From NCBI GenBank assembly GCA_965655095.1, contig OZ296651.1, positions 64,046,001-64,110,000 on the forward strand: DNA of 64,000 bases, written 5' to 3'. The position numbers and the translations under genes are program-made. Origin of the DNA: Haplodiscus bocki (lineage: Eukaryota). The first letter of the stretch is position 1. Each line of letters begins with the position of its first letter. The notes under the pieces were generated by a model. The model worked only from the letters and a program-made list of their open reading frames with translations. It was not told the origin of the DNA and made no database searches. Of this stretch, positions 1 through 64,000 are shown piece after piece.

Positions 1-970
1 GCATGAAGCCAGATACGATTCTGGACAAAAAAACCTTGGGGACAACAGCGTTCAAAAGTAAATTAACACCAGTGTCTGTGTTTTACCGATACCATGTCCA
101 TACAATTTTACTGTTGATGGTCTTCAAGGAAAGGTCGAGAAAAACTAGTCCGTCTACACTTGGTTCTACGGGAGCGATTGTGGGGTTGCAGTGACAAGTG
201 TTGACAAAATGCAAGAGGATTTGTTTTCCACAAGTTATCAGCGAACATAGCAAATCATCTACATAGCAAAAATATATCTTTGAACTGAAGCCCAGTTCGT
301 CATCATAATGGGCCAAAAAGATGTTAGCCAGCAAAGGAGCTACCGGCGATCCCATCGCGACTCCATCTGTCTGTCGATAAAAGGCTCCATCTATGTCAGA
401 AAAAAGGACATCAATGGACACCATTTCCTATAAAGTTTTGAAAGTGGTCTCAAGCATTGGAGGTGGTTCCACACAATCACAACCATACTTTTTTGCAGTA
501 GCTGATGTTATTGCGTTTGCCAGAGTCACGTTGGTAAAGAGGCTAACTACATCCAAACTAGTAATGTTCACATCATCATCAAGTTTCAGGTCCTTTAGCG
601 TTCCTTGAATCTTCTTATTATTGGTGTTTATGTTAGCCTCATATAACTTTCTCAGATAGAGTCCAATTCCGCCGCTAAAGCATAGTATGTCGGTCCTGGC
701 ATAGCCACTATTGGCCGTTGCGGTGTTTTTTTGTGAAGTTTATCAAGACCATAAAATCTAGCTATTTGGAAACCCAATGGTCTTACCTTGTTGTGAAAAC
801 TTTCCGAGATCAAAATCGATTTTTTCATTTGTAAACGTCTTTCTCTAATCTTCTTTTCCTCCTTCAAATTTCGGTTGATTTCCTTTTTCTGGAATTACAA
901 AAAAGCTAGAATATCTTTTCATTTGGAAAAGTTCGTTTCTGTCTTCATCACAGAAAATCCTGTACCCTAC
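1..970 (-). mobile_element. Penelope-like retroelement, RT region (degenerate, runs off the left edge of the window)
   Basis: ORF 83-424: FYRQTDGVAMGSPVAPLLANIFL...YFCYVDDL...FLDL. ORF 652-867: ARFYGLDKLHK..RPIV. A GTGFSVM segment (DKG-motif region) lies near 940-970. These are PLE RT motifs, with frameshifts. Confidence 0.9.
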
Positions 971-974
971 CAGT

Positions 975-2820
975 AGGGAACTGTTAACATGGTGTCACGA
1001 TATTTCGTCTTATGCCATTTTAACCGCTGCAATTGCGACCATTCACAGTTTCAACTTCATGCCTTTTTGACCGCGTGCCTTTTCAACCGCCGCAAATTCA
1101 ACCGATTCAATTATCTAGTATTTTATAATTTACAGTAACTAAGTGTACTCACAAATAATCCTTTTCAAACACATTGATTTTTTCAAGGTCTGAATATAAA
1201 AGCGTCGTAGTTACAGGATTGAGCAATTAATTCACCGATAAAAGGAAACTAACACAGTCCCCCCCCAATCCTAATCGAAAAGGTTTAAATTTTCTGAGCC
1301 ACTCAGTGTTCCAGTAGCAGCACCTAAAAGACGTTCCAAAAAGCAAGTTCAAAATATAAAATGACACTGAGGCGGAAAAATTGCACTTCACGACGGCCAC
1401 TCATAAAACCAGAAACAATCAACTATTTTCTAAAAACATTGGCGTTTCACAAAGTATTATAATTTAAAATGTCCCGCTATCTTGAAAACTATAAACGATA
1501 CTGTCATCGAAACAAAAAGTACCCATAATCACAAATGCGACCCCGGCGAAAGTGAAATGAATTAAACTGTGAAGCAAACTAAAAAAGCCCAATATTCAAC
1601 ACCAACTGTGGTAAACGAAAAATACGAAGTTTCGGATGATTATGCAGTTCAGCTTCAAATGCCTAACAAAAGATAACCTGTTGACGCGAGCAGTCTTGCG
1701 AAAACGACAAAAAGCGATGTGTCTTCAATTAGCTGCCCCAACTGATCGACATTTTGACGTCCCTGATGAGTTTGGTGCCTTCCTTCTACTGGACAGTGGA
1801 AAAGATGATAAGGAGCGAATTCTGTTATTTGGAGACGCCGCAATGAAAAACTTTCTGAATTTGTCGAACAGTTAGTTAGCTGATGGAATTGTTAAATTGT
1901 CGCCAGAAATTTTTTATCAAATTCACACAACCCATGTGGATTTGAACGGTTTTACTCCTCCTTTTGTATGTGTACTGCTACCGAATAGAACATAAAAAAC
2001 CTATAAGAGATTGATTGAGATGCTGAGTGAAGAAACGGAGCCAAGCCCTGGCGAAAAACTGGCAGACTTCGAAGAGAGAGCGCTGAATGCTTTCAGCAAA
2101 AAACTCCCTCACGCACAAATCTCATGCTGTTATTTACACCTGACGCAATCTTTTAATCGGAAAGTCAATGAGATCGGATTGAAAACATCTTACAAAATTT
2201 TTCCCGAATTAAACTTGGCACTTCGAATGTAACCTGTTCTGGCACATGTTCCGCCAGCCCATGTAAAAGCAGTTTTTGAGCCTGTTTTTGAGGAAATAAC
2301 AGACGCTCTCGAGAAAGAAAAGTTTGAAGAAAGTTTTGGCTGGCTTTGCAATATATTTCAAAAGTAAAAATGTAGAAAACCCAATTGTAAACTAGAAACC
2401 GCCTTTTCCAATCGAAATTTGAAACAAGTACGATGCAGCAGGAGAGGTGGGTTAGCCCGGACAACAAATAGCGTAGAAGGCTGGCATTACGGACTGCAGG
2501 TTTATTTTGGTGGTTCTACGCCGTATATTTGGTTTCTCTTACGGAAATTGAAAGAACATTCTAAAATACAGAAGTTCAATTATGTTCAAGAAACTGTCGA
2601 ATTATTGTGCTCCAGGCGCCATGATACGAAAAAAAACAGATGCAAAACATGCGAAGCACTGAAGAGTTCGAAATTGCTTTGCCATATCTGAGAGCAGTAG
2701 AAAAAATTACTTAAAAAACGTTCAGAGATGTTCGGTATTTTTCTTTGTTTTTTTTCTGTAAATAGTCTTTTGTGTGCTGAACAAAATTCCGTTTTTGTTT
2801 TTTTTTCTGCGGTAAAACAA
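975..2820 (+). mobile_element. MULE (Mutator-like) DNA transposon, decayed transposase; right end apparently deleted
   Basis: FLLLDSGKDDKERILLFG, *LADG..KLSPEIFYQI, ADFEERALNAF...ISCCYLHLTQS and RTTNSVEGWH motifs. Short TTTCAACCGC-type subterminal repeats at 1020-1105. Confidence 0.85.
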
Positions 2821-2829
2821 TCATTGGGT

Positions 2830-3480
2830 GAAAGGATATTTGTACTTCGTTTGTGCCGGATGTCTAGGGCATCACCGTAGCACCTTTTCTACGATTTGGG
2901 GCACGAGTATGTTGTCCACTACAGTCAGGTAGCCATTCGTGTTCAGTTCTGGGCGATCTTTTTCGGAACACAGGCTAAGCAATTTTCGTGAACGTTGGGT
3001 TTTCTCCTTGCTCATCTGATGTATCCATTGCCAACAAACGTAAAACGAGATGCTAGGCCATAAGGACTCCTTCACTGAGCTTTTTATTCTGCCCCAGCTT
3101 TGTTGCAACTTGGTCTCCTAGTCCATTTTCTTCATTCTTGATTTGTTTAGTTCTCGTTTCAACAGTCCACCTTGAAAATTTTGGACCATCTCGTGATTGA
3201 AGCAACCATTACTTGGAATGCGAAATTTCAGAAACTTCGGTTTAACTTTTTTCTCAACACAATCAGACAGAAACCACACTCTCTGGATATTGCTCTGTAA
3301 CTGCACATAACTGCGACGATAGCCATAAAATAAGTTCTTTGGACCATGTCGATCTAACTCCCACATGAATAGACGTAAGGGTAGATAGAGTACAGTGTGC
3401 TTTGAAATGAGAAAATAATAGGAACATTGTATTTAGCAAAAGTTTTTCGATCATTTCAGATCATCATCAGTGCATCCATT
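2830..3480 (-). mobile_element. Penelope-like element 5' portion (N-terminal ORF and pLTR remnant), probably the same element as 1-970
   Basis: ORF 3118-3366 (WFLSDCVEKKVKPKFLKFRIP) and VLR*CPRHP (the GPKHP-like motif) are typical PLE N-terminal blocks. Same strand and collinear with the RT part; a hammerhead-like motif lies upstream. Confidence 0.75.
3434..3475 (-). ncRNA. Degenerate minimal hammerhead ribozyme of the Penelope pLTR
   Basis: Minus strand reads GCA CUGAUGA U GAUC-UGAAAU-GAUC GAAA AACUUU UGC: core boxes, a 4-bp stem II, a near-palindromic stem III and a short stem I. Confidence 0.6.
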
Positions 3481-4043
3481 TAACAGATCTGTAACAATTT
3501 TTTGTACTTTAAAATGTTTTTCAATGAGAAAGGATCTTTAAATAACAGGTATACTGCTAGGAATTTATGAAAAACAACTATTGCTGAAACCATGAAACGC
3601 CGGGGTAACTTAATACGTTTGAATTTGTTAGCTGAATGCATCTGTTCTGGCAGGGCTGAGGCAATCGACCAGAAGTTGGAAAAGTTTTAAAAATGATATC
3701 AAACTGATGAAACCATTCGGGCTTTTGATAACGTGCTACACGTGTAGGAAATTGGATAGTTTTTTTCTGTGCTGAAGTACTTCCTGCGTGTTAGTTTTCC
3801 TGAAACCAGGAGAAAAATTTCAATATTTTTGACTGCCGTTGTTTTCAGTTTTCGAATTTTGTCATGCGTAAAAGTATTTGGAGAACATTACCCTATTGTC
3901 CAGAAGCATTCACCTACCGTTACTATGAACTTCGCTCACGTGTGTTCCTTCTACATCTACAACGGCAAGAAGTCAATCGGCAATCAATTGATTATAGTAG
4001 AAGTTTAATACTGCAACAATAGCTGAAAACCAAGCCAATTCCT

Positions 4044-4530
4044 AACAAGACGGCCGGGTACGACCGGCTTATTTTCCTTCTCATTTCGGTAAAGATGCCG
4101 TTTAAAAAGATGAAAGCGTTTCTACGAAATACTCTCTCTCCACCATACTTTCTAAATTTTCCGATCTTAGAAGTTTTCTGATTTTTCGCCAAGAAAAATC
4201 TCGATCAAGGTGAAAAAAAAAACATTTTTGAGTGATATTATTTGACACGCTTTCTACAAGTTTGCCACCTTTAGCAATTTCGAAAAAAATCAAGTTTTCT
4301 AAAAACCATCTATTTCTCCAAAAAAAAACAAATTTCGTTGAGCAATCTTACTATTTCAATCGCATTCTACGGCATTTTTGCTATAATTTGGTGATGAAAA
4401 CTTTTCAAGGTCAGAATTTTCCCGATAAGTCGAACATTGGACATTATCAATTGGCAAACATCGGATGACAAAAAAGGTTGCGTTGAATGGATGATTTTCC
4501 TCCCATTTTATGAATATGGCGGAAAATAAT
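4044..4530 (-). mobile_element. Non-autonomous Helentron-type (DINE-1/HINE-like) element
   Basis: Subterminal inverted repeats TTATTTTCC (4069-4077) and GGAAAATAA (4521-4529), an extra internal TTTTCC copy near 4495, a GCCGG-N6-CCGGC hairpin (4053-4068), and a minus-strand 3' end of CTTGTT. Confidence 0.55.
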
Positions 4531-4943
4531 GATCAGTGTTGGTGAATGATCTCACAAAACGAAAGTAAAAGAAATAGTTATTGTCTCTGACGTAATGTTC
4601 GTCTGATGATCCTCAGTTTGGTCGGTCCTCCCAGTTTGGGCATACCTTCGAAGGGTTCCATCTGGTGCTACGCCGAAATTGGATTTAGTGTTTCCACGAT
4701 ATTGGCGTACATATAGCTGATATTGGCGTACATATAGCATGAAAGTAAAATGAAAGTGGTCGGAAATTTCCTCCACTCAAAAGCTTTACTAGTCGCAATA
4801 AGAAGCCATAGAATGAATGTGGCGTGTGAAGAAGCAGCATAGCGTCTGAAATTTGAACTGTAGAATAACGAATTAGTAGAATCGCGGCGGAGACTACTGA
4901 TTTAATGATGCTGAAATCTCAAATTAATTTAAAGTGAATGATA

Positions 4944-5448
4944 AGCTGACGTCAGTGTGCTAATTAGTGTTCGAAAGTTTTACAATTGCTGGGTCTTCGC
5001 CAGTTTCGGATTACCGATAACCTATTGGTGCGTCACCTTCAATGTTTTACCAATTTTCTTAGTTCATTATGTTGTTGATTGGCATGAAGAGAAAACCGCA
5101 CTAAATGAAGTTCCTGACTTTGTCCCTTTGCCTAATTGATTCGGTTCGTTTAAGTGGACATGCTCTCCATTTATTAAAGTTTTCCTCCATTTGATTTTTC
5201 CTTGTAGGGGATTTCAGTTTTTACATGATTTTTGTTGGCTCCTTTTCTCCCTGGCATGGAAGCAAATAATGAAACCTTTTTCGACCTGAATTTGTTTTGT
5301 TTGTGTATACTGACAAATCAAGATTTTTGAGCATACTAATCAAAAGCAAAAAAATATATATAAATGGTCTAGCGGAAAGCATTCGTGCAATTCGTCTTAG
5401 TTTTTGGAGGAAAAATTGTTCCAAAATGTCCAAAACACTGACGTCAGT
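4944..5448. mobile_element. Candidate MITE with 13-bp TIRs
   Basis: CTGACGTCAGTGT (4946-4958) and ACACTGACGTCAG (5435-5447), with TA close outside both ends and a non-coding interior. Confidence 0.35.
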
Positions 5449-5573
5449 TACTTTCTTGGGCTAGGTTTTGGATTAATTTTTTTTCGCAATTAGGAAATGT
5501 TTCTTCAAGATCGACAATCACAAGGTTTTATCAATGTTTCGGTATTCGAGCCCGCAAGAAGCCTATTTTCTAG

Positions 5574-5858
5574 AGAAATGTGAAATATCGGGTCTTCATG
5601 GAACAGTCGCATAGAGCGGGGCACGTCGGAGAGAAGGAAAACCACGTGACGAATGCTGGAATATATATTTGTAAGCATTGCAGCCACACAAGCAGCTCCT
5701 TGGCAGCTACGCGGGATCATTTGGAAGGATTTCATAAAGATAAAGTCATCACAGATGATGATTTCATTGCCAGTGTTATCTATCGGCAAACAAGTAGTGA
5801 ATCGTTTGATTCCGAATCCAACAAAGCAACTGCTGCAAACGACAAGAAAAAATCATCT
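5574..5858 (+). CDS. Candidate exon of the zinc-finger gene (C2H2 finger)
   Basis: tttctag acceptor and GTAAGT donor at 5859. Encodes YICKHCSHTSSSLAATRDHLEGFH. The phase-0 end matches the exon at 17556. Confidence 0.5.
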
Positions 5859-6249
5859 GTAAGTATTTTTGTGTTTTGTAATGAGCCTACGATGCCCTGT
5901 TCTAGCAAGGTGTTTAACTTTATTTAATATGACTTCATCGCTTCTCTCTGTCCAAAGCTGGTAACATCCGAAGTTCTAATGTGATCGAGATTTTTGGCGA
6001 AACTTCCCACGATTGTTGTCGAAAACGCCTCAAAATTGAGCTATAATAAAAATTTAGGATATAATAAAAGTTAACTAACCTTCAAATTCTGAGATCTTTT
6101 CTTCCTACCAGATTTGTCTGAAGAGAAAATTGGAATTGAAAATTGGCCCTTCTTAAAAAAATGCATCGATAGGTACTTTCTTGCCTAAAGTGCCTGTTTG
6201 TCTCGTTCTATAAAGTGAATTTATCAAGGATTGTGAAATTGTCGTGACT

Positions 6250-7230
6250 AAACGGACATTGGCATATCAAAAGATTTAGTACGAGACGCGTTGCAGGTAC
6301 TTATCTCGGTTTGGCTATAGTTGTAGTACAGGGTTTGGGGCTAATACCCAAGGAATTTCATGGATCTCTATTCAGCTTGGGTCAAAATACTGTCTTCCAA
6401 ATCTTCGCTGTTGGAGCCCCTGCTGCGAAGTCTTCGGATACTTCTTGATTTATCTGGGTCGTACTTCAGGTTCTTTGAGTTATATTCCCTCCTTGTAGAT
6501 GCTCACTCGTCCTTCCAAACATAACACTTCGCTTTGGTGCCTGTTCGTTTCACTCCATGTAATGATCTCTGCTGCGTCTATCTGCAGAATTAACCCATTC
6601 GTACCGACAATTTTGCAGTCTACAGATCCAAAACATCCAGTCCACTCATTTTGAAGGCAAGATGATGGGAACGCTATTGTATGTAGCTTTGTCACATCAT
6701 TCTAGTTTTTCCCGGCCTTCCAAGTGGCGTTGACGTTTGGGAGCACCGTTCAGAAACGCGAACCTTGTGCAATATCTCAAGTAATTGTTGACACTTTATC
6801 AAATCCATTTCTAATTATAACAGAGAAGTTAGCTTGGTTTTTTAAGATCTTCATTACTTTTGATGAGGCACATCCTTTGTGTATATGGCGACTTGTTTGT
6901 AGTGGAGCAGTTATGAGGAGTTGTTTCGTGTTGAGATTTCGCCGTTAGGTTGTTAATTACTAGTGAGTCGTGCAGTTTGGAGGTGCTGGAAAGTAGCGCT
7001 ATCGGACGTTAATTCTCAACCAACTGTTAGTCTCAAGCTTTTGTGTTTGACGTTTCTTGCTTCCCATATCTTCGAAAGTTCTTATTGGTTGACTTTTCTG
7101 AGCTTCGTCGATCTCAGAGTAGGTGAAATGGATTTTTGCGATCTTAGTCTGATGATGAATCGTTTTGCCGCTGATAAATCGATCGAATTAACAGTGACTG
7201 TCAGTACTCTTTAGAGATCAGTAGTAAGGA
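6250..7230 (-). pseudogene. Decayed coding remnant of unknown origin, possibly a retroelement fragment
   Basis: A/C-rich minus strand like the gypsy coding strand; Cys-containing fragment in ORF 6480-6695; many stops. Confidence 0.25.
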
Positions 7231-7749
7231 AAGGGGGTTGAATGCAATTTTTGTCTCCCCACTGAAAAATTCAAAATGAAAAAGATCAACGCACAAAATC
7301 AACTGCAACTGAATCTTCTTGACTATTTTAACAGTTGACTATCCAACTGTCAACTTTCTCTTACCATTCAAACTTTTTGTTTCAGTGTTGGGACGCGAAA
7401 TTAGACACAATCAACCAAACTGAGTGACGACTGCCGTTTTTTGGCAGTTTGATTATGCGAGCCCGTTTTCCTGAATAATGAGCCAGAAATTGACATTTTT
7501 ATGAAAGTTCCTCATATTTTAGCCGCCAACATTCAAGAAATCTGCTGATTGGAAAATTAACGTGCTGTACTGTTAAGAAATCAACGTTATTGGAAAAATC
7601 GGAACAATCAATCTGAATGGTCGTGCTACAATGAAACTGGAAAATTAACAGGAGGCGCAGTCGCCCTGCACTATTTTCCGTTAAAGGGTCGCCGGAATGA
7701 TTGATCGAACATATAACAAGAAACTTTTACCGAAAAAAAAGCATTTTGT

Positions 7750-8980
7750 CAAAATTTTTTGATAGAGACCTTGACAGAAAAATTGAAGCCAATAACTTTA
7801 GAGAATTGTGACTTTTAGATAGGAAATAACAACATTAATAGATGACGCTCGCATTTTCCGTCTGTCAAATTTCCACTCTGAAGGATAAAATCGGGGATTA
7901 TTCGTTCTAAGGTTCATCGAAAACTATAACGCCGTTGATTGAGACCTTGATGGAAGAATTCTGAGCTGTAGTTCTTCGGGAGAATGACTTGGAATATCGA
8001 GATATTTCTAAATTGATAGAATGTTTGGCCTATCAGCATTCTGATTCCAATACGGGGCAAATTTCATAATTCTCGAAGGAAATAGTCCTGCTGAAGTCTT
8101 AGGCTCTCGACTGACACCTTGATGGAATGTTGAGGTGTGTCAAATCTAATAGCACTTCCTGCCAAGTCTAGACACTCGGGCTTTCTTTGCTCGAAACAAA
8201 ATCAATGAGTTTTCTAAGGAATAATCCAACAGCGCTCAATTGCTTTAGATTGGGAACTCCAGGGAAAAAGTCAAGTCAGTTGTTATGGAGAAACTGGAGT
8301 TTGAAAGTCGAAATTAATCCATATTGAAAACATTTTGGAAAACATCATGTTTGGAGTATGGAGTTTCAATGTCGAGCTGGAACGATATCAATAGCTTTCG
8401 TTGATTTTTGACCCATCAAGATTCTAATGCAAGGAACAAATTTTTCCAATCAAATACTCCTCTACAAGTTTTAAGTTTTCGATTGCGAACTTGCTGGAAG
8501 AAATTGAGCATATAGTTATGGGAAAATTTGAGTTTCAATATCGAGATAGAATGATTGCACATTTCGGACTAACAAGATTTCGATGCCAGGGAGAAGTCTG
8601 TTTTTCAGTCGAATAATTCACCAGAAGTAGAAGTACTTTGACTGAGACCCTCATTGAAGAAAGCAAGCCTGTAAGTATGGAGGACTATTGAGTTTGAAAA
8701 TCGAGATAACTCAATGTTAATAGCACTTTTTGGAATTTCCGGACACAAGATTCCAATGCGAGGTAAAGTCGTTCATTTTTCAATCGAATAGTTCACCAAA
8801 AGTAGAAAGCTTTTGATTGAGTTTTTGATGGAAGACAACCAGCCTGTAATTGGGGAAAAAGGAGATTGAAATCGAGATATTTTAATATTGATACCACATT
8901 TTGGAATTTTCGGACAAAAAAGATTCGGATTAAAGGTGCAAAATTGATAATATTTCAGTCGAGTAATTCACCAAAACTTT
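7750..8980. repeat. Degenerate ~170-180 bp satellite, left part
   Basis: TGATTGAGACCTTGATGGAAGAA-like anchors recur at about 7760, 7937, 8108, 8482, 8639 and 8814, most followed by an ATATCGAGATA-like block and GAATAGTTCACC-like blocks. Confidence 0.8.
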
Positions 8981-11900
8981 GTAGTGATTTTTCCACACTG
9001 CAATAGTCCCGCAGAGAGTCTTCACTGTTAACAGCTTGATTTCATTCATAGACAATCCTGTCTCTTTTCAGGAGGCTTGCACTTCGTATTGCAATTATTC
9101 CTCTGAAGCTAATTACAATTGCGCTGACTTCGACGTCTGTGGAGCTGGTCAGTGTTTTCACCTGGTCATAGAGGTGGACATTAGAGTACAGATATGTTTT
9201 CTCATCGTAAGCTCTGTTGACACCATTTATGTCTGAGTCACTACACACGGTCACATCAATAATATGTGTCGTACACTCTATTGTCACAAGGAGGTACGGC
9301 TTAAGGCCCTTGCTTCCACAGTTGAAGGCAGTCTCTTGGATCACTTTGTGGCCTTTATTTCTGAGAGTTTCGCTGACATGTTTACAGAGATGGTCGTGTC
9401 TCTTTAGGCGTTTCTTCCAGTTTCTGGGGCTTTTTTGGACGAAGTGCCCTATTGTTTCTACAGACCCACAGCCCGCTTCAGAGCTTGGTTTGGTGTTACA
9501 GTACATCCTGTTCTTCGGCTAGCTGTCGTGACATTATTGGTCCTGATTTTGAGACGGTGGATATAGTCTGCTCCTGTTAGTTTCGTGGGTTCACCAATCC
9601 AGCTGTTGTTATTAATCGTGAATCTTTGAAAAGCCAAATGTTCTCCATCTATACATTTATTTAACGCTTCATGTTAGTGATTAGCTACTGATGCCCGAGA
9701 ATCCCAGATCATCCATTTAGGACTTCGCCTATAGTCGGTCGTCAGAGATTTGGCCTTTTGATGTCTCCGAAGTGTCAGCACGCTTGCTTTTGTCAAAAAT
9801 GATGGAATACCAAGGCCGCCATCTCGGATGTTTGAGTGGATGATAGCGGAGGGCGTATCTTCAGGTAGATTCAACATTTTCCTGACGTGTCATCTCAGGT
9901 ACTTATCAAAGTTCATGATTTCTGTCGTTGTCTTTTTCATGAGTGCTATATGATGTTGATATCCAGGCAACAGGTATGTTCTTAGCATGAATATGCACTG
10001 TTGCGGTTTCAGTGGAGCCCTCATGAGTCTCTCAAGTTTACTTTTTAAATTTCCGACGCTTGTGATTTTTGCTACACCGTTGACTGTTATATCCTCGCCA
10101 TGCTACTTGATGGTTTCAGTTGCGGCTGCATACTTGATCGTACCTCGAGTGATTCTAATTGATTCTAATCGTTTTTTCTGTGGCGATGGCTCTCTTGTTC
10201 TCTCTCGGAACTAGTTCCCAGTTTGTGAGGTTACATTTACGGGGTTTAATTAAGAGGCCATTGTGTTGGGCCATTGTCTGAAGTTTATTAACAAGGATCT
10301 GCTGGTTGCTGATCGAGTCTTACAAGCGCGATATCATCAGCATATGCTATGCATCCACTTTCTAGATTGGCACTTTTGGGACCGAGTTTGAGTTTCCCCA
10401 GGTCTTCCAAGATCTCGTCCACCACCATGTTAAAAATGATGGGACTAAGTGGATCACCTTGTTTAATTCCTCGGTTGATGTTGGCCTTCGTGTTCATGAC
10501 AGTTGTTGTTGAGTTTGGGTATAAATCCTTGATAAGCCTATTTAGCCAGTAGGGCACAGATAATCGTTTCAGGCTTCTCAATATCGAATTGTGGCTCACA
10601 CTATCGAAGGCTTTCTCAAAGTCTTTTGTAACCACACTGATAGGCTTTCTGTTAATTTTTGCATACCTGAAGGCTGCGTCTAGTCTTGTAATTGCAGTTG
10701 CCGTACCGTCTAATATTGGGAAGCCTAATTGCGAGTTGGTTAGTTTAATTCCTACTGAGAATCTTCTTGCTAGAATTTTGTTCAAGAGCCTAATCCATAG
10801 ACTTGTGATTGTGATAGGGCGGAATTGGTCTGGTGAGGTAGCATTTTGAGCTTTAGGAATGAGGGTCGTTCTCCCTACTTTCCATTCAAGGGGTATTTTC
10901 CCTGCCCTTGTCCACGAGTTAAGAATGAATTATCCGCATGTCGCTTCGTGGGACGGATTTTTCCAGGTTTAGACCATCAGGTCCTTCTGCGTTGTTTTTT
11001 ATCGAAGCTTCTAATCTCTCGTTCGATTTCAACCAGTGTTATGCTTTGCGGAATTCTTCCACAAGTTTTATGTTGGTCGATTATCTGTTGCTGACATTCT
11101 CTGGAATCCTTCCTTCCAGTATTCAACCGCATTTGCAGGGATTTTTGGGGGGATTGAACATGTGATTGGTTAGGCTGTTGTTTACGATTTCTTCTAAGAT
11201 TGCGCCGGGATATTTTGTAGCTTGCTTTTGTGTGTGTCGGCAAAGTAACTTTTGCAGTTTATTCTTGCTTTTAGGTTTCTTGGGAGGTTTGTTTATGTGG
11301 GTTTGCTTTGGTGGTTGGTTGGTATAAAAAATACTGATATAGTAGCATACGACCTGAAAGTGGTTAGAAGCAGCTACATTGCGGAGATGCCCATTTGTCT
11401 TCGAGTCAATAAGGCTATGTCTTCGAGTCAATCAACGACCAGTCGAACTCATCTTCTTCTACTTGGGTGACTAGCTCGGGTTCCGGGGTAGCTTCCGCTT
11501 CTAGGACCTGTTGCACTTTGTATTCTATCTCCAAGTTAAGTTATTCTTACTTTTGATGGCTTCAGTGCTCCATCCGGTGGCTCGGTGGATTGCTTGGTTA
11601 AGCAACTTAGTTTGTTTTAGGGTGTGTTCCGCGCACAGCCCAATTAGGAGGTTTGTCTCGGAATCTGTCCATTGAGCTCTTTTCGAGCGTTGTTGCTCAC
11701 TGTAGTATCTTCAGGGTGTGACCTGAGCCTGTGTAATTGCAAGTCGCCAAGGCTACTGAATGTAAGCGAGCATCTACATGTAAAACGTTCACTATTTTCT
11801 CGGGAAGGGCTGGTTGCCTTGTGTCTTGTGCACCCTCCTTTGTTCTCAAAAGTTTTGTTGCAAAAGTGGCAGACTAGTGGTTCGGATTCTGTTTGTCTTT

Positions 11901-12243
11901 CTACAGAACTGACACAAGCGGATTTTTCGGTGGAATTTGCAATTGGTCTGTTTTCTGAAGTAACACTAGCGGAATTTACAGTGGAATATACCATTAGTCT
12001 TTTTTTTTCAGAATTAACGCTAGCGGAGTTTACAGTGGAATTAACAGTTGGTCTCTCAGAATTAACACCAGCGGAATTTAAACTATCTACAGGATCGGAT
12101 GGGTTTCTCTGTGTACACATCCTCATATGAGCGGCCCGCCCAGCACCAGATTTAAGATGACGGCCAAAGAAATCACATGGGTACTTTCCTAGGGTAGCCT
12201 CTGGTACATCTGTACCTGAGGTAGAAGCATTATGAATCGTCAT
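8980..12243 (-). pseudogene. R2-type ORF (3 N-terminal zinc fingers, Myb, RT, CCHC knuckle, restriction-like endonuclease), frameshifted
   Basis: ZFs: C..HMRMC, CHFC..H, CRC..HRLRSH. Myb in the next frame: KRAQWTDSE...WSTEAIKSK. RT: FRPITI, DFEKAFDSVSH, GIKQGDPLSP, AYADD. Thumb: GGLGIP. C-terminus: GCGSVETIGH...RHD...LKPYL...IIDVTV. Confidence 0.9.
11900..12080 (-). repeat. ~50-nt in-frame tandem repeat between zinc fingers 1 and 2 of the R2 ORF
   Basis: Peptide repeats NSAGVNSERPTVNSTV / NSASVNSEKKRLMVYSTV / NSASVTSENRPIANSTE. Confidence 0.8.
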
Positions 12244-12899
12244 ATTTCGCTGTGTTACCCCTTGCGTGTAACTTCACTTTGCACATTTCTGTTCAAGAGG
12301 ACTGCAGTAAGTTATTTGAGTTGCACAATAAACGGACTTCGAAGGGAAGACCATGGAATTGTGCTTACTTCCCCTGGAGAATGAATGTCCACTGCGGTTC
12401 ACCCAGAGGAGCTCCCTGACAGGAATTCAACTCTCACCTATATAACACAAGGAGAGATATTGTCTCAGCGATACAACTAAAGCTAACGAATTGGAACACT
12501 TGAAAACAAGAAATGTAATCGTCCTTGTTTAGAATTGAAAGCTGGGGACACTTGTGAGAGTGTGATACAGGTGTGTACTAAGGGTCAAGGTGACAACTTG
12601 TGTTTACAGTTATGTTCCAAGGGTCTAGGTGACAACATAGTTCAGTAACAGAAGTGAAAAGGCAACAGATCATGCGACCGCATTCAGCAAAAATTCTTGA
12701 AACAAGTAGGCACAGGGCTTGTGTGAAATTTTTACTACATGATCTGTTGTGTCTCAACACAGGATACATGTTCTTCTTAGGATCTTAATCCTACTAAATT
12801 GAGCTAGTCAGTGTGTGAAGCCAATTGCACTGATAATTGAACAAGAAGGGTGGTAAAGTACAGCTGATCAGCTGGACAGAGAAAGGTATAGTAAAATGA

Positions 12900-14180
12900 A
12901 AACTGCAATCGGCGGATAGCCTCCGAGGCCGCCGTGATCCGGTTGAGAGAGAACGTGGGCTCAAGCCCCTCATATTTCTAGGACACCTAACATCTACGTG
13001 AATCAAAGGTCCTCACTGAGTGATATTCCCCCCGAGGAAGGTCAGGCAAACAGCTGCCACTCCCACTAGCACCCTCTTATGCTTACTGACACAAGATTCA
13101 GGCTTGGGTCTCCATCTACGTCCCCGTCCGTCTGTCAACGTAACAGATTTCAATGGGGCAGACTTCAACTGACGGCTCTCACGAGTGACAGAAAGGCTTG
13201 TTGTCATCTCATCGGATAACTACGCCTCCAAGTAGGTGTCTCCTTGTGGGGTGTTCCCTAGCTGATCTTAAATGACGTTGATCTTATGGTCCTACAGGGT
13301 AGCAGAGTTCCTAATCCTATCCAGTCATCTAGACCAGATTGCAAGTGACTGTGGGACTGCAGTTCATCTTGCCGACAGGAATACCCTGGCCCTGCAGTCT
13401 AAGCGACGTGTTTATAATGCACCGGACTTGTTGGCTCCACGTTTCAAAGAGTGCTAGCACCCCTCACACACATGAAAGCCTACCCCTCCCGGAAGAGGCT
13501 TCGTCGTTGCCGAGCAAGGGGTCGTTACTGCCCTTGAGCACTCCGGACTTGGTGGATGCCCTGCTGACAGAACATCCTCCTCTCCCTAGGCAAGCCTAGT
13601 GAGAGTGCTTTTAAGGCATAGTCTGCCATAGCTGCCATTTTTTTCCTTCGGGAAGTAAGTCCCCGCGGTTTTCAGGACTTTGGGAGGATTTAGTTATAGT
13701 TGTCGGTAGATGAGCAATCGGAACAGTTGAGACTTAACAAATACTCTCACAATCTATAAGTGACTCTGCCTGGTGGTTACGATGGTTACGAAGACATTCC
13801 GAATCCCAGTTCCACATCCATATCAGAAATTCAGATCCGAGGTTCCACAGCTTTCTGAACCGTTCAGAACCGGGATTCCACACTGACTACAGCGCTTCCA
13901 CCACTGCCCTCCCGCTTTTCAGATAATAGTTTGAGAACATCTCGTAAAGGCATCCTCGTGACGGCAAGCATTTTCTACTTTCGGGCTGCTTAATTGATCA
14001 TGACAGCCTTACTGATACAAGTACCTTCCACATCCTTTAGTCAGATGATTCACTCAAAAGATCAGGAACTCAGGCAGCCCGTATGTCATGCGGTCTTAAC
14101 CCCCGAAGGAGTATTCCAGAAACTGTGCCCTTTCCCCCCAATCAGTTGAGCTTCACATCAACTCAAGAGAGTCAAACAGG
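12900..14180 (-). ncRNA. Highly structured 5' leader of the R2-like element
   Basis: Many stems: a cUUCGg hairpin near 14098-14113, TTCTGAAC/GTTCAGAA 13853-13869, GAATCCC/GGGATTC 13801-13878, CTAGGCTTGCCTAG near 13590, CGGCGG..CCGCCG near 12910-12935, and a pseudoknot at 13982-14091. Confidence 0.55.
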
Positions 14181-14640
14181 GCTTTTGATTGAAACCTTGA
14201 TGGAAGAAAAATAGACCTTGATGGAAAAAAAGCCTGTTGTGGCCGAGAAATTCGAGTTTGAATATCTAGATGAATCAGTAATAAGAACAAATTTAAGATT
14301 CTTCGGACTATCAAGATGCCAATGCGAGGAAGATAATCAATTATGCCTCAGTCGAATAGTTCACCACAAATTGGAGACTTTGCTATGAAATCTTATTGGT
14401 GGAAATGAAGCCTCTAGTTAAGGGAAAACATGCGTTTAAATATCGAGATGAATCACTATTAAGCGCAGTTTCCGGATTTCGCTGACAACCAGAATCCCGA
14501 TGCAAGAAACAAAATCTTTTTTTTCAATTGACCACCCCTCTGTAGAGAGCTTCGGATTGAAACCTAGATAGAAAAACTGAACCATGTTTTTTTGGAGAGG
14601 AGTGAGTTTCAAAATCAAGAATTTGCACCATGAGTCGCAC
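14181..14640. repeat. Degenerate ~175 bp satellite, right part (continues 7750-8980)
   Basis: Same anchors: GCTTTTGATTGAAACCTTGATGGAAG at 14181, ATATCTAGATGAATC, GAATAGTTCACCAC, ATATCGAGATG. Confidence 0.8.
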
Positions 14641-15329
14641 TTTTTGAGTTCCCTCAATTTGTGGGGATCACAGAACGAAATGATCCAGCAGAAATGTTTA
14701 TGACTTGATTTCTTATTTTTTTTGCCGAGGGGAAACTTGGAGGGTGAAGAAAGCTGCTACCAAAATGCTAAAAAGAATCATATCTTTGTGGTTAAATTTA
14801 GATTTTTTTCAAAGTTTTTTTCACACTTTTTCAGCTTGCAGGAGAACTGATATTTTATACGTGATTTTTGGAAATTATTAAAGAATAACGATTTGTGTCA
14901 GTTCCGTTTAAAATTGGTTGGTTTTTTGAAAATTTGCATTTCAAAAAACCTTTTTTTCTTTGAAAAAACCCTGTTTACGCTGTCAAATGACAAGAAAGTG
15001 TCAACGAGTTTCTGCAAACATGTTAGAAATCTTTCGACGATAGAGGGGGATTCAAACCCGCCACCTGTCAGACCGCGGTGACAACCCACACTTATGGAGT
15101 AGACAAGACATCAGTGATTTTTTTCGGCTGTACACCCAAGTCTTTGCGTCGCAGGCGAAGTCAGGAGGAGAAAATTGCAACTACCTTATTGATTCTTTTC
15201 TGCTCCAATGTCCAACTGTCGTCTGCTCCAATATCCTTTTTTGGGAAAACCTTTTTATTCCCGGAAAGTTAAATCGAAACAAGCGTTTTTTCCACAAAAC
15301 TTTTGAAAGAGATTCAATAATTTTATCTT

Positions 15330-16240
15330 TGTCTCAAATACGGAAAAGTGTGGAATATAGTGTTCCGCTTCTTGTTGTCGAACCGAGGAGATAAAGTTGT
15401 TGGTTAAGGCATTCGTAACACGTGAATTGAGTGCTCACTTCACCCAAATTATTATCCAAGCTGCTGATGTGCTCAGATGGGTACAATCGCCCTGTTCCTT
15501 TTTGCATAGTTGGATGCGGGAATTCAAGCTGTTTTAGAACTGAACGGAAAGTCTGATTTCTCAAGCTCAACCAGACGCGGAAAGCGAAACAATGCCTCCT
15601 CTGTATCAACGGACGTCCCAAATAGTTTTTGTTTTTCATATTCGGTATTCGAGGTTGCAGCCAAGTCACTCCCTATCTTTTCATCCATGAGGCATTGTAT
15701 CTTTTCGCTTCTGAGTGAACTGGCACTGGAGTGATGGTTGATTTGATTGTTTTCGAACCGTTTTGTACTGTCATAAAACGTAGTCAAAATAGTTCGCTTC
15801 AAAAGCTGTTCTGCTTTGGCACTGTCTGGAGATATTAGCAAAAAATGATGCTCATTCGATGGCACGGCTTGACAAATTCCGTCGGGATGCACAAATTTGA
15901 CTTGGTTTTCCTGATGTTTTCTGATGATGTTTTGAGTGTTCTGCGAGCACATTGAAGTTTCAAGACCATTGCACAAACTGGGAGACCTTGAATGAAATGT
16001 TTTTCCGTGGTTCCGGAAAAGATTGAGAGCTGTGATTTTCTCATCGGTAGCAAAATAGGACCAACCCAGAATTCGACAGCAATTCTCTGAAAACAGTAGT
16101 CGTTTGTTTCAACGGTTGAAATATTTGAGCAGCTCAGAGTGGGCTATATTTTTTTAATATGAACGGTCCGAGAGTTCTGGTCGCCTAAGTGAAGGATTCT
16201 CCATCCAGTCATTAAAGCATTCCATCAACATGCAGAAAAA
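15330..16240 (-). pseudogene. Unassigned decayed ORF
   Basis: ORF 15524-15976 extends upstream in frame through a few stops; a CYEC motif lies downstream in another frame. No family recognised. Confidence 0.25.
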
Positions 16241-17555
16241 GCGTACTTGGCGCTGTCACGATCTTTTGTGGAATGCTATCAGCAGCTTTCTACGTCAATA
16301 TGCCATGCGCGCTATATTACTCATGTTTCAATTAATTAGGTACTGCTTGTAACGCTTTGGGTGGATGTTCTTGAATATGACAACTATCAAAGTTTCATTT
16401 TACATGTTGGTGGTTCCTGCTCGCAAAATTGCTTTTGCATTTTTAGCTCTTGCGTTAGGGGTTCTGGTGCCTTATTTCACTCGAAATCGAAGAAAAACTT
16501 CAATTTACATTTTTGTAGAACCACTTGTCATAATTTGACTGCAGAGAAACTGGATTTCGAAATAATGGAAGAGAGGTGTCAATAATTACCTTTTGTGCAT
16601 TTAATCAAGAAAATTCAGTTAAAGTTGGTTTCATGTTTTGACCGGTTTGACTCGAAATATTTTCGGCTGGGGAATCAGAATGTCAAAAATTGTATTCAGC
16701 CTCCCTCCCTCCTTATTACTGAGATCAGAATTTACTATGACAGTTGTTGATCTTTTTTCCTTCACCTGTGCTCCACAAGAAATGGATTTCTGAATGTTTT
16801 TTGATTTTTCACACTTGATCAAGCTTTTGCTCTAAGATTCTGTTTTTTTTTCGATTCGTTCCAAGATTATAATCTTCCTAGATTTCGTTCATGAATTCTC
16901 ACTTTCTTGCAAAAATTTGTTGATGCTCTATCGCGCAGTTAACAAAAGGTTGCATTTTTTCCAGCCTGCGCGTTTGGTTTAAATATATAAGGAATTCGTT
17001 GACTTAATTATATCTGTTTACTTGTTCAATCAGTAGTTTTCGTAGTTCGAAAGTCAGTTATACTTGCTCGATTTGTTCACTAGTATTTCATTGGCGCAAG
17101 TGTTGAGAAGTGCAGCTTATCTGTGCTAGATCTTGGAGAACTGGCTCGTATTGATGATTTTTCCTTATCCTCTCTTTTTTTCAGCATCGTAAGTCTCGTG
17201 AGAATCGTTTGATTTTATATGGGTTCAATTGGCTTCAGGAATGTTGTTATCACCAGTTAATACAAAAGCAGCTCATTCATTAGCTTTGTCCTTCGGCGTG
17301 TAACGCGTGTTTGGGCGCGCTGAACTGTAGGATGAAGTAAGTAACTGAAGTTCTTCATTTCTAAGAATATCACGATCAAGACAGTTAATTATCTGCGAAT
17401 AAACACTTGATAGGTCGCTGCTCTCGTAATTCTAAAAATGTTGATCAGTCAGGATGCCGCTTTGATATTCTGACTGATATGTATCCTCATCCCTACAGAT
17501 GAGTCGGAATGTTTTGCGAAGTTCGACTTCATTTTTAATGAGATTACTTGCTTAG

Positions 17556-17708
17556 ACAATTCGGTGCAAACTTTGCTGTGAATCATTTGTGGAAGGGAAA
17601 GAATACATGCGACATCTGAAGTCCTGCAGAGCTATGATTTCTTCTCAGACAGGGAGAAGTTCGTCTCCGACTGAAACGACTGCGAAGACTTCCTCCACTA
17701 AAGCATCG
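17556..17708 (+). CDS. Zinc-finger gene exon (C-x2-C-x12-H-x3-C finger)
   Basis: cttag acceptor and GTGAGT donor; 153 nt, phase 0/0; TIRCKLCCESFVEGKEYMRHLKSC. Confidence 0.75.
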
Positions 17709-18193
17709 GTGAGTCTGAACGTAGCCTTAAGTGAAATAAATATATCGCTTGAGTTGATATACCATTTGCGTTGAAAGGATTCTAAGTTGGACCACCCCAT
17801 AGGCTCCTTTAGATAACGCTGGGGTTTTGACAACTACTAGCCTGCGGTAAACTCGTCTACTTGAAGATAGACATGACGAAGTCCCTGTCATTATTCGAAC
17901 ACACTACCTTTCGATCAACAGTCCAGGGCACATACAAGTGTGCGATCTACCCCAATAACGTGAAAGATATTGATATATTTTCGAGAGATGCAAGTAAACA
18001 ATCATCGTTATTGATTGTTCATGCGATCAGTCTAAAGGAAAGCAGCAAAAACAAATGTGACTAGTTTGTTTTTAAGGCATTATCGTATGCTGAAAATGGT
18101 TTGAAAAGGCATTGCTTAAAGTGTGCTTACAATGCGACAAATGTCCAAAAGAGAGAACACTTCGAAGCTTTAGCAAAACAATGATTTTTTCAG

Positions 18194-18709
18194 AGAGGAA
18201 GAACTGCTAGGGGAGGATCGAAAGCGGGGGCGGCTGCTTCGAAAGTGAAAGTTCCGGAGCTGAACAACAAAAGACAGACTCCGGTCAAAAAGCGAGGACG
18301 AGGAGCAAAAGCGAATGTGGGCCAGAGACGCCCTAAATCTAGCACTTCGAGTCGCCCGGGAGATTTATCGTCTAAAAATGTATCAACAGGTCGGGGTTCG
18401 CCGCAAAATGGTAGTGGCAGTGGGGGAACTCGATCTTCTGCTACCTCACAGTACCACCCGGCTCTTGATAAAGTGAACTCGCCTTTGCCATACTGTGAAC
18501 TGTGTGACAAACAGTTTTCTATGCAAACCACATATCAAATTCATATGCAGAGTAAGGAGCACAAGGCGTTGGAGCAAGCGAAGGTCGAGGAGGAAAAAAC
18601 GAGAAATAAATCGTATTCTTGTTGCCTGTGCCCGGACCAAGGACCTTGGAAACATAAAAGGCTGTTGAAACAACATTTTCATACGTTTCAGCACAAAATG
18701 GCCAAAAAG
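18194..18709 (+). CDS. Zinc-finger gene exon: basic/NLS-like region plus two matrin/U1-type C2H2 fingers
   Basis: ttttttcag acceptor and AG|GTAGTA donor; 516 nt, phase 0/0; YCELCDKQFSMQTTYQIHMQSKEH and YSCCLC...QHFHTFQH. Confidence 0.8.
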
Positions 18710-19659
18710 GTAGTAAACCTGTTATTTTGTGTTTTATACCACCGTGTGCAGATCTTCACTGTTGCTACTCATTCAGACAGAAAAAAAGTTCATTGTTGCT
18801 AGCTTATTCATGCTTAGTTTTTCCTGTGCATAACTTGCATTTTGTGACGTGATCAAAGGGATTTATTGAATCAAAAATGAAATATTTCGAACCAGACAGG
18901 TACTTGTTCGTTTTCGCGTTCCATTTTGTGCTAATTTCACAAAAAATGCTCTTAAGCAACAGCGGCCTAAAAGCTCTAGGTTGACATATCAATTCTTTTT
19001 CTGCGTTTCACTAAAGGTAAAGATGCCGACCATTACTTACTTTTTTTATCAGACCAAAGATGATACCTCCTTTGCATATACCGGGAAATTCTTGGATATG
19101 CATTTTGCACCGCATCAACTGATGCACCTGTTTAATCAAGTTATTACAAATAACATTTGAGAAAGTGTTATATCGCAGTCTTTGAAGTCTTTTCCGATCC
19201 GTTCACAACTCACACAAGTTCTCAGATTGTGAACAAAGAGAGGAGGGAATGGCCTAGGCCCGAAGCTGGGACCGTTTACACAGCTCTCGATTTTCCATTG
19301 ACTGTGCGAGTTTTACTTGAAAATCAGTGTTTTTTATTCAAAATATCAAGCGAATGAAATATTATAGCGTTTCTTTGTATATAAATGTACAAAAATTAAC
19401 TGAGTTTCTGCAAACTTGTTATCAGTAGTATTCGTAGTATTGTGACCCCTTCAAAAACCAGTTCTATTTGGTTGATTTGAGCACTAGCATTCCGTTGGTG
19501 CAAGTGTTGCGAAGCATGGCTTGGTCTCGGTGTGAGTTTTGAACCAAAATTTTGCCATAAGGACGCAAATTGAGTTTGCTCGTTTGCGCCTTTGAGAACT
19601 GAAACTGATCGTAGTTTATTTTTGTTAGAGAAACATAAAGAGATCTTTAAGCTTTTCGT

Positions 19660-19830
19660 CGTAGTTTAAAATAGCAAAGGAAAATCTTTCATTAGGTTGG
19701 TTTTTTATTTTATTTTACGAAATTAACATTACGAAAGTAAAATCTTTCTCTCAGTTGGTTGAATTTTTTCCGTCGTATTTTGAATTACGAAAGAAAATTC
19801 CTTCTCTCAGTAGGCTGATTTTTTTCTTCG
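19660..19830. repeat. Three ~55-60 bp degenerate tandem repeats
   Basis: AAAATCTTTCTCTCAGTTGGTTG-like unit near 19680, 19738 and 19795. Confidence 0.6.
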
Positions 19831-19869
19831 GAATTTACCAATTTGGGATGGGCATGTTCAAGTTTTTTT

Positions 19870-20060
19870 AAACCCTAAAAATGTCACATGGACTCGTAGG
19901 ATGCAGTTGTGACAATCCGGACGAAAGTTTCGGCTCAAAGTCCGAAAAAATACATAAAATCAAAAAACTTTGTCGAAGAAGATATGTTTCTCTCCCAAAT
20001 GTTTCTCTGTACAAGTAGAATGCAGTTTTGAAAACTCCTTTCTCGAATTCCGATGTTTTT
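19870..20060. repeat. Copies of the AAATGTTCCTCTGGACAC-TAGAATGCAGTTTTGACAA repeat family
   Basis: Units near 19878 and 19997; the same family occurs at 23100-23520. Confidence 0.65.
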
Positions 20061-20089
20061 AGATGCAGTCCCATAACTTTTCTATAGTT

Positions 20090-21000
20090 TTCTTTGCAAC
20101 GGAAGCTTGAAAACCGGTCAAATTTATGTCAATTTGACCAATGTCATTGTATTGATCGTTTTTTCCTGCATGTATGGCTCCAAGGTGCCTGAATTTCTTA
20201 CAATCTGAACGAGTAGACTCTGTTCTATCGTACAATGTTTTTCAGTTGTGGTTCGACGCTTCTTCGATGTTTTTTCTGCGAAAGAAATTTGAAAATCGTG
20301 CTGACTTTGTCAACCTGGTCAGCAATTTTTTCATATAAAGTTTTTTTGTTTCCTCATGTAGGGCTCCCAATTACCTGAATGTTGCACAGGTTTAACGGGG
20401 AGGCTCTGTTCTATCAAACACTAATTTTTAGTTGCGAGCCGCCAAGGTTTCCATAGTTTTTGTTTGCGATGGAAACTTGAAAACCCAGCTATTTTGGCCA
20501 ATTTGATCAAAGCTGTCTGTTCATTGATCGCTTCTATCTTCATATAGGGATCCAAATTTCTTGATTTTTTAACCGGCTGAATGAGGGAACTCTATCACGC
20601 ACTAAATTAGGTTGTCCGATTTTTTTGGATGTTTTTTTCTGTGAAACAATTTTCAACATCGAGCAAATTTTGTCAACTTGATTGCGAGATATGTCATAAT
20701 ATAGGTCAGTTTTATCTTCATATAAAGCTCCAAATTGCGCTATTTTTGCACGAGTTTTCTGAGTAGACTCTTCTATCACACACTGAATGTTTTTTGCCGA
20801 ATGACAAATGATTGTTTCTTGGCGAGAGAAACTTGAAAAACGAATTACTTTCAACAACTTTGGCAATAATTGTGATATTATAGGTCGTTTGTTTCTGCAT
20901 GTATGGCTCCCAGTATTGCTACAATTTCAGTCAACTCTTACAATATGGCTTTTTTTCAATTCGTGCTGAATATCATTTGCGGTCCGACAGTGTTTCCATC
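20090..21000. repeat. Degenerate ~185-bp tandem repeat
   Basis: GAAACTTGAAAA...TTTCTGCATGTATGGCTCC...CTCTGTTCTATC blocks recur near 20100, 20285, 20472, 20645 and 20828. Confidence 0.7.
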
Positions 21001-23089
21001 TGTGTTATCGGCGAAAGACTCTTGGAAGTGGAGCTTTTCTTCATTTTTTAGGACCTTCAATTCTTTTTTCCTGACCTAATTCGTCGATTTCTTTTAATTT
21101 AGAACAAACATAACAGTTCAAATCTATCAGATAGTTATTTTTAGTCTCGGTGACGAAGTTGTTCGTTTGTTTTTTTTTGATGACTGATCTTGAAAATCAA
21201 CCTTTCTCCATATTCCCTGATCAAATTTTAGTTCTCTGCTGGAAGCGCGTCCCAGAAAAACCTTTGGTATGCCTTAGCATAGAAAAGGGTTTTTTCTCGT
21301 ACATTTATGTTGCTGAGGGAAAAATCTTCACGAAAAACGTTTGTCAATTTGAAGTAGTTCTCTTGGTACCTAGGTCTCCTACCTACTTGAACTCTGCATA
21401 GTTTTTTTCGTTGATGGTCTTTTTTGTAATAGTAGCTGTTCGTTTCTATATCAATGTTTCTCGATAGTTTTTTCTTCGAAAAAACTTTAAAAATCGAGCA
21501 GTTTGAAGTTTTATATACTGGAAAAAAATCCAAACGAAAGCATTTTCTGAACATGGCTTATGAAAGACTTCAGTCGATTATCGGATACGGTTTTGCTGCG
21601 TTGACAAGAAAGAAATTTTTGATAGGTTTTTAAAGAGAGAGTCTTGAAAATTGAGCTGTTTTCAACAATTTTTGTGTTTTTCGTCAACGTTGGTACAATG
21701 TCTCTAAAAATAGGCCTGAAACTCCTTCAAAGGCTCCATTGGCATAACAAGGAGGTCAATTTTGTCAGCTTTTAACTTTTGATAGAGTTCTGGCAGTTTT
21801 TTGATAAGTGATCATCACCACCGACGGAACGTGATGATCTTATATTTTGTTATTTTGAACTTTTTGTCACATTTCATTTTCTTGGGACAGTCACGTCGGA
21901 GACTGTCGAATTTCTCCCTTTCTTAACAAGGTGACTTCAATCAGGTACTTAAGGTTTTTGGGTCAGAAGGTTATTTAAAATACTTTTAACAGAATAAACT
22001 TCCAGATCAGCATTTGTATGCTTTGTCAATCTTAAGTTCTATATCCGATAGACAAGGACTGGAAGTGAGACCCATTTGGCATTGCTATTACAAAGATAGA
22101 CCAGTAAGTGCCGAATCCAGCAAGTGCCGAGGTATCACTCATACGATGATGGCACGATTTCTTTGTTTCTTAGGAAGCTCCTACCGCGAGCATAGCTGTG
22201 AGCCCTTAGTGCGTTTTCTAATTTTGCTTTCGATTCCTGACCGGCTGAAAAAGCAAAAGTTTTCACTAATTACAGCTAGATTTCGTTTGATAATTCTCCA
22301 TAACTACTAACCTGAATTCTTCATGCGAGAACTCAAGTAAAAGCTCTCTAGTTGAGGAGGACTTTTCAATAAGAAAAAGGTGGGTCTCGATGCCTGCGTC
22401 GGCATGCTGATAGTCCAAAGAAGGCCTGAAAGTAATGACAATTCTGACGTATCTCTAAATCCAATATCTCTGCTCCAGAACTTTTCGCTTCACTTCCATC
22501 AAGGTGGTGATTGATAGCTTCTTAACAGGGGAACGTTTTTTCAACTGAAAGTCCTTGATTCTCGGACAATCAACACGATTTTCATGATTGGCCGAAAAGT
22601 TCATTTATTTTTGTTATTTTCTCGACATTCTAACTCATAATATTCTAAAGCTCTCCTGTAATATAAAACTGCTTGCGGAAGTATAATATATTTTCTGTAA
22701 ACTCCAATTGTAATAGAAATTTACAAATTGGGAGTCAATCAAGAAAATAGAGGCTTGAATTCTTCCGACAAGGTTTGAATCGAAAACCTCCTTTTTTATG
22801 TTCGATCATCATTTCTACTTCCCTTCGACCGAAATTTTTAACTCTCTTCTGGGCATCTATGTACTTTTTTCATTTTTCTCCCCGTGATTTTGGAGTTGCT
22901 TGTATTACTTTTCCTCAAACACCTCGGGAGTTATTGCTTCCATTTGTTGATGGAATATTAGTATTTGCAACAATCCTCGGGAATTTTTGCCTCTTCAGTT
23001 CTTGTTTGTCCTCAGTTATATCACAAAGGACTACACAGTGGCTCGTGATTCAATGTCCGGAAAAGATGAAAATTATATTCTCTCTTCAA

Positions 23090-23520
23090 AAAGTTTTTCC
23101 AAAATGTTTCTCTGGACACTTGGAATGCTGTTTTAACAACCCTGCCGATATTTTTTCAAGTCGAAAAAACTAGAAATTCATAATTGTCGAACTTATCTCC
23201 CAAAAGGTTCCTCTGGACACCTAGAATGCAATTTTGACAACCCTCACGTGAAAGTGGCCAGAAAGCCGAAAAGTTTTCGGTCAAATTTCGAAAATGATAA
23301 AAAAACACATTTTCCCCAAAATGCTATTTCTCAAAATGTTCATCTGGTTAAGTAGAATGCAGATTTTGACAACCCTGCCGGGAACTTTCCATTCAGAATC
23401 CAAAAATCGTTCGATCAATGTAAGAAAAATATCATTCAATTGTTTTTTCTAGAAATATTTTTGTAGCAAAATTTAACGGCACGTGTTTTGCAGTACTGAC
23501 AACTCTGCCGAAAATCGTAC
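23090..23520. repeat. Degenerate ~110-130 bp tandem repeat (CTCTGGACAC/TAGAATGCAGTTTTGACAACCCTGCCG family)
   Basis: Four units near 23101, 23202, 23333 and 23468. Confidence 0.75.
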
Positions 23521-25479
23521 AGTCAACAATTTTTATTTTCTTACAAGATGATTCAATATCCATATCTTCGTCTTTCATCCTTGGTTCGAATTTCTGATAG
23601 GCCTATTTTGCCAAAAGTTTTGTATTTATGTATGATGCTTCTAGGTATTAGAACTATTTTTTTCCAGAGCTACTAGCTGCTTTTCCTCATCAAGAGGTCA
23701 ATCGACAAGTTTCAATTTTTGAATAGTTTTCAAATGAGAAACATTAAGTTTTATTGCTCTTAGCGGAAGTTTGATTGGCTGATTGGAACTTGCTTAAGCA
23801 TGTCGTTCTTCTTGAGAATCCCACTTTTCTGTCTCAAAACTACCGACTGGACTTCTTCCTTCAATGTCTCAGTGGACACTTTTATCTGTGTATATGTGGC
23901 CACTTTATTATAAGGCTACTCGATGAACATATTTCCAAACGTGTTCCCTGTTTTTCTGATCTTAGGCTGAATTTGGCAAAAGTGCGAATTGTAATGGCTT
24001 TTCTCTCTAGACAATCTCATTTTGTCTAAAAGTACTGGTTCGATTCCAAGTATCAAGATCTCATGAAATAGTTTCCAACTTTTCAAAGCGATTCAGAAAA
24101 ATACCTCGGATTTAGTACTTTGCTTTCCAGGTCTGGTGAGTCGATAATGCTAAGAATTGTTTAAATCAGTAGTGGAATGGATGTTTTTGGAGAACCTTTG
24201 GAATTTAGACTCAAAGCAGTATTTTCGTTTTTCAACTGTTTGCAAAAGTTGATCAAAAACTTTCTAATTTGGCGAAAAATATGCTAGTTCTAGCCGGTCT
24301 TTTTGTTTACTATTCTTAATCGTTAGCGTCTAATGCCTTATACCTTGGTGTCTATTTCTTGGTTTTATCCATTGTTGAATATTTTCTTTGTGTGCAAACG
24401 GAGTTCTCAAGCTAATAATACTAATTTAATTCATCTGCAGGATATAAAATATTTAGCTCAATAAATTAAATTGGATAATTAACAATCCTACAGAAGAGAC
24501 TTCCAAAGAGCTTAAGCCCGCTCAAGAGGGAACCTCATATATTTGAACTTTCGAGGAGTTTCATTATGTTTCAACCCTATTACATAATTTTTCATGTTCC
24601 AGAAAAGAATTCAAACATATGGTAAATTACAACAAGAGAACAAAAGTCAATTTGCGTGAAGCGCAACCCCAGCATGGCGAGCTGGGGTAGTCAGCCAATT
24701 TTTCTGCAAACTGCTTGAGGTTATAAAGCTCTGAAACACATTTTTGTCAGGACTGTTCCGATGACAAAAACCTTATCTGACACTGGCAAAACTGGTCGAT
24801 TGCATTCAAACGTTTTTTCCCAGTCTATTATCTAGTTCTGCGACTCTTAATTTGGACTACTCGTTGCATCAGTGTCCTGGCTGTGCCTAAAAGTCATCAG
24901 TATTGCGCATGAGTGCTCTTATCGTCTAAAATTGCTCGAAGCCAGACCCCAAATTCCGAAAAAAAATCGGAACTCACGACCCAGTTGATCCACTCGCATC
25001 CAGCGAAGCATTTTCATCCGATGCCAGACTTACCTGGCCCCTGGGACCACGGTGATTACAAGGAACACAGATGGGGGCCCGTGGGAACTCTAACGCGAGG
25101 AAAACACATCAGGGGAAGCGCTTAGAAAAGCACTGAAGAGCCCAGATAAGGTCTCAGAAATCCACAATAAACAGACGAACAAATACTAAAACAGAATCAT
25201 CAAGAACAATTCATACCATACACAAAATTAACAGGCTCCCAGTTGCCAAGTGTGGAATATTTTCAAAATTTTTGTCTAAAATTTTTCAATTCATAATCAC
25301 CAAAAGGTTGAAGCGTTTTTGAATCAGGAAGTAAACCAAGTCGGATACATTTGTTTTAGCGCGCAGGAACCCATTTCGCCGGAGCATGATCTAGTTCATT
25401 CGTGTTACTCAATGGAACCGATGCCTCATCAGTCGCAGTGGACCTCGAATTTTATCGATTCACGGGATTTCTAAGTAAG

Positions 25480-28400
25480 TTTTTTAGCGACTCAACATGT
25501 TCGTTTCTAGCACAGCTTAGAATGAATTTAAAGACTTCGTAAATATGTAGTTCATAGACAGTTGCAACGTCATTGTCAATCATGAGCTGCGATACACTGG
25601 CGTATTTCGGAAGGAAGCAAATCGATCGAGCAATTCTTTTGCCACTTTAGAATGTTATGATTGTTGAGAAAGTAGTACACCCGTAAATTAAAACTCCTTA
25701 TTGGATGATGGGCTGCACGCGAGTCTTATAAATTGTCAATAATTGTGATTCTCAGTTTCTCAGAATGACGTAATTACAGAAGGAAATTTTACGTTGTAAT
25801 TTCTGCACATGGTCTTTGAATGATAACTTATCATCAAGAACAACTCCCAAGCAACTCAGATTAGTCTTCATTGTAATTCGATGATAACCAAAATTTTTTC
25901 CTGGAACGTTGTTGGCAAATATAACTACTTTGGACTTGTCATTGTTACCTTTCGGTCAATTTTTTTCATTCAGATATCAAATTTACCAATTCTTCTTATG
26001 CCTGAAAAATCGAAACTCGGGGTTGGCTCAAACACTCTTGTATCGTCAGCGAAAAGCGTTAAATTCGACTCTGCATAATCCGGAAGGTCAATAATGTGAG
26101 GATGAATAACAACGGAGCCAGAACTGATCCCTGAGAAACGCCGCAACGAATACTTCTCTTGGATGACTTGTCATTGCCATTCTGTAGAATTTGTTTTTAC
26201 AGTCGAGATGAGATTTGAGAATAATCAATATCGGACCTCTGAAGCCATAGTCATTGAGTTTCTTCGAAAGGTTATCATGATTGATATTTTCGAACGCTTT
26301 TTTTCAGATCAAGGAACACACAACAGGACGCCCTTTCGCTGTCAAAAGACTCAGATTTGTTCCGTGACGCGAGCTAAAGCATAAACCACCTTGGATATTG
26401 CAGGTAATAATGGGATTGGTCAGTAATTTTCAATTTTATTGATATCTACCGCCTTCTAAAATGATACGAATCTGGCTACTCTCTTTGATTCCGGAATTTC
26501 GTGAGTGGAGAAACTATGGCCAGAGCTACAAGCTTTTTTAGTTTACTTGACAAATCTTCACGTCCCGTAGATGTCTCGCTCTTCATACTGTTCTAGCTTC
26601 CATTCACTTCGCTTTCATTTACCGGTTTTAAATGCATGGATTGTACCTGTCGCTTTTATTTCCAAAAACGGCAATTTTGGGATCGTTCCTTGCAAGTTTG
26701 GGCCAATATCAACGAAAAAATCAATGGAAGAATCAATGTATATCTCATCTTGAAGTTTCGAGATGACAGTATCTTCATCTTTACCCGTAAGGTAATTTAG
26801 ATATCGATGAAAATATTTTATGTCATGAAAAGTATCGATGTTTCTCTGAATGATTTTTTTTTCATCTTTAATGAGTTATTTGTTAGCATTTCTCTCACAA
26901 AAGAACCATATCTCTTTAATTCGTTACTGGGTCCGCAGAGTAAATTTTTAACAACTTGTCACGCTTGGATACTTCACGTTTGATTTTGTTAGGAATCCAG
27001 ACCTTGGATTTGTACCGGATGGCCCTCAACGGCGCATAGATGTCCGATACCCGTTCAATGGTTTTCACAAACTCCACATCCATCCTCTAACCTAATAAAA
27101 TCCCAATCTATGGTCCTGAATTCTTGCATTAAGATGAAATGATACTAAGTCATGTTATCATTTTTTGAAAAGATTGTTATAATTACGACGCATTGATAGC
27201 TTTGATGCTTGCGATATCTTTTTCTCGTAGATGACATGAGCGAAAGTTATCAGTAACGCTACTTGGGAGATTACGGTTAGAGTGTACTGTTAAGTCGAAT
27301 ATATATGATCGAAGCAAGTCTTCTCAAATTCGCGGGTAGAAACCAAAGGACTTCTCAAATTAAGGTTGAACGATATGAGTGTATTCATCAATTCTCGCCA
27401 ATACTTTGAATCGACCAGAATATCTTTGTTGAAATCTCCCAGTAAGAGCACCGTTTTCCCGGTTCTCCCAATTATCATTAATTATAGCAACCATTTGCAA
27501 AACTCAATTTTTGAGAACCGCTCATGACAACGATATGTAACAATAACCAGAAAATTTACAGGCAGTACAACTTCAACTATTAGCCACTTTCGTTCGGACT
27601 GTGTCTTTCAAAAGAACTCGGTACTTGAATTTTTTGTCTAGGTAAAGGCCAATGCTGCCTCTCGGAACTGAACTTCAATTACAAGGAATGAACTTTGAAT
27701 AGCTATCAATATTGTGCACACTAGCTTGTGCGTCTTCTTCCAACCATGTCTCTGTTAAACCAATTATACCTTGTTCCAAGTCATTACATTGCAAAAATGC
27801 CTCAAAATCATCAAAATGAGCACTAATTGCACGATTGTTAGCATTCAGACAATCTAATTTACGTGGTTGACACTCCCCGAGATTTGGAATATATTTAATA
27901 TAATTGTAAGTAGAGTTACATCTAAACTCAGGTTTTAATTGCTAATTGTTGCGTTGAAGTTTGGAGCAGTTTCTAAAATCTTGAATATGGTATCGCAAGA
28001 ATTTACCATCTTCATATAAACTATCTATTTTGTTCACTGTGTTATCATCACTGAACCGCAAATTGATTACTCCTTCTCTTTTCCAGACATTTTCGATTCT
28101 CGTATCGTTGCGCAGGAGGTTGAAAAGCCGCAGCCGTGGCAGAGTCAGATCTTCGTAGTTTTTGACATCTCGTAGATTGAAGGATACTCTCAGTTGTTTT
28201 TTTTCTCAAGAAGATTTACTTCGCCAATTCGACGGTCAAAGTGAAGAATCACAGATCTTTCCGATCCCTCTTATCGCGCCGGTAGTCTATGTGCGATTGA
28301 CATATCGTGCAAAATAATTTGAGCATTCGCCGCTTTAGCAAGCAACTTTAATGACCTTTTCCATGGTGACGTTTGAATCTTCTCCTCTTTGGCGACCATT

Positions 28401-29100
28401 CTCCGTCCTCACATTTTCCTTCAATCCAGATATTCGAATATTTTCTCTACGGTTATATTTTTCAAGATTTCAGCTTCGCACCACATCTTGAGTTCTTCTT
28501 GTTCCAAAACTTTCATCTCCTTGCGCATTGCTTGTTCGACGTCTTTCTTTATTTTTACTAATGCACTGTCGATGGTTTTCATGATGGTGTCCTGCAATGA
28601 CTTCTCTAGTTGACCAAATATTTTATGGGCTGCTTTTTCAATTGCATCTTGAATTGCGAGTTGAATATTCTGCGCTAAACCGGCTTGTTCTCATTCCGCC
28701 AATGGACTCAGTTGTGGGCATAATCTTTTGTCGTTTCTCATAATGGGCGTTTAATCTAAGTAACGCAATTGAGGGAGATCTGTAGAAGCTGTCGTATCAT
28801 CGTTCTCTTTCGTTGCCGCTACATTCAAATCCATGATTTCAGTTGGTGCATTTCTCCGCTCTGAGTGTGTCTTAACTAACCATCCTTCGCTGGCTCATCC
28901 CTATTTACTAAGTTTATCACAACAATTAGGCTGATAAATGGAAAAGTCGGTTCGTGGAGAGTTTTGGTCGTTTTCTTCATTTTGTGCTACTTTCTTGCCT
29001 CATTTTTGCTTCCATGATTTTATGAAAACCTTGTCGACATTTTAGCACAGAATAAAAGTAATCACAATAGTCGTTCTTTTTAGTCGCTTCTGGTACTTTT
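25480..29100 (-). mobile_element. CR1/L2-group LINE, near full length but decayed (ORF1 + APE-RT ORF2), antisense in an intron
   Basis: ORF1: DLEKYG/ENIRISGLKE...SIAHRLP...EDLTLPR. APE: IIGLTETWL, LLGDFN, CFDHIY, then PWIPNKIK. RT: PIPLLPAISK, KAFENINH, GVSQGSVLAPLLFI, LFADDT. Confidence 0.85.
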
Positions 29101-29294
29101 AATTTCCGAAAAATTTGAAATGCTCAGAAGTAATGTTGGTAAGATCAATTCCAGCATTTTGTGCGCCAAGTTTGATGTACACGCTTTGGATGATATTGCG
29201 GATGACGTTGTATATAAAGCTGCCTTAGGAACGAAGTCACTAAATCCCTTGCATTTATAAAACGAATATACCGAATTTTAGCGTTTTGTTTTAG

Positions 29295-29589
29295 GTTGAA
29301 GCGATGGTGAGTCGAATCTTCACTGACCAGCCCTTTGACGAAAATTTCTCCGAGTTGCAAGAAGAACGGAGACAACAGTTAATGCAGGAGGAGCGAGAGA
29401 AATTAGAAAAAGGTGAGATTTCTGGGGTGACTAGTGGGATACCCTCTGGGAACTCAGACACCGAAGACACCATGACCACATCCTCTTCTGCGCCTTCACC
29501 AAGTGCTGCAGCTGCTGCCGGAAGTTGTTCCAATCTGCAAACCATGCCCAATAATAACAGTGGAAGCTGCACTGCCTTGAACACTCAGG
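29295..29589 (+). CDS. Zinc-finger gene exon (coiled-coil plus low-complexity Ser/Ala region)
   Basis: ttgttttag acceptor and GTGAGA donor; phase 0/1; VEAMVSRIFTDQPFDENFSELQEERRQQ. Confidence 0.7.
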
Positions 29590-30667
29590 GTGAGAGTTAA
29601 TAAGATAATTGGTGATCTTTCAGTTTTGCGAAACGAAAGCGAAATAGGGCTTATCGCTGATTTAGCTCTCCATTCATATACTTCTATTAATTATTCCTTC
29701 AATATTTTCTGAGATCATATTTTGTTTTACGATTACAATTCCAATTTTCCTTTTTTGCTCGTTGGTAATATTTTCCTGTTTCCTCGTCTCCCTTATGCGC
29801 ATTATTCCATCGTCATTGAAACTATCGAATTTGAGCATTTTTGGTTTTCAACCGTTCTTATTTCGCCTATAAATGGATGATAGTTTATTTTGGTGTATTC
29901 TGTCGTTCATATCAAATTCCTGTTGAGAGTCGCCCACTCTTTTGTACAGTCTGAGCCTCAAAATTGAAACCCCTATCTAATTTTGACCACCCACCCCTAT
30001 TACAGCTCTTGGAATATGTTGAAAATGTAAAAATCGTTTTACCCTTTTTTTTCCACGTAATCACACTTAGCTTAGTCTACAACTCTGAGTTTAGGCTTTC
30101 TCGACCTCAACTGATACAACTGTTGTTAGAAAAACGAGTAAACTCCAGATTTGGGACTAGTAAAGCTGATGAATCTGATTTTTTGAACATCCCTTTTTAT
30201 TAGAACCTCCTCTTAAGTCAACAAATTCCAATTCGACCCTCCTACCTCTAAATATAATCCTGACTATTAATAGGCAGCGCATAGTACTCAAAAATTGTGT
30301 CATTTGTGTTCTTTTGCTCTTGAGAGTAGTTTTTATCACGAGTGGAAGCCACAAAAGTGGTCCATCGTTTGTATATTGTAAGCTTTCCTTTAGAATGCTT
30401 GCAAAACCACCGATAAAAATGCCAGTCATTCAGCAGAATAACTTTGGATTAAACGAAATCGTTGTAAATGGTTAAAATCGAATGATCTAATTTTTGTGCC
30501 TCTCACAACTTGTAGAAACGTGGAAGAACCAATTACTTCGGCTATTTCTTATAAAGTATTACCCACGTGCTTTATTCAACTTCGTAGCTCAATCGTGTAA
30601 ATTTTACCTTTTGAAATGTATGCATTGTATTTGCATACGCTTTTGAACTTTTGTTTTGTGCTTGTAG

Positions 30668-30880
30668 GGACCAAAAATACCAGTGGGCTGACTGGGAGCA
30701 GGGGCAGTAAAGAGGAGTTGGAGGAGAGAGTGAGGAAGATGTTAGAGCCTGCCAAACAGTTCTGTCTTCCTCCGCCTCCCGTCACAAGTAGACTGAGACT
30801 AGAGGACAGAGACAGACACTACTCTTCTGCATTTGGTGTCACAATCATCAATGATATCCCTAATCATGCTTTACCCATCG
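30668..30880 (+). CDS. Zinc-finger gene exon
   Basis: cttgtag acceptor and GTTAGT donor; phase 1/1; open frame with EELEERVRKMLEPAKQFCLPPPP. Confidence 0.7.
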
Positions 30881-31879
30881 GTTAGTTTGCATAGTCTGTA
30901 GCTTGACCAATTATTGGCTGTACAGAAATGTAATGCAAGCAGGTAATTCACGATCGAAAGGTCGATGGTTCGATCCATGGCTTTTCTACTTGATTCCAAC
31001 ACAGTCTGGTGGCTGCCATAACAACAAAGTAGACCCAAGGACCGAAGTGGCAAGCTTAATGTATGGTTCTATGACAACTTCTAATCTCAGTATCCCTCCA
31101 CTCAGCGTTGTTGGATATTTGAAAAATTAACAGTTTTTTGAGAAGTCATCTTGAAACCCACATGCTACTCCATATGGTTGCGCGCGAGTTTCACTGCGAC
31201 CATTTTTGTTAACGTCTATAGGATGTCCTTCGGCAGTTTCATACTCAAAGTTCAATAACAGGATTCTGACAGGGAAAAATCAGAAGTAACTCAATTTTTG
31301 CTTACATTGTAACTTATATGGGTCCCAAGTTTTGAAGTTTGCAAACTTGGTTTCCATTCATCCAACAATATGGTTGGAATTGATTTGAAGTTACAAGTGT
31401 ACAGACCGGTACTAAAAAGATCGAGTATCGAGTAGTTTTGAGTACGAGGTTGCATCCTTTAATCCTGTATGTTCTTGATGATTCGGTGTTTTCGGTATTC
31501 CAGTTGGAATATTTTGTTAATAAATTTAAGTTAATTGTCTTCAGAGGTTAAGATCGTCTCATAACCACCTCTGGTGTCTCAGAAAATTGAGAATTCTTTT
31601 TGTGACTAGACGTTGCCCTTTCCATTAATGATAACGGCAAGTAGAAAATTCAAACAAATTCACGGAAAAATTTGTAAGCACGGAAAAATTTGGAAGCATC
31701 TCTTAGCGCCGGATCTTTTGTTGTTTTGCTGACCAATTTGTCTTGTATTTCTTGTAGTATATCAGGCCTTTTCCAGTTATCGTGTACGGTACTTTTCGTG
31801 CTTTTATCGTACATTTGTGTCCGGTATCGTGTATCGGGGCAATTCAGTAGAAGTTATTATTATTGTGTCTGTGTTTCAG

Positions 31880-32029
31880 ACCTTGACCTTAGCATACACT
31901 CAGCTGACCAATTGACAACCTTTTCTGGGGAGCAAATCCAACTTGGAACTGGAAGCACTTCTCCTGGCCACCCCGCCTATAGTGCAGCCACATGTCACCA
32001 TCAATACCAGCAAAATAGTGATCTGCAGG
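31880..32029 (+). CDS. Zinc-finger gene exon
   Basis: gtgtttcag acceptor and weak GTTGGA donor; phase 1/1; DLDLSIHSADQLTTFSGEQIQLG...HHQYQQ. Confidence 0.6.
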
Positions 32030-32742
32030 GTTGGAAAAAGAAAATTAAAAGCGTCTGAAGCGTTAAGCAGAGAGTTTTTTTGAAAACGGCCAATTACGGA
32101 TAAAACATCTAATAAAAACAGAATAATTTCCTTGAATACGGATTTGAGCAGATCGCAAAATTGTAAATTATCCCGGAAACGTTGACTGGCAAAGGAATAT
32201 CTACAAGTCGGCACTGCCGTAAGATTCAAAATATGCAAGGGATTAGCCTTAAAATGGTTCAGGCGAGATGAGATTTCACAAAAAAAACTATCACTTGTTT
32301 CTTTTTCGAAAAAAAATATTGGTATAAGCCTGGGGGGTTTCATGAATATTTTTTTATTTGGCCAAAAATTTACGAGTGTACAAATTTTGCAAGTTTAGGC
32401 GTCGTGAATCCTTGCCAATGTCATGGTGACTCTGCGACTCTTTCAACATTTCTATATCATCAGCACGTGTTGTGCTTTGCGTCGTTTTAACTAAGCCTGA
32501 GTCTGAACAAGTCACTGTAATAGTGCTTTTTAATGTTGTACAATGCCGACTAAAAATTTAAAGTGCTTAATCTTGCCCAATTTTGCAAATTTTTACAATA
32601 AGTGTCTAAACAGTACGTTGAGAAGGAAGGTCACAATGTTTCTTCAATCTGTCATTTTTTCCAACCCTGTTGCTGAAGTTTGGGAAGAAGCTATCCACCT
32701 CATGCACAAAGTTGCTTCCTATTCTACTTTCTGGAATTACAG

Positions 32743-32804
32743 AACCGCTAAACAACAACAGAATTTATCTTCCGCCGCTGTTGCCCCCGCCTCAATCTCT
32801 GTAG
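32743..32804 (+). CDS. Probable last coding exon of the zinc-finger gene
   Basis: aattacag acceptor; phase 1 gives EPLNNNRIYLPPLLPPPQSL*. An alternative open frame runs to 32872. Confidence 0.4.
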
Positions 32805-34931
32805 TTTCGCCATCTGCATTTTTCAACACTTCTACTCAGGAACAGCAGCACAAGTTGACTAATATGCTCTGAATTGGTGATTTTCAAGCAGCAGCTGCAC
32901 CGGTTTGTTGATAATTGTGTGAAATTATTTGTTCACGGAAAAAATGGATTTGAATACTAGAGAATATTATCTGAAATGGGAGAAGCCGTCGAAAAGTGCA
33001 AATATTCCTTCCTTATTCACATTTAGATGAGTAACTAACTGAAAAGTCAATATTCGCAAAAATCAAAATTTCCCAACAGCATGCCAAATTTATGCTGCAA
33101 GGTAGGATTTAGCAATCAGGTGCACACTACGAAAAATCGAATTTTCTCTAAAACGATAGGAACATCTTTGTTTTTCAATTCAGGGTTATACAGAAACTAG
33201 TTCTAGGCCGTCAATCGCAGTTTTTCTTTAATTTTGATTCAATATTAACATTGATAGTCTGTTCAACCAGACAGAAAACAACTCTGGCACTTGAGGTACG
33301 ACTTAACAATTCTGCTGAAGCTTTCATACGAATGCATGGCCGTTGTTCTGTAGTTACCATTTGCTGATCCACGTCTCGCAATTTCATAGGATCCGAAGTT
33401 TTGCTGGCCCAGATGGAGCACTTTTGTTTGAATACTTGTTTCAGTTACAGCGAAACAAGGTCTTGAGCTTACTGCGAAAATATCGTTTCTAATTCACTAT
33501 TTGGCGGATCTTCTTTTCTGCTACTTATAAAGCTGTTGAAATAGAAACCCAAGCGGCTAATTTTGCAGAGTATCTCATTAAGTCGTTGCGTTCTAGAAGG
33601 GTTTTATTCCCAGTTTACCACCAGTACTTTAAAACTGCCGTGCAAAGAATTTGCTCTTTCATTTTTCCGGTAACCTCTAGATTCCAGCGCTTCGCGTTTC
33701 ATCTCTACAAAGAAGCATTTTGTCATAAAGTTATTAGAGCCTCAGCTTTGATCATGTGATCAAAAATGCGATGGAAGTGAGAAAAAGAGTTAGAAGACTA
33801 GGAAACTTACTTTCGCCTGTGGACCTTCTTCGTAGGGTCAATCACATAATCGCAGTGGTCGTCGTTCCTGCACATCTGTGTCACGTGTTCGTGCTGCATA
33901 TAGGTTGGTAGCGCAATCCCACACGCATTTCGGAAGACCAGCATCCCAATCAGACTACAGCAGAGGGACTCATTGGTTTCTTCAAATATGTTTCAAGTAC
34001 TCGACGTTGGACAATATCCTCTCAGTAATTCCGAAAGTGAATTTCTTCAATTGTGAAGGCTTCTATACCAAGCAGTTCCTGGAAATCGAAGTATAACAAC
34101 CTGCTGAAGTTGCTTGGCAGGTTTCAACACTGTGTATCTGAAGGTCCTATACTTCGAATCATCTGTTCCGGCTCTAGTAGCCTCACCCCTGGTTTCGGTG
34201 ATGCGAATTTTCCCAGCAGGAACTCTCCATCCCACTACTCCTGGGCAAATGCTTTTAGCTGACTTAGACGCTTTTATACCTGGTATTTCGTCAAAAAAAT
34301 TCCGGAAACAGTCGTATCTTGCAAGTTTTCGGTCTTTAGAAGGGCTCTTTTAATTCTACGGATATTGAGGTCCATGAATTTATCATTGTACATTGTTCCG
34401 CTTCTTTTGAAGTACATCTGGTGTTTCCTTTTGTATTGTGCCGGAAGCTAGGCAAAGTTCACTACGTGACCCGGGTTAGTCAGTTCATTACTTGTGTCTG
34501 AACAGAAATTTTAAAATCATTGACCTACTGAATCACTAGTCAGATTGTAAAAAGTATTAATTGGAAAGAAGCCTGCAGTTCAAAACAAAAAAATTCTAGC
34601 CTACTGCCTGTTGATCAAACAGGAGTTTCTGCATCTCTATTGGAATATCTATTCCGCGTATTTCGACTCGGCTTATGCATTGTTTTATTCTGTCCAAAAC
34701 TTGCATTTTGTGACGCCATCAGAGAGTCTAGTCATCTTGTGTAAACAGCCAAAAAGGGGCTTTTATGAGGCATCTTGACAGGTACTCGTTTATTTTTGCG
34801 TTCTGAAAGTGCAAATTTTTGAACATTGGGCTGAAAATGAACATCGGTCTGAAAAATGAACATCGGCGTTCTGAAAAGTAATGTTCTTCAATGTTTTCAA
34901 TACGAGACAGTATGGGCAGTGTATAAGGTCT

Positions 34932-35297
34932 CCCCAAAAATAGTTATATGTAAAAAAAATTCGAGCTCTCAAAATTCAAATTGGTGAACAAGACTTCGGA
35001 AATTCTTTCAAATTGGCACATACCGCCTGTCAATCATCAAAATTGACACCACTGAATCTCAAATTGTGAAAATTCAGGTTGATAATATGAGAGTTGTTAA
35101 CACTTGGTTGACCAGAATTATCCTAACCTAAATTCAACCTAATTTATCCAAATTTCCTTTTGATATGTCTACTAACAGTCAGAAGTTCTCTTGATTGACA
35201 AGTGAGATAGGAAACTTTTGAAACTCTTTTGCTGTCTTGTTGACTAAGATTAGCCAATTTGAGAGCTCTAAATTTTTTACATATAACGTTTTTTGGG
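34932..35297. mobile_element. Foldback/MITE-like imperfect palindrome
   Basis: CCCAAAAATAGTTATATGTAAAAAAAATTCGAGCTCTCAAA matches the reverse complement of the right end (CCCAAAAAACGTTATATGTAAAAAATTTAGAGCTCTCAAA). Inner matches include AACAAGAC and TGTCAATCA. Confidence 0.7.
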
Positions 35298-36252
35298 ACA
35301 AATTGTAAAGTTCACATTTCCGTTGTTTAATGAGTAAATCTTTCAACCATTGGAAGGCTGCAAAGTGCAGAATCTAAATTGATATGATTGAGAGATCAAC
35401 TTACTAGTATTAGACACCGTGAAAAGGAATTGTCTCAATTCGAATTTCTGGAACAACTTTGTGATGGACGTAACATTATTTCTAAAAGTGATAGAAGTGT
35501 CTAGCGTGTATAGGATCAAGCTTTAAATATCTCTCAAGACATTTGATGTGTAAATTTTATCTTTGATCTCAACTGACAAGTCAGAATGTGTTCAGAAGTT
35601 CCGCTTCGTCTCCGTGTGAATGTTTTCGGATACTGACGAAGTTTTTGGCCGCTTTCTCTGTGTTTTTAAATTTTCTTCTGATAGTTTTTCGAAGTTCAAA
35701 TTCTGAATTGCACTCATATGGGCTGAAATAGCAGTTCATTCGAAAGCACTTTTTCTATTTTTGCTAATCCTTTTTTCCTATGGCAAAAAGTGATTTTTTC
35801 TTGAACTTTTTCTTTGCCTTTATCTCTTCGTTTGGTACTTTGAGCTGTTGGAGCAGAATTGTTTAGAATTAAATTCGTTAATTTCACAAGTAAATTTTTC
35901 AAATATTATGAAAAGGACAAAACGCCTATAAACACTTTACTCCCTTACAAATTTCTCGATCTCAGTATAGTCTCCCGATACTGATGGAAAATAACAAAAA
36001 CGATCAAATAACACTCTCAAACGGACGGATCGGATTCTCTTCCCTTGACGTGGTTGATCGATATTAACCCAAAGACCAAAGACGTAGCCCTTAAAAGATG
36101 ACGAGCGCTATCATATCTTCTGATGATCAATACAACGACTTTTCTCTCACATTAAACAGTCGCAGTTAAATTAAACAGTCCCAGCTCAATCTAATGACGA
36201 ATTCATACAAATCTTCTATGGAACCGAAGATTCGATTCTTCAACAACCCTAT

Positions 36253-36625
36253 TCAATTAGATGTTGCATCTCTGCTGATGCCCGAATGAGTAAAAGTTCT
36301 GCCGATTTCTTTTCCATCCCCAGATCAACATGCCGAAAAGCAAAGCTCTTCATGGGACAAATTTTTCCTTTCCGGGACTCAACAGGAAAATGCTATATCT
36401 ACAACTTAGTGGCAGAATAGAGGTTTTTCGATAAACCCTATCTATCAACTTTAACCAGAACACTAGAAACAATGAGGATTTATGAAAGTATGAACGGTGT
36501 TTCTACTATTGCTATACCCACACTTGACTGTGGACTGGATCAAATGAACTGGCGAGAAGTGGTAAAGATACTACGTGATATCTTTGACTATGCCGACGTC
36601 CAAATTATTGTTTACACTCTTGATA
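36253..36625 (+). pseudogene. TARG1/OARD1 (Poa1p-like) macrodomain within gypsy pol
   Basis: SIRCCISADARMSK...YIYNLVAE*RFFDKPYLSTLTRTLETMR...NGVSTIAIPTLDCGLDQMNWREVVKILRDIF..IIVYTL follows the TARG1 pattern (HCIS.D..M; KPTY..L..SL; MPRIGCGLD.L.W; TVYTL). Confidence 0.85.
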
Positions 36626-36691
36626 AAAGTAAGTGGAGTCCACGCGATGTCCGCGAAAGGCGACGCTGAGTTCTAAGCCGATAATGAGATA

Positions 36692-37434
36692 TGTGTCGTG
36701 GCCCGATGAACCGGTTAAATCCGTGGAAATAGAGCTGTTAATTCCAAGTTTGAATTACCAACAAAGTTTATTCTAACAGAAATGGCTTGAATTCAGCAGA
36801 ATTATTAACAAATTAACACTTTGTCCGAACGTATTTCTTTAAACCGTCTGTTCGGTGTCGATGTAACAAGCCTCTATGTTTAGTTTTCTTAGTTTAGCTG
36901 GTTTCAATTTCATCCGCTAGAGGGCGTCTTTTCATGCTTTCGGAAGAAATTTGCATAATCGGCTCTGATTGGCCAAACAAACTTTCATATGCAAAAAGAA
37001 AAAAGAACCGGAGTGAAAAAGGTTCGGTCCGGTCGGGAAGCGATCGCCGGACCTTTCGCTTACAAGTCCTGGACGTATACCGTTGCGCCACCATTGCTAC
37101 GGTAACGCCGGTTACGAGTTCGCTACATAGACGCAGGCGATGGTTTAATCCGCGTGCGTGACCGTTTACTTGATTTAATTCGCGTACGCGACAAGAAGCC
37201 TGTTTAGGAAAATAAAATTACCTAAAAGATTTCCGGATCTCCTTCAATTGAGATTTTCCTTATGGCGACGCATTGTTTTCGTCCTCAATCCTGCAAGAGC
37301 TTGATTACGATCGATCGCCGGACCTTTCGTTTACGAGTCCCGGACGCATACCGTTGCGCCACCATTGCTACGGTAACGCCGGTTACGAGCTCGCTAACTA
37401 GACACACGCGACGGTTTAATTCGCGTACGCCACA
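36692..37434. mobile_element. Solo LTR inserted in the gypsy pol
   Basis: TGTG...CACA termini and a 5-bp TSD AGATA (36687-36691 and 37435-37439). Coding-like pol sequence resumes across it. Internal ~125-bp direct repeat (about 37040-37190 vs 37310-37434). Confidence 0.8.
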
Positions 37435-37439
37435 AGATA

Positions 37440-39000
37440 GACTGATACAGTGAAGAATTCTTCCTCGAAAATAGTGTGTTACAAACAGAATTCACTAAGA
37501 CTCTAAGTCCTGTTAACCGACATTTAATGAACAATTCCGAATATTTCGCGAGAAAGATCAAAAGAATCGACTCATTGAGTACTACCTACAATACCAGCCC
37601 AAGGAAGTTACGAACTACTTTGAAGAATTCGACTTCCAGTACTCAGACGAAGACATGATTCTCAACACAAAATCGATGTGAGCAAAACCGCTCAAAAGTT
37701 CCATGTAACAATGAAACCGAATGTTGAACTGAAAAGACAACGACCTTGCGAAGATCCCTTGCACGTAAATGAAAAATTGGAAAAACTAGCAACACTACTG
37801 AAGGACCCAGAGATTATTCGTGAAATGGGTGTCGACGACGACGAGATGGGTCAATATTTGTTAACCTCATCCTTCTATGCCTAGAAGTGATTATGTGAAA
37901 TTAGATATTGAAGCAATGTTTTCCAATTCTGTGACGAATCCAACTAACTACTCCTGGCCCTGGAACCAGTGCGAATGATTATGACCAAAGTAAACAGCAA
38001 GGTCTCCGTAAGCGACTTATTTTCAAGCGCATACCATCAGCTCCCGCTGAGCTCGGAGACAAAAATTAATCAGTTTTAATATTGGTGGAAAACAGTACAC
38101 CTACACTATTGGACTCTATGGTATGTGTGGACTTCAAACTTCTTCAGCCGACTAATGACAATACAGTTCGTTCCTCTCATTAAGAAGAAACAAGCAATCA
38201 CCTGTATTGTCGATAGAATGCAGTCGCAAAACAGAAACGAGATGTTTACAGTCATCATTGAATACTATACCCTTCTTCGGAAGGCGCGTCTCAAGCAGCT
38301 CCTAACAAAACATTCTGTTGTCGAAAGAAAATTATTTTTCTTGGTCACGTTTCATCTCTAGAAGTAATCCAACTCATCGCCAAACGAGTGAATGACTCGA
38401 CGGATCTCAAATCACCTGAAAGTAAACAGGATGTCATGATAATTCTGGCATGGCTTGGCTTCTATAGCTGTTACATCAAGAACCTCCATGTGGACATCAA
38501 CGTTTCTAGGATTTGATCAAGGAAATGACTCCTTTCCACTTAACATAGGAACACAAAAAACTCTTTCAATCGATTAAAGGACAGAATCAGTGAAGACGCG
38601 ATTCTTGCCGTGCCGTTTACCGACTATCCCTTTCACATTCATGTGGATTCATCGCATATTGGAACTGGCTGTATTTTGATTCAGCACTTTCTTGATTGAA
38701 AGCGAATAATTTCCTTCAACTCCAAAATTTTCGATAACGCTTAACCGAAAATTTCTACCTTCAATGGAAAACTTTGTGGAATTGTCTCCACCCTCCACAC
38801 CTCAGAACACTACATCATTAGCTCTTCTTTTCTGATTTAGCTATTTTATGATCATAAACCCATTCTCTATCTGTTGGGATGTAAAAGACAACTCACAATG
38901 GTTCTTCAGATACCAAGTAATTGTAGCGAAATTCCAAAATCTGAAGATAAGCTGGAACGCAGGATCAAATCTTGCCTTCCCGGAGATCCTGAGTCGAAAT
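37440..39000 (+). pseudogene. Gypsy reverse transcriptase + RNase H (frameshifted)
   Basis: FHVTMKPNVELKRQRP, NYSWP, SDL..AYHQLPL, YTYTIGLYG, decayed YIDD (TCIVD), FLGH. RNase H: PFHIHVDSSHIGTGCILIQ, ISFNSK, DHKPI. Confidence 0.85.
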
Positions 39001-39949
39001 GTAACAGTAGAAAACCAAAAACATCAGCTACAACGCAAGAAAATACCTAGAGACATAGACTGTAGAAGACCAAAAACACCAGCTACAACACATGAAAATA
39101 CCCGGAGACAGAGTTCTACGAAGAACATGGCTATCCAATGATTCATCCAATCCAACATCATGACAACCCTAACGACTTGTGCAATGACTTTCATCCAATT
39201 CATTGTCAACAAGGAAATGACAAAAAGGTTCCTCGGTTGCGCAATGATGGTTAGAACTTTACGTTGAATAGTCTCAGCCACGGGTTTCCAATAAGAACAA
39301 CACAATCCGCAGGCGACTGTTTTCGAATGGGCAGGACAATTAATCAATTCCTACGCCTCTGCCTACCTTCAACGCCGCCCTTAGGCTCAAAAGAAAGCTC
39401 TTAACCCACTTACAGTTCAATCAATTCGGTTAACACTGATGAAGACGATAACACACTGGACGAACTCCCTGATGCTGCCGATCCAACCATAGATGACGAC
39501 GAAGACAACCTGATATGCGCAATGAACTTAAATGCCGACAACTATCGAATTTGTTGAGCCAAAGCAACCTACCACGCTGCCCTGAGGAATCTGGATGCTT
39601 CCCGAGTTGAAAAGACGCTCACAGCCACGTAGGCTTCCCTCTTAGATACCAGAGCTTTAATTACGAAACTTTATGATGAAGCTAAAACAATTGATCTTGA
39701 TTTCTCCACGATCTTGGCTGAGCAAATTCAAGACCCAGTTCTTGGCATTGCTCGATCATGGCAACGGAAAGGAGCCTCACCCGATACAAAATCACCTGAG
39801 ATTAAGCAGTCGAAGGAACTCCTTCGATATTGCCAAGGGTTCGAGCGCCTTTTGATAGACGGACAAATGTTATGCTATAATGAACCTTCCGACAAACTGG
39901 AAGATGAGAACCTACGAATTGGTCTAACACTATCACTTTTCTTAGCCGA

Positions 39950-41060
39950 GTAGGTTTGGACACTATAATGGATTGGGTGAACACATGGGCGCTTCGTAAA
40001 GCTACAACAATGTGAAACGATTTTACTACTGGCCTGATATGTTTTACTGGATCTGTTCACACTGCTGATTTTCTTAATTGTCAGTTTAACAAACGAAAAC
40101 CTGAACACCGGAATGAAAGCCCATTGGAAGAATGGCAAAAACGACTGTTCCATTCTGCACGATCCACATCGATTGCAAAGGACCCCTTCATCCACCAAGT
40201 AATGGAAATTTTCCTTGTCTCTTGGTTGTTGATGCTTTTTTTCGCTTCTTAATGGTATACCCAGTTAGTATTACTGGTGCCCAACATGCAATCTCGGCTG
40301 TCCAGAAACGGATACTCTTTTGGAATCCCTCAGTCTATTGCACACGACCGAGTCACTGCGTTCAATACCGACTTCATCAATTGGACTAAAGAATTGGGAA
40401 TCACCTTACGACCCCGAACAGCACACTCGTCTTGAACTAATGCTGACATTGAGACACAGAATCAACACATCCTTCGCTTTTGGCAAAATGATGCTGGAAA
40501 CAAATGGTCTTCCCTGGCACCGCAATTGGCTTTTGCTCACAATACAAGTGTCAATTTCACTTTTGGAAAAACCCCCTGCGAGATAGTATTTGGTACAAAT
40601 CCTCAAATCCCGATGTCTTTGAAGCTTGGACTCTGCTGCAACAAACATTAACTCTGCTGTTCAGACTTCAGCAAGGACTTCCCACCTCACTCTCATAGGG
40701 AGAACAGCTTTAAAATTCAGTTACTGGACAACTTAGTGCGACCTCAACTTCCTCAATCTTTTCTGGAGGTCGAACGTGGCTTTAAACGAACCTACTCTGC
40801 TACTTTTGAACGATGCTTCGAGCAATCCGCTAGATCACACGCTTAGAGAAACCGATTCAAAATGAGACAACACCTCGACGTAGGCCAAAAAGGTTCTTTG
40901 CGACAATTACCGTCAAGATCTCCAATGACAAAAGCTCCAACAATGATGACTCGAACTATTCATAGCCACTAAATGTATCGCGAACACAACCTTTCAAATA
41001 CAAGATGACAATGATTCTACGACTACTAAGACTGTGTACCGTAATCACGTAGTCTAATCT
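39950..41060 (+). pseudogene. Gypsy integrase (frameshifted)
   Basis: HMG...FYYWPDM, PFCTIHIDCKGPL..LLVVDAFFRF, GIPQSIAHDR, LGITLRPRTAHSS*TNADIE, PCEIVFG, and a GPY-like tail. Confidence 0.9.
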
Positions 41061-44000
41061 AAGCATAAAGAACCAACTCTGCCTCCGATGATCGAAGAAT
41101 ATGTACCCACGGATAGACGCCATGAAAATTTCTGTGGGAGATTTATGGAACAACGAATTCAGAAGTTAAACAACCCCAAACAGCCTGGCGTCGAAGATTG
41201 CCTTCCATTTTCTATCGAGCTTTTACGTGCTGTTCCTGCTGCACTTCCGAGACGACAATTCAGCAATATTAGCCGTGATTCCAGAGTCAACTCTCTTCAA
41301 GCTCTTTCACCAGAAATGCCAGTAACGCCTGATAATGCGCATTCTCCTCAGCCTTATCTGATGCCATCAACTTCACGAATGTATCCTCCTAGCCTCAAAT
41401 CCACCTAACCAACATTCAACTCCAATTCAACAGTTTATCCACAATTGCCGGATAACCGGGAATAAGGAACCTAAAAACAACTGTTCCCAGCATGATCATC
41501 CTCACCCACATTCTGTGCTCTGAACTCTCACCCGACAAGGGTTTAAACTCTAAAACTTCACATTTTGCATCTATTTATCCCCTTTTGCTGATGTGTTTTG
41601 TATAATGCGGAGCTTACTAGGTTTATACTCTGCTTTCACTTTTTTTTGTTGCAGATCACCATGACCAAGTGTCACGAAATTTATCCCAACTGCATTTGGC
41701 ATATTCCACGTGAATGGAACAGCTTGAATTACTTACTATTCAGCACTTCTCACAAAAGTTTACTGGAGCTACTCTACCAACATAGTCCGTGTTTGCTTCA
41801 CTCCACTTTTCCTACAACTTCGAAAGTAGATGTCAGGAGAAAAGTCAACAAACGGGTTCATTTTGGGTGCAAGGCATGGCCGGTCTTTACCAAATTCCAT
41901 GCCACCTTTCCCTTATAGGTTCCGACCCTTTACTTGACTATTTACTTTCCCATCTTCCTACCCATTTTCCATCACACATTTTTCACTACATTGTTTTTGA
42001 AAATTCTAATAATGCGTCTGTCAATTCAATCGGCTCTTCTGTTTCTTCTTTCCATTCTGACCATTCAACCTATTTTTCTGGAACATTTCTATAATTTACT
42101 TTATTTTTGTGCAATCCCAAAATCTTACCACACGGACGGGCACAGCACAGTATTGAAGACCGGCGACGGCTAAATTGCCACCGACGGCCGGCAAGGGAGC
42201 TCGGAGGCTTTAAATCCTGATGAAACGACCGAAAATGGCAAGCAACTCCAGCTGCTCCCGTCTTTCCGCAATAGTCCAGGCGAGGAACAGCTGCAGACAC
42301 TGCAAATTTTTTAGCCGGTTGTACACTGGGACGAAGCCTTCATCCGGCAGATGATTCTTTCGATGAATCTCTTGTACTCTCATATCTTCTTCCTTTACTT
42401 AACTATTTGGCTCTTTTTCCTTTCGATGGATCCTTTGCATTCCTCCTATTCTTTCCGCCTATCCGAACCTGACGCCTACCCTACACACAGGACACGTATT
42501 TCAACCCCAAAAACGGTACTACGACAAGCGTAGTAGAATGAAGAAGACGGAAGCAAAAAAAAATCGAATTGACCAAATATTATTTTTTTAATCCCATTTT
42601 TCTTAAAATGTTTTTTATTTTAATTATTTCTTCCCTAAAGAAACCTAGTAATAGAATAGTAAAATAATTATATAGTACATACTTGAAACAGCAATGAAAG
42701 TACCTGACGACTTTGTTCTGAGGTTTGCTATGATTCGATGTATGTGAAATTTGACGGACAAATGAAATCATTCAAACGAATTGAACTGACATACGATTCA
42801 ACAACCATTCTGATTCATACTCGAACTGAAACAGGATTGGAAGAGGTGTACAAGCGCCCGTCCGCTTCGCCCTGTCTCTATCATTTGCGCAACCTCCTCT
42901 TCTTTAATATCTATATTCTGGGTGACATGGTTTGTGGAAACAAGGACCTTATCATCTAGATGACACTTATTCTTCTCAACATTGACGATCAACAACGAAT
43001 CATTGAGAGCCTAATCTTCAATAACACGACAAAGGAATGAAAATCATCACCAAATCGACCAGCGACGAACATATATCAACCTTTGTCTGCACCCTTGGAT
43101 CCTCTCACTACGCATTCATCGTAGCCCTCTTCAAAAATCCCCCACCAGTTGTTACAAATTGTCAGGATGGAAATTTCTAGATGACAACCATCTTCCTCGA
43201 AATAAATGACGAGTATTACATCAATTGCCTAACCTACAATCTTACAACTGATTGTTCAAAATTGACTCAGCAAATATCGAGACTTGGGGAATAAGTTGTC
43301 TTCCAGAATCATCGAAGTTTGCATTTATCGAGTCTTTTCAAGAACCCTGCAACCAATTTTATGAGCATAAACCGGACCATTTAAACAATATATACCCCAA
43401 CTACAACGTGAATGAACCCACTATAAATAACTCTGAATCGACCTGGTGATTACAAGACGCATCTGACTTACTTTCGCTGCTAGTGGACATCAATTTCACT
43501 CTGAGGAGAACACTTCATAATTACTATCTTTGGGATACGTTGATTGAAGTCCTCTACAAGTCAAACTTCGGGCTCTTGGGAATCTGCTCGCGATAATCTT
43601 TATTTCCATAACAGTCGGAGAGGAAGAGATCGCCAACCTCTTTGTGACCTTAAAGATCTCCAAAACATTGGACAAACGGGAAACCGAAGTTGGACGATCT
43701 TCTGGGTTATATGGACAAAGAACCTTAGGAGATTTAACGAGCTGTCACACATAACTATCCTGCACGCTTTTTTCTATCTTTTTGACATTTGAACTCAATA
43801 TATATCAAGTGCCTCTGGCAGCACCCTTCTACGAGCAACAAAATGGAGTTCACGAAAATTGAGTGGAGCGGAATATCTTACCCAATTGTAATAACAACCC
43901 ATAGCTTGAGACACTTTAACGAGGAACCTGGAGAATACCAATTAGGCCAAGGAGTGAAACGTTAACGATTCTCTCACCAGCCCTGCAAGATTTCACAAAA

Positions 44001-44169
44001 TTTCAGCACTTCCTAACACTCATCCTCTAACCAGAAACATAGTTAAAGAGCTCCTTAGACAATGTCAATCTTCGGTCTCTGATGGTAATCCCAGTGATTG
44101 AACATCCTCTAAAATATTCGGCGATGATGCTATTTCTTTTCCAAATCCTCGTGTTGTGTTCCGAGGTTG

Positions 44170-45485
44170 TTCACAGTTCAGCTCCAGACGCAGACCAGGT
44201 TGCAATGAACTCACTTTGATTGTGGCGCAATGACAGAAAACACCCTCCACGCTCTCAACCAGGTAAGACAATGCCACATTACACCTGAAGAACTGGAAAA
44301 CAATCAGACCCGAATCATACTCTACACTAAGTATTTCTGGAAACAATTGAATGCAACAAAATGTCGAATACAGCATCAGCGAGAAAAATCGCATTGTGGA
44401 CACAATGATCACAGTAGTATTGACCACACCATTGCTGGAACTACTGGCGACTTAGTGATATCACCCGAACAATGTCGCTCTTTCAAAAGGCAAGATTATC
44501 TGGCTGATCTCTTTTTGGGAGTTGAATACGCTACAGAAGATTCCGTCGTGATGGTGTAGATAGTCTCAAGAATGACGATAATTGAACCATTACGACAAAA
44601 GAGTTTGGTTTACACGTGATACATTCCTCCTTCGCATGCAAAGAGCGACTGCGAAGGTCAGATTGTCCCTCTCGGAAAGTTTTATCCGATTCAGCTCACG
44701 TATTGCCTTGTGCTTTGGAAGAGTTACGTTAAGTGACAGTTTCATTGGACCCCTATGCCTAAATATGGGACTACCCTGAGAACAGTGTTTTGTCAGTCCG
44801 TCCAACCGAAGACGTCAATATGGTGAAACAAGGAACAAAGTATTTTTTCAATAGTCGACCCGATCCAACAACTAAGTTTGTAATGGTAGTTAAAAATAAT
44901 CAACATAGACGTTGCGGAAAGCCAATGGTTATCTTCCCTACGACTTATGACTCAATCAATATAGCAATAATTGGCGAAGGCTTGGACTTGAGATCTGAGA
45001 AGAACCTTGGAAAGGAACGATTTGGTGCCATTCAACTTTTACAGTATTTTGCGCCCACCGACAACAATGGATTTGCTCAACTCTATGCCTTCGACCCAAA
45101 ACAAACGTCCCACTAAACGAGCGATGAGGATATGTATCTGAATATCGACTACGACATGCACATGGGAACAAAACTGGATTATATATTCTTTCAGAGTTCA
45201 AGACTACTTCAGGCTTCCGAAATTCCTTTTCTAAAAACCAATGCGAGCAGGAAGGAACCCAGATCCGCGCAATTCTGATCCTGTCTCTGCAAAACGCCTT
45301 TCCAGCAGGCTATATGCTTACCCAAAACCGCTCAATGTTCGAAACTAATGGCAGCCTAGCTTGGCTCTAACACTGCCCGTTGGTGGCTTCGCCATTTCAT
45401 ACCATGAACCAGTGTTACAGCCGAAAACCGATACGCTACGAAGGCCAAATCCAATTCGTTGGCCCTATCACGGGGCAAACTCACC
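44170..45485 (+). pseudogene. Envelope glycoprotein, class III fusogen-like (gB/chuvirus-G type), 3'-truncated
   Basis: HFDC..N..ALNQVRQC; NATKCRI..EKSHCGHNDHSS..ISPEQC; TKLDYIFF..NQCEQE..AGYML..GSLAWL*HCP..NQCY..PI..QFV.PIT. The Cys spacing recalls gB-type env of invertebrate LTR elements. Confidence 0.7.
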
Positions 45486-46121
45486 AAGTTGTGCACGGGT
45501 GAATAGGTGATTACGGGGAGGGAGTTGTTCGATACTGTAATCAATTGGTAAATTTTGATGTTTTCCTCACCGGGAACTTTCACCTGAAGATGCCAATTTA
45601 CTTGATATTGAGTTACTTACCTGTTGTTGATGACATACCCCTACGTGGCGGGCGTTGGGCTGTAGATGTCAACTATGTACAAGATTGTTGGAAAGAAGAG
45701 ACCATGCCAAATTTACATTTCCACAGAAAAAAACTATTGTATACTTATGGACAACTACTTACCATTATGTGAAATTATTTATTCTAATTGCAATCGGAGG
45801 CATGTTTTTTAGCGCAATAGCTAAAAAAACTCAGCTTAACTGTGCTTAATAGCAAAACAGTTTCACCAGAGATCAACACTTAGCTTAGCCCTATAACTCA
45901 CTGTTAGGTAAAAAAGGTTGACCGAAAAACTGTATTTTTTGTCGTATCTTTTTAGAGTTTGAATCATGGCAAGTAACTGAAGGCACAAGGACTACAAGTT
46001 TCTTGACCATGACAGCGCAAATAATTTTTGGAGTTTGAGTCAAGGCCAGTGGTGGAAGGCACACGGACTGCACATCACTGAACCTTGACAGCGCATGGCT
46101 AACTGAGTTATCTGGCTTTTC

Positions 46122-47121
46122 TCAATTGCTTGAAGATGGAGTTACAGCGAATTTCAGGCTAAGTTGTTCCTCACTAAGAGGCTTTTTGGGTGAAAGGGAG
46201 CAGACGTGGAACTGCTTGTGCTCCACTGTTGTCCCTTCTTCATCAGTGGCCGGCTTCAACCAAATAATTAATAAATAATTCGGAAGCCTTGATTCTCATT
46301 GATCGACTTCACAGACTCCTGAACTGTTTCATCTAATTGAAATCTGTCTAAAGCGGCGGAGTCAGGCTTTAAACATCTTGCCTGCTTGGAAACAAAGATA
46401 GCTGTCGATGCGTGAGAGAAGTGTTGAATTAGATCTCCGTTGTGGACGTCTCGAGTGAATTCATGGCAGCTAAACTCCTTAAGGAGCATCCATATCTTGT
46501 CTTGCGACGATTCCCTACAACCACACGGGTCATGGAAGGTTTGGCTGTCGCAAGCGTTCCCAGAGGAGCAGTTTTTGGCAATGACAGCCGAATCCACTGG
46601 CAGACTCTTGGTACAAAAACTGTAGAAGTGGAACTCAGTTGATGTTCCCTCAACATCATAGGGTGGCAAAGTGATAGATGTACTATGTTCCACAGGGACC
46701 AAGGGCTCTTTCGTCGAAATTAACGGCGTACCTCTTCAAGAAAGTTGGCCCTCGACATTCTCTTTAATTATGGCCACTTGAAGCCCAGGTCTCAAGGCTT
46801 CACTGTGGCGAAAGAGTCGTCGTGACTCTTCACTGTTTGGCGAAAACGTCACGACATTTGACGTGCCGGGCACTCTAAACACCACGAAACGGTGGTATTT
46901 TTCCACTTCTATTCTTTGAGTGGATCCGTACCCACGACTCGATTTTGCAAAAGTTAGTTTCTTTGACGGCTGACTTACGTATAACAGATTCGCCTGTACA
47001 AGATGCAAACGCGGCGTTTCGCTGTTATTCAACAGTTCGACTGAAATCGGCTGAAACTTGGATAATAAAGTCTGAGCTTGACTGAGGGATAGCGAGGCTT
47101 TAAGAAAACCGGGCTTTTTGT
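46122..47121 (-). pseudogene. Unassigned ~330-aa Cys-motif protein in unit 1 (other copies about 49254-50253, 52386-53385, 60616-61623)
   Basis: ORFs 46736-47032 and 46268-46702 are in frame across one TGA, then shift frame into WLKPATDEEG...HVCSL. Motif CSSGNACDSQ..DPCGC. A ttttttccag acceptor lies at 47122. Confidence 0.6.
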
Positions 47122-48033
47122 CTGGAAAAAATCATAAGCAATCAAAACCGACTCGAAATTCACGTCGTATCTGCGAAGGCTCAAAACAGTTCCTCCATAT
47201 TTTCAACTACTTTCTTAGCAACCATTTTCATTAGTACTTAAAAGCGCCGAATATTTATAAAGAAGCACATTTTTATTTCGTAGACATTCACAATTCTATA
47301 CACAACTTACCCATTGTCTCCGATTGCTTGTTAAAATTTTCATAAGTCAGGTTTATTTACAAATATTAACAGTTTGTACAGTTAAAGGATTATGGGAGAA
47401 AGTTTGTCAATGTTTCGTGATGAAAAAATGGGTAATATTAGCATAGATTTCGAATGCACACAAAAACACCGAAAACTTTACTTCTTTCAACAAAAACCGG
47501 ACCCTCAGTTTTGGAGAGTTTTTTTATTTTGTGTATTTTCGTTGTTTTTGGTTTTTCGTTTTTTTTTAATTGTTCTTTGTGTGTTTTTTTGGGGGAGGGG
47601 GGTTTTTTCTCGGGTTTATGTATTTTTGTTATTTTCCAATTTTTTGTTTGAGGCAGGTTGTTTTGAGCACAGCTAATTTTGAAGAAGGCGAGATGAACTC
47701 AAGAAGTGGAAATGGGAAGAAGGACGAATCGCTTCCCCAAGTTAAGCTGGCAATCCTGTTGAACAGGCCGGGACTCCTTTTGTAAGCTTCCTTGTTCTCC
47801 TGCAGCCCGGAGAGACCTGTTGTAACAAGAATTAAGGAAACACAAGTAGCAAACAAAATGGAAAGAGGCGGTCAGTTTAAGCCACAAGTGGCTTAAACTG
47901 ACGAAGCAGCGGAACGAAGCAGAAAAAGGAAGATGTTTCAGATTTTGCCGAATTATCGCACAATTTTGCCTACAGTTTGTTTTAAGAGATCACTTGTTTG
48001 ATGAGCACTATCGTTAATTTTAAAGGAGGCGTT

Positions 48034-48561
48034 TTAGAGATGTAAGTATTTAAAATTGTCTTCCAAAACTCGATTGTTTTGGACATCCAAATCACAAATG
48101 AATTGTCTCGGTCGGTCCCCAGGTTTTCTTGATGTTCCCAATGGCAACTTCTTTTTGTCTTCTTTTCTCTTTCGAACTAAAATTACAACAAAACGGCAAG
48201 GATACTTCTTTTCCAGATCTTTCAATGAAATTTTAACTTGATCACGAGACATCACTGGCAAACTTTCATTTTCTAAGTGCGGCGGCAACGTTTACGAGTT
48301 CATTATGGTGTTATGAAAAATTATCACTGTGTTAGGATTGAAACTTGAAGCATCATTGAATAACTTATCTGCATTTTTTTCTCTGTTAGGATGATTCAAC
48401 TTCGCTCCTTCTTTGGCAAACAGTTTGAATTGCACGTTTCCTTGCATTTGAGGACCATAATTCTTGTTGTTGCATTTCCCATTGCAAGTACAAATAATCA
48501 AGGGCTGCCTCTCAAAAGAGACCAGATTGCTTGCACCCACAATTGTAATTCTCGTTGCCCT
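48034..48561 (-). pseudogene. SGNH/GDSL-hydrolase-like gene in unit 1 (other copies 51166-51693, 62535-63062)
   Basis: ORFs 48292-48540 and 48034-48288 are in frame across one TAA. RITIVGASNL (block I-like), EGAKL (block II-like), VIIFHNTIMNS (block III-like), YLHL (block V-like). Confidence 0.45.
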
Positions 48562-51500
48562 TTACTGAACTGAAAGAATGATTACAGGCTAAATATCTTG
48601 GAAGACAATACCGTTGTTAAATCAGAGTGTACCTCACACTACCAGCTGTAGGAATGTTTTGAAGGTTGGAAAGAATTAAACGCACTCCCATTAATGCTGA
48701 GGTCAAAAACCAAAATTTTAATTTGACCGATCAGATGGTTTCTAAATACAGCGGTTGAATTGAACGAAAATAATATCAGGCCTCCTGAGTACAGCAAAAA
48801 CAATCTTATTGAAGAGTTACTCAATTAAAAAGTTTTGAGCGTTTTTTGAAACATCTGAATTAAGACAAGTTTTTGATTACAACGATTCAAAAATTAACTT
48901 CGCCTGGGCAATTTTCTGTTAAAAGTATTCAGCGGTTTATAAAAAATTTGAATTAGGACATATTTATCATTACAACTAATACAAAGAACTTCCTAGTAGG
49001 CAAAAATGGATTGAAAACAACAATGGTGCATTAGTATAAAGCACAAACAAAAATGAAAGCTACCTCTAAAACCTAAACCTACAAATTCCATGGAAAATAG
49101 TAAATTTGAAAATTCTACTGTTGAAGTTTAAAAGCGTGGAAAGCACAAGGACTACACACGCAAATATAAAAGTTTCAATTGTTGTGGAAGGCACAAGGCC
49201 TAAACATCACTGAACCTTGACAGCGCATGGCTAACTGAGTTATCTGGTTTTTCTCAATTGCTTGAAGATGGAGTTACAGCGAATTTCAGGCTAAGTTGTT
49301 CCTCACTAAGAGGCTTTTTGGGTGAAAGGGAGCAGACGTGGACCTGCTTGTGCTCCACGGTTGTCCCTTCTTCATCAGTGGCCGGCTTCAACCAAATAAT
49401 TAATAAATAATTCGGAAGCCTTGATTCTCTTTGATCGACTTCACTGACTCCTGAACTGTTTCATCTAATTGAAATCTGTCTAAAGCGGCGGAGTCAGGCT
49501 TTAAACATCTTGCCTGCTTGGAAACAAAGATATCTGTCGATGCGTTAGAGAAGTCTTGAATTAGATCTCCGTTGTGGACGTCTCGATTGAATTCATGACA
49601 GCTAAACTCCACAAGGAGCATCCATATTTTGTCTTGCGACAATTCCCTACAACCACACGGGTCATGGAAGGTTTGGCTGTCGCAAACGTTCCCAGAACAG
49701 CAGTTTTTGGCAATGACAGCCGAATCCACTGGCAGACTCTTGGTGCGAAAACTGTAGAAGTGGAACTCAGTTGATGTTCCCTCAACATCATAGGGTGGCA
49801 AAGTGATAGATGTACTATGTTCCACAGGGACCAATGGCTCTTTCGTCGAAATTAACGGCGTACCCCTTCAAGAAAGTTGGCCCTCGACATTCTTTTTAAT
49901 TATGGCCACTTGAAGTCCAGGTCTCAAGGCTTCACTGTGGCGAAAGAGTCGTCGTGACTCTTCACTGTTTGGCGAAAACGTCACGACATTTGACGTGCCG
50001 GGCACTCTAAACACCACGAAACGGTGGTATTTTTCCACTTCTATTCTTTGAGTGGATCCGTACCCACGACTCGATTTTGCAAAAGTTAGTTTCTTTGACG
50101 GCTGACTTACGTATAACAGATTCGCCTGTACAAGATGCAAACGCGGCGTTTCGCTGTTATTCAACAGTTCGACTGAAATCGGCTGAAACTTGGATAATAA
50201 AGTCTGAGCTTGACTGAGGGATAGCGAGGCTTTAAGAAAACCGGGCTTTTTGTCTGGAAAAAATCATAAGCAATCAAAACCGACTCGAAATTCACGTCGT
50301 ATCTGCGAAGGCTCAAAACAGTTCCTCCATATTTTCAACTACTTTCATAACAACCATTTTCATTAGTACTTAAAAGCGCCGAATATTTATAAAGAAGCAC
50401 ATTTTTATTTCGTAGACATTCACAATTCTATACACAACTTACCCATTGTCTCCGATTGCTTGTTAAAATTTTCATAAGTCAAGTTTATTTACAAATATTA
50501 ACAGTTTGTACAGTTAAAGGATTATGGGAGAAAGTTTGTCAATGTTTCGTGATGAAAAAATGGGTAATATTAGCATAGATTTCGAATGCACACAAAAACA
50601 CCGAAAACTTTACTTCTTTCAACAAAAACCGGACCCTCAGTTTTGGAGAGTTTTTTTATTTTGTGTATTTTCGTTGTTTTTGGTTTTTCGTTTTTTTTTA
50701 ATTGTTCTTTGTGTGTTTTTTTGGGGGAGGGGGGTTTTTTCTCGGGTTTATGTATTTTTGTTATTTTCCAATTTTTTGTTTGAGGCAGGTTGTTTTGAGC
50801 ACAGCTAATTTTGAAGAAGGCGAGATGAACTCAAGAAGTGGAAATGGGAAGAAGGACGAATCGCTTCCCCAAGTTAAGCTGGCAATCCTGTTGAACAGGC
50901 CGGGACTCCTTTTGTAAGCTTCCTTGTTCTCCTGCAGCCCAGAGAGACCTGTTGTAACAAGAATTAAGGAAACACAAGTAGCAAACAAAATGGAAAGAGG
51001 CGGTCAGTTTAAGCCACAAGTGGCTTAAACTGACGAAGCAGCGGAACGAAGCAGAAAAAGAAAGATGTTTCAGATTTTGCCGAATTATCGCACAATTTTG
51101 CCTACAGTTTGTTTTAAGAGATCACTTGTTTGATGAGCACTATCGTTAATTTTAAAGGAGGCGTTTTAGAGATGTAAGTATTTAAAATTGTCTTCCAAAA
51201 CTCGATTGTTTTGGACATCCAAATCACAAATGAATTGTCTCGGTCGGTCCCCAGGTTTTCTTGATGTTCCCAATGGCAACTTCTTTTTGTCTTCTTTTCT
51301 CTTTCGAACTAAAATTACAACAAAACGGCAAGGATACTTCTTTTCCAGATCTTTCAATGAAATTTTAACTTGATCACGAGACATCACTGGCAAACTTTCA
51401 TTTTCTAAGTGCGGCGGCAACGTTTACGAGTTCATCATGGTGTTATGAAAAATTATCACTGTGTTAGGATTGAAACTTGAAGCATCATTGAATAACTTAT

Positions 51501-54306
51501 CTGCATTTTTTTCTCTGTTAGGATGATTCAACTTCGCTCCTTCTTTGGCAAACAGTTTGAATTGCACGTTTCCTTGCATTTGAGGACCATAATTCTTGTT
51601 GTTGCATTTCCCATTGCAAGTACAAATAATCAAGGGCTGCCTCTCAAAAGAGACCAGATTGCTTGCACCCACAATTGTAATTCTCGTTGCCCTTTACTGA
51701 ACTGAAAGAATGATTGCAGGCTAAATATCTTGGAAGACAATACCGTTGTTAAATCAGAGTGTACCTCACACTACCAGCTGTAGGAATGTTTTGAAGGTTG
51801 GAAAGAATTAAACGCACTCCCATTAATGCTGAGGTCAAAAACCAAAATTTTAATTTGACCGATCAGATGGTTTCTAAATACAGCGGTTGAATTGAACGAA
51901 AATAATATCAGGCCTCCTGAGTACAGCAAAAACAATCTTATTGAAGAGTTACTCAATTAAAAAGTTTTGAGCGTTTTTTGAAACATCTGAATTAAGACAA
52001 GTTTTTGATTACAACGATTCAAAAATTAACTTCGCCTGGGCAATTTTCTGTTAAAAGTATTCAGCGGTTTATAAAAAATTTGAATTAGGACATATTTATC
52101 ATTACAACTAATACAAAGAACTTCCTAGTAGGCAAAAATGGATTGAAAACAACAATGGTGCATTAGTATAAAGCACAAACAAAAATGAAAGCTACCTCTA
52201 AAACCTAAACCTACAAATTCCATGGAAAATAGTAAATTTGAAAATTCTACTGTTGAAGTTTAAAAGCGTGGAAAGCACAAGGACTACACACGCAAATATA
52301 AAAGTTTCAATTGTTGTGGAAGGCACAAGGCCTAAACATCACTGAACCTTGACAGCGCATGGCTAACTGAGTTATCTGGTTTTTCTCAATTGCTTGAAGA
52401 TGGAGTTACAGCGAATTTCAGGCTAAGTTGTTCCTCACTAAGAGGCTTTTTGGGTGAAAGGGAGCAGACGTGGACCTGCTTGTGCTCCACGGTTGTCCCT
52501 TCTTCATCAGTGGCCGGCTTCAACCAAATAATTAATAAATAATTCGGAAGCCTTGATTCTCTTTGATCGACTTCACTGACTCCTGAACTGTTTCATCTAA
52601 TTGAAATCTGTCTAAAGCGGCGGAGTCAGGCTTTAAACATCTTGCCTGCTTGGAAACAAAGATATCTGTCGATGCGTTAGAGAAGTCTTGAATTAGATCT
52701 CCGTTGTGGACGTCTCGATTGAATTCATGACAGCTAAACTCCACAAGGAGCATCCATATTTTGTCTTGCGACAATTCCCTACAACCACACGGGTCATGGA
52801 AGGTTTGGCTGTCGCAAACGTTCCCAGAACAGCAGTTTTTGGCAATGACAGCCGAATCCACTGGCAGACTCTTGGTGCGAAAACTGTAGAAGTGGAACTC
52901 AGTTGATGTTCCCTCAACATCATAGGGTGGCAAAGTGATAGATGTACTATGTTCCACAGGGACCAATGGCTCTTTCGTCGAAATTAACGGCGTACCCCTT
53001 CAAGAAAGTTGGCCCTCGACATTCTTTTTAATTATGGCCACTTGAAGTCCAGGTCTCAAGGCTTCACTGTGGCGAAAGAGTCGTCGTGACTCTTCACTGT
53101 TTGGCGAAAACGTCACGACATTTGACGTGCCGGGCACTCTAAACACCACGAAACGGTGGTATTTTTCCACTTCTATTCTTTGAGTGGATCCGTACCCACG
53201 ACTCGATTTTGCAAAAGTTAGTTTCTTTGACGGCTGACTTACGTATAACAGATTCGCCTGTACAAGATGCAAACGCGGCGTTTCGCTGTTATTCAACAGT
53301 TCGACTGAAATCGGCTGAAACTTGGATAATAAAGTCTGAGCTTGACTGAGGGATAGCGAGGCTTTAAGAAAATCGGGCTTTTTATCTGGAAAAAATCATA
53401 AGCAATCAAAACCGACTCGAAATTCACGTCGTATCTGCGAAGGCTCAAAACAGTTCCTCCATATTTTCAACTACTTTCTTAGCCACCATTTTCATTAGTA
53501 CCTAAAAGCGCCGAATATTTATGAAGAAGCACATTTTTATTTTGTAGACATTCACAATTATACACACAACTTACCCATTGTCTCCGATTGCTTGTTAAAA
53601 TTTTCATAAGTCAAGTTTATTTACAAATAATAACAGTTTGTACATTTAAAGGATTATGGGAGAAAGTTTGTCAATGTTTCGTGATGAAAAAATGGGTATT
53701 ATTAGCATAGATTTCGAATGCACACAAAAACACCGAAAACATTACTTCTTTCAACAAAAACCGAACCCTCAGTTTTGGAGAGTTCTTTTTTATTTTGTGT
53801 ATTTTCGTTGTTTTTGGTTTTTCGTTTTTTTTTAATTGTTCTTTGTGTGTTTTTTTGGGGGAGGGGGGTTTTTTCTCGGGTTTATGTATTTTTGTTATTT
53901 TCCAATTTTTTGTTTGAGCCAGGAGGCAGGTTGTTTTGAGCACAGCTAATTTTGAAGAAGGTGAGATGAATTCAAGAAGTGGAAATGGGAAGAAGGACAA
54001 ATCGCTTCCCCAAGTTAAGCTGGCAATCCTGTTGAACAGGCCGGGACTCCTTTTGTAAGCTTCCTTGTTCTCCTGCAGCCCAGAGAGACCTGTTGTAACA
54101 AGAATTAAGGAAACACAAGTAGCAAACAAAATGGAAAGAGGCGGTCAGTTTAAGCCACAAGTGGCTTAAACTGACGAAGCAGCGGAACGAAGCAGAAAAA
54201 GAAAGATGTTTCAGATTTTGCCGAATTATCGCACAATTTTGCCTACAGTTTGTTTTAAGAGATCACTTGTTTGATGAGCACTATCGTTAATTTTAAAGGA
54301 GGCGTT

Positions 54307-54834
54307 TTAGAGATGTAAGTATTTAAAATTGTCTTCCAAAACTCGATTGTTTTGGACATCCAAATCACAAATGAATTGTCTCGGTCGGTCCCCAGGTTTT
54401 CTTGATGTTCCCAATGGCAACTTCTTTTTGTCTTCTTTTCTCTTTCGAACTAAAATTACAACAAAACGGCAAGGATACTTCTTTTCCAGATCTTTCAATG
54501 AAATTTTAACTTGATCACGAGACATCACTGGCAAACTTTCCTTTTCTAAGTGCGGCGGCAACGTTTACGAGTTCATCATGGTGTTATGAAAAATTATCAC
54601 TGTGTTAGGATTGAAACTTGAAGCATCATTGAATAACTTATCTGCATTTTTTTCTCTGTTAGGATGATTCAACTTCGCTCCTTCTTTGGCAAACAGTTTG
54701 AATTGCACGTTTCCTTGCATTTGAGGACCATAATTCTTGTTGTTGCATTTCCCATTGCAAGTACAAGTAATCAAGCGCTGCCTCTCAAAAGAGACCAGAT
54801 TGCTTGCACCCACAATTGTAATTCTCGTTGCCAT
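54307..54834 (-). pseudogene. SGNH-like gene copy in unit 3, retaining the ATG start
   Basis: MATRITIVGASNL; the other copies have AGG at this codon. The same internal TAA is present. Confidence 0.45.
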
Positions 54835-55811
54835 TTACTGAACTGAAAGAATGATTACAGGCTAAATATCTTGGAAGACAATACCGTTGTTAAATGAAAG
54901 TGTACCTCACACTACCAGCTGTAGGAATGTTTTGAAGGTTGGAAAGAATTAAACGCACTCCCATTAATGCTGAGGTCAAAAACCAAAATTTTAGTTTGAC
55001 CGATCAGATGGTTTCTAAATACAGCGGTTGAATTGAACGAAAGTAATATCAGGCCTCCTGAGTACAGCAAAAACAATCTTATTGAAGAGTTACTCAATTA
55101 AAAAGTTTTGAGCGTTTTTTGAAACATCTGAATTAAGACAAGTTTTTGATTACAACGATTCAAAAATTAACTTCGCCTGGGCAATTTTCTGTTAAAAGTA
55201 TTCAGCGGTTTATAAAAAATTTGAATTAGGACATATTTATCATTACAACTAATACAAAGAACTTCCTAGTAGGCAAAAATGGATTGAAAACAACAATGGT
55301 GCATTAGTATAAAGCACAAACAAAAATGAAAGCTACCTCTAAAACCTAAACCTACAAATTCCATGGAAAATAGTAAATTTGAAAATTCTACTGTTGAAGT
55401 TTAAAAGCGTGGAAAGCACAAGGACTACACACGCAAATATAAAAGTTTCAATTGTTGTGGAAGGCACAAGGACTACACATCACTGAACCTTGACAGCGCA
55501 TGGCTAACTGAGTTATCTGGTTTTTCTCAATTGCTTGAAGATGGAGTTACAGCGAATTTCAGGCTAAGTTGTTCCTCACTAAGAGGCTTTTTGGGTGAAA
55601 GGGAGCAGACGTGGACCTGCTTGTGCTCCACGGTTGTCCCTTCTTCATCAGTGGCCGGCTTCAACCAAATAAATAATAAATAATTCGGAAGCCTTGATTC
55701 TCATTGATCGACTTCACTGACTCCTGAACTGTTTCATCTAATTGAAATCTGTCGAAAGCGGCGGAGTCAGGCTTTAAACATCTTGCCTGCTTGGAAACAA
55801 AGATATCTGTC

Positions 55812-58800
55812 GAAATGCCAGTAACGCCTGATAATGCGCATTCTCCTCAGCCTTATCTGATGCCATCAACATCACGAATGTATCCTCCTAGCCTCAAATC
55901 CACCTAGCCAACATTTAACTCCAATTCAACAGTTTATCCACAATTGCCGGATAACCGGGAATAAGGAACCTAAAAACAACTGTTCCCAGCATGATCATCC
56001 TCACCCACATTCTGTGCTCTGAACTCTCACCCGACAAGGGTTTAAACTCTAAAACTTCACATTTTGCATCTATTTATCCCCTTTTGCTGATGTGTTTTGT
56101 ATAATGCGGAGCTTACTAGGTTTATACTCTGCTTTCACTTTTTTTTGTTGCAGATCACCATGACCAAGTGTCACGAAATTTATCCCAACTGCATTTGGCA
56201 TATTCCACGTGAATGGAACAGCTTGAATTACTTACTATTCAGCACTTCTCACAAAAGTTTACTGGAGCTACTCTACCAACATAGTCCGTGTTTGCTTCAC
56301 TCCACTTTTCCTACAACTTCGAAAGTAGATGTCAGGAGAAAAGTCAACAAACGGGTTCATTTTGGGTGCAAGGCATGGCCGGTCTTTACCAAATTCCATG
56401 CCACCTTTCCCTTATAGGTTCCGACCCTTTACTTGACTATTTACTTTCCCATCTTCCTACCCATTTTCCATCACACATTTTTCACTACATTGTTTTTGAA
56501 AATTCTAATAATGCGTCTCAATTCAATCGGCTCTTCTGTTTCTTCTTTCCATTCTGACCATTCAACCTATTTTTCTGGAACATTTCTATAATTTACTTTA
56601 TTTTTGTGCAATCCCAAAATCTTACCACACGGACGGGCACAGCACAGTATTGAAGACCGGCGACGGCTAAATTGCCACCGACGGCCGGCAAGGGAGCTCG
56701 GAGGCTTTAAATCCTGATGAAACGACCGAAAATGGCAAGCAACTCCAGCTGCTCCCGTCTTTCCGCAATAGTCCAGGCGAGGAACAGCTGCAGACACTGC
56801 AAATTTTTTAGCCGGTTGTACACTGGGACGAAGCCTTCATCCGGCAGATGATTCTTTCGATGAATCTCTTGTACTCTCATATCTTCTTCCTTTACTTAAC
56901 TATTTGGCTCTTTTTCCTTTCGATGGATCCTTTGCATTCCTCCTATTCTTTCCGCCTATCCGAACCTGACGCCTACCCTACACACAGGACACGTATTTCA
57001 ACCCCAAAAACGGTACTACGACAAGCGTAGTAGAATGAAGAAGACGGAAGCAAAAAAAAATCGAATTGACCAAATATTATTTTTTTAATCCCATTTTTCT
57101 TAAAATGTTTTTTATTTTAATTATTTCTTCCCTAAAGAAACCTAGTAATAGAATAGTAAAATAATTATATAGTACATACTTGAAACAGCAATGAAAGTAC
57201 CTGACGACTTTGTTCTGAGGTTTGCTATGATTCGATGTATGTGAAATTTGACGGACAAATGAAATCATTCAAACGAATTGAACTGACATACGATTCAACA
57301 ACCATTCTGATTCATACTCGAACTGAAACAGGATTGGAAGAGGTGTACAAGCGCCCGTCCGCTTCGCCCTGTCTCTATCATTTGCGCAACCTCCTCTTCT
57401 TTAATATCTATATTCTGGGTGACATGGTTTGTGGAAACAAGGACCTTATCATCTAGATGACACTTATTCTTCTCAACATTGACGATCAACAACGAATCAT
57501 TGAGAGCCTAATCTTCAATAACACGACAAAGGAATGAAAATCATCACCAAATCGACCAGCGACGAACATATATCAACCTTTGTCTGCACCCTTGGATCCT
57601 CTCACTACGCATTCATCGTAGCCCTCTTCAAAAATCCCCCACCAGTTACAAATTGTCAGGATGGAAATTTCTAGATGACAACCATCTTCCTCGAAATAAA
57701 TGACGAGTATTACATCAATTGCCTAACCTACAATCTTACAACTGATTGTTCAAAATTGACTCAGCAAATATCGAGACTTGGGGAATAAGTTGTCTTCCAG
57801 AATCATCGAAGTTTGCATTTATCGAGTCTTTTCAAGAACCCTGCAACCAATTTTATGAGCATAAACCGGACCATTTAAACAATATATACCCCAACTACAA
57901 CGTGAATGAACCCACTATAAATAACTCTGAATCGACCTGGTGATTACAAGACGCATCTGACTTACTTTCGCTGCTAGTGGACATCAATTTCACTCTGAGG
58001 AGAACACTTCATAATTACTATCTTTGGGATACGTTGATTGAAGTCCTTTACAAGTCAAACTTCGGGCTCTTGGGAATCTGCTCGCGATAATCCTTATTTC
58101 CATAACAGTCGGAGAGGAAGAGATCGCCAACCTCTTTGTGACCTTAAAGATCTCCAAAACATTGGACAAACGGGAAACCGAAGTTGGACGATCTTCTGGG
58201 TTATATGGACAAAGAACCTTAGGAGATTTAACGAGCTGTCACACATAACTATCCTGCACGCTTTTTTCTATCTTTTTGACATTTGAACTCAATATATATC
58301 AAGTGCCTCTGGCAGCACCCTTCTACTAGCAACAAAATGGAGTTCACGAAAATTGAGTGGAGCGGAATATCTTACCCAATTGTAATAACAACCCATAGCT
58401 TGAGACACTTTAACGAGGAACCTGGAGAATACCAATTAGGCCAAGGAGTGAAACGTTAACGATTCTCTCACCAGCCCTGCAAGATTTCACAAAATTTCAG
58501 CACTTCCTAACACTCATCCTCTAACCAGAAACATAGTTAAAGAGCTCCTTAGACAATGTCAATCTTCGGTCTCTGATGGTAATCCCAGTGATTGAACATC
58601 CTCTAAAATATTCGGCGATGATGCTATTTCTTTTCCAAATCCTCGTGTTGTGTTCCGAGGTTGTTCACAGTTCAGCTCCAGACGCAGACCAGGTTGCAAT
58701 GAACTCACTTTGATTGTGGCGCAATGACAGAAAACACCCTCCACGCTCTCAACCAGGTAAGACAATGCCACATTACACCTGAAGAACTGGAAAACAATCA

Positions 58801-61800
58801 GACCCGAATCATACTCTACACTAAGTATTTCTGGAAACAATTGAATGCAACAAAATGTCGAATACAGCATCAGCGAGAAAAATCGCATTGTGGACACAAT
58901 GATCACAGTAGTATTGACCACACCATTGCTGGAACTACTGGCGACTTAGTGATATCACCCGAACAATGTCGCTCTTTCAAAAGGCAAGATTATCTGGCTG
59001 ATCTCTTTTTGGGAGTTGAATACGCTACAGAAGATTCCGTCGTGATGGTGTAGATAGTCTCAAGAATGACGATAATTGAACCATTACGACAAAAGAGTTT
59101 GGTTTACACGTGATACATTCCTCCTTCGCATGCAAAGAGCGACTGCGAAGGTCAGATTGTCCCTCTCGGAAAGTTTTATCCGATTCAGCTCACGTATTGC
59201 CTTGTGCTTTGGAAGAGTTACGTTAAGTGACAGTTTCATTGGACCCCTATGCCTAAATATGGGACTACCCTGAGAACAGTGTTTTGTCAGTCCGTCCAAC
59301 CGAAGACGTCAATATGGTGAAACAAGGAACAAAGTATTTTTTCAATAGTCGACCCGATCCAACAACTAAGTTTGTAATGGTAGTTAAAAATAATCAACAT
59401 AGACGTTGCGGAAAGCCAATGGATATCTTCCCTACGACTTATGACTCAATCAATATAGCAATAATTGGCGAAGGCTTGGACTTGAGATCTGAGAAGAACC
59501 TTGGAAAGGAACGATTTGGTGCCATTCAATTTTTACAGTATTTTGCGCCCACCGACAACAATGGATTTGCTCAACTCTATGCCTTCGACCCAAAACAAAC
59601 GTCCCACTAAACGAGCGATGAGGATATGTATCTGAATATCGACTACGACATGCACATGGGAACAAAACTGGATTATATATTCTTTCAGAGTTCAAGACTA
59701 CTTCAGGCTTCCGAAATTCCTTTTCTAAAAACCAATGCGAGCAGGAAGGAACCCAGATCCGCGCAATTCTGATCCTGTCTCTGCAAAACGCCTTTCCAGC
59801 AGGCTATATGCTTACCCAAAACCGCTCAATGTTCGAAACTAATGGCAGCCTAGCTTGGCTCTAACACTGCCCGTTGGTGGCTTCGCCATTTCATACCATG
59901 AACCAGTGTTACAGCCGAAAACCGATACGCTACGAAGGCCAAATCCAATTCGTTGGCCCTATCACGGGGCAAACTCACCAAGTTGTGCACGGGTGAATAG
60001 GTGATTACGGGGAGGGAGTTGTTCGATACTGTAATCAATTGGTAAATTTTGATGTTTTCCTCACCGGGAACTTTCACCTGAAGATGCCAATTTACTTGAT
60101 ATTGAGTTACTTACCTGTTGTTGATGACATACCCCTACGTGGCGGGCGTTGGGCTGTAGATGTCAACTATGTACAAGATTGTTGGAAAGAAGAGACCATG
60201 CCAAATTTACATTTCCACAGAAAAAAACTATTGTATACTTATGGACAACTACTTACCATTATGTGAAATTATTTATTCTAATTGCAATCGGAGGCATGTT
60301 TTTTAGCGCAATAGTTAAAAAAACTCAGCTTAACTGTGCTTAATAGCAAAACAGTTTCACCAGAGATCAACACTTAGCTTAGCCCTATAACTCACTGTTA
60401 GGTAAAAAAGGTTGACCGAAAAACTGTATTTTTTGTCGTATCTTTTTAGAGTTTGAATCATGGCAAGTAACTGAAGGCACAAGGACTACAAGTTTCTTGA
60501 CCATGACAGCGCAAATAATTTTTGGAGTTTGAGTCAAGGCCAGTGTTGGAAGGCACACGGACTGCACATCACTGAACCTTGACAGCGCATGGCTAACTGA
60601 GTTATCTGGCTTTTCTCAATTGCTTGAAGATGGAGTTACAGCGAATTTCAGGCTAAGTTGTTCCTCACTAAGAGGCTTTTTGGGTGAAAGGGAGCAGACG
60701 TGGAACTGCTTGTGCTCCACTGTTGTCCCTTCTTCATCAGTGGCCGGCTTCAACCAAATAATTAATAAATAATTCGGAAGCCTTGATTCTCATTGATCGA
60801 CTTCACTGACTCCTGAACTGTTTCATCTAATTGAAATCTGTCTAAAGCGGCGGAGTCAGGCTTTAAACATCTTGCCTGCTTGGAAACAAAGATAGCTGTC
60901 GATGCGTGAGAGAAGTGTTGAATTAGATCTCCGTTGTGGACGTCTCGAGTGAATTCATGGCAGCTAAACTCCTTAAGGAGCATCCATATCTTGTCTTGCG
61001 ACGATTCCCTACAACCACACGGGTCATGGAAGGTTTGGCTGTCGCAAGCGTTCCCAGAGGAGCAGTTTTTGGCAATGACAGCCGAATCCACTGGCAGACT
61101 CTTGGTACAAAAACTGTAGAAGTGGAACTCAGTTGATGTTCCCTCAACATCATAGGGTGGCAAAGTGATAGATGTACTATGTTCCACAGGGACCAAGGGC
61201 TCTTTCGTCGAAATTAACGGCGTACCTCTTCAAGAATTCAAGAAAGTTGGCCCTCGACATTCTCTTTAATTATGGCCACTTGAAGCCCAGGTCTCAAGGC
61301 TTCACTGTGGCGAAAGAGTCGTCGTGACTCTTCACTGTTTGGCGAAAACGTCACGACATTTGACGTGCCGGGCACTCTAAACACCACGAAACGGTGGTAT
61401 TTTTCCACTTCTATTCTTTGAGTGGATCCGTACCCACGACTCGATTTTGCAAAAGTTAGTTTCTTTGACGGCTGACTTACGTATAACAGATTCGCCTGTA
61501 CAAGATGCAAACGCGGCGTTTCGCTGTTATTCAACAGTTCGACTGAAATCGGCTGAAACTTGGATAATAAAGTCTGAGCTTGACTGAGGGATAGCGAGGC
61601 TTTAAGAAAACCGGGCTTTTTGTCTGGAAAAAATCATAAGCAATCAAAACCGACTCGAAATTCACGTCGTATCTGCGAAGGCTCAAAACAGTTCCTCCAT
61701 ATTTTCAACTACTTTCTTAGCAACCATTTTCATTAGTACTTAAAAGCGCCGAATATTTATAAAGAAGCACATTTTTATTTCGTAGACATTCACAATTCTA

Positions 61801-64000
61801 TACACAACTTACCCATTGTCTCCGATTGCTTGTTAAAATTTTCATAAGTCAAGTTTATTTACAAATATTAACAGTTTGTACAGTTAAAGGATTATGGGAG
61901 AAAGTTTGTCAATGTTTCGTGATGAAAAAATGGGTAATATTAGCATAGATTTCGAATGCACACAAAAACACCGAAAACTTCACTTCTTTCAACAAAAACC
62001 GGACCCTCAGTTTTGGAGAGTTTTTTTATTTTGTGTATTTTCGTTGTTTTTGGTTTTTCGTTTTTTTTAATTGTTCTTTGTGTGTTTTTTTGGGGGAGGG
62101 GGGTTTTTTCTCGGGTTTATGTATTTTTGTTATTTTCCAATTTTTTGTTTGAGGCAGGTTGTTTTGAGCACAGCTAATTTTGAAGAAGGCGAGATGAACT
62201 CAAGAAGTGGAAATGGGAAGAAGGACAAATCGCTTCCCCAAGTTAAGCTGGCAATCCTGTTGAACAGGCCGGGACTCCTTTTGTAAGCTTCCTTGTTCTC
62301 CTGCAGCCCGGAGAGACCTGTTGTAACAAGAATTAAGGAAACACAAGTAGCAAACAAAATGGAAAGAGGCGGTCAGTTTAAGCCACAAGTGGCTTAAACT
62401 GACGAAGCAGCGGAACGAAGCAGAAAAAGAAAGATGTTTCAGATTTTGCCGAATTATCGCACAATTTTGCCTACAGTTTGTTTTAAGAGATCACTTGTTT
62501 GATGAGCACTATCGTTAATTTTAAAGGAGGCGTTTTAGAGATGTAAGTATTTAAAATTGTCTTCCAAAACTCGATTGTTTTGGACATCCAAATCACAAAT
62601 GAATTGTCTCGGTCGGTCCCCAGGTTTTCTTGATGTTCCCAATGGCAACTTCTTTTTGTCTTCTTTTCTCTTTCGAACTAAAATTACAACAAAACGGCAA
62701 GGATACTTCTTTTCCAGATCTTTCAATGAAATTTTAACTTGATCACGAGACATCACTGGCAAACTTTTATTTTCTAAGTGCGGCGTCAACGTTTACGAGT
62801 TCATTATGGTGTTATGAAAAATTATCACTGTGTTAGGATTGAAACTTGAAGCATCATTGAATAACTTATCTGCATTTTTTTCTCTGTTAGGATGATTCAA
62901 CTTCGCTCCTTCTTTGGCAAACAGTTTGAATTGCACGTTTCCTTGCATTTGAGGACCATAATTCTTGTTGTTGCATTTCCCATTGCAAGTACAAGTAATC
63001 AAGGGCTGCCTCTCAAAAGAGACCAGATTGCTTGCACCCACAATTGTAATTCTCGTTGCCCTTTACTGAACTGAAAGAATGATTACAGGCTAAATATCTT
63101 GGAAGACAATACCGTTGTTAAATCAGAGTGTACCTCACACTACCAGCTGTAGGAATGTTTTGAAGGTTGGAAAGAATTAAACGCACTCCCATTAATGCTG
63201 AGGTCAAAAACCAAAATTTTAATTTGACCGATCAGATGGTTTCTAAATACAGCGGTTGAATTGAACGAAAATAATATCAGGCCTCCTGAGTACAGCAAAA
63301 ACAATCTTATTGAAGAGTTACTCAATTAAAAAGTTTTGAGCGTTTTTTGAAACATCTGAATTAAGACAAGTTTTTGATTACAACGATTCAAAAATTAACT
63401 TCGCCTGGGCAATTTTCTGTTAAAAGTATTCAGCGGTTTATAAAAAATTTGAATTAGGACATATTTATGATTACAACTAATACAAAGAACTTCCTAGTAG
63501 GCAAAAATGGATTGAAAACAACAATGGTGCATTAGTATAAAGCACAAACAAAAATGAAAGCTACCTCTAAAACCTAAACCTACAAATTCCATGGAAAATA
63601 GTAAATTTGAAAATTCTACTGTTGAAGTTTAAAAGCGTGGAAAGCACAAGGACTACACACGCAAATATAAAAGTTTCAATTGTTGTGGAAGGCACAAGGC
63701 CTAAACATCACTGAACCTTGACAGCGCATGGCTAACTGAGTTATCTGGTTTTTCTCAATTGCTTGAAGATGGAGTTACAGCGAATTTCAGGCTAAGTTGT
63801 TCCTCACTAAGAAGCTTTTTGGGTGAAAGGGAGCAGACGTGGACCTGCTTGTGCTCCACGGTTGTCCCTTCTTCATCAGTGGCCGGCTTCAACCAAATAA
63901 TTAATAAATAATTCGGAAGCCTTGATTCTCTTTGATCGACTTCACTGACTCCTGAACTGTTTCATCTAATTGAAATCTGTCTAAAGCGGCGGAGTCAGGC
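55812..64000 (+). repeat. Second copy of a 14.5-kb tandem segmental duplication (matches 41313 onward), running off the right edge
   Basis: GAAATGCCAGTAACGCC at 55812 equals 41313 (offset 14499). All ORFs recur, for example 41598/56097 and 44230/58724. Confidence 0.97.
58664..59980 (+). pseudogene. Duplicate of the env remnant
   Basis: Near-identical to 44170-45485. Confidence 0.7.

Follow-up and report, generated by a model that had tools for sequence, protein, structure and literature searches.

An abundant ~20-kb Ty3/gypsy element family of Haplodiscus bocki with a predicted class III envelope, a TARG1-like macrodomain within Pol and candidate counter-defence cargo

The 64,000-nt stretch of Haplodiscus bocki contig OZ296651.1 analysed here (the window) contains, at positions 35955–45485, an old, broken and truncated member of a Ty3/gypsy LTR family. 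The family is very abundant, with thousands of candidate loci in the 1.5-Gb genome, and has been recently amplified; its complete copies carry about ten extra genes, of which two resemble means of countering host defences. We consider it probable that the family consists of enveloped, complex-retrovirus-like elements of ∼20 kb equipped with counter-defence cargo, and that the window harbours a dead, truncated copy of one of them.

The initial annotation had recognised a macrodomain, reverse transcriptase (RT), RNase H, a spacer, integrase (IN), further ORFs and an env in this region, and all of these were located as claimed, on the plus strand (Table 1). The 'A/C-rich' composition ascribed to the ORF remnants is real but modest (A 0.30–0.32 and C 0.23–0.24 versus 0.285 and 0.197, respectively, in the flank). 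Frames of the window were translated with X at stop codons and searched against Pfam, which resulted in hits to RNase H (PF17919, E = 2e-14) and, within env, to Monjiviricetes_fusion (E = 3e-7; 1.5e-9 for 44209–44556). The Zn domain of the integrase fell under the cut-off (E = 0.016), and the macrodomain was weak (E = 0.2), yet 73% identical to that of the relatives; no Pfam match to RT was obtained in these frames, and tblastn matched the window RT to that of a relative (53%, E = 5e-61). Stops or frame breaks are found in almost every domain. The window copy is missing gag, protease (PR), both LTRs, the uORF, the last third of env (the match stops at residue 474 of 731) and two post-env ORFs; lost at its 3' end are the membrane anchor of env, the Met-less ORF, the TRAF-C ORF and the 3' LTR. 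Because the copy lacks them, the TRAF-C ORF, the Met-less ORF and the uORF could not be seen in the initial annotation. The solo LTR nested between macrodomain and RT is missing in all ten relatives compared; genome copies of its family are 90–95% identical, many of them paired ∼8.9 kb apart. The window gave no match in Rfam.

Table 1. Features of the truncated element copy and of its local duplication in the window.
Feature	Position	Strand	Basis
Last part of the conserved PR–macrodomain interval of pol (~100 aa); copy truncated here at its 5' side	35955..36216	+	relatives
TARG1/OARD1-like macrodomain within pol; one stop, without catalytic-lysine equivalent	36217..36624	+	73% to relatives
Solo LTR foreign to the element, from an unrelated family; TG...CA, target duplication of 5 bp	36692..37434	.	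genome copies, junctions
Reverse transcriptase and RNase H, with stops and frameshifts	37660..38949	+	Pfam, tblastn
~280-aa conserved spacer, RNase H to integrase; no Pfam match	39010..39893	+	comparison with relatives
Integrase: Zn domain, core, SH3-like C-terminal domain	39952..41550	+	Pfam, relatives
orfA, 140-aa accessory ORF after conserved splice-acceptor-like site; frameshifted in window	41661..42079	+	relatives
Variable region; site of the antisense ORF of relatives	42080..42700	-	relatives
b1, b2, b3: three paralogous 70–75-aa ORFs with stop-to-start joints; broken in window	42738..43411	+	relatives
b4 (~127 aa) and overlapping b5; broken in window; no family match	43412..44083	+	relatives
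env, predicted class III (gB/chuvirus-G-like), residues ~3–474 of 731; broken, 3'-truncated	44088..45485	+	Pfam, relatives
3' half repeated by a local duplication, from the integrase tail to env	55812..59979	+	99.6% identity

Fifteen relatives on eight large contigs were fetched from the genome, ten chosen by env and five by the TRAF ORF. Copies were chosen by best score, which biases the set towards young, complete ones, and they represent three subfamilies; counts over copies are not independent. Full relatives are 19–20 kb long (19.3–20.3 kb) and bounded by LTRs of 2.1–2.5 kb, between which lie the uORF, gag, pol, small ORFs, env, the Met-less ORF and the TRAF-C ORF, in that order, with ∼3.3 kb of accessory ORFs separating pol from env. 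The LTR pairs are 98–100% identical, and 4-bp target site duplications were found in nine of the ten copies with both ends fetched, the tenth being too decayed. Young copies start with TA, not TG, at the 5' end; the primer-binding site starts with TGG and a G-rich, polypurine-like tract precedes the 3' LTR, while the one exact pattern tried for the priming tRNA gave no match. The suggestion that intact copies may exist elsewhere in the genome was borne out: young copies are abundant, and the frames are open in 85 of 86 TRAF and 147 of 150 macrodomain matches.

Pfam analysis of a natural copy placed Retrotrans_gag upstream of a pol of the order PR-RT-RNase H-IN; gag and pol frames differ in most copies. 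The integrase of a relative matched PF17921, PF00665, PF24626 and PF22938, and among PDB chains the RT–RNase H region of a relative was closest to Ty3 (E = 4e-33), followed by foamy virus (E = 4e-22) and MLV (E = 1e-15). Judged by these sequence comparisons, pol is that of a Ty3/gypsy element and not of a member of the Retroviridae. In the relatives, the macrodomain is inserted between PR and RT, and the spacer between RNase H and IN. Their macrodomain is related to human TARG1/OARD1 (C6orf130; E = 3e-22), and equivalents of the TARG1 catalytic residues Lys84 and Asp125 (PMC9411070) are kept in 14 of 14 copies of subfamilies A and B. Literature searches found neither a TARG1-like domain within a gypsy Pol nor the present cargo layout, and the best 120 homologues listed for macro, orfA and TRAF were only close relatives. 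The segment between PR and the macrodomain resembled a dUTPase by eye, an identity for which neither Pfam nor PDB gave a match. Between subfamilies, dN/dS is 0.04 for this segment, 0.06 for the macrodomain and 0.09 for the RNase H–integrase spacer. Gag-Pol would be made via a –1 frameshift, and the TARG1-like domain embedded in Pol would be packaged alongside RT, where it may strip host ADP-ribose marks off viral protein or nucleic acid.

The env of the relatives is full-length, with an N-terminal helix, an ordered ectodomain and C-terminal membrane-type helices in the structural model. It matches PF24664 (E = 3e-29), whereas a profile search against PDB sequences yielded 0 matches. The monomer model reached a pLDDT of 78 with an alignment versus 32 from a single sequence. 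A gB-type, class III fold had been proposed for env at the outset, and the model, built for the env of a natural copy rather than for a consensus, does fold as class III: all 38 PDB rows listed were herpes gB (best HSV gB, E = 4e-13), and the model also matched a chu-like G (E = 8e-32). Over the whole chain, the comparison to gB gave Z = 12.1 with 432 aligned residues and a poor superposition (TM ∼0.26, rmsd ∼16–16.9 Å), and domain IV gave Z = 9.6 with an rmsd of 3.5 Å over 164 residues. The modelled env is therefore classified as a predicted class III fusogen akin to herpes gB and chuvirus-like G. The context of distant env relatives yielded nothing in viral or metagenome contigs. The protein is strongly constrained (pN 0.14 vs pS 0.75, with dS saturated), and its pS, higher than that of pol (∼0.5), indicates a deeper synonymous divergence, which suggests env swapping between subfamilies.

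Such an env would carry particles between cells, most likely from soma to germ line. A less probable alternative, although one to be taken seriously, is that the same element moves only intracellularly, its env and cargo aiding assembly, trafficking or host-cell survival and its macrodomain aiding replication or integration repair. The infectivity of env is a prediction from sequence and model, TARG1 acts in DNA repair (PMC4695847), and the cargo of the planarian element Burro has been read as interfering with apoptosis and ubiquitination (PMC6431247), all of which would suit a strictly intracellular element. The same could be said of the disordered env loop, in which no furin-type motif was seen by eye, but gB-type env does not always retain this site (PMC13524379). 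Retention of a full-length, strongly constrained env with membrane-type helices and its suggested swapping between subfamilies argue instead for enveloped particles that pass between cells.

Among the accessory ORFs, orfA is ∼140 aa long in the majority of the 120 listed clusters, down to 68% identity. It gave a weak SH2-like lead (Atlas score 0.78, low recognition), with SH2 recognised by Pfam in 0 of 30 homologues and no match in PDB. Paralogy of the uORF and orfA is unproven (score ∼11 bits versus control maxima of 9.5–10.3); that of b4 and b5 was dropped, its high score being ascribed to a mislabelled frameshifted ORF. An antisense ORF of 155–209 aa is found in 13 of the 15 relatives and had no tblastn match in the window copy. 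The last ORF (477 aa) encodes a MATH domain (PF21355, E = 1.5e-17; TRAF4, E = 2e-12) and matched 24 TRAF chains in PDB, with E values of 2e-13 to 6e-9 to TRAF-family C-terminal domains. Its 250-aa N-terminal part is of low complexity, and no RING or zf-TRAF was matched in it by Pfam at E 0.1. The host genome contains a zf-TRAF gene, and no TRAF-C exon was found 30 kb downstream or 10 kb upstream of the zf-TRAF match. The RING-less TRAF-C protein might act as a decoy, dampening NF-kB or cell-death signalling through host TRAFs. The Met-less ORF following env is Arg-rich; an export role for its product is a guess from a motif.

Nearly all cargo ORFs are under purifying selection, with dN/dS of 0.05–0.34 compared to 0.80 for an overlapping control frame, the 45 pairs constituting one comparison between two subfamilies. 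The ratios are 0.09 for the uORF, 0.13 for b1, 0.17 for b3, 0.15 for b4, 0.33 for b5, 0.23 for the Met-less ORF and 0.07 for the MATH domain of the TRAF ORF; orfA has a pN of 0.135 versus a pS of 0.739. Divergence at synonymous sites (dS) between subfamilies is ∼0.3–0.9 or more, and reaches saturation in env, in orfA and in the antisense ORF. These values make it improbable that the extra ORFs are mere passengers, frames captured or arisen by chance and still open only through the youth of the copies. Any frame stays open in a young copy, the small ORFs are all without a match in Pfam or PDB (b4 likewise without a usable one in the Atlas) and b2 is absent in 5 of 5 subfamily-B copies; the control frame, however, has accumulated 20 stops in subfamily B, and orfA keeps its length across most of the listed clusters, so that the passenger explanation is largely refuted. 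Selection of this kind means that the cargo helps the element and does not show immunity as its target.

All 15 copies have an acceptor-like site ahead of orfA and another ahead of the Met-less ORF, compared with a background of 9.7%, while under a strict rule such a site precedes env in 0 of 15 and b1 in 6 of 15 copies; no conserved splice donor was found in the 15 copies. A stop abutting the start codon was observed for b2 (10/10), b3 (15/15) and TRAF (14/14) against a background of 17%. The splice-acceptor-like sites and stop–start joints suggest a mode of expression resembling that of complex retroviruses, in which the small ORFs, env and TRAF-C would be expressed from spliced subgenomic RNAs combined with stop–start reinitiation. 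GT..AG ends were present at 0 of the 15 joints listed for the 3' half of a relative (335 more being unlisted), the sources being four runs of contigs with DNA-like depth, which say nothing about splicing. Expression of the Met-less ORF by readthrough from env was rejected because the two frames differ in subfamily B. A pentamer known from the calicivirus TURBS lies upstream of b5 (14/15), env (12/15) and TRAF (14/14), partly within coding frames, and carries no evidential weight.

Linkage of macrodomain, pol and env between paired LTRs, which the initial annotation could only surmise, was confirmed by colinearity in 10 of 10 env-chosen and 5 of 5 TRAF-chosen copies. A macrodomain match lies 7–14 kb upstream of at least 55 of the 86 TRAF matches, the spacing being 10.4–10.6 kb in 54 of the 55 linked cases. 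It is true that a solo LTR is nested in the window copy, which lies in a tandemly duplicated block, but a chance adjacency or nesting, at a single locus, of pol with a fragment of an endogenous chuvirus-like glycoprotein and with remnants of host genes is refuted by the order and spacing shared by all 15 copies and by paired LTRs with target duplications, and is left with a vanishingly small probability.

The complex invertebrate retrovirus lineage initially proposed stands as regards linked, selected accessory ORFs, but the element is of Ty3/gypsy rather than Retroviridae affiliation. More tentatively, and with the odds rather against it, a complex retrovirus might have arisen independently within Ty3/gypsy, in the form of an invertebrate element that is infectious and still spreading. 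Its envelope would be of class III, and its virions would bring along a TARG1-type enzyme that erases ADP-ribosylation; the TRAF protein would act as a decoy, and a regulator comparable to Rev or CERV would be made by splicing. An antisense gene and a cassette of tiny proteins that arose by duplication, one of them perhaps mimicking SH2, would complete the set, with expression from polycistronic spliced RNAs. If true, the host would combat retroelements through PARP and TRAF pathways; a TARG1-class hydrolase domain fused into Pol may in itself point to ADP-ribosylation as a host anti-retrotransposon defence. The range of env-carrying gypsy elements, with its simple three-ORF forms, is extended to a design of 20 kb that has some ten selected accessory ORFs, and the TRAF-C and macro ORFs that the element carries, in their thousands, might be mistaken in this genome for expanded host gene families.

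Gypsy elements with a gB-type env have already been published. The 'ancient errantiviruses' (Chary and Hayashi, eLife 2026, PMC13524379) share with the present element the gag-pol-env order, a Ty3/gypsy pol, an HSV-gB/chuvirus-like env, recent multicopy amplification and an invertebrate-type host, and the element contains what defines an errantivirus there, gag-pol-env in one element with an F- or gB-type env. It adds accessory ORFs between pol and env, two post-env ORFs, a Pol macrodomain and a length of 19–20 kb; the main text of that study does not mention macro, TRAF, MATH, dUTPase or accessory. Its main screen used a POL-ENV gap of ≤1 kb and 10-kb regions outside insects (wider for some phyla), and screens with such a gap limit would tend to overlook the present layout. 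Macrodomains on retroelements are known from teleost epsilon-like ERVs (Basta et al. 2009, cited in PMC4977317), which are Retroviridae and in which macro is described as additional ORFs, whereas the present domain is TARG1-class and forms part of a Ty3/gypsy Pol, in frame after PR and before RT. It shares with human TARG1/OARD1 the sequence match and the catalytic dyad, and is element-borne; likewise, the TRAF ORF shares the C-terminal domain of TRAF-family proteins without their RING and zinc fingers. Cer1 of C. elegans, an LTR retrotransposon whose regulatory protein CERV is made from a spliced mRNA (PMC10309623), may serve by analogy as a model for the Met-less, Arg-rich ORF. The planarian giant gypsy Burro/GYPSM1 (PMC6431247) has in common with our element a giant size, thousands of copies, env homology, a MATH_TRAF_C cargo domain, which in one species forms an ORF of its own, and an extra domain between PR and RT. 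Burro exceeds 30 kb, and its env, described as gypsy-Env/F-like, is placed in frame after gag and before pol; it also carries BIR, BCL2 and ankyrin, with no macrodomain named in the section considered. In the present element of 19.3–20.3 kb, env follows pol as a separate ORF of predicted class III, and the TRAF-C ORF comes last.

The element copy at 35955-45485 (plus strand) of the window, which is G000:C4:64046001-64110000 of the 1.5-Gb genome, is a broken remnant. When plus-strand frames of the window were translated with X at stops and scanned against Pfam, matches were obtained for RNase H (E 2e-14), the integrase Zn domain (E 0.016), Monjiviricetes_fusion (E 3e-7; 1.5e-9 for 44209-44556 alone) and, weakly, Macro (E 0.2). 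Tblastn with ORFs of natural relatives recovered, colinear on the plus strand as the initial annotation had it, macrodomain, RT and RNase H, then a spacer of 280 aa, the integrase, six small ORFs and env (residues 3-474). Most of these ORFs carry stops or frame breaks, and gag, protease, LTRs and everything 3' of mid-env are missing. The solo LTR of a second family (Table) is missing from 10/10 relatives; its genome copies are often paired, ~8.9 kb apart. Judged by LTR spacing, that family comprises ~9.6-kb elements (130 candidates), and the solo LTR holds an internal 118-nt repeat. A separate fragment at 4043-4530 (minus strand) is 65-67% identical to the integrase-side pol region of the element family.

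Coordinates of features of the window copy and its surroundings
Feature	Position	Strand	Remarks
Macrodomain	window 36217-36624	+	tblastn with relatives' ORF, 73%
Solo LTR, second LTR family	window 36692-37434		5-bp target duplication
Repeated block (element 3' half and array units), first of three copies	window 41313-49499		~99% identity among copies
Repeated block, second copy	window 55812-64000		
Repeated block, third copy	G000:C4 ~64113200 onward		

Since the 3' half of the window copy recurs at 99.6% identity within the window and once more beyond it, local duplication has amplified this dead copy. Positions 46049-64000 form a tandem array whose 3.13-kb units are 97-100% identical and each contain a 32-nt palindrome; the array runs at least 20 kb past the window. 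One unit, read in six frames, had no Pfam match, and the window had none in Rfam. Degenerate repeats of two families, spaced ~160-370 and ~180 nt, occupy 7922-8859, 14172-14231 and 20089-21671.

Fifteen relatives were fetched: the 10 best non-local env matches (nine of subfamily A, one nearer the window copy) and, as subfamily B, five of the six best TRAF matches, a short-contig one being skipped. All 15 are colinear, so that the proposed linkage of macrodomain, pol and env holds. The layout of the relatives is 5' LTR, 7-codon mini-ORF, 113-aa uORF, gag, pol, orfA, antisense ORF, b1, b2, b3, b4, b5, env, 206-207-aa ORF, TRAF-C ORF and 3' LTR. For at least 55 of 86 TRAF matches, a macro match (out of the 150 listed) lies on the same strand 7-14 kb upstream, the spacing being 10.4-10.6 kb in 54 of the 55. 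First-look candidates, whose totals are not copy numbers, amounted to 2051 for a 2-kb env query (the 40 scored were mostly ~75% identical), 5192 for TRAF and 6153 for macro; 85/86 and 147/150 of the scored TRAF and macro matches lack stops. Young copies with open frames are therefore abundant, in line with the intact copies suspected elsewhere in the genome.

Both ends were fetched for 10 copies. Nine are 19.3-20.3 kb long. In these, the 2.1-2.5-kb LTRs share 98-100% identity, the target duplication (read by eye) is 4 bp, the PBS starts TGG, and the 3' LTR is preceded by a G-rich tract. The tenth copy has decayed (LTR identity 75-91%). The near-identical LTRs indicate that the family transposed recently, the window copy being old. 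Variable numbers of a 59-nt tandem repeat in the LTRs (e.g. loci L047 and L048) reduce LTR-LTR identity in some copies. Young copies begin TA, not TG.

Gag (~480 aa) and pol lie in different, overlapping frames in most copies, and the overlap contains a heptamer which we take to be of the slippery-site type. Pol runs from PR through a conserved 100-aa segment and the macrodomain to RT, RNase H, the spacer and IN, which has an SH3-like tail. OrfA has 140 aa, b1, b2 and b3 70-75 aa each (b2 is missing in 5/5 subfamily B copies), env ~720 aa and the last ORF 450-500 aa, ending in a TRAF-C domain. Among PDB chains RT-RH is closest to Ty3 (E 4e-33 versus 4e-22 for foamy virus), and the element is almost certainly an env-carrying Ty3/gypsy LTR retrotransposon. 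At G000:C6:49739644-49745550 (minus strand) three macro matches spaced 2,739 bases in a single 3,672-aa open frame are an internal tandem triplication in pol. At locus L081 (G000:C8:58433001-58443000), ~3.1 kb of the minus strand (634-3738) hold uORF and gag together with a remnant of b4 and a diverged TRAF-C (42%); neither pol nor env was matched in that interval. This is possibly a short non-autonomous derivative keeping gag and TRAF.

Selection acts on the cargo. Pairwise dN/dS between A and B (Nei-Gojobori, 9 x 5 pairs, effectively a single comparison) was 0.03 for gag, PR, RT, RH and IN, 0.04 for the PR-macro segment, 0.06 for macro, 0.09 for spacer and uORF, 0.13 for b1, 0.15 for b4, 0.17 for b3, 0.33 for b5 and 0.23 for the largely Met-less 206-207-aa ORF; in the TRAF-C ORF it fell from 0.34 (N-terminal part) through 0.16 (putative coiled coil) to 0.07 (MATH). 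An overlapping control frame gave 0.80, with 20 stops in B. Synonymous sites of env and orfA are saturated (pN 0.14, pS 0.74-0.75). The descent of pS from ~0.74 there to ~0.5 in pol and 0.23 in b4-b5 suggests either that subfamilies have exchanged modules or that overlaps impose constraints. The ORFs b1, b2 and b3 are paralogs: b2-b3 scored 38 bits and b1-b3 17 bits, against a control maximum of 10.6. Between orfA and b1, 13/15 copies have an antisense ORF that starts with ATG and is 155-209 aa long; on the sense strand there, no ATG frame exceeds 122 aa. None of the small ORFs matched in Pfam or PDB; orfA gave a weak SH2-like Atlas lead (0.78), with an SH2 Pfam match in 0/30 homologs.

Env of a natural copy matches PF24664 (E 3e-29), as do 23/23 long relatives scanned. 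Its single-sequence fold had pLDDT 32; with an alignment of 58 of the 150 listed relatives, pLDDT rose to 78 (pTM 0.60). The class III fold proposed for env is upheld by this model: Foldseek against PDB gave herpes gB in all of the 38 rows listed (best E 4e-13, TM only ~0.26), and against BFVD chu-like and other negative-strand-virus glycoproteins (E 1e-33 to 1e-28). VIA aligned 432 residues with gB (Z 12.1, rmsd 16.9); against domain IV of gB by itself, 164 residues were aligned with Z 9.6 and rmsd 3.5; the large whole-chain rmsd would fit a different domain arrangement.

The macrodomain is closest to human TARG1/C6orf130 (E 3e-22), other macrodomains being far weaker (E 2e-4). Equivalents of Lys84 and Asp125, described as the catalytic dyad of TARG1 (PMC9411070), are kept in 14/14 A and B copies. 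The last ORF contains a MATH domain (E 1.5e-17), matches 24 TRAF chains and, in a natural copy, has no RING or zinc-finger match in Pfam; 474 database proteins match it, the best 120 of them at 66-94%. The host genome has at least one zf-TRAF gene, an exon of which lies at G000:C8:58452801-58452968 (minus strand; locus L079). Only one of 35 candidates scored, so canonical host TRAF genes may be few beside the TRAF-C ORFs borne by elements, which number in the thousands.

Upstream of both orfA and the 207-aa ORF, 15/15 copies have a pyrimidine tract with YAG (background 9.7% of 1683 ATGs; b1 6/15 and env 0/15 by the same rule); no conserved splice donor was found in the relatives' sequences. 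Lacking Met in 13/15 copies, the 207-aa ORF should be a spliced exon; its 8-9 Arg/Lys within 20 residues (12/15 copies) recall Rev-type proteins and Cer1 CERV (PMC10309623). The upstream stop adjoins the next start at b2 (10/10) and b3 (15/15) and overlaps the TRAF start in 14/14, the stop codon differing there between A and B (background 17%). In caliciviruses, influenza B and the retrotransposon SART1, termination-reinitiation is driven by joints of this kind (PMC10275272). Judging from sequence, these acceptor-like sites and joints would be expression signals.

The family has the replication anatomy of an LTR retrotransposon, has amplified recently and encodes a class III env. Frameshifted Gag-Pol would bring a TARG1-type eraser into the particle, the RING-less TRAF-C protein might compete with host TRAFs, accessory proteins could be made from spliced polycistronic RNAs, and env may mediate transfer from cell to cell. 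The mechanism as a whole, from anatomy, amplification, env and selected cargo through to these four steps, we regard as somewhat favoured.

The gB-type env is not new, being published as widespread in Ty3/gypsy (PMC13524379), in keeping with the earlier remark that class III envs occur in some invertebrate elements. The main screen of that study limited the pol-env gap to 1 kb outside insects. A term search of its main text returned nothing for macro, TRAF, MATH, dUTPase or accessory, and the macro/TRAF matches displayed from its seven supplements proved to be either species names or runs of letters within sequences. In the literature outside most subscription papers and Repbase, we found nothing closer for a macrodomain/TARG1 in gypsy or LTR retrotransposons than the macro-domain ORFs carried by fish epsilon-like ERVs (PMC4977317), and no closer precedent for a captured TRAF than Burro elements, which combine MATH_TRAF_C, a dUTPase-like domain and env, but in a different layout (PMC6431247).
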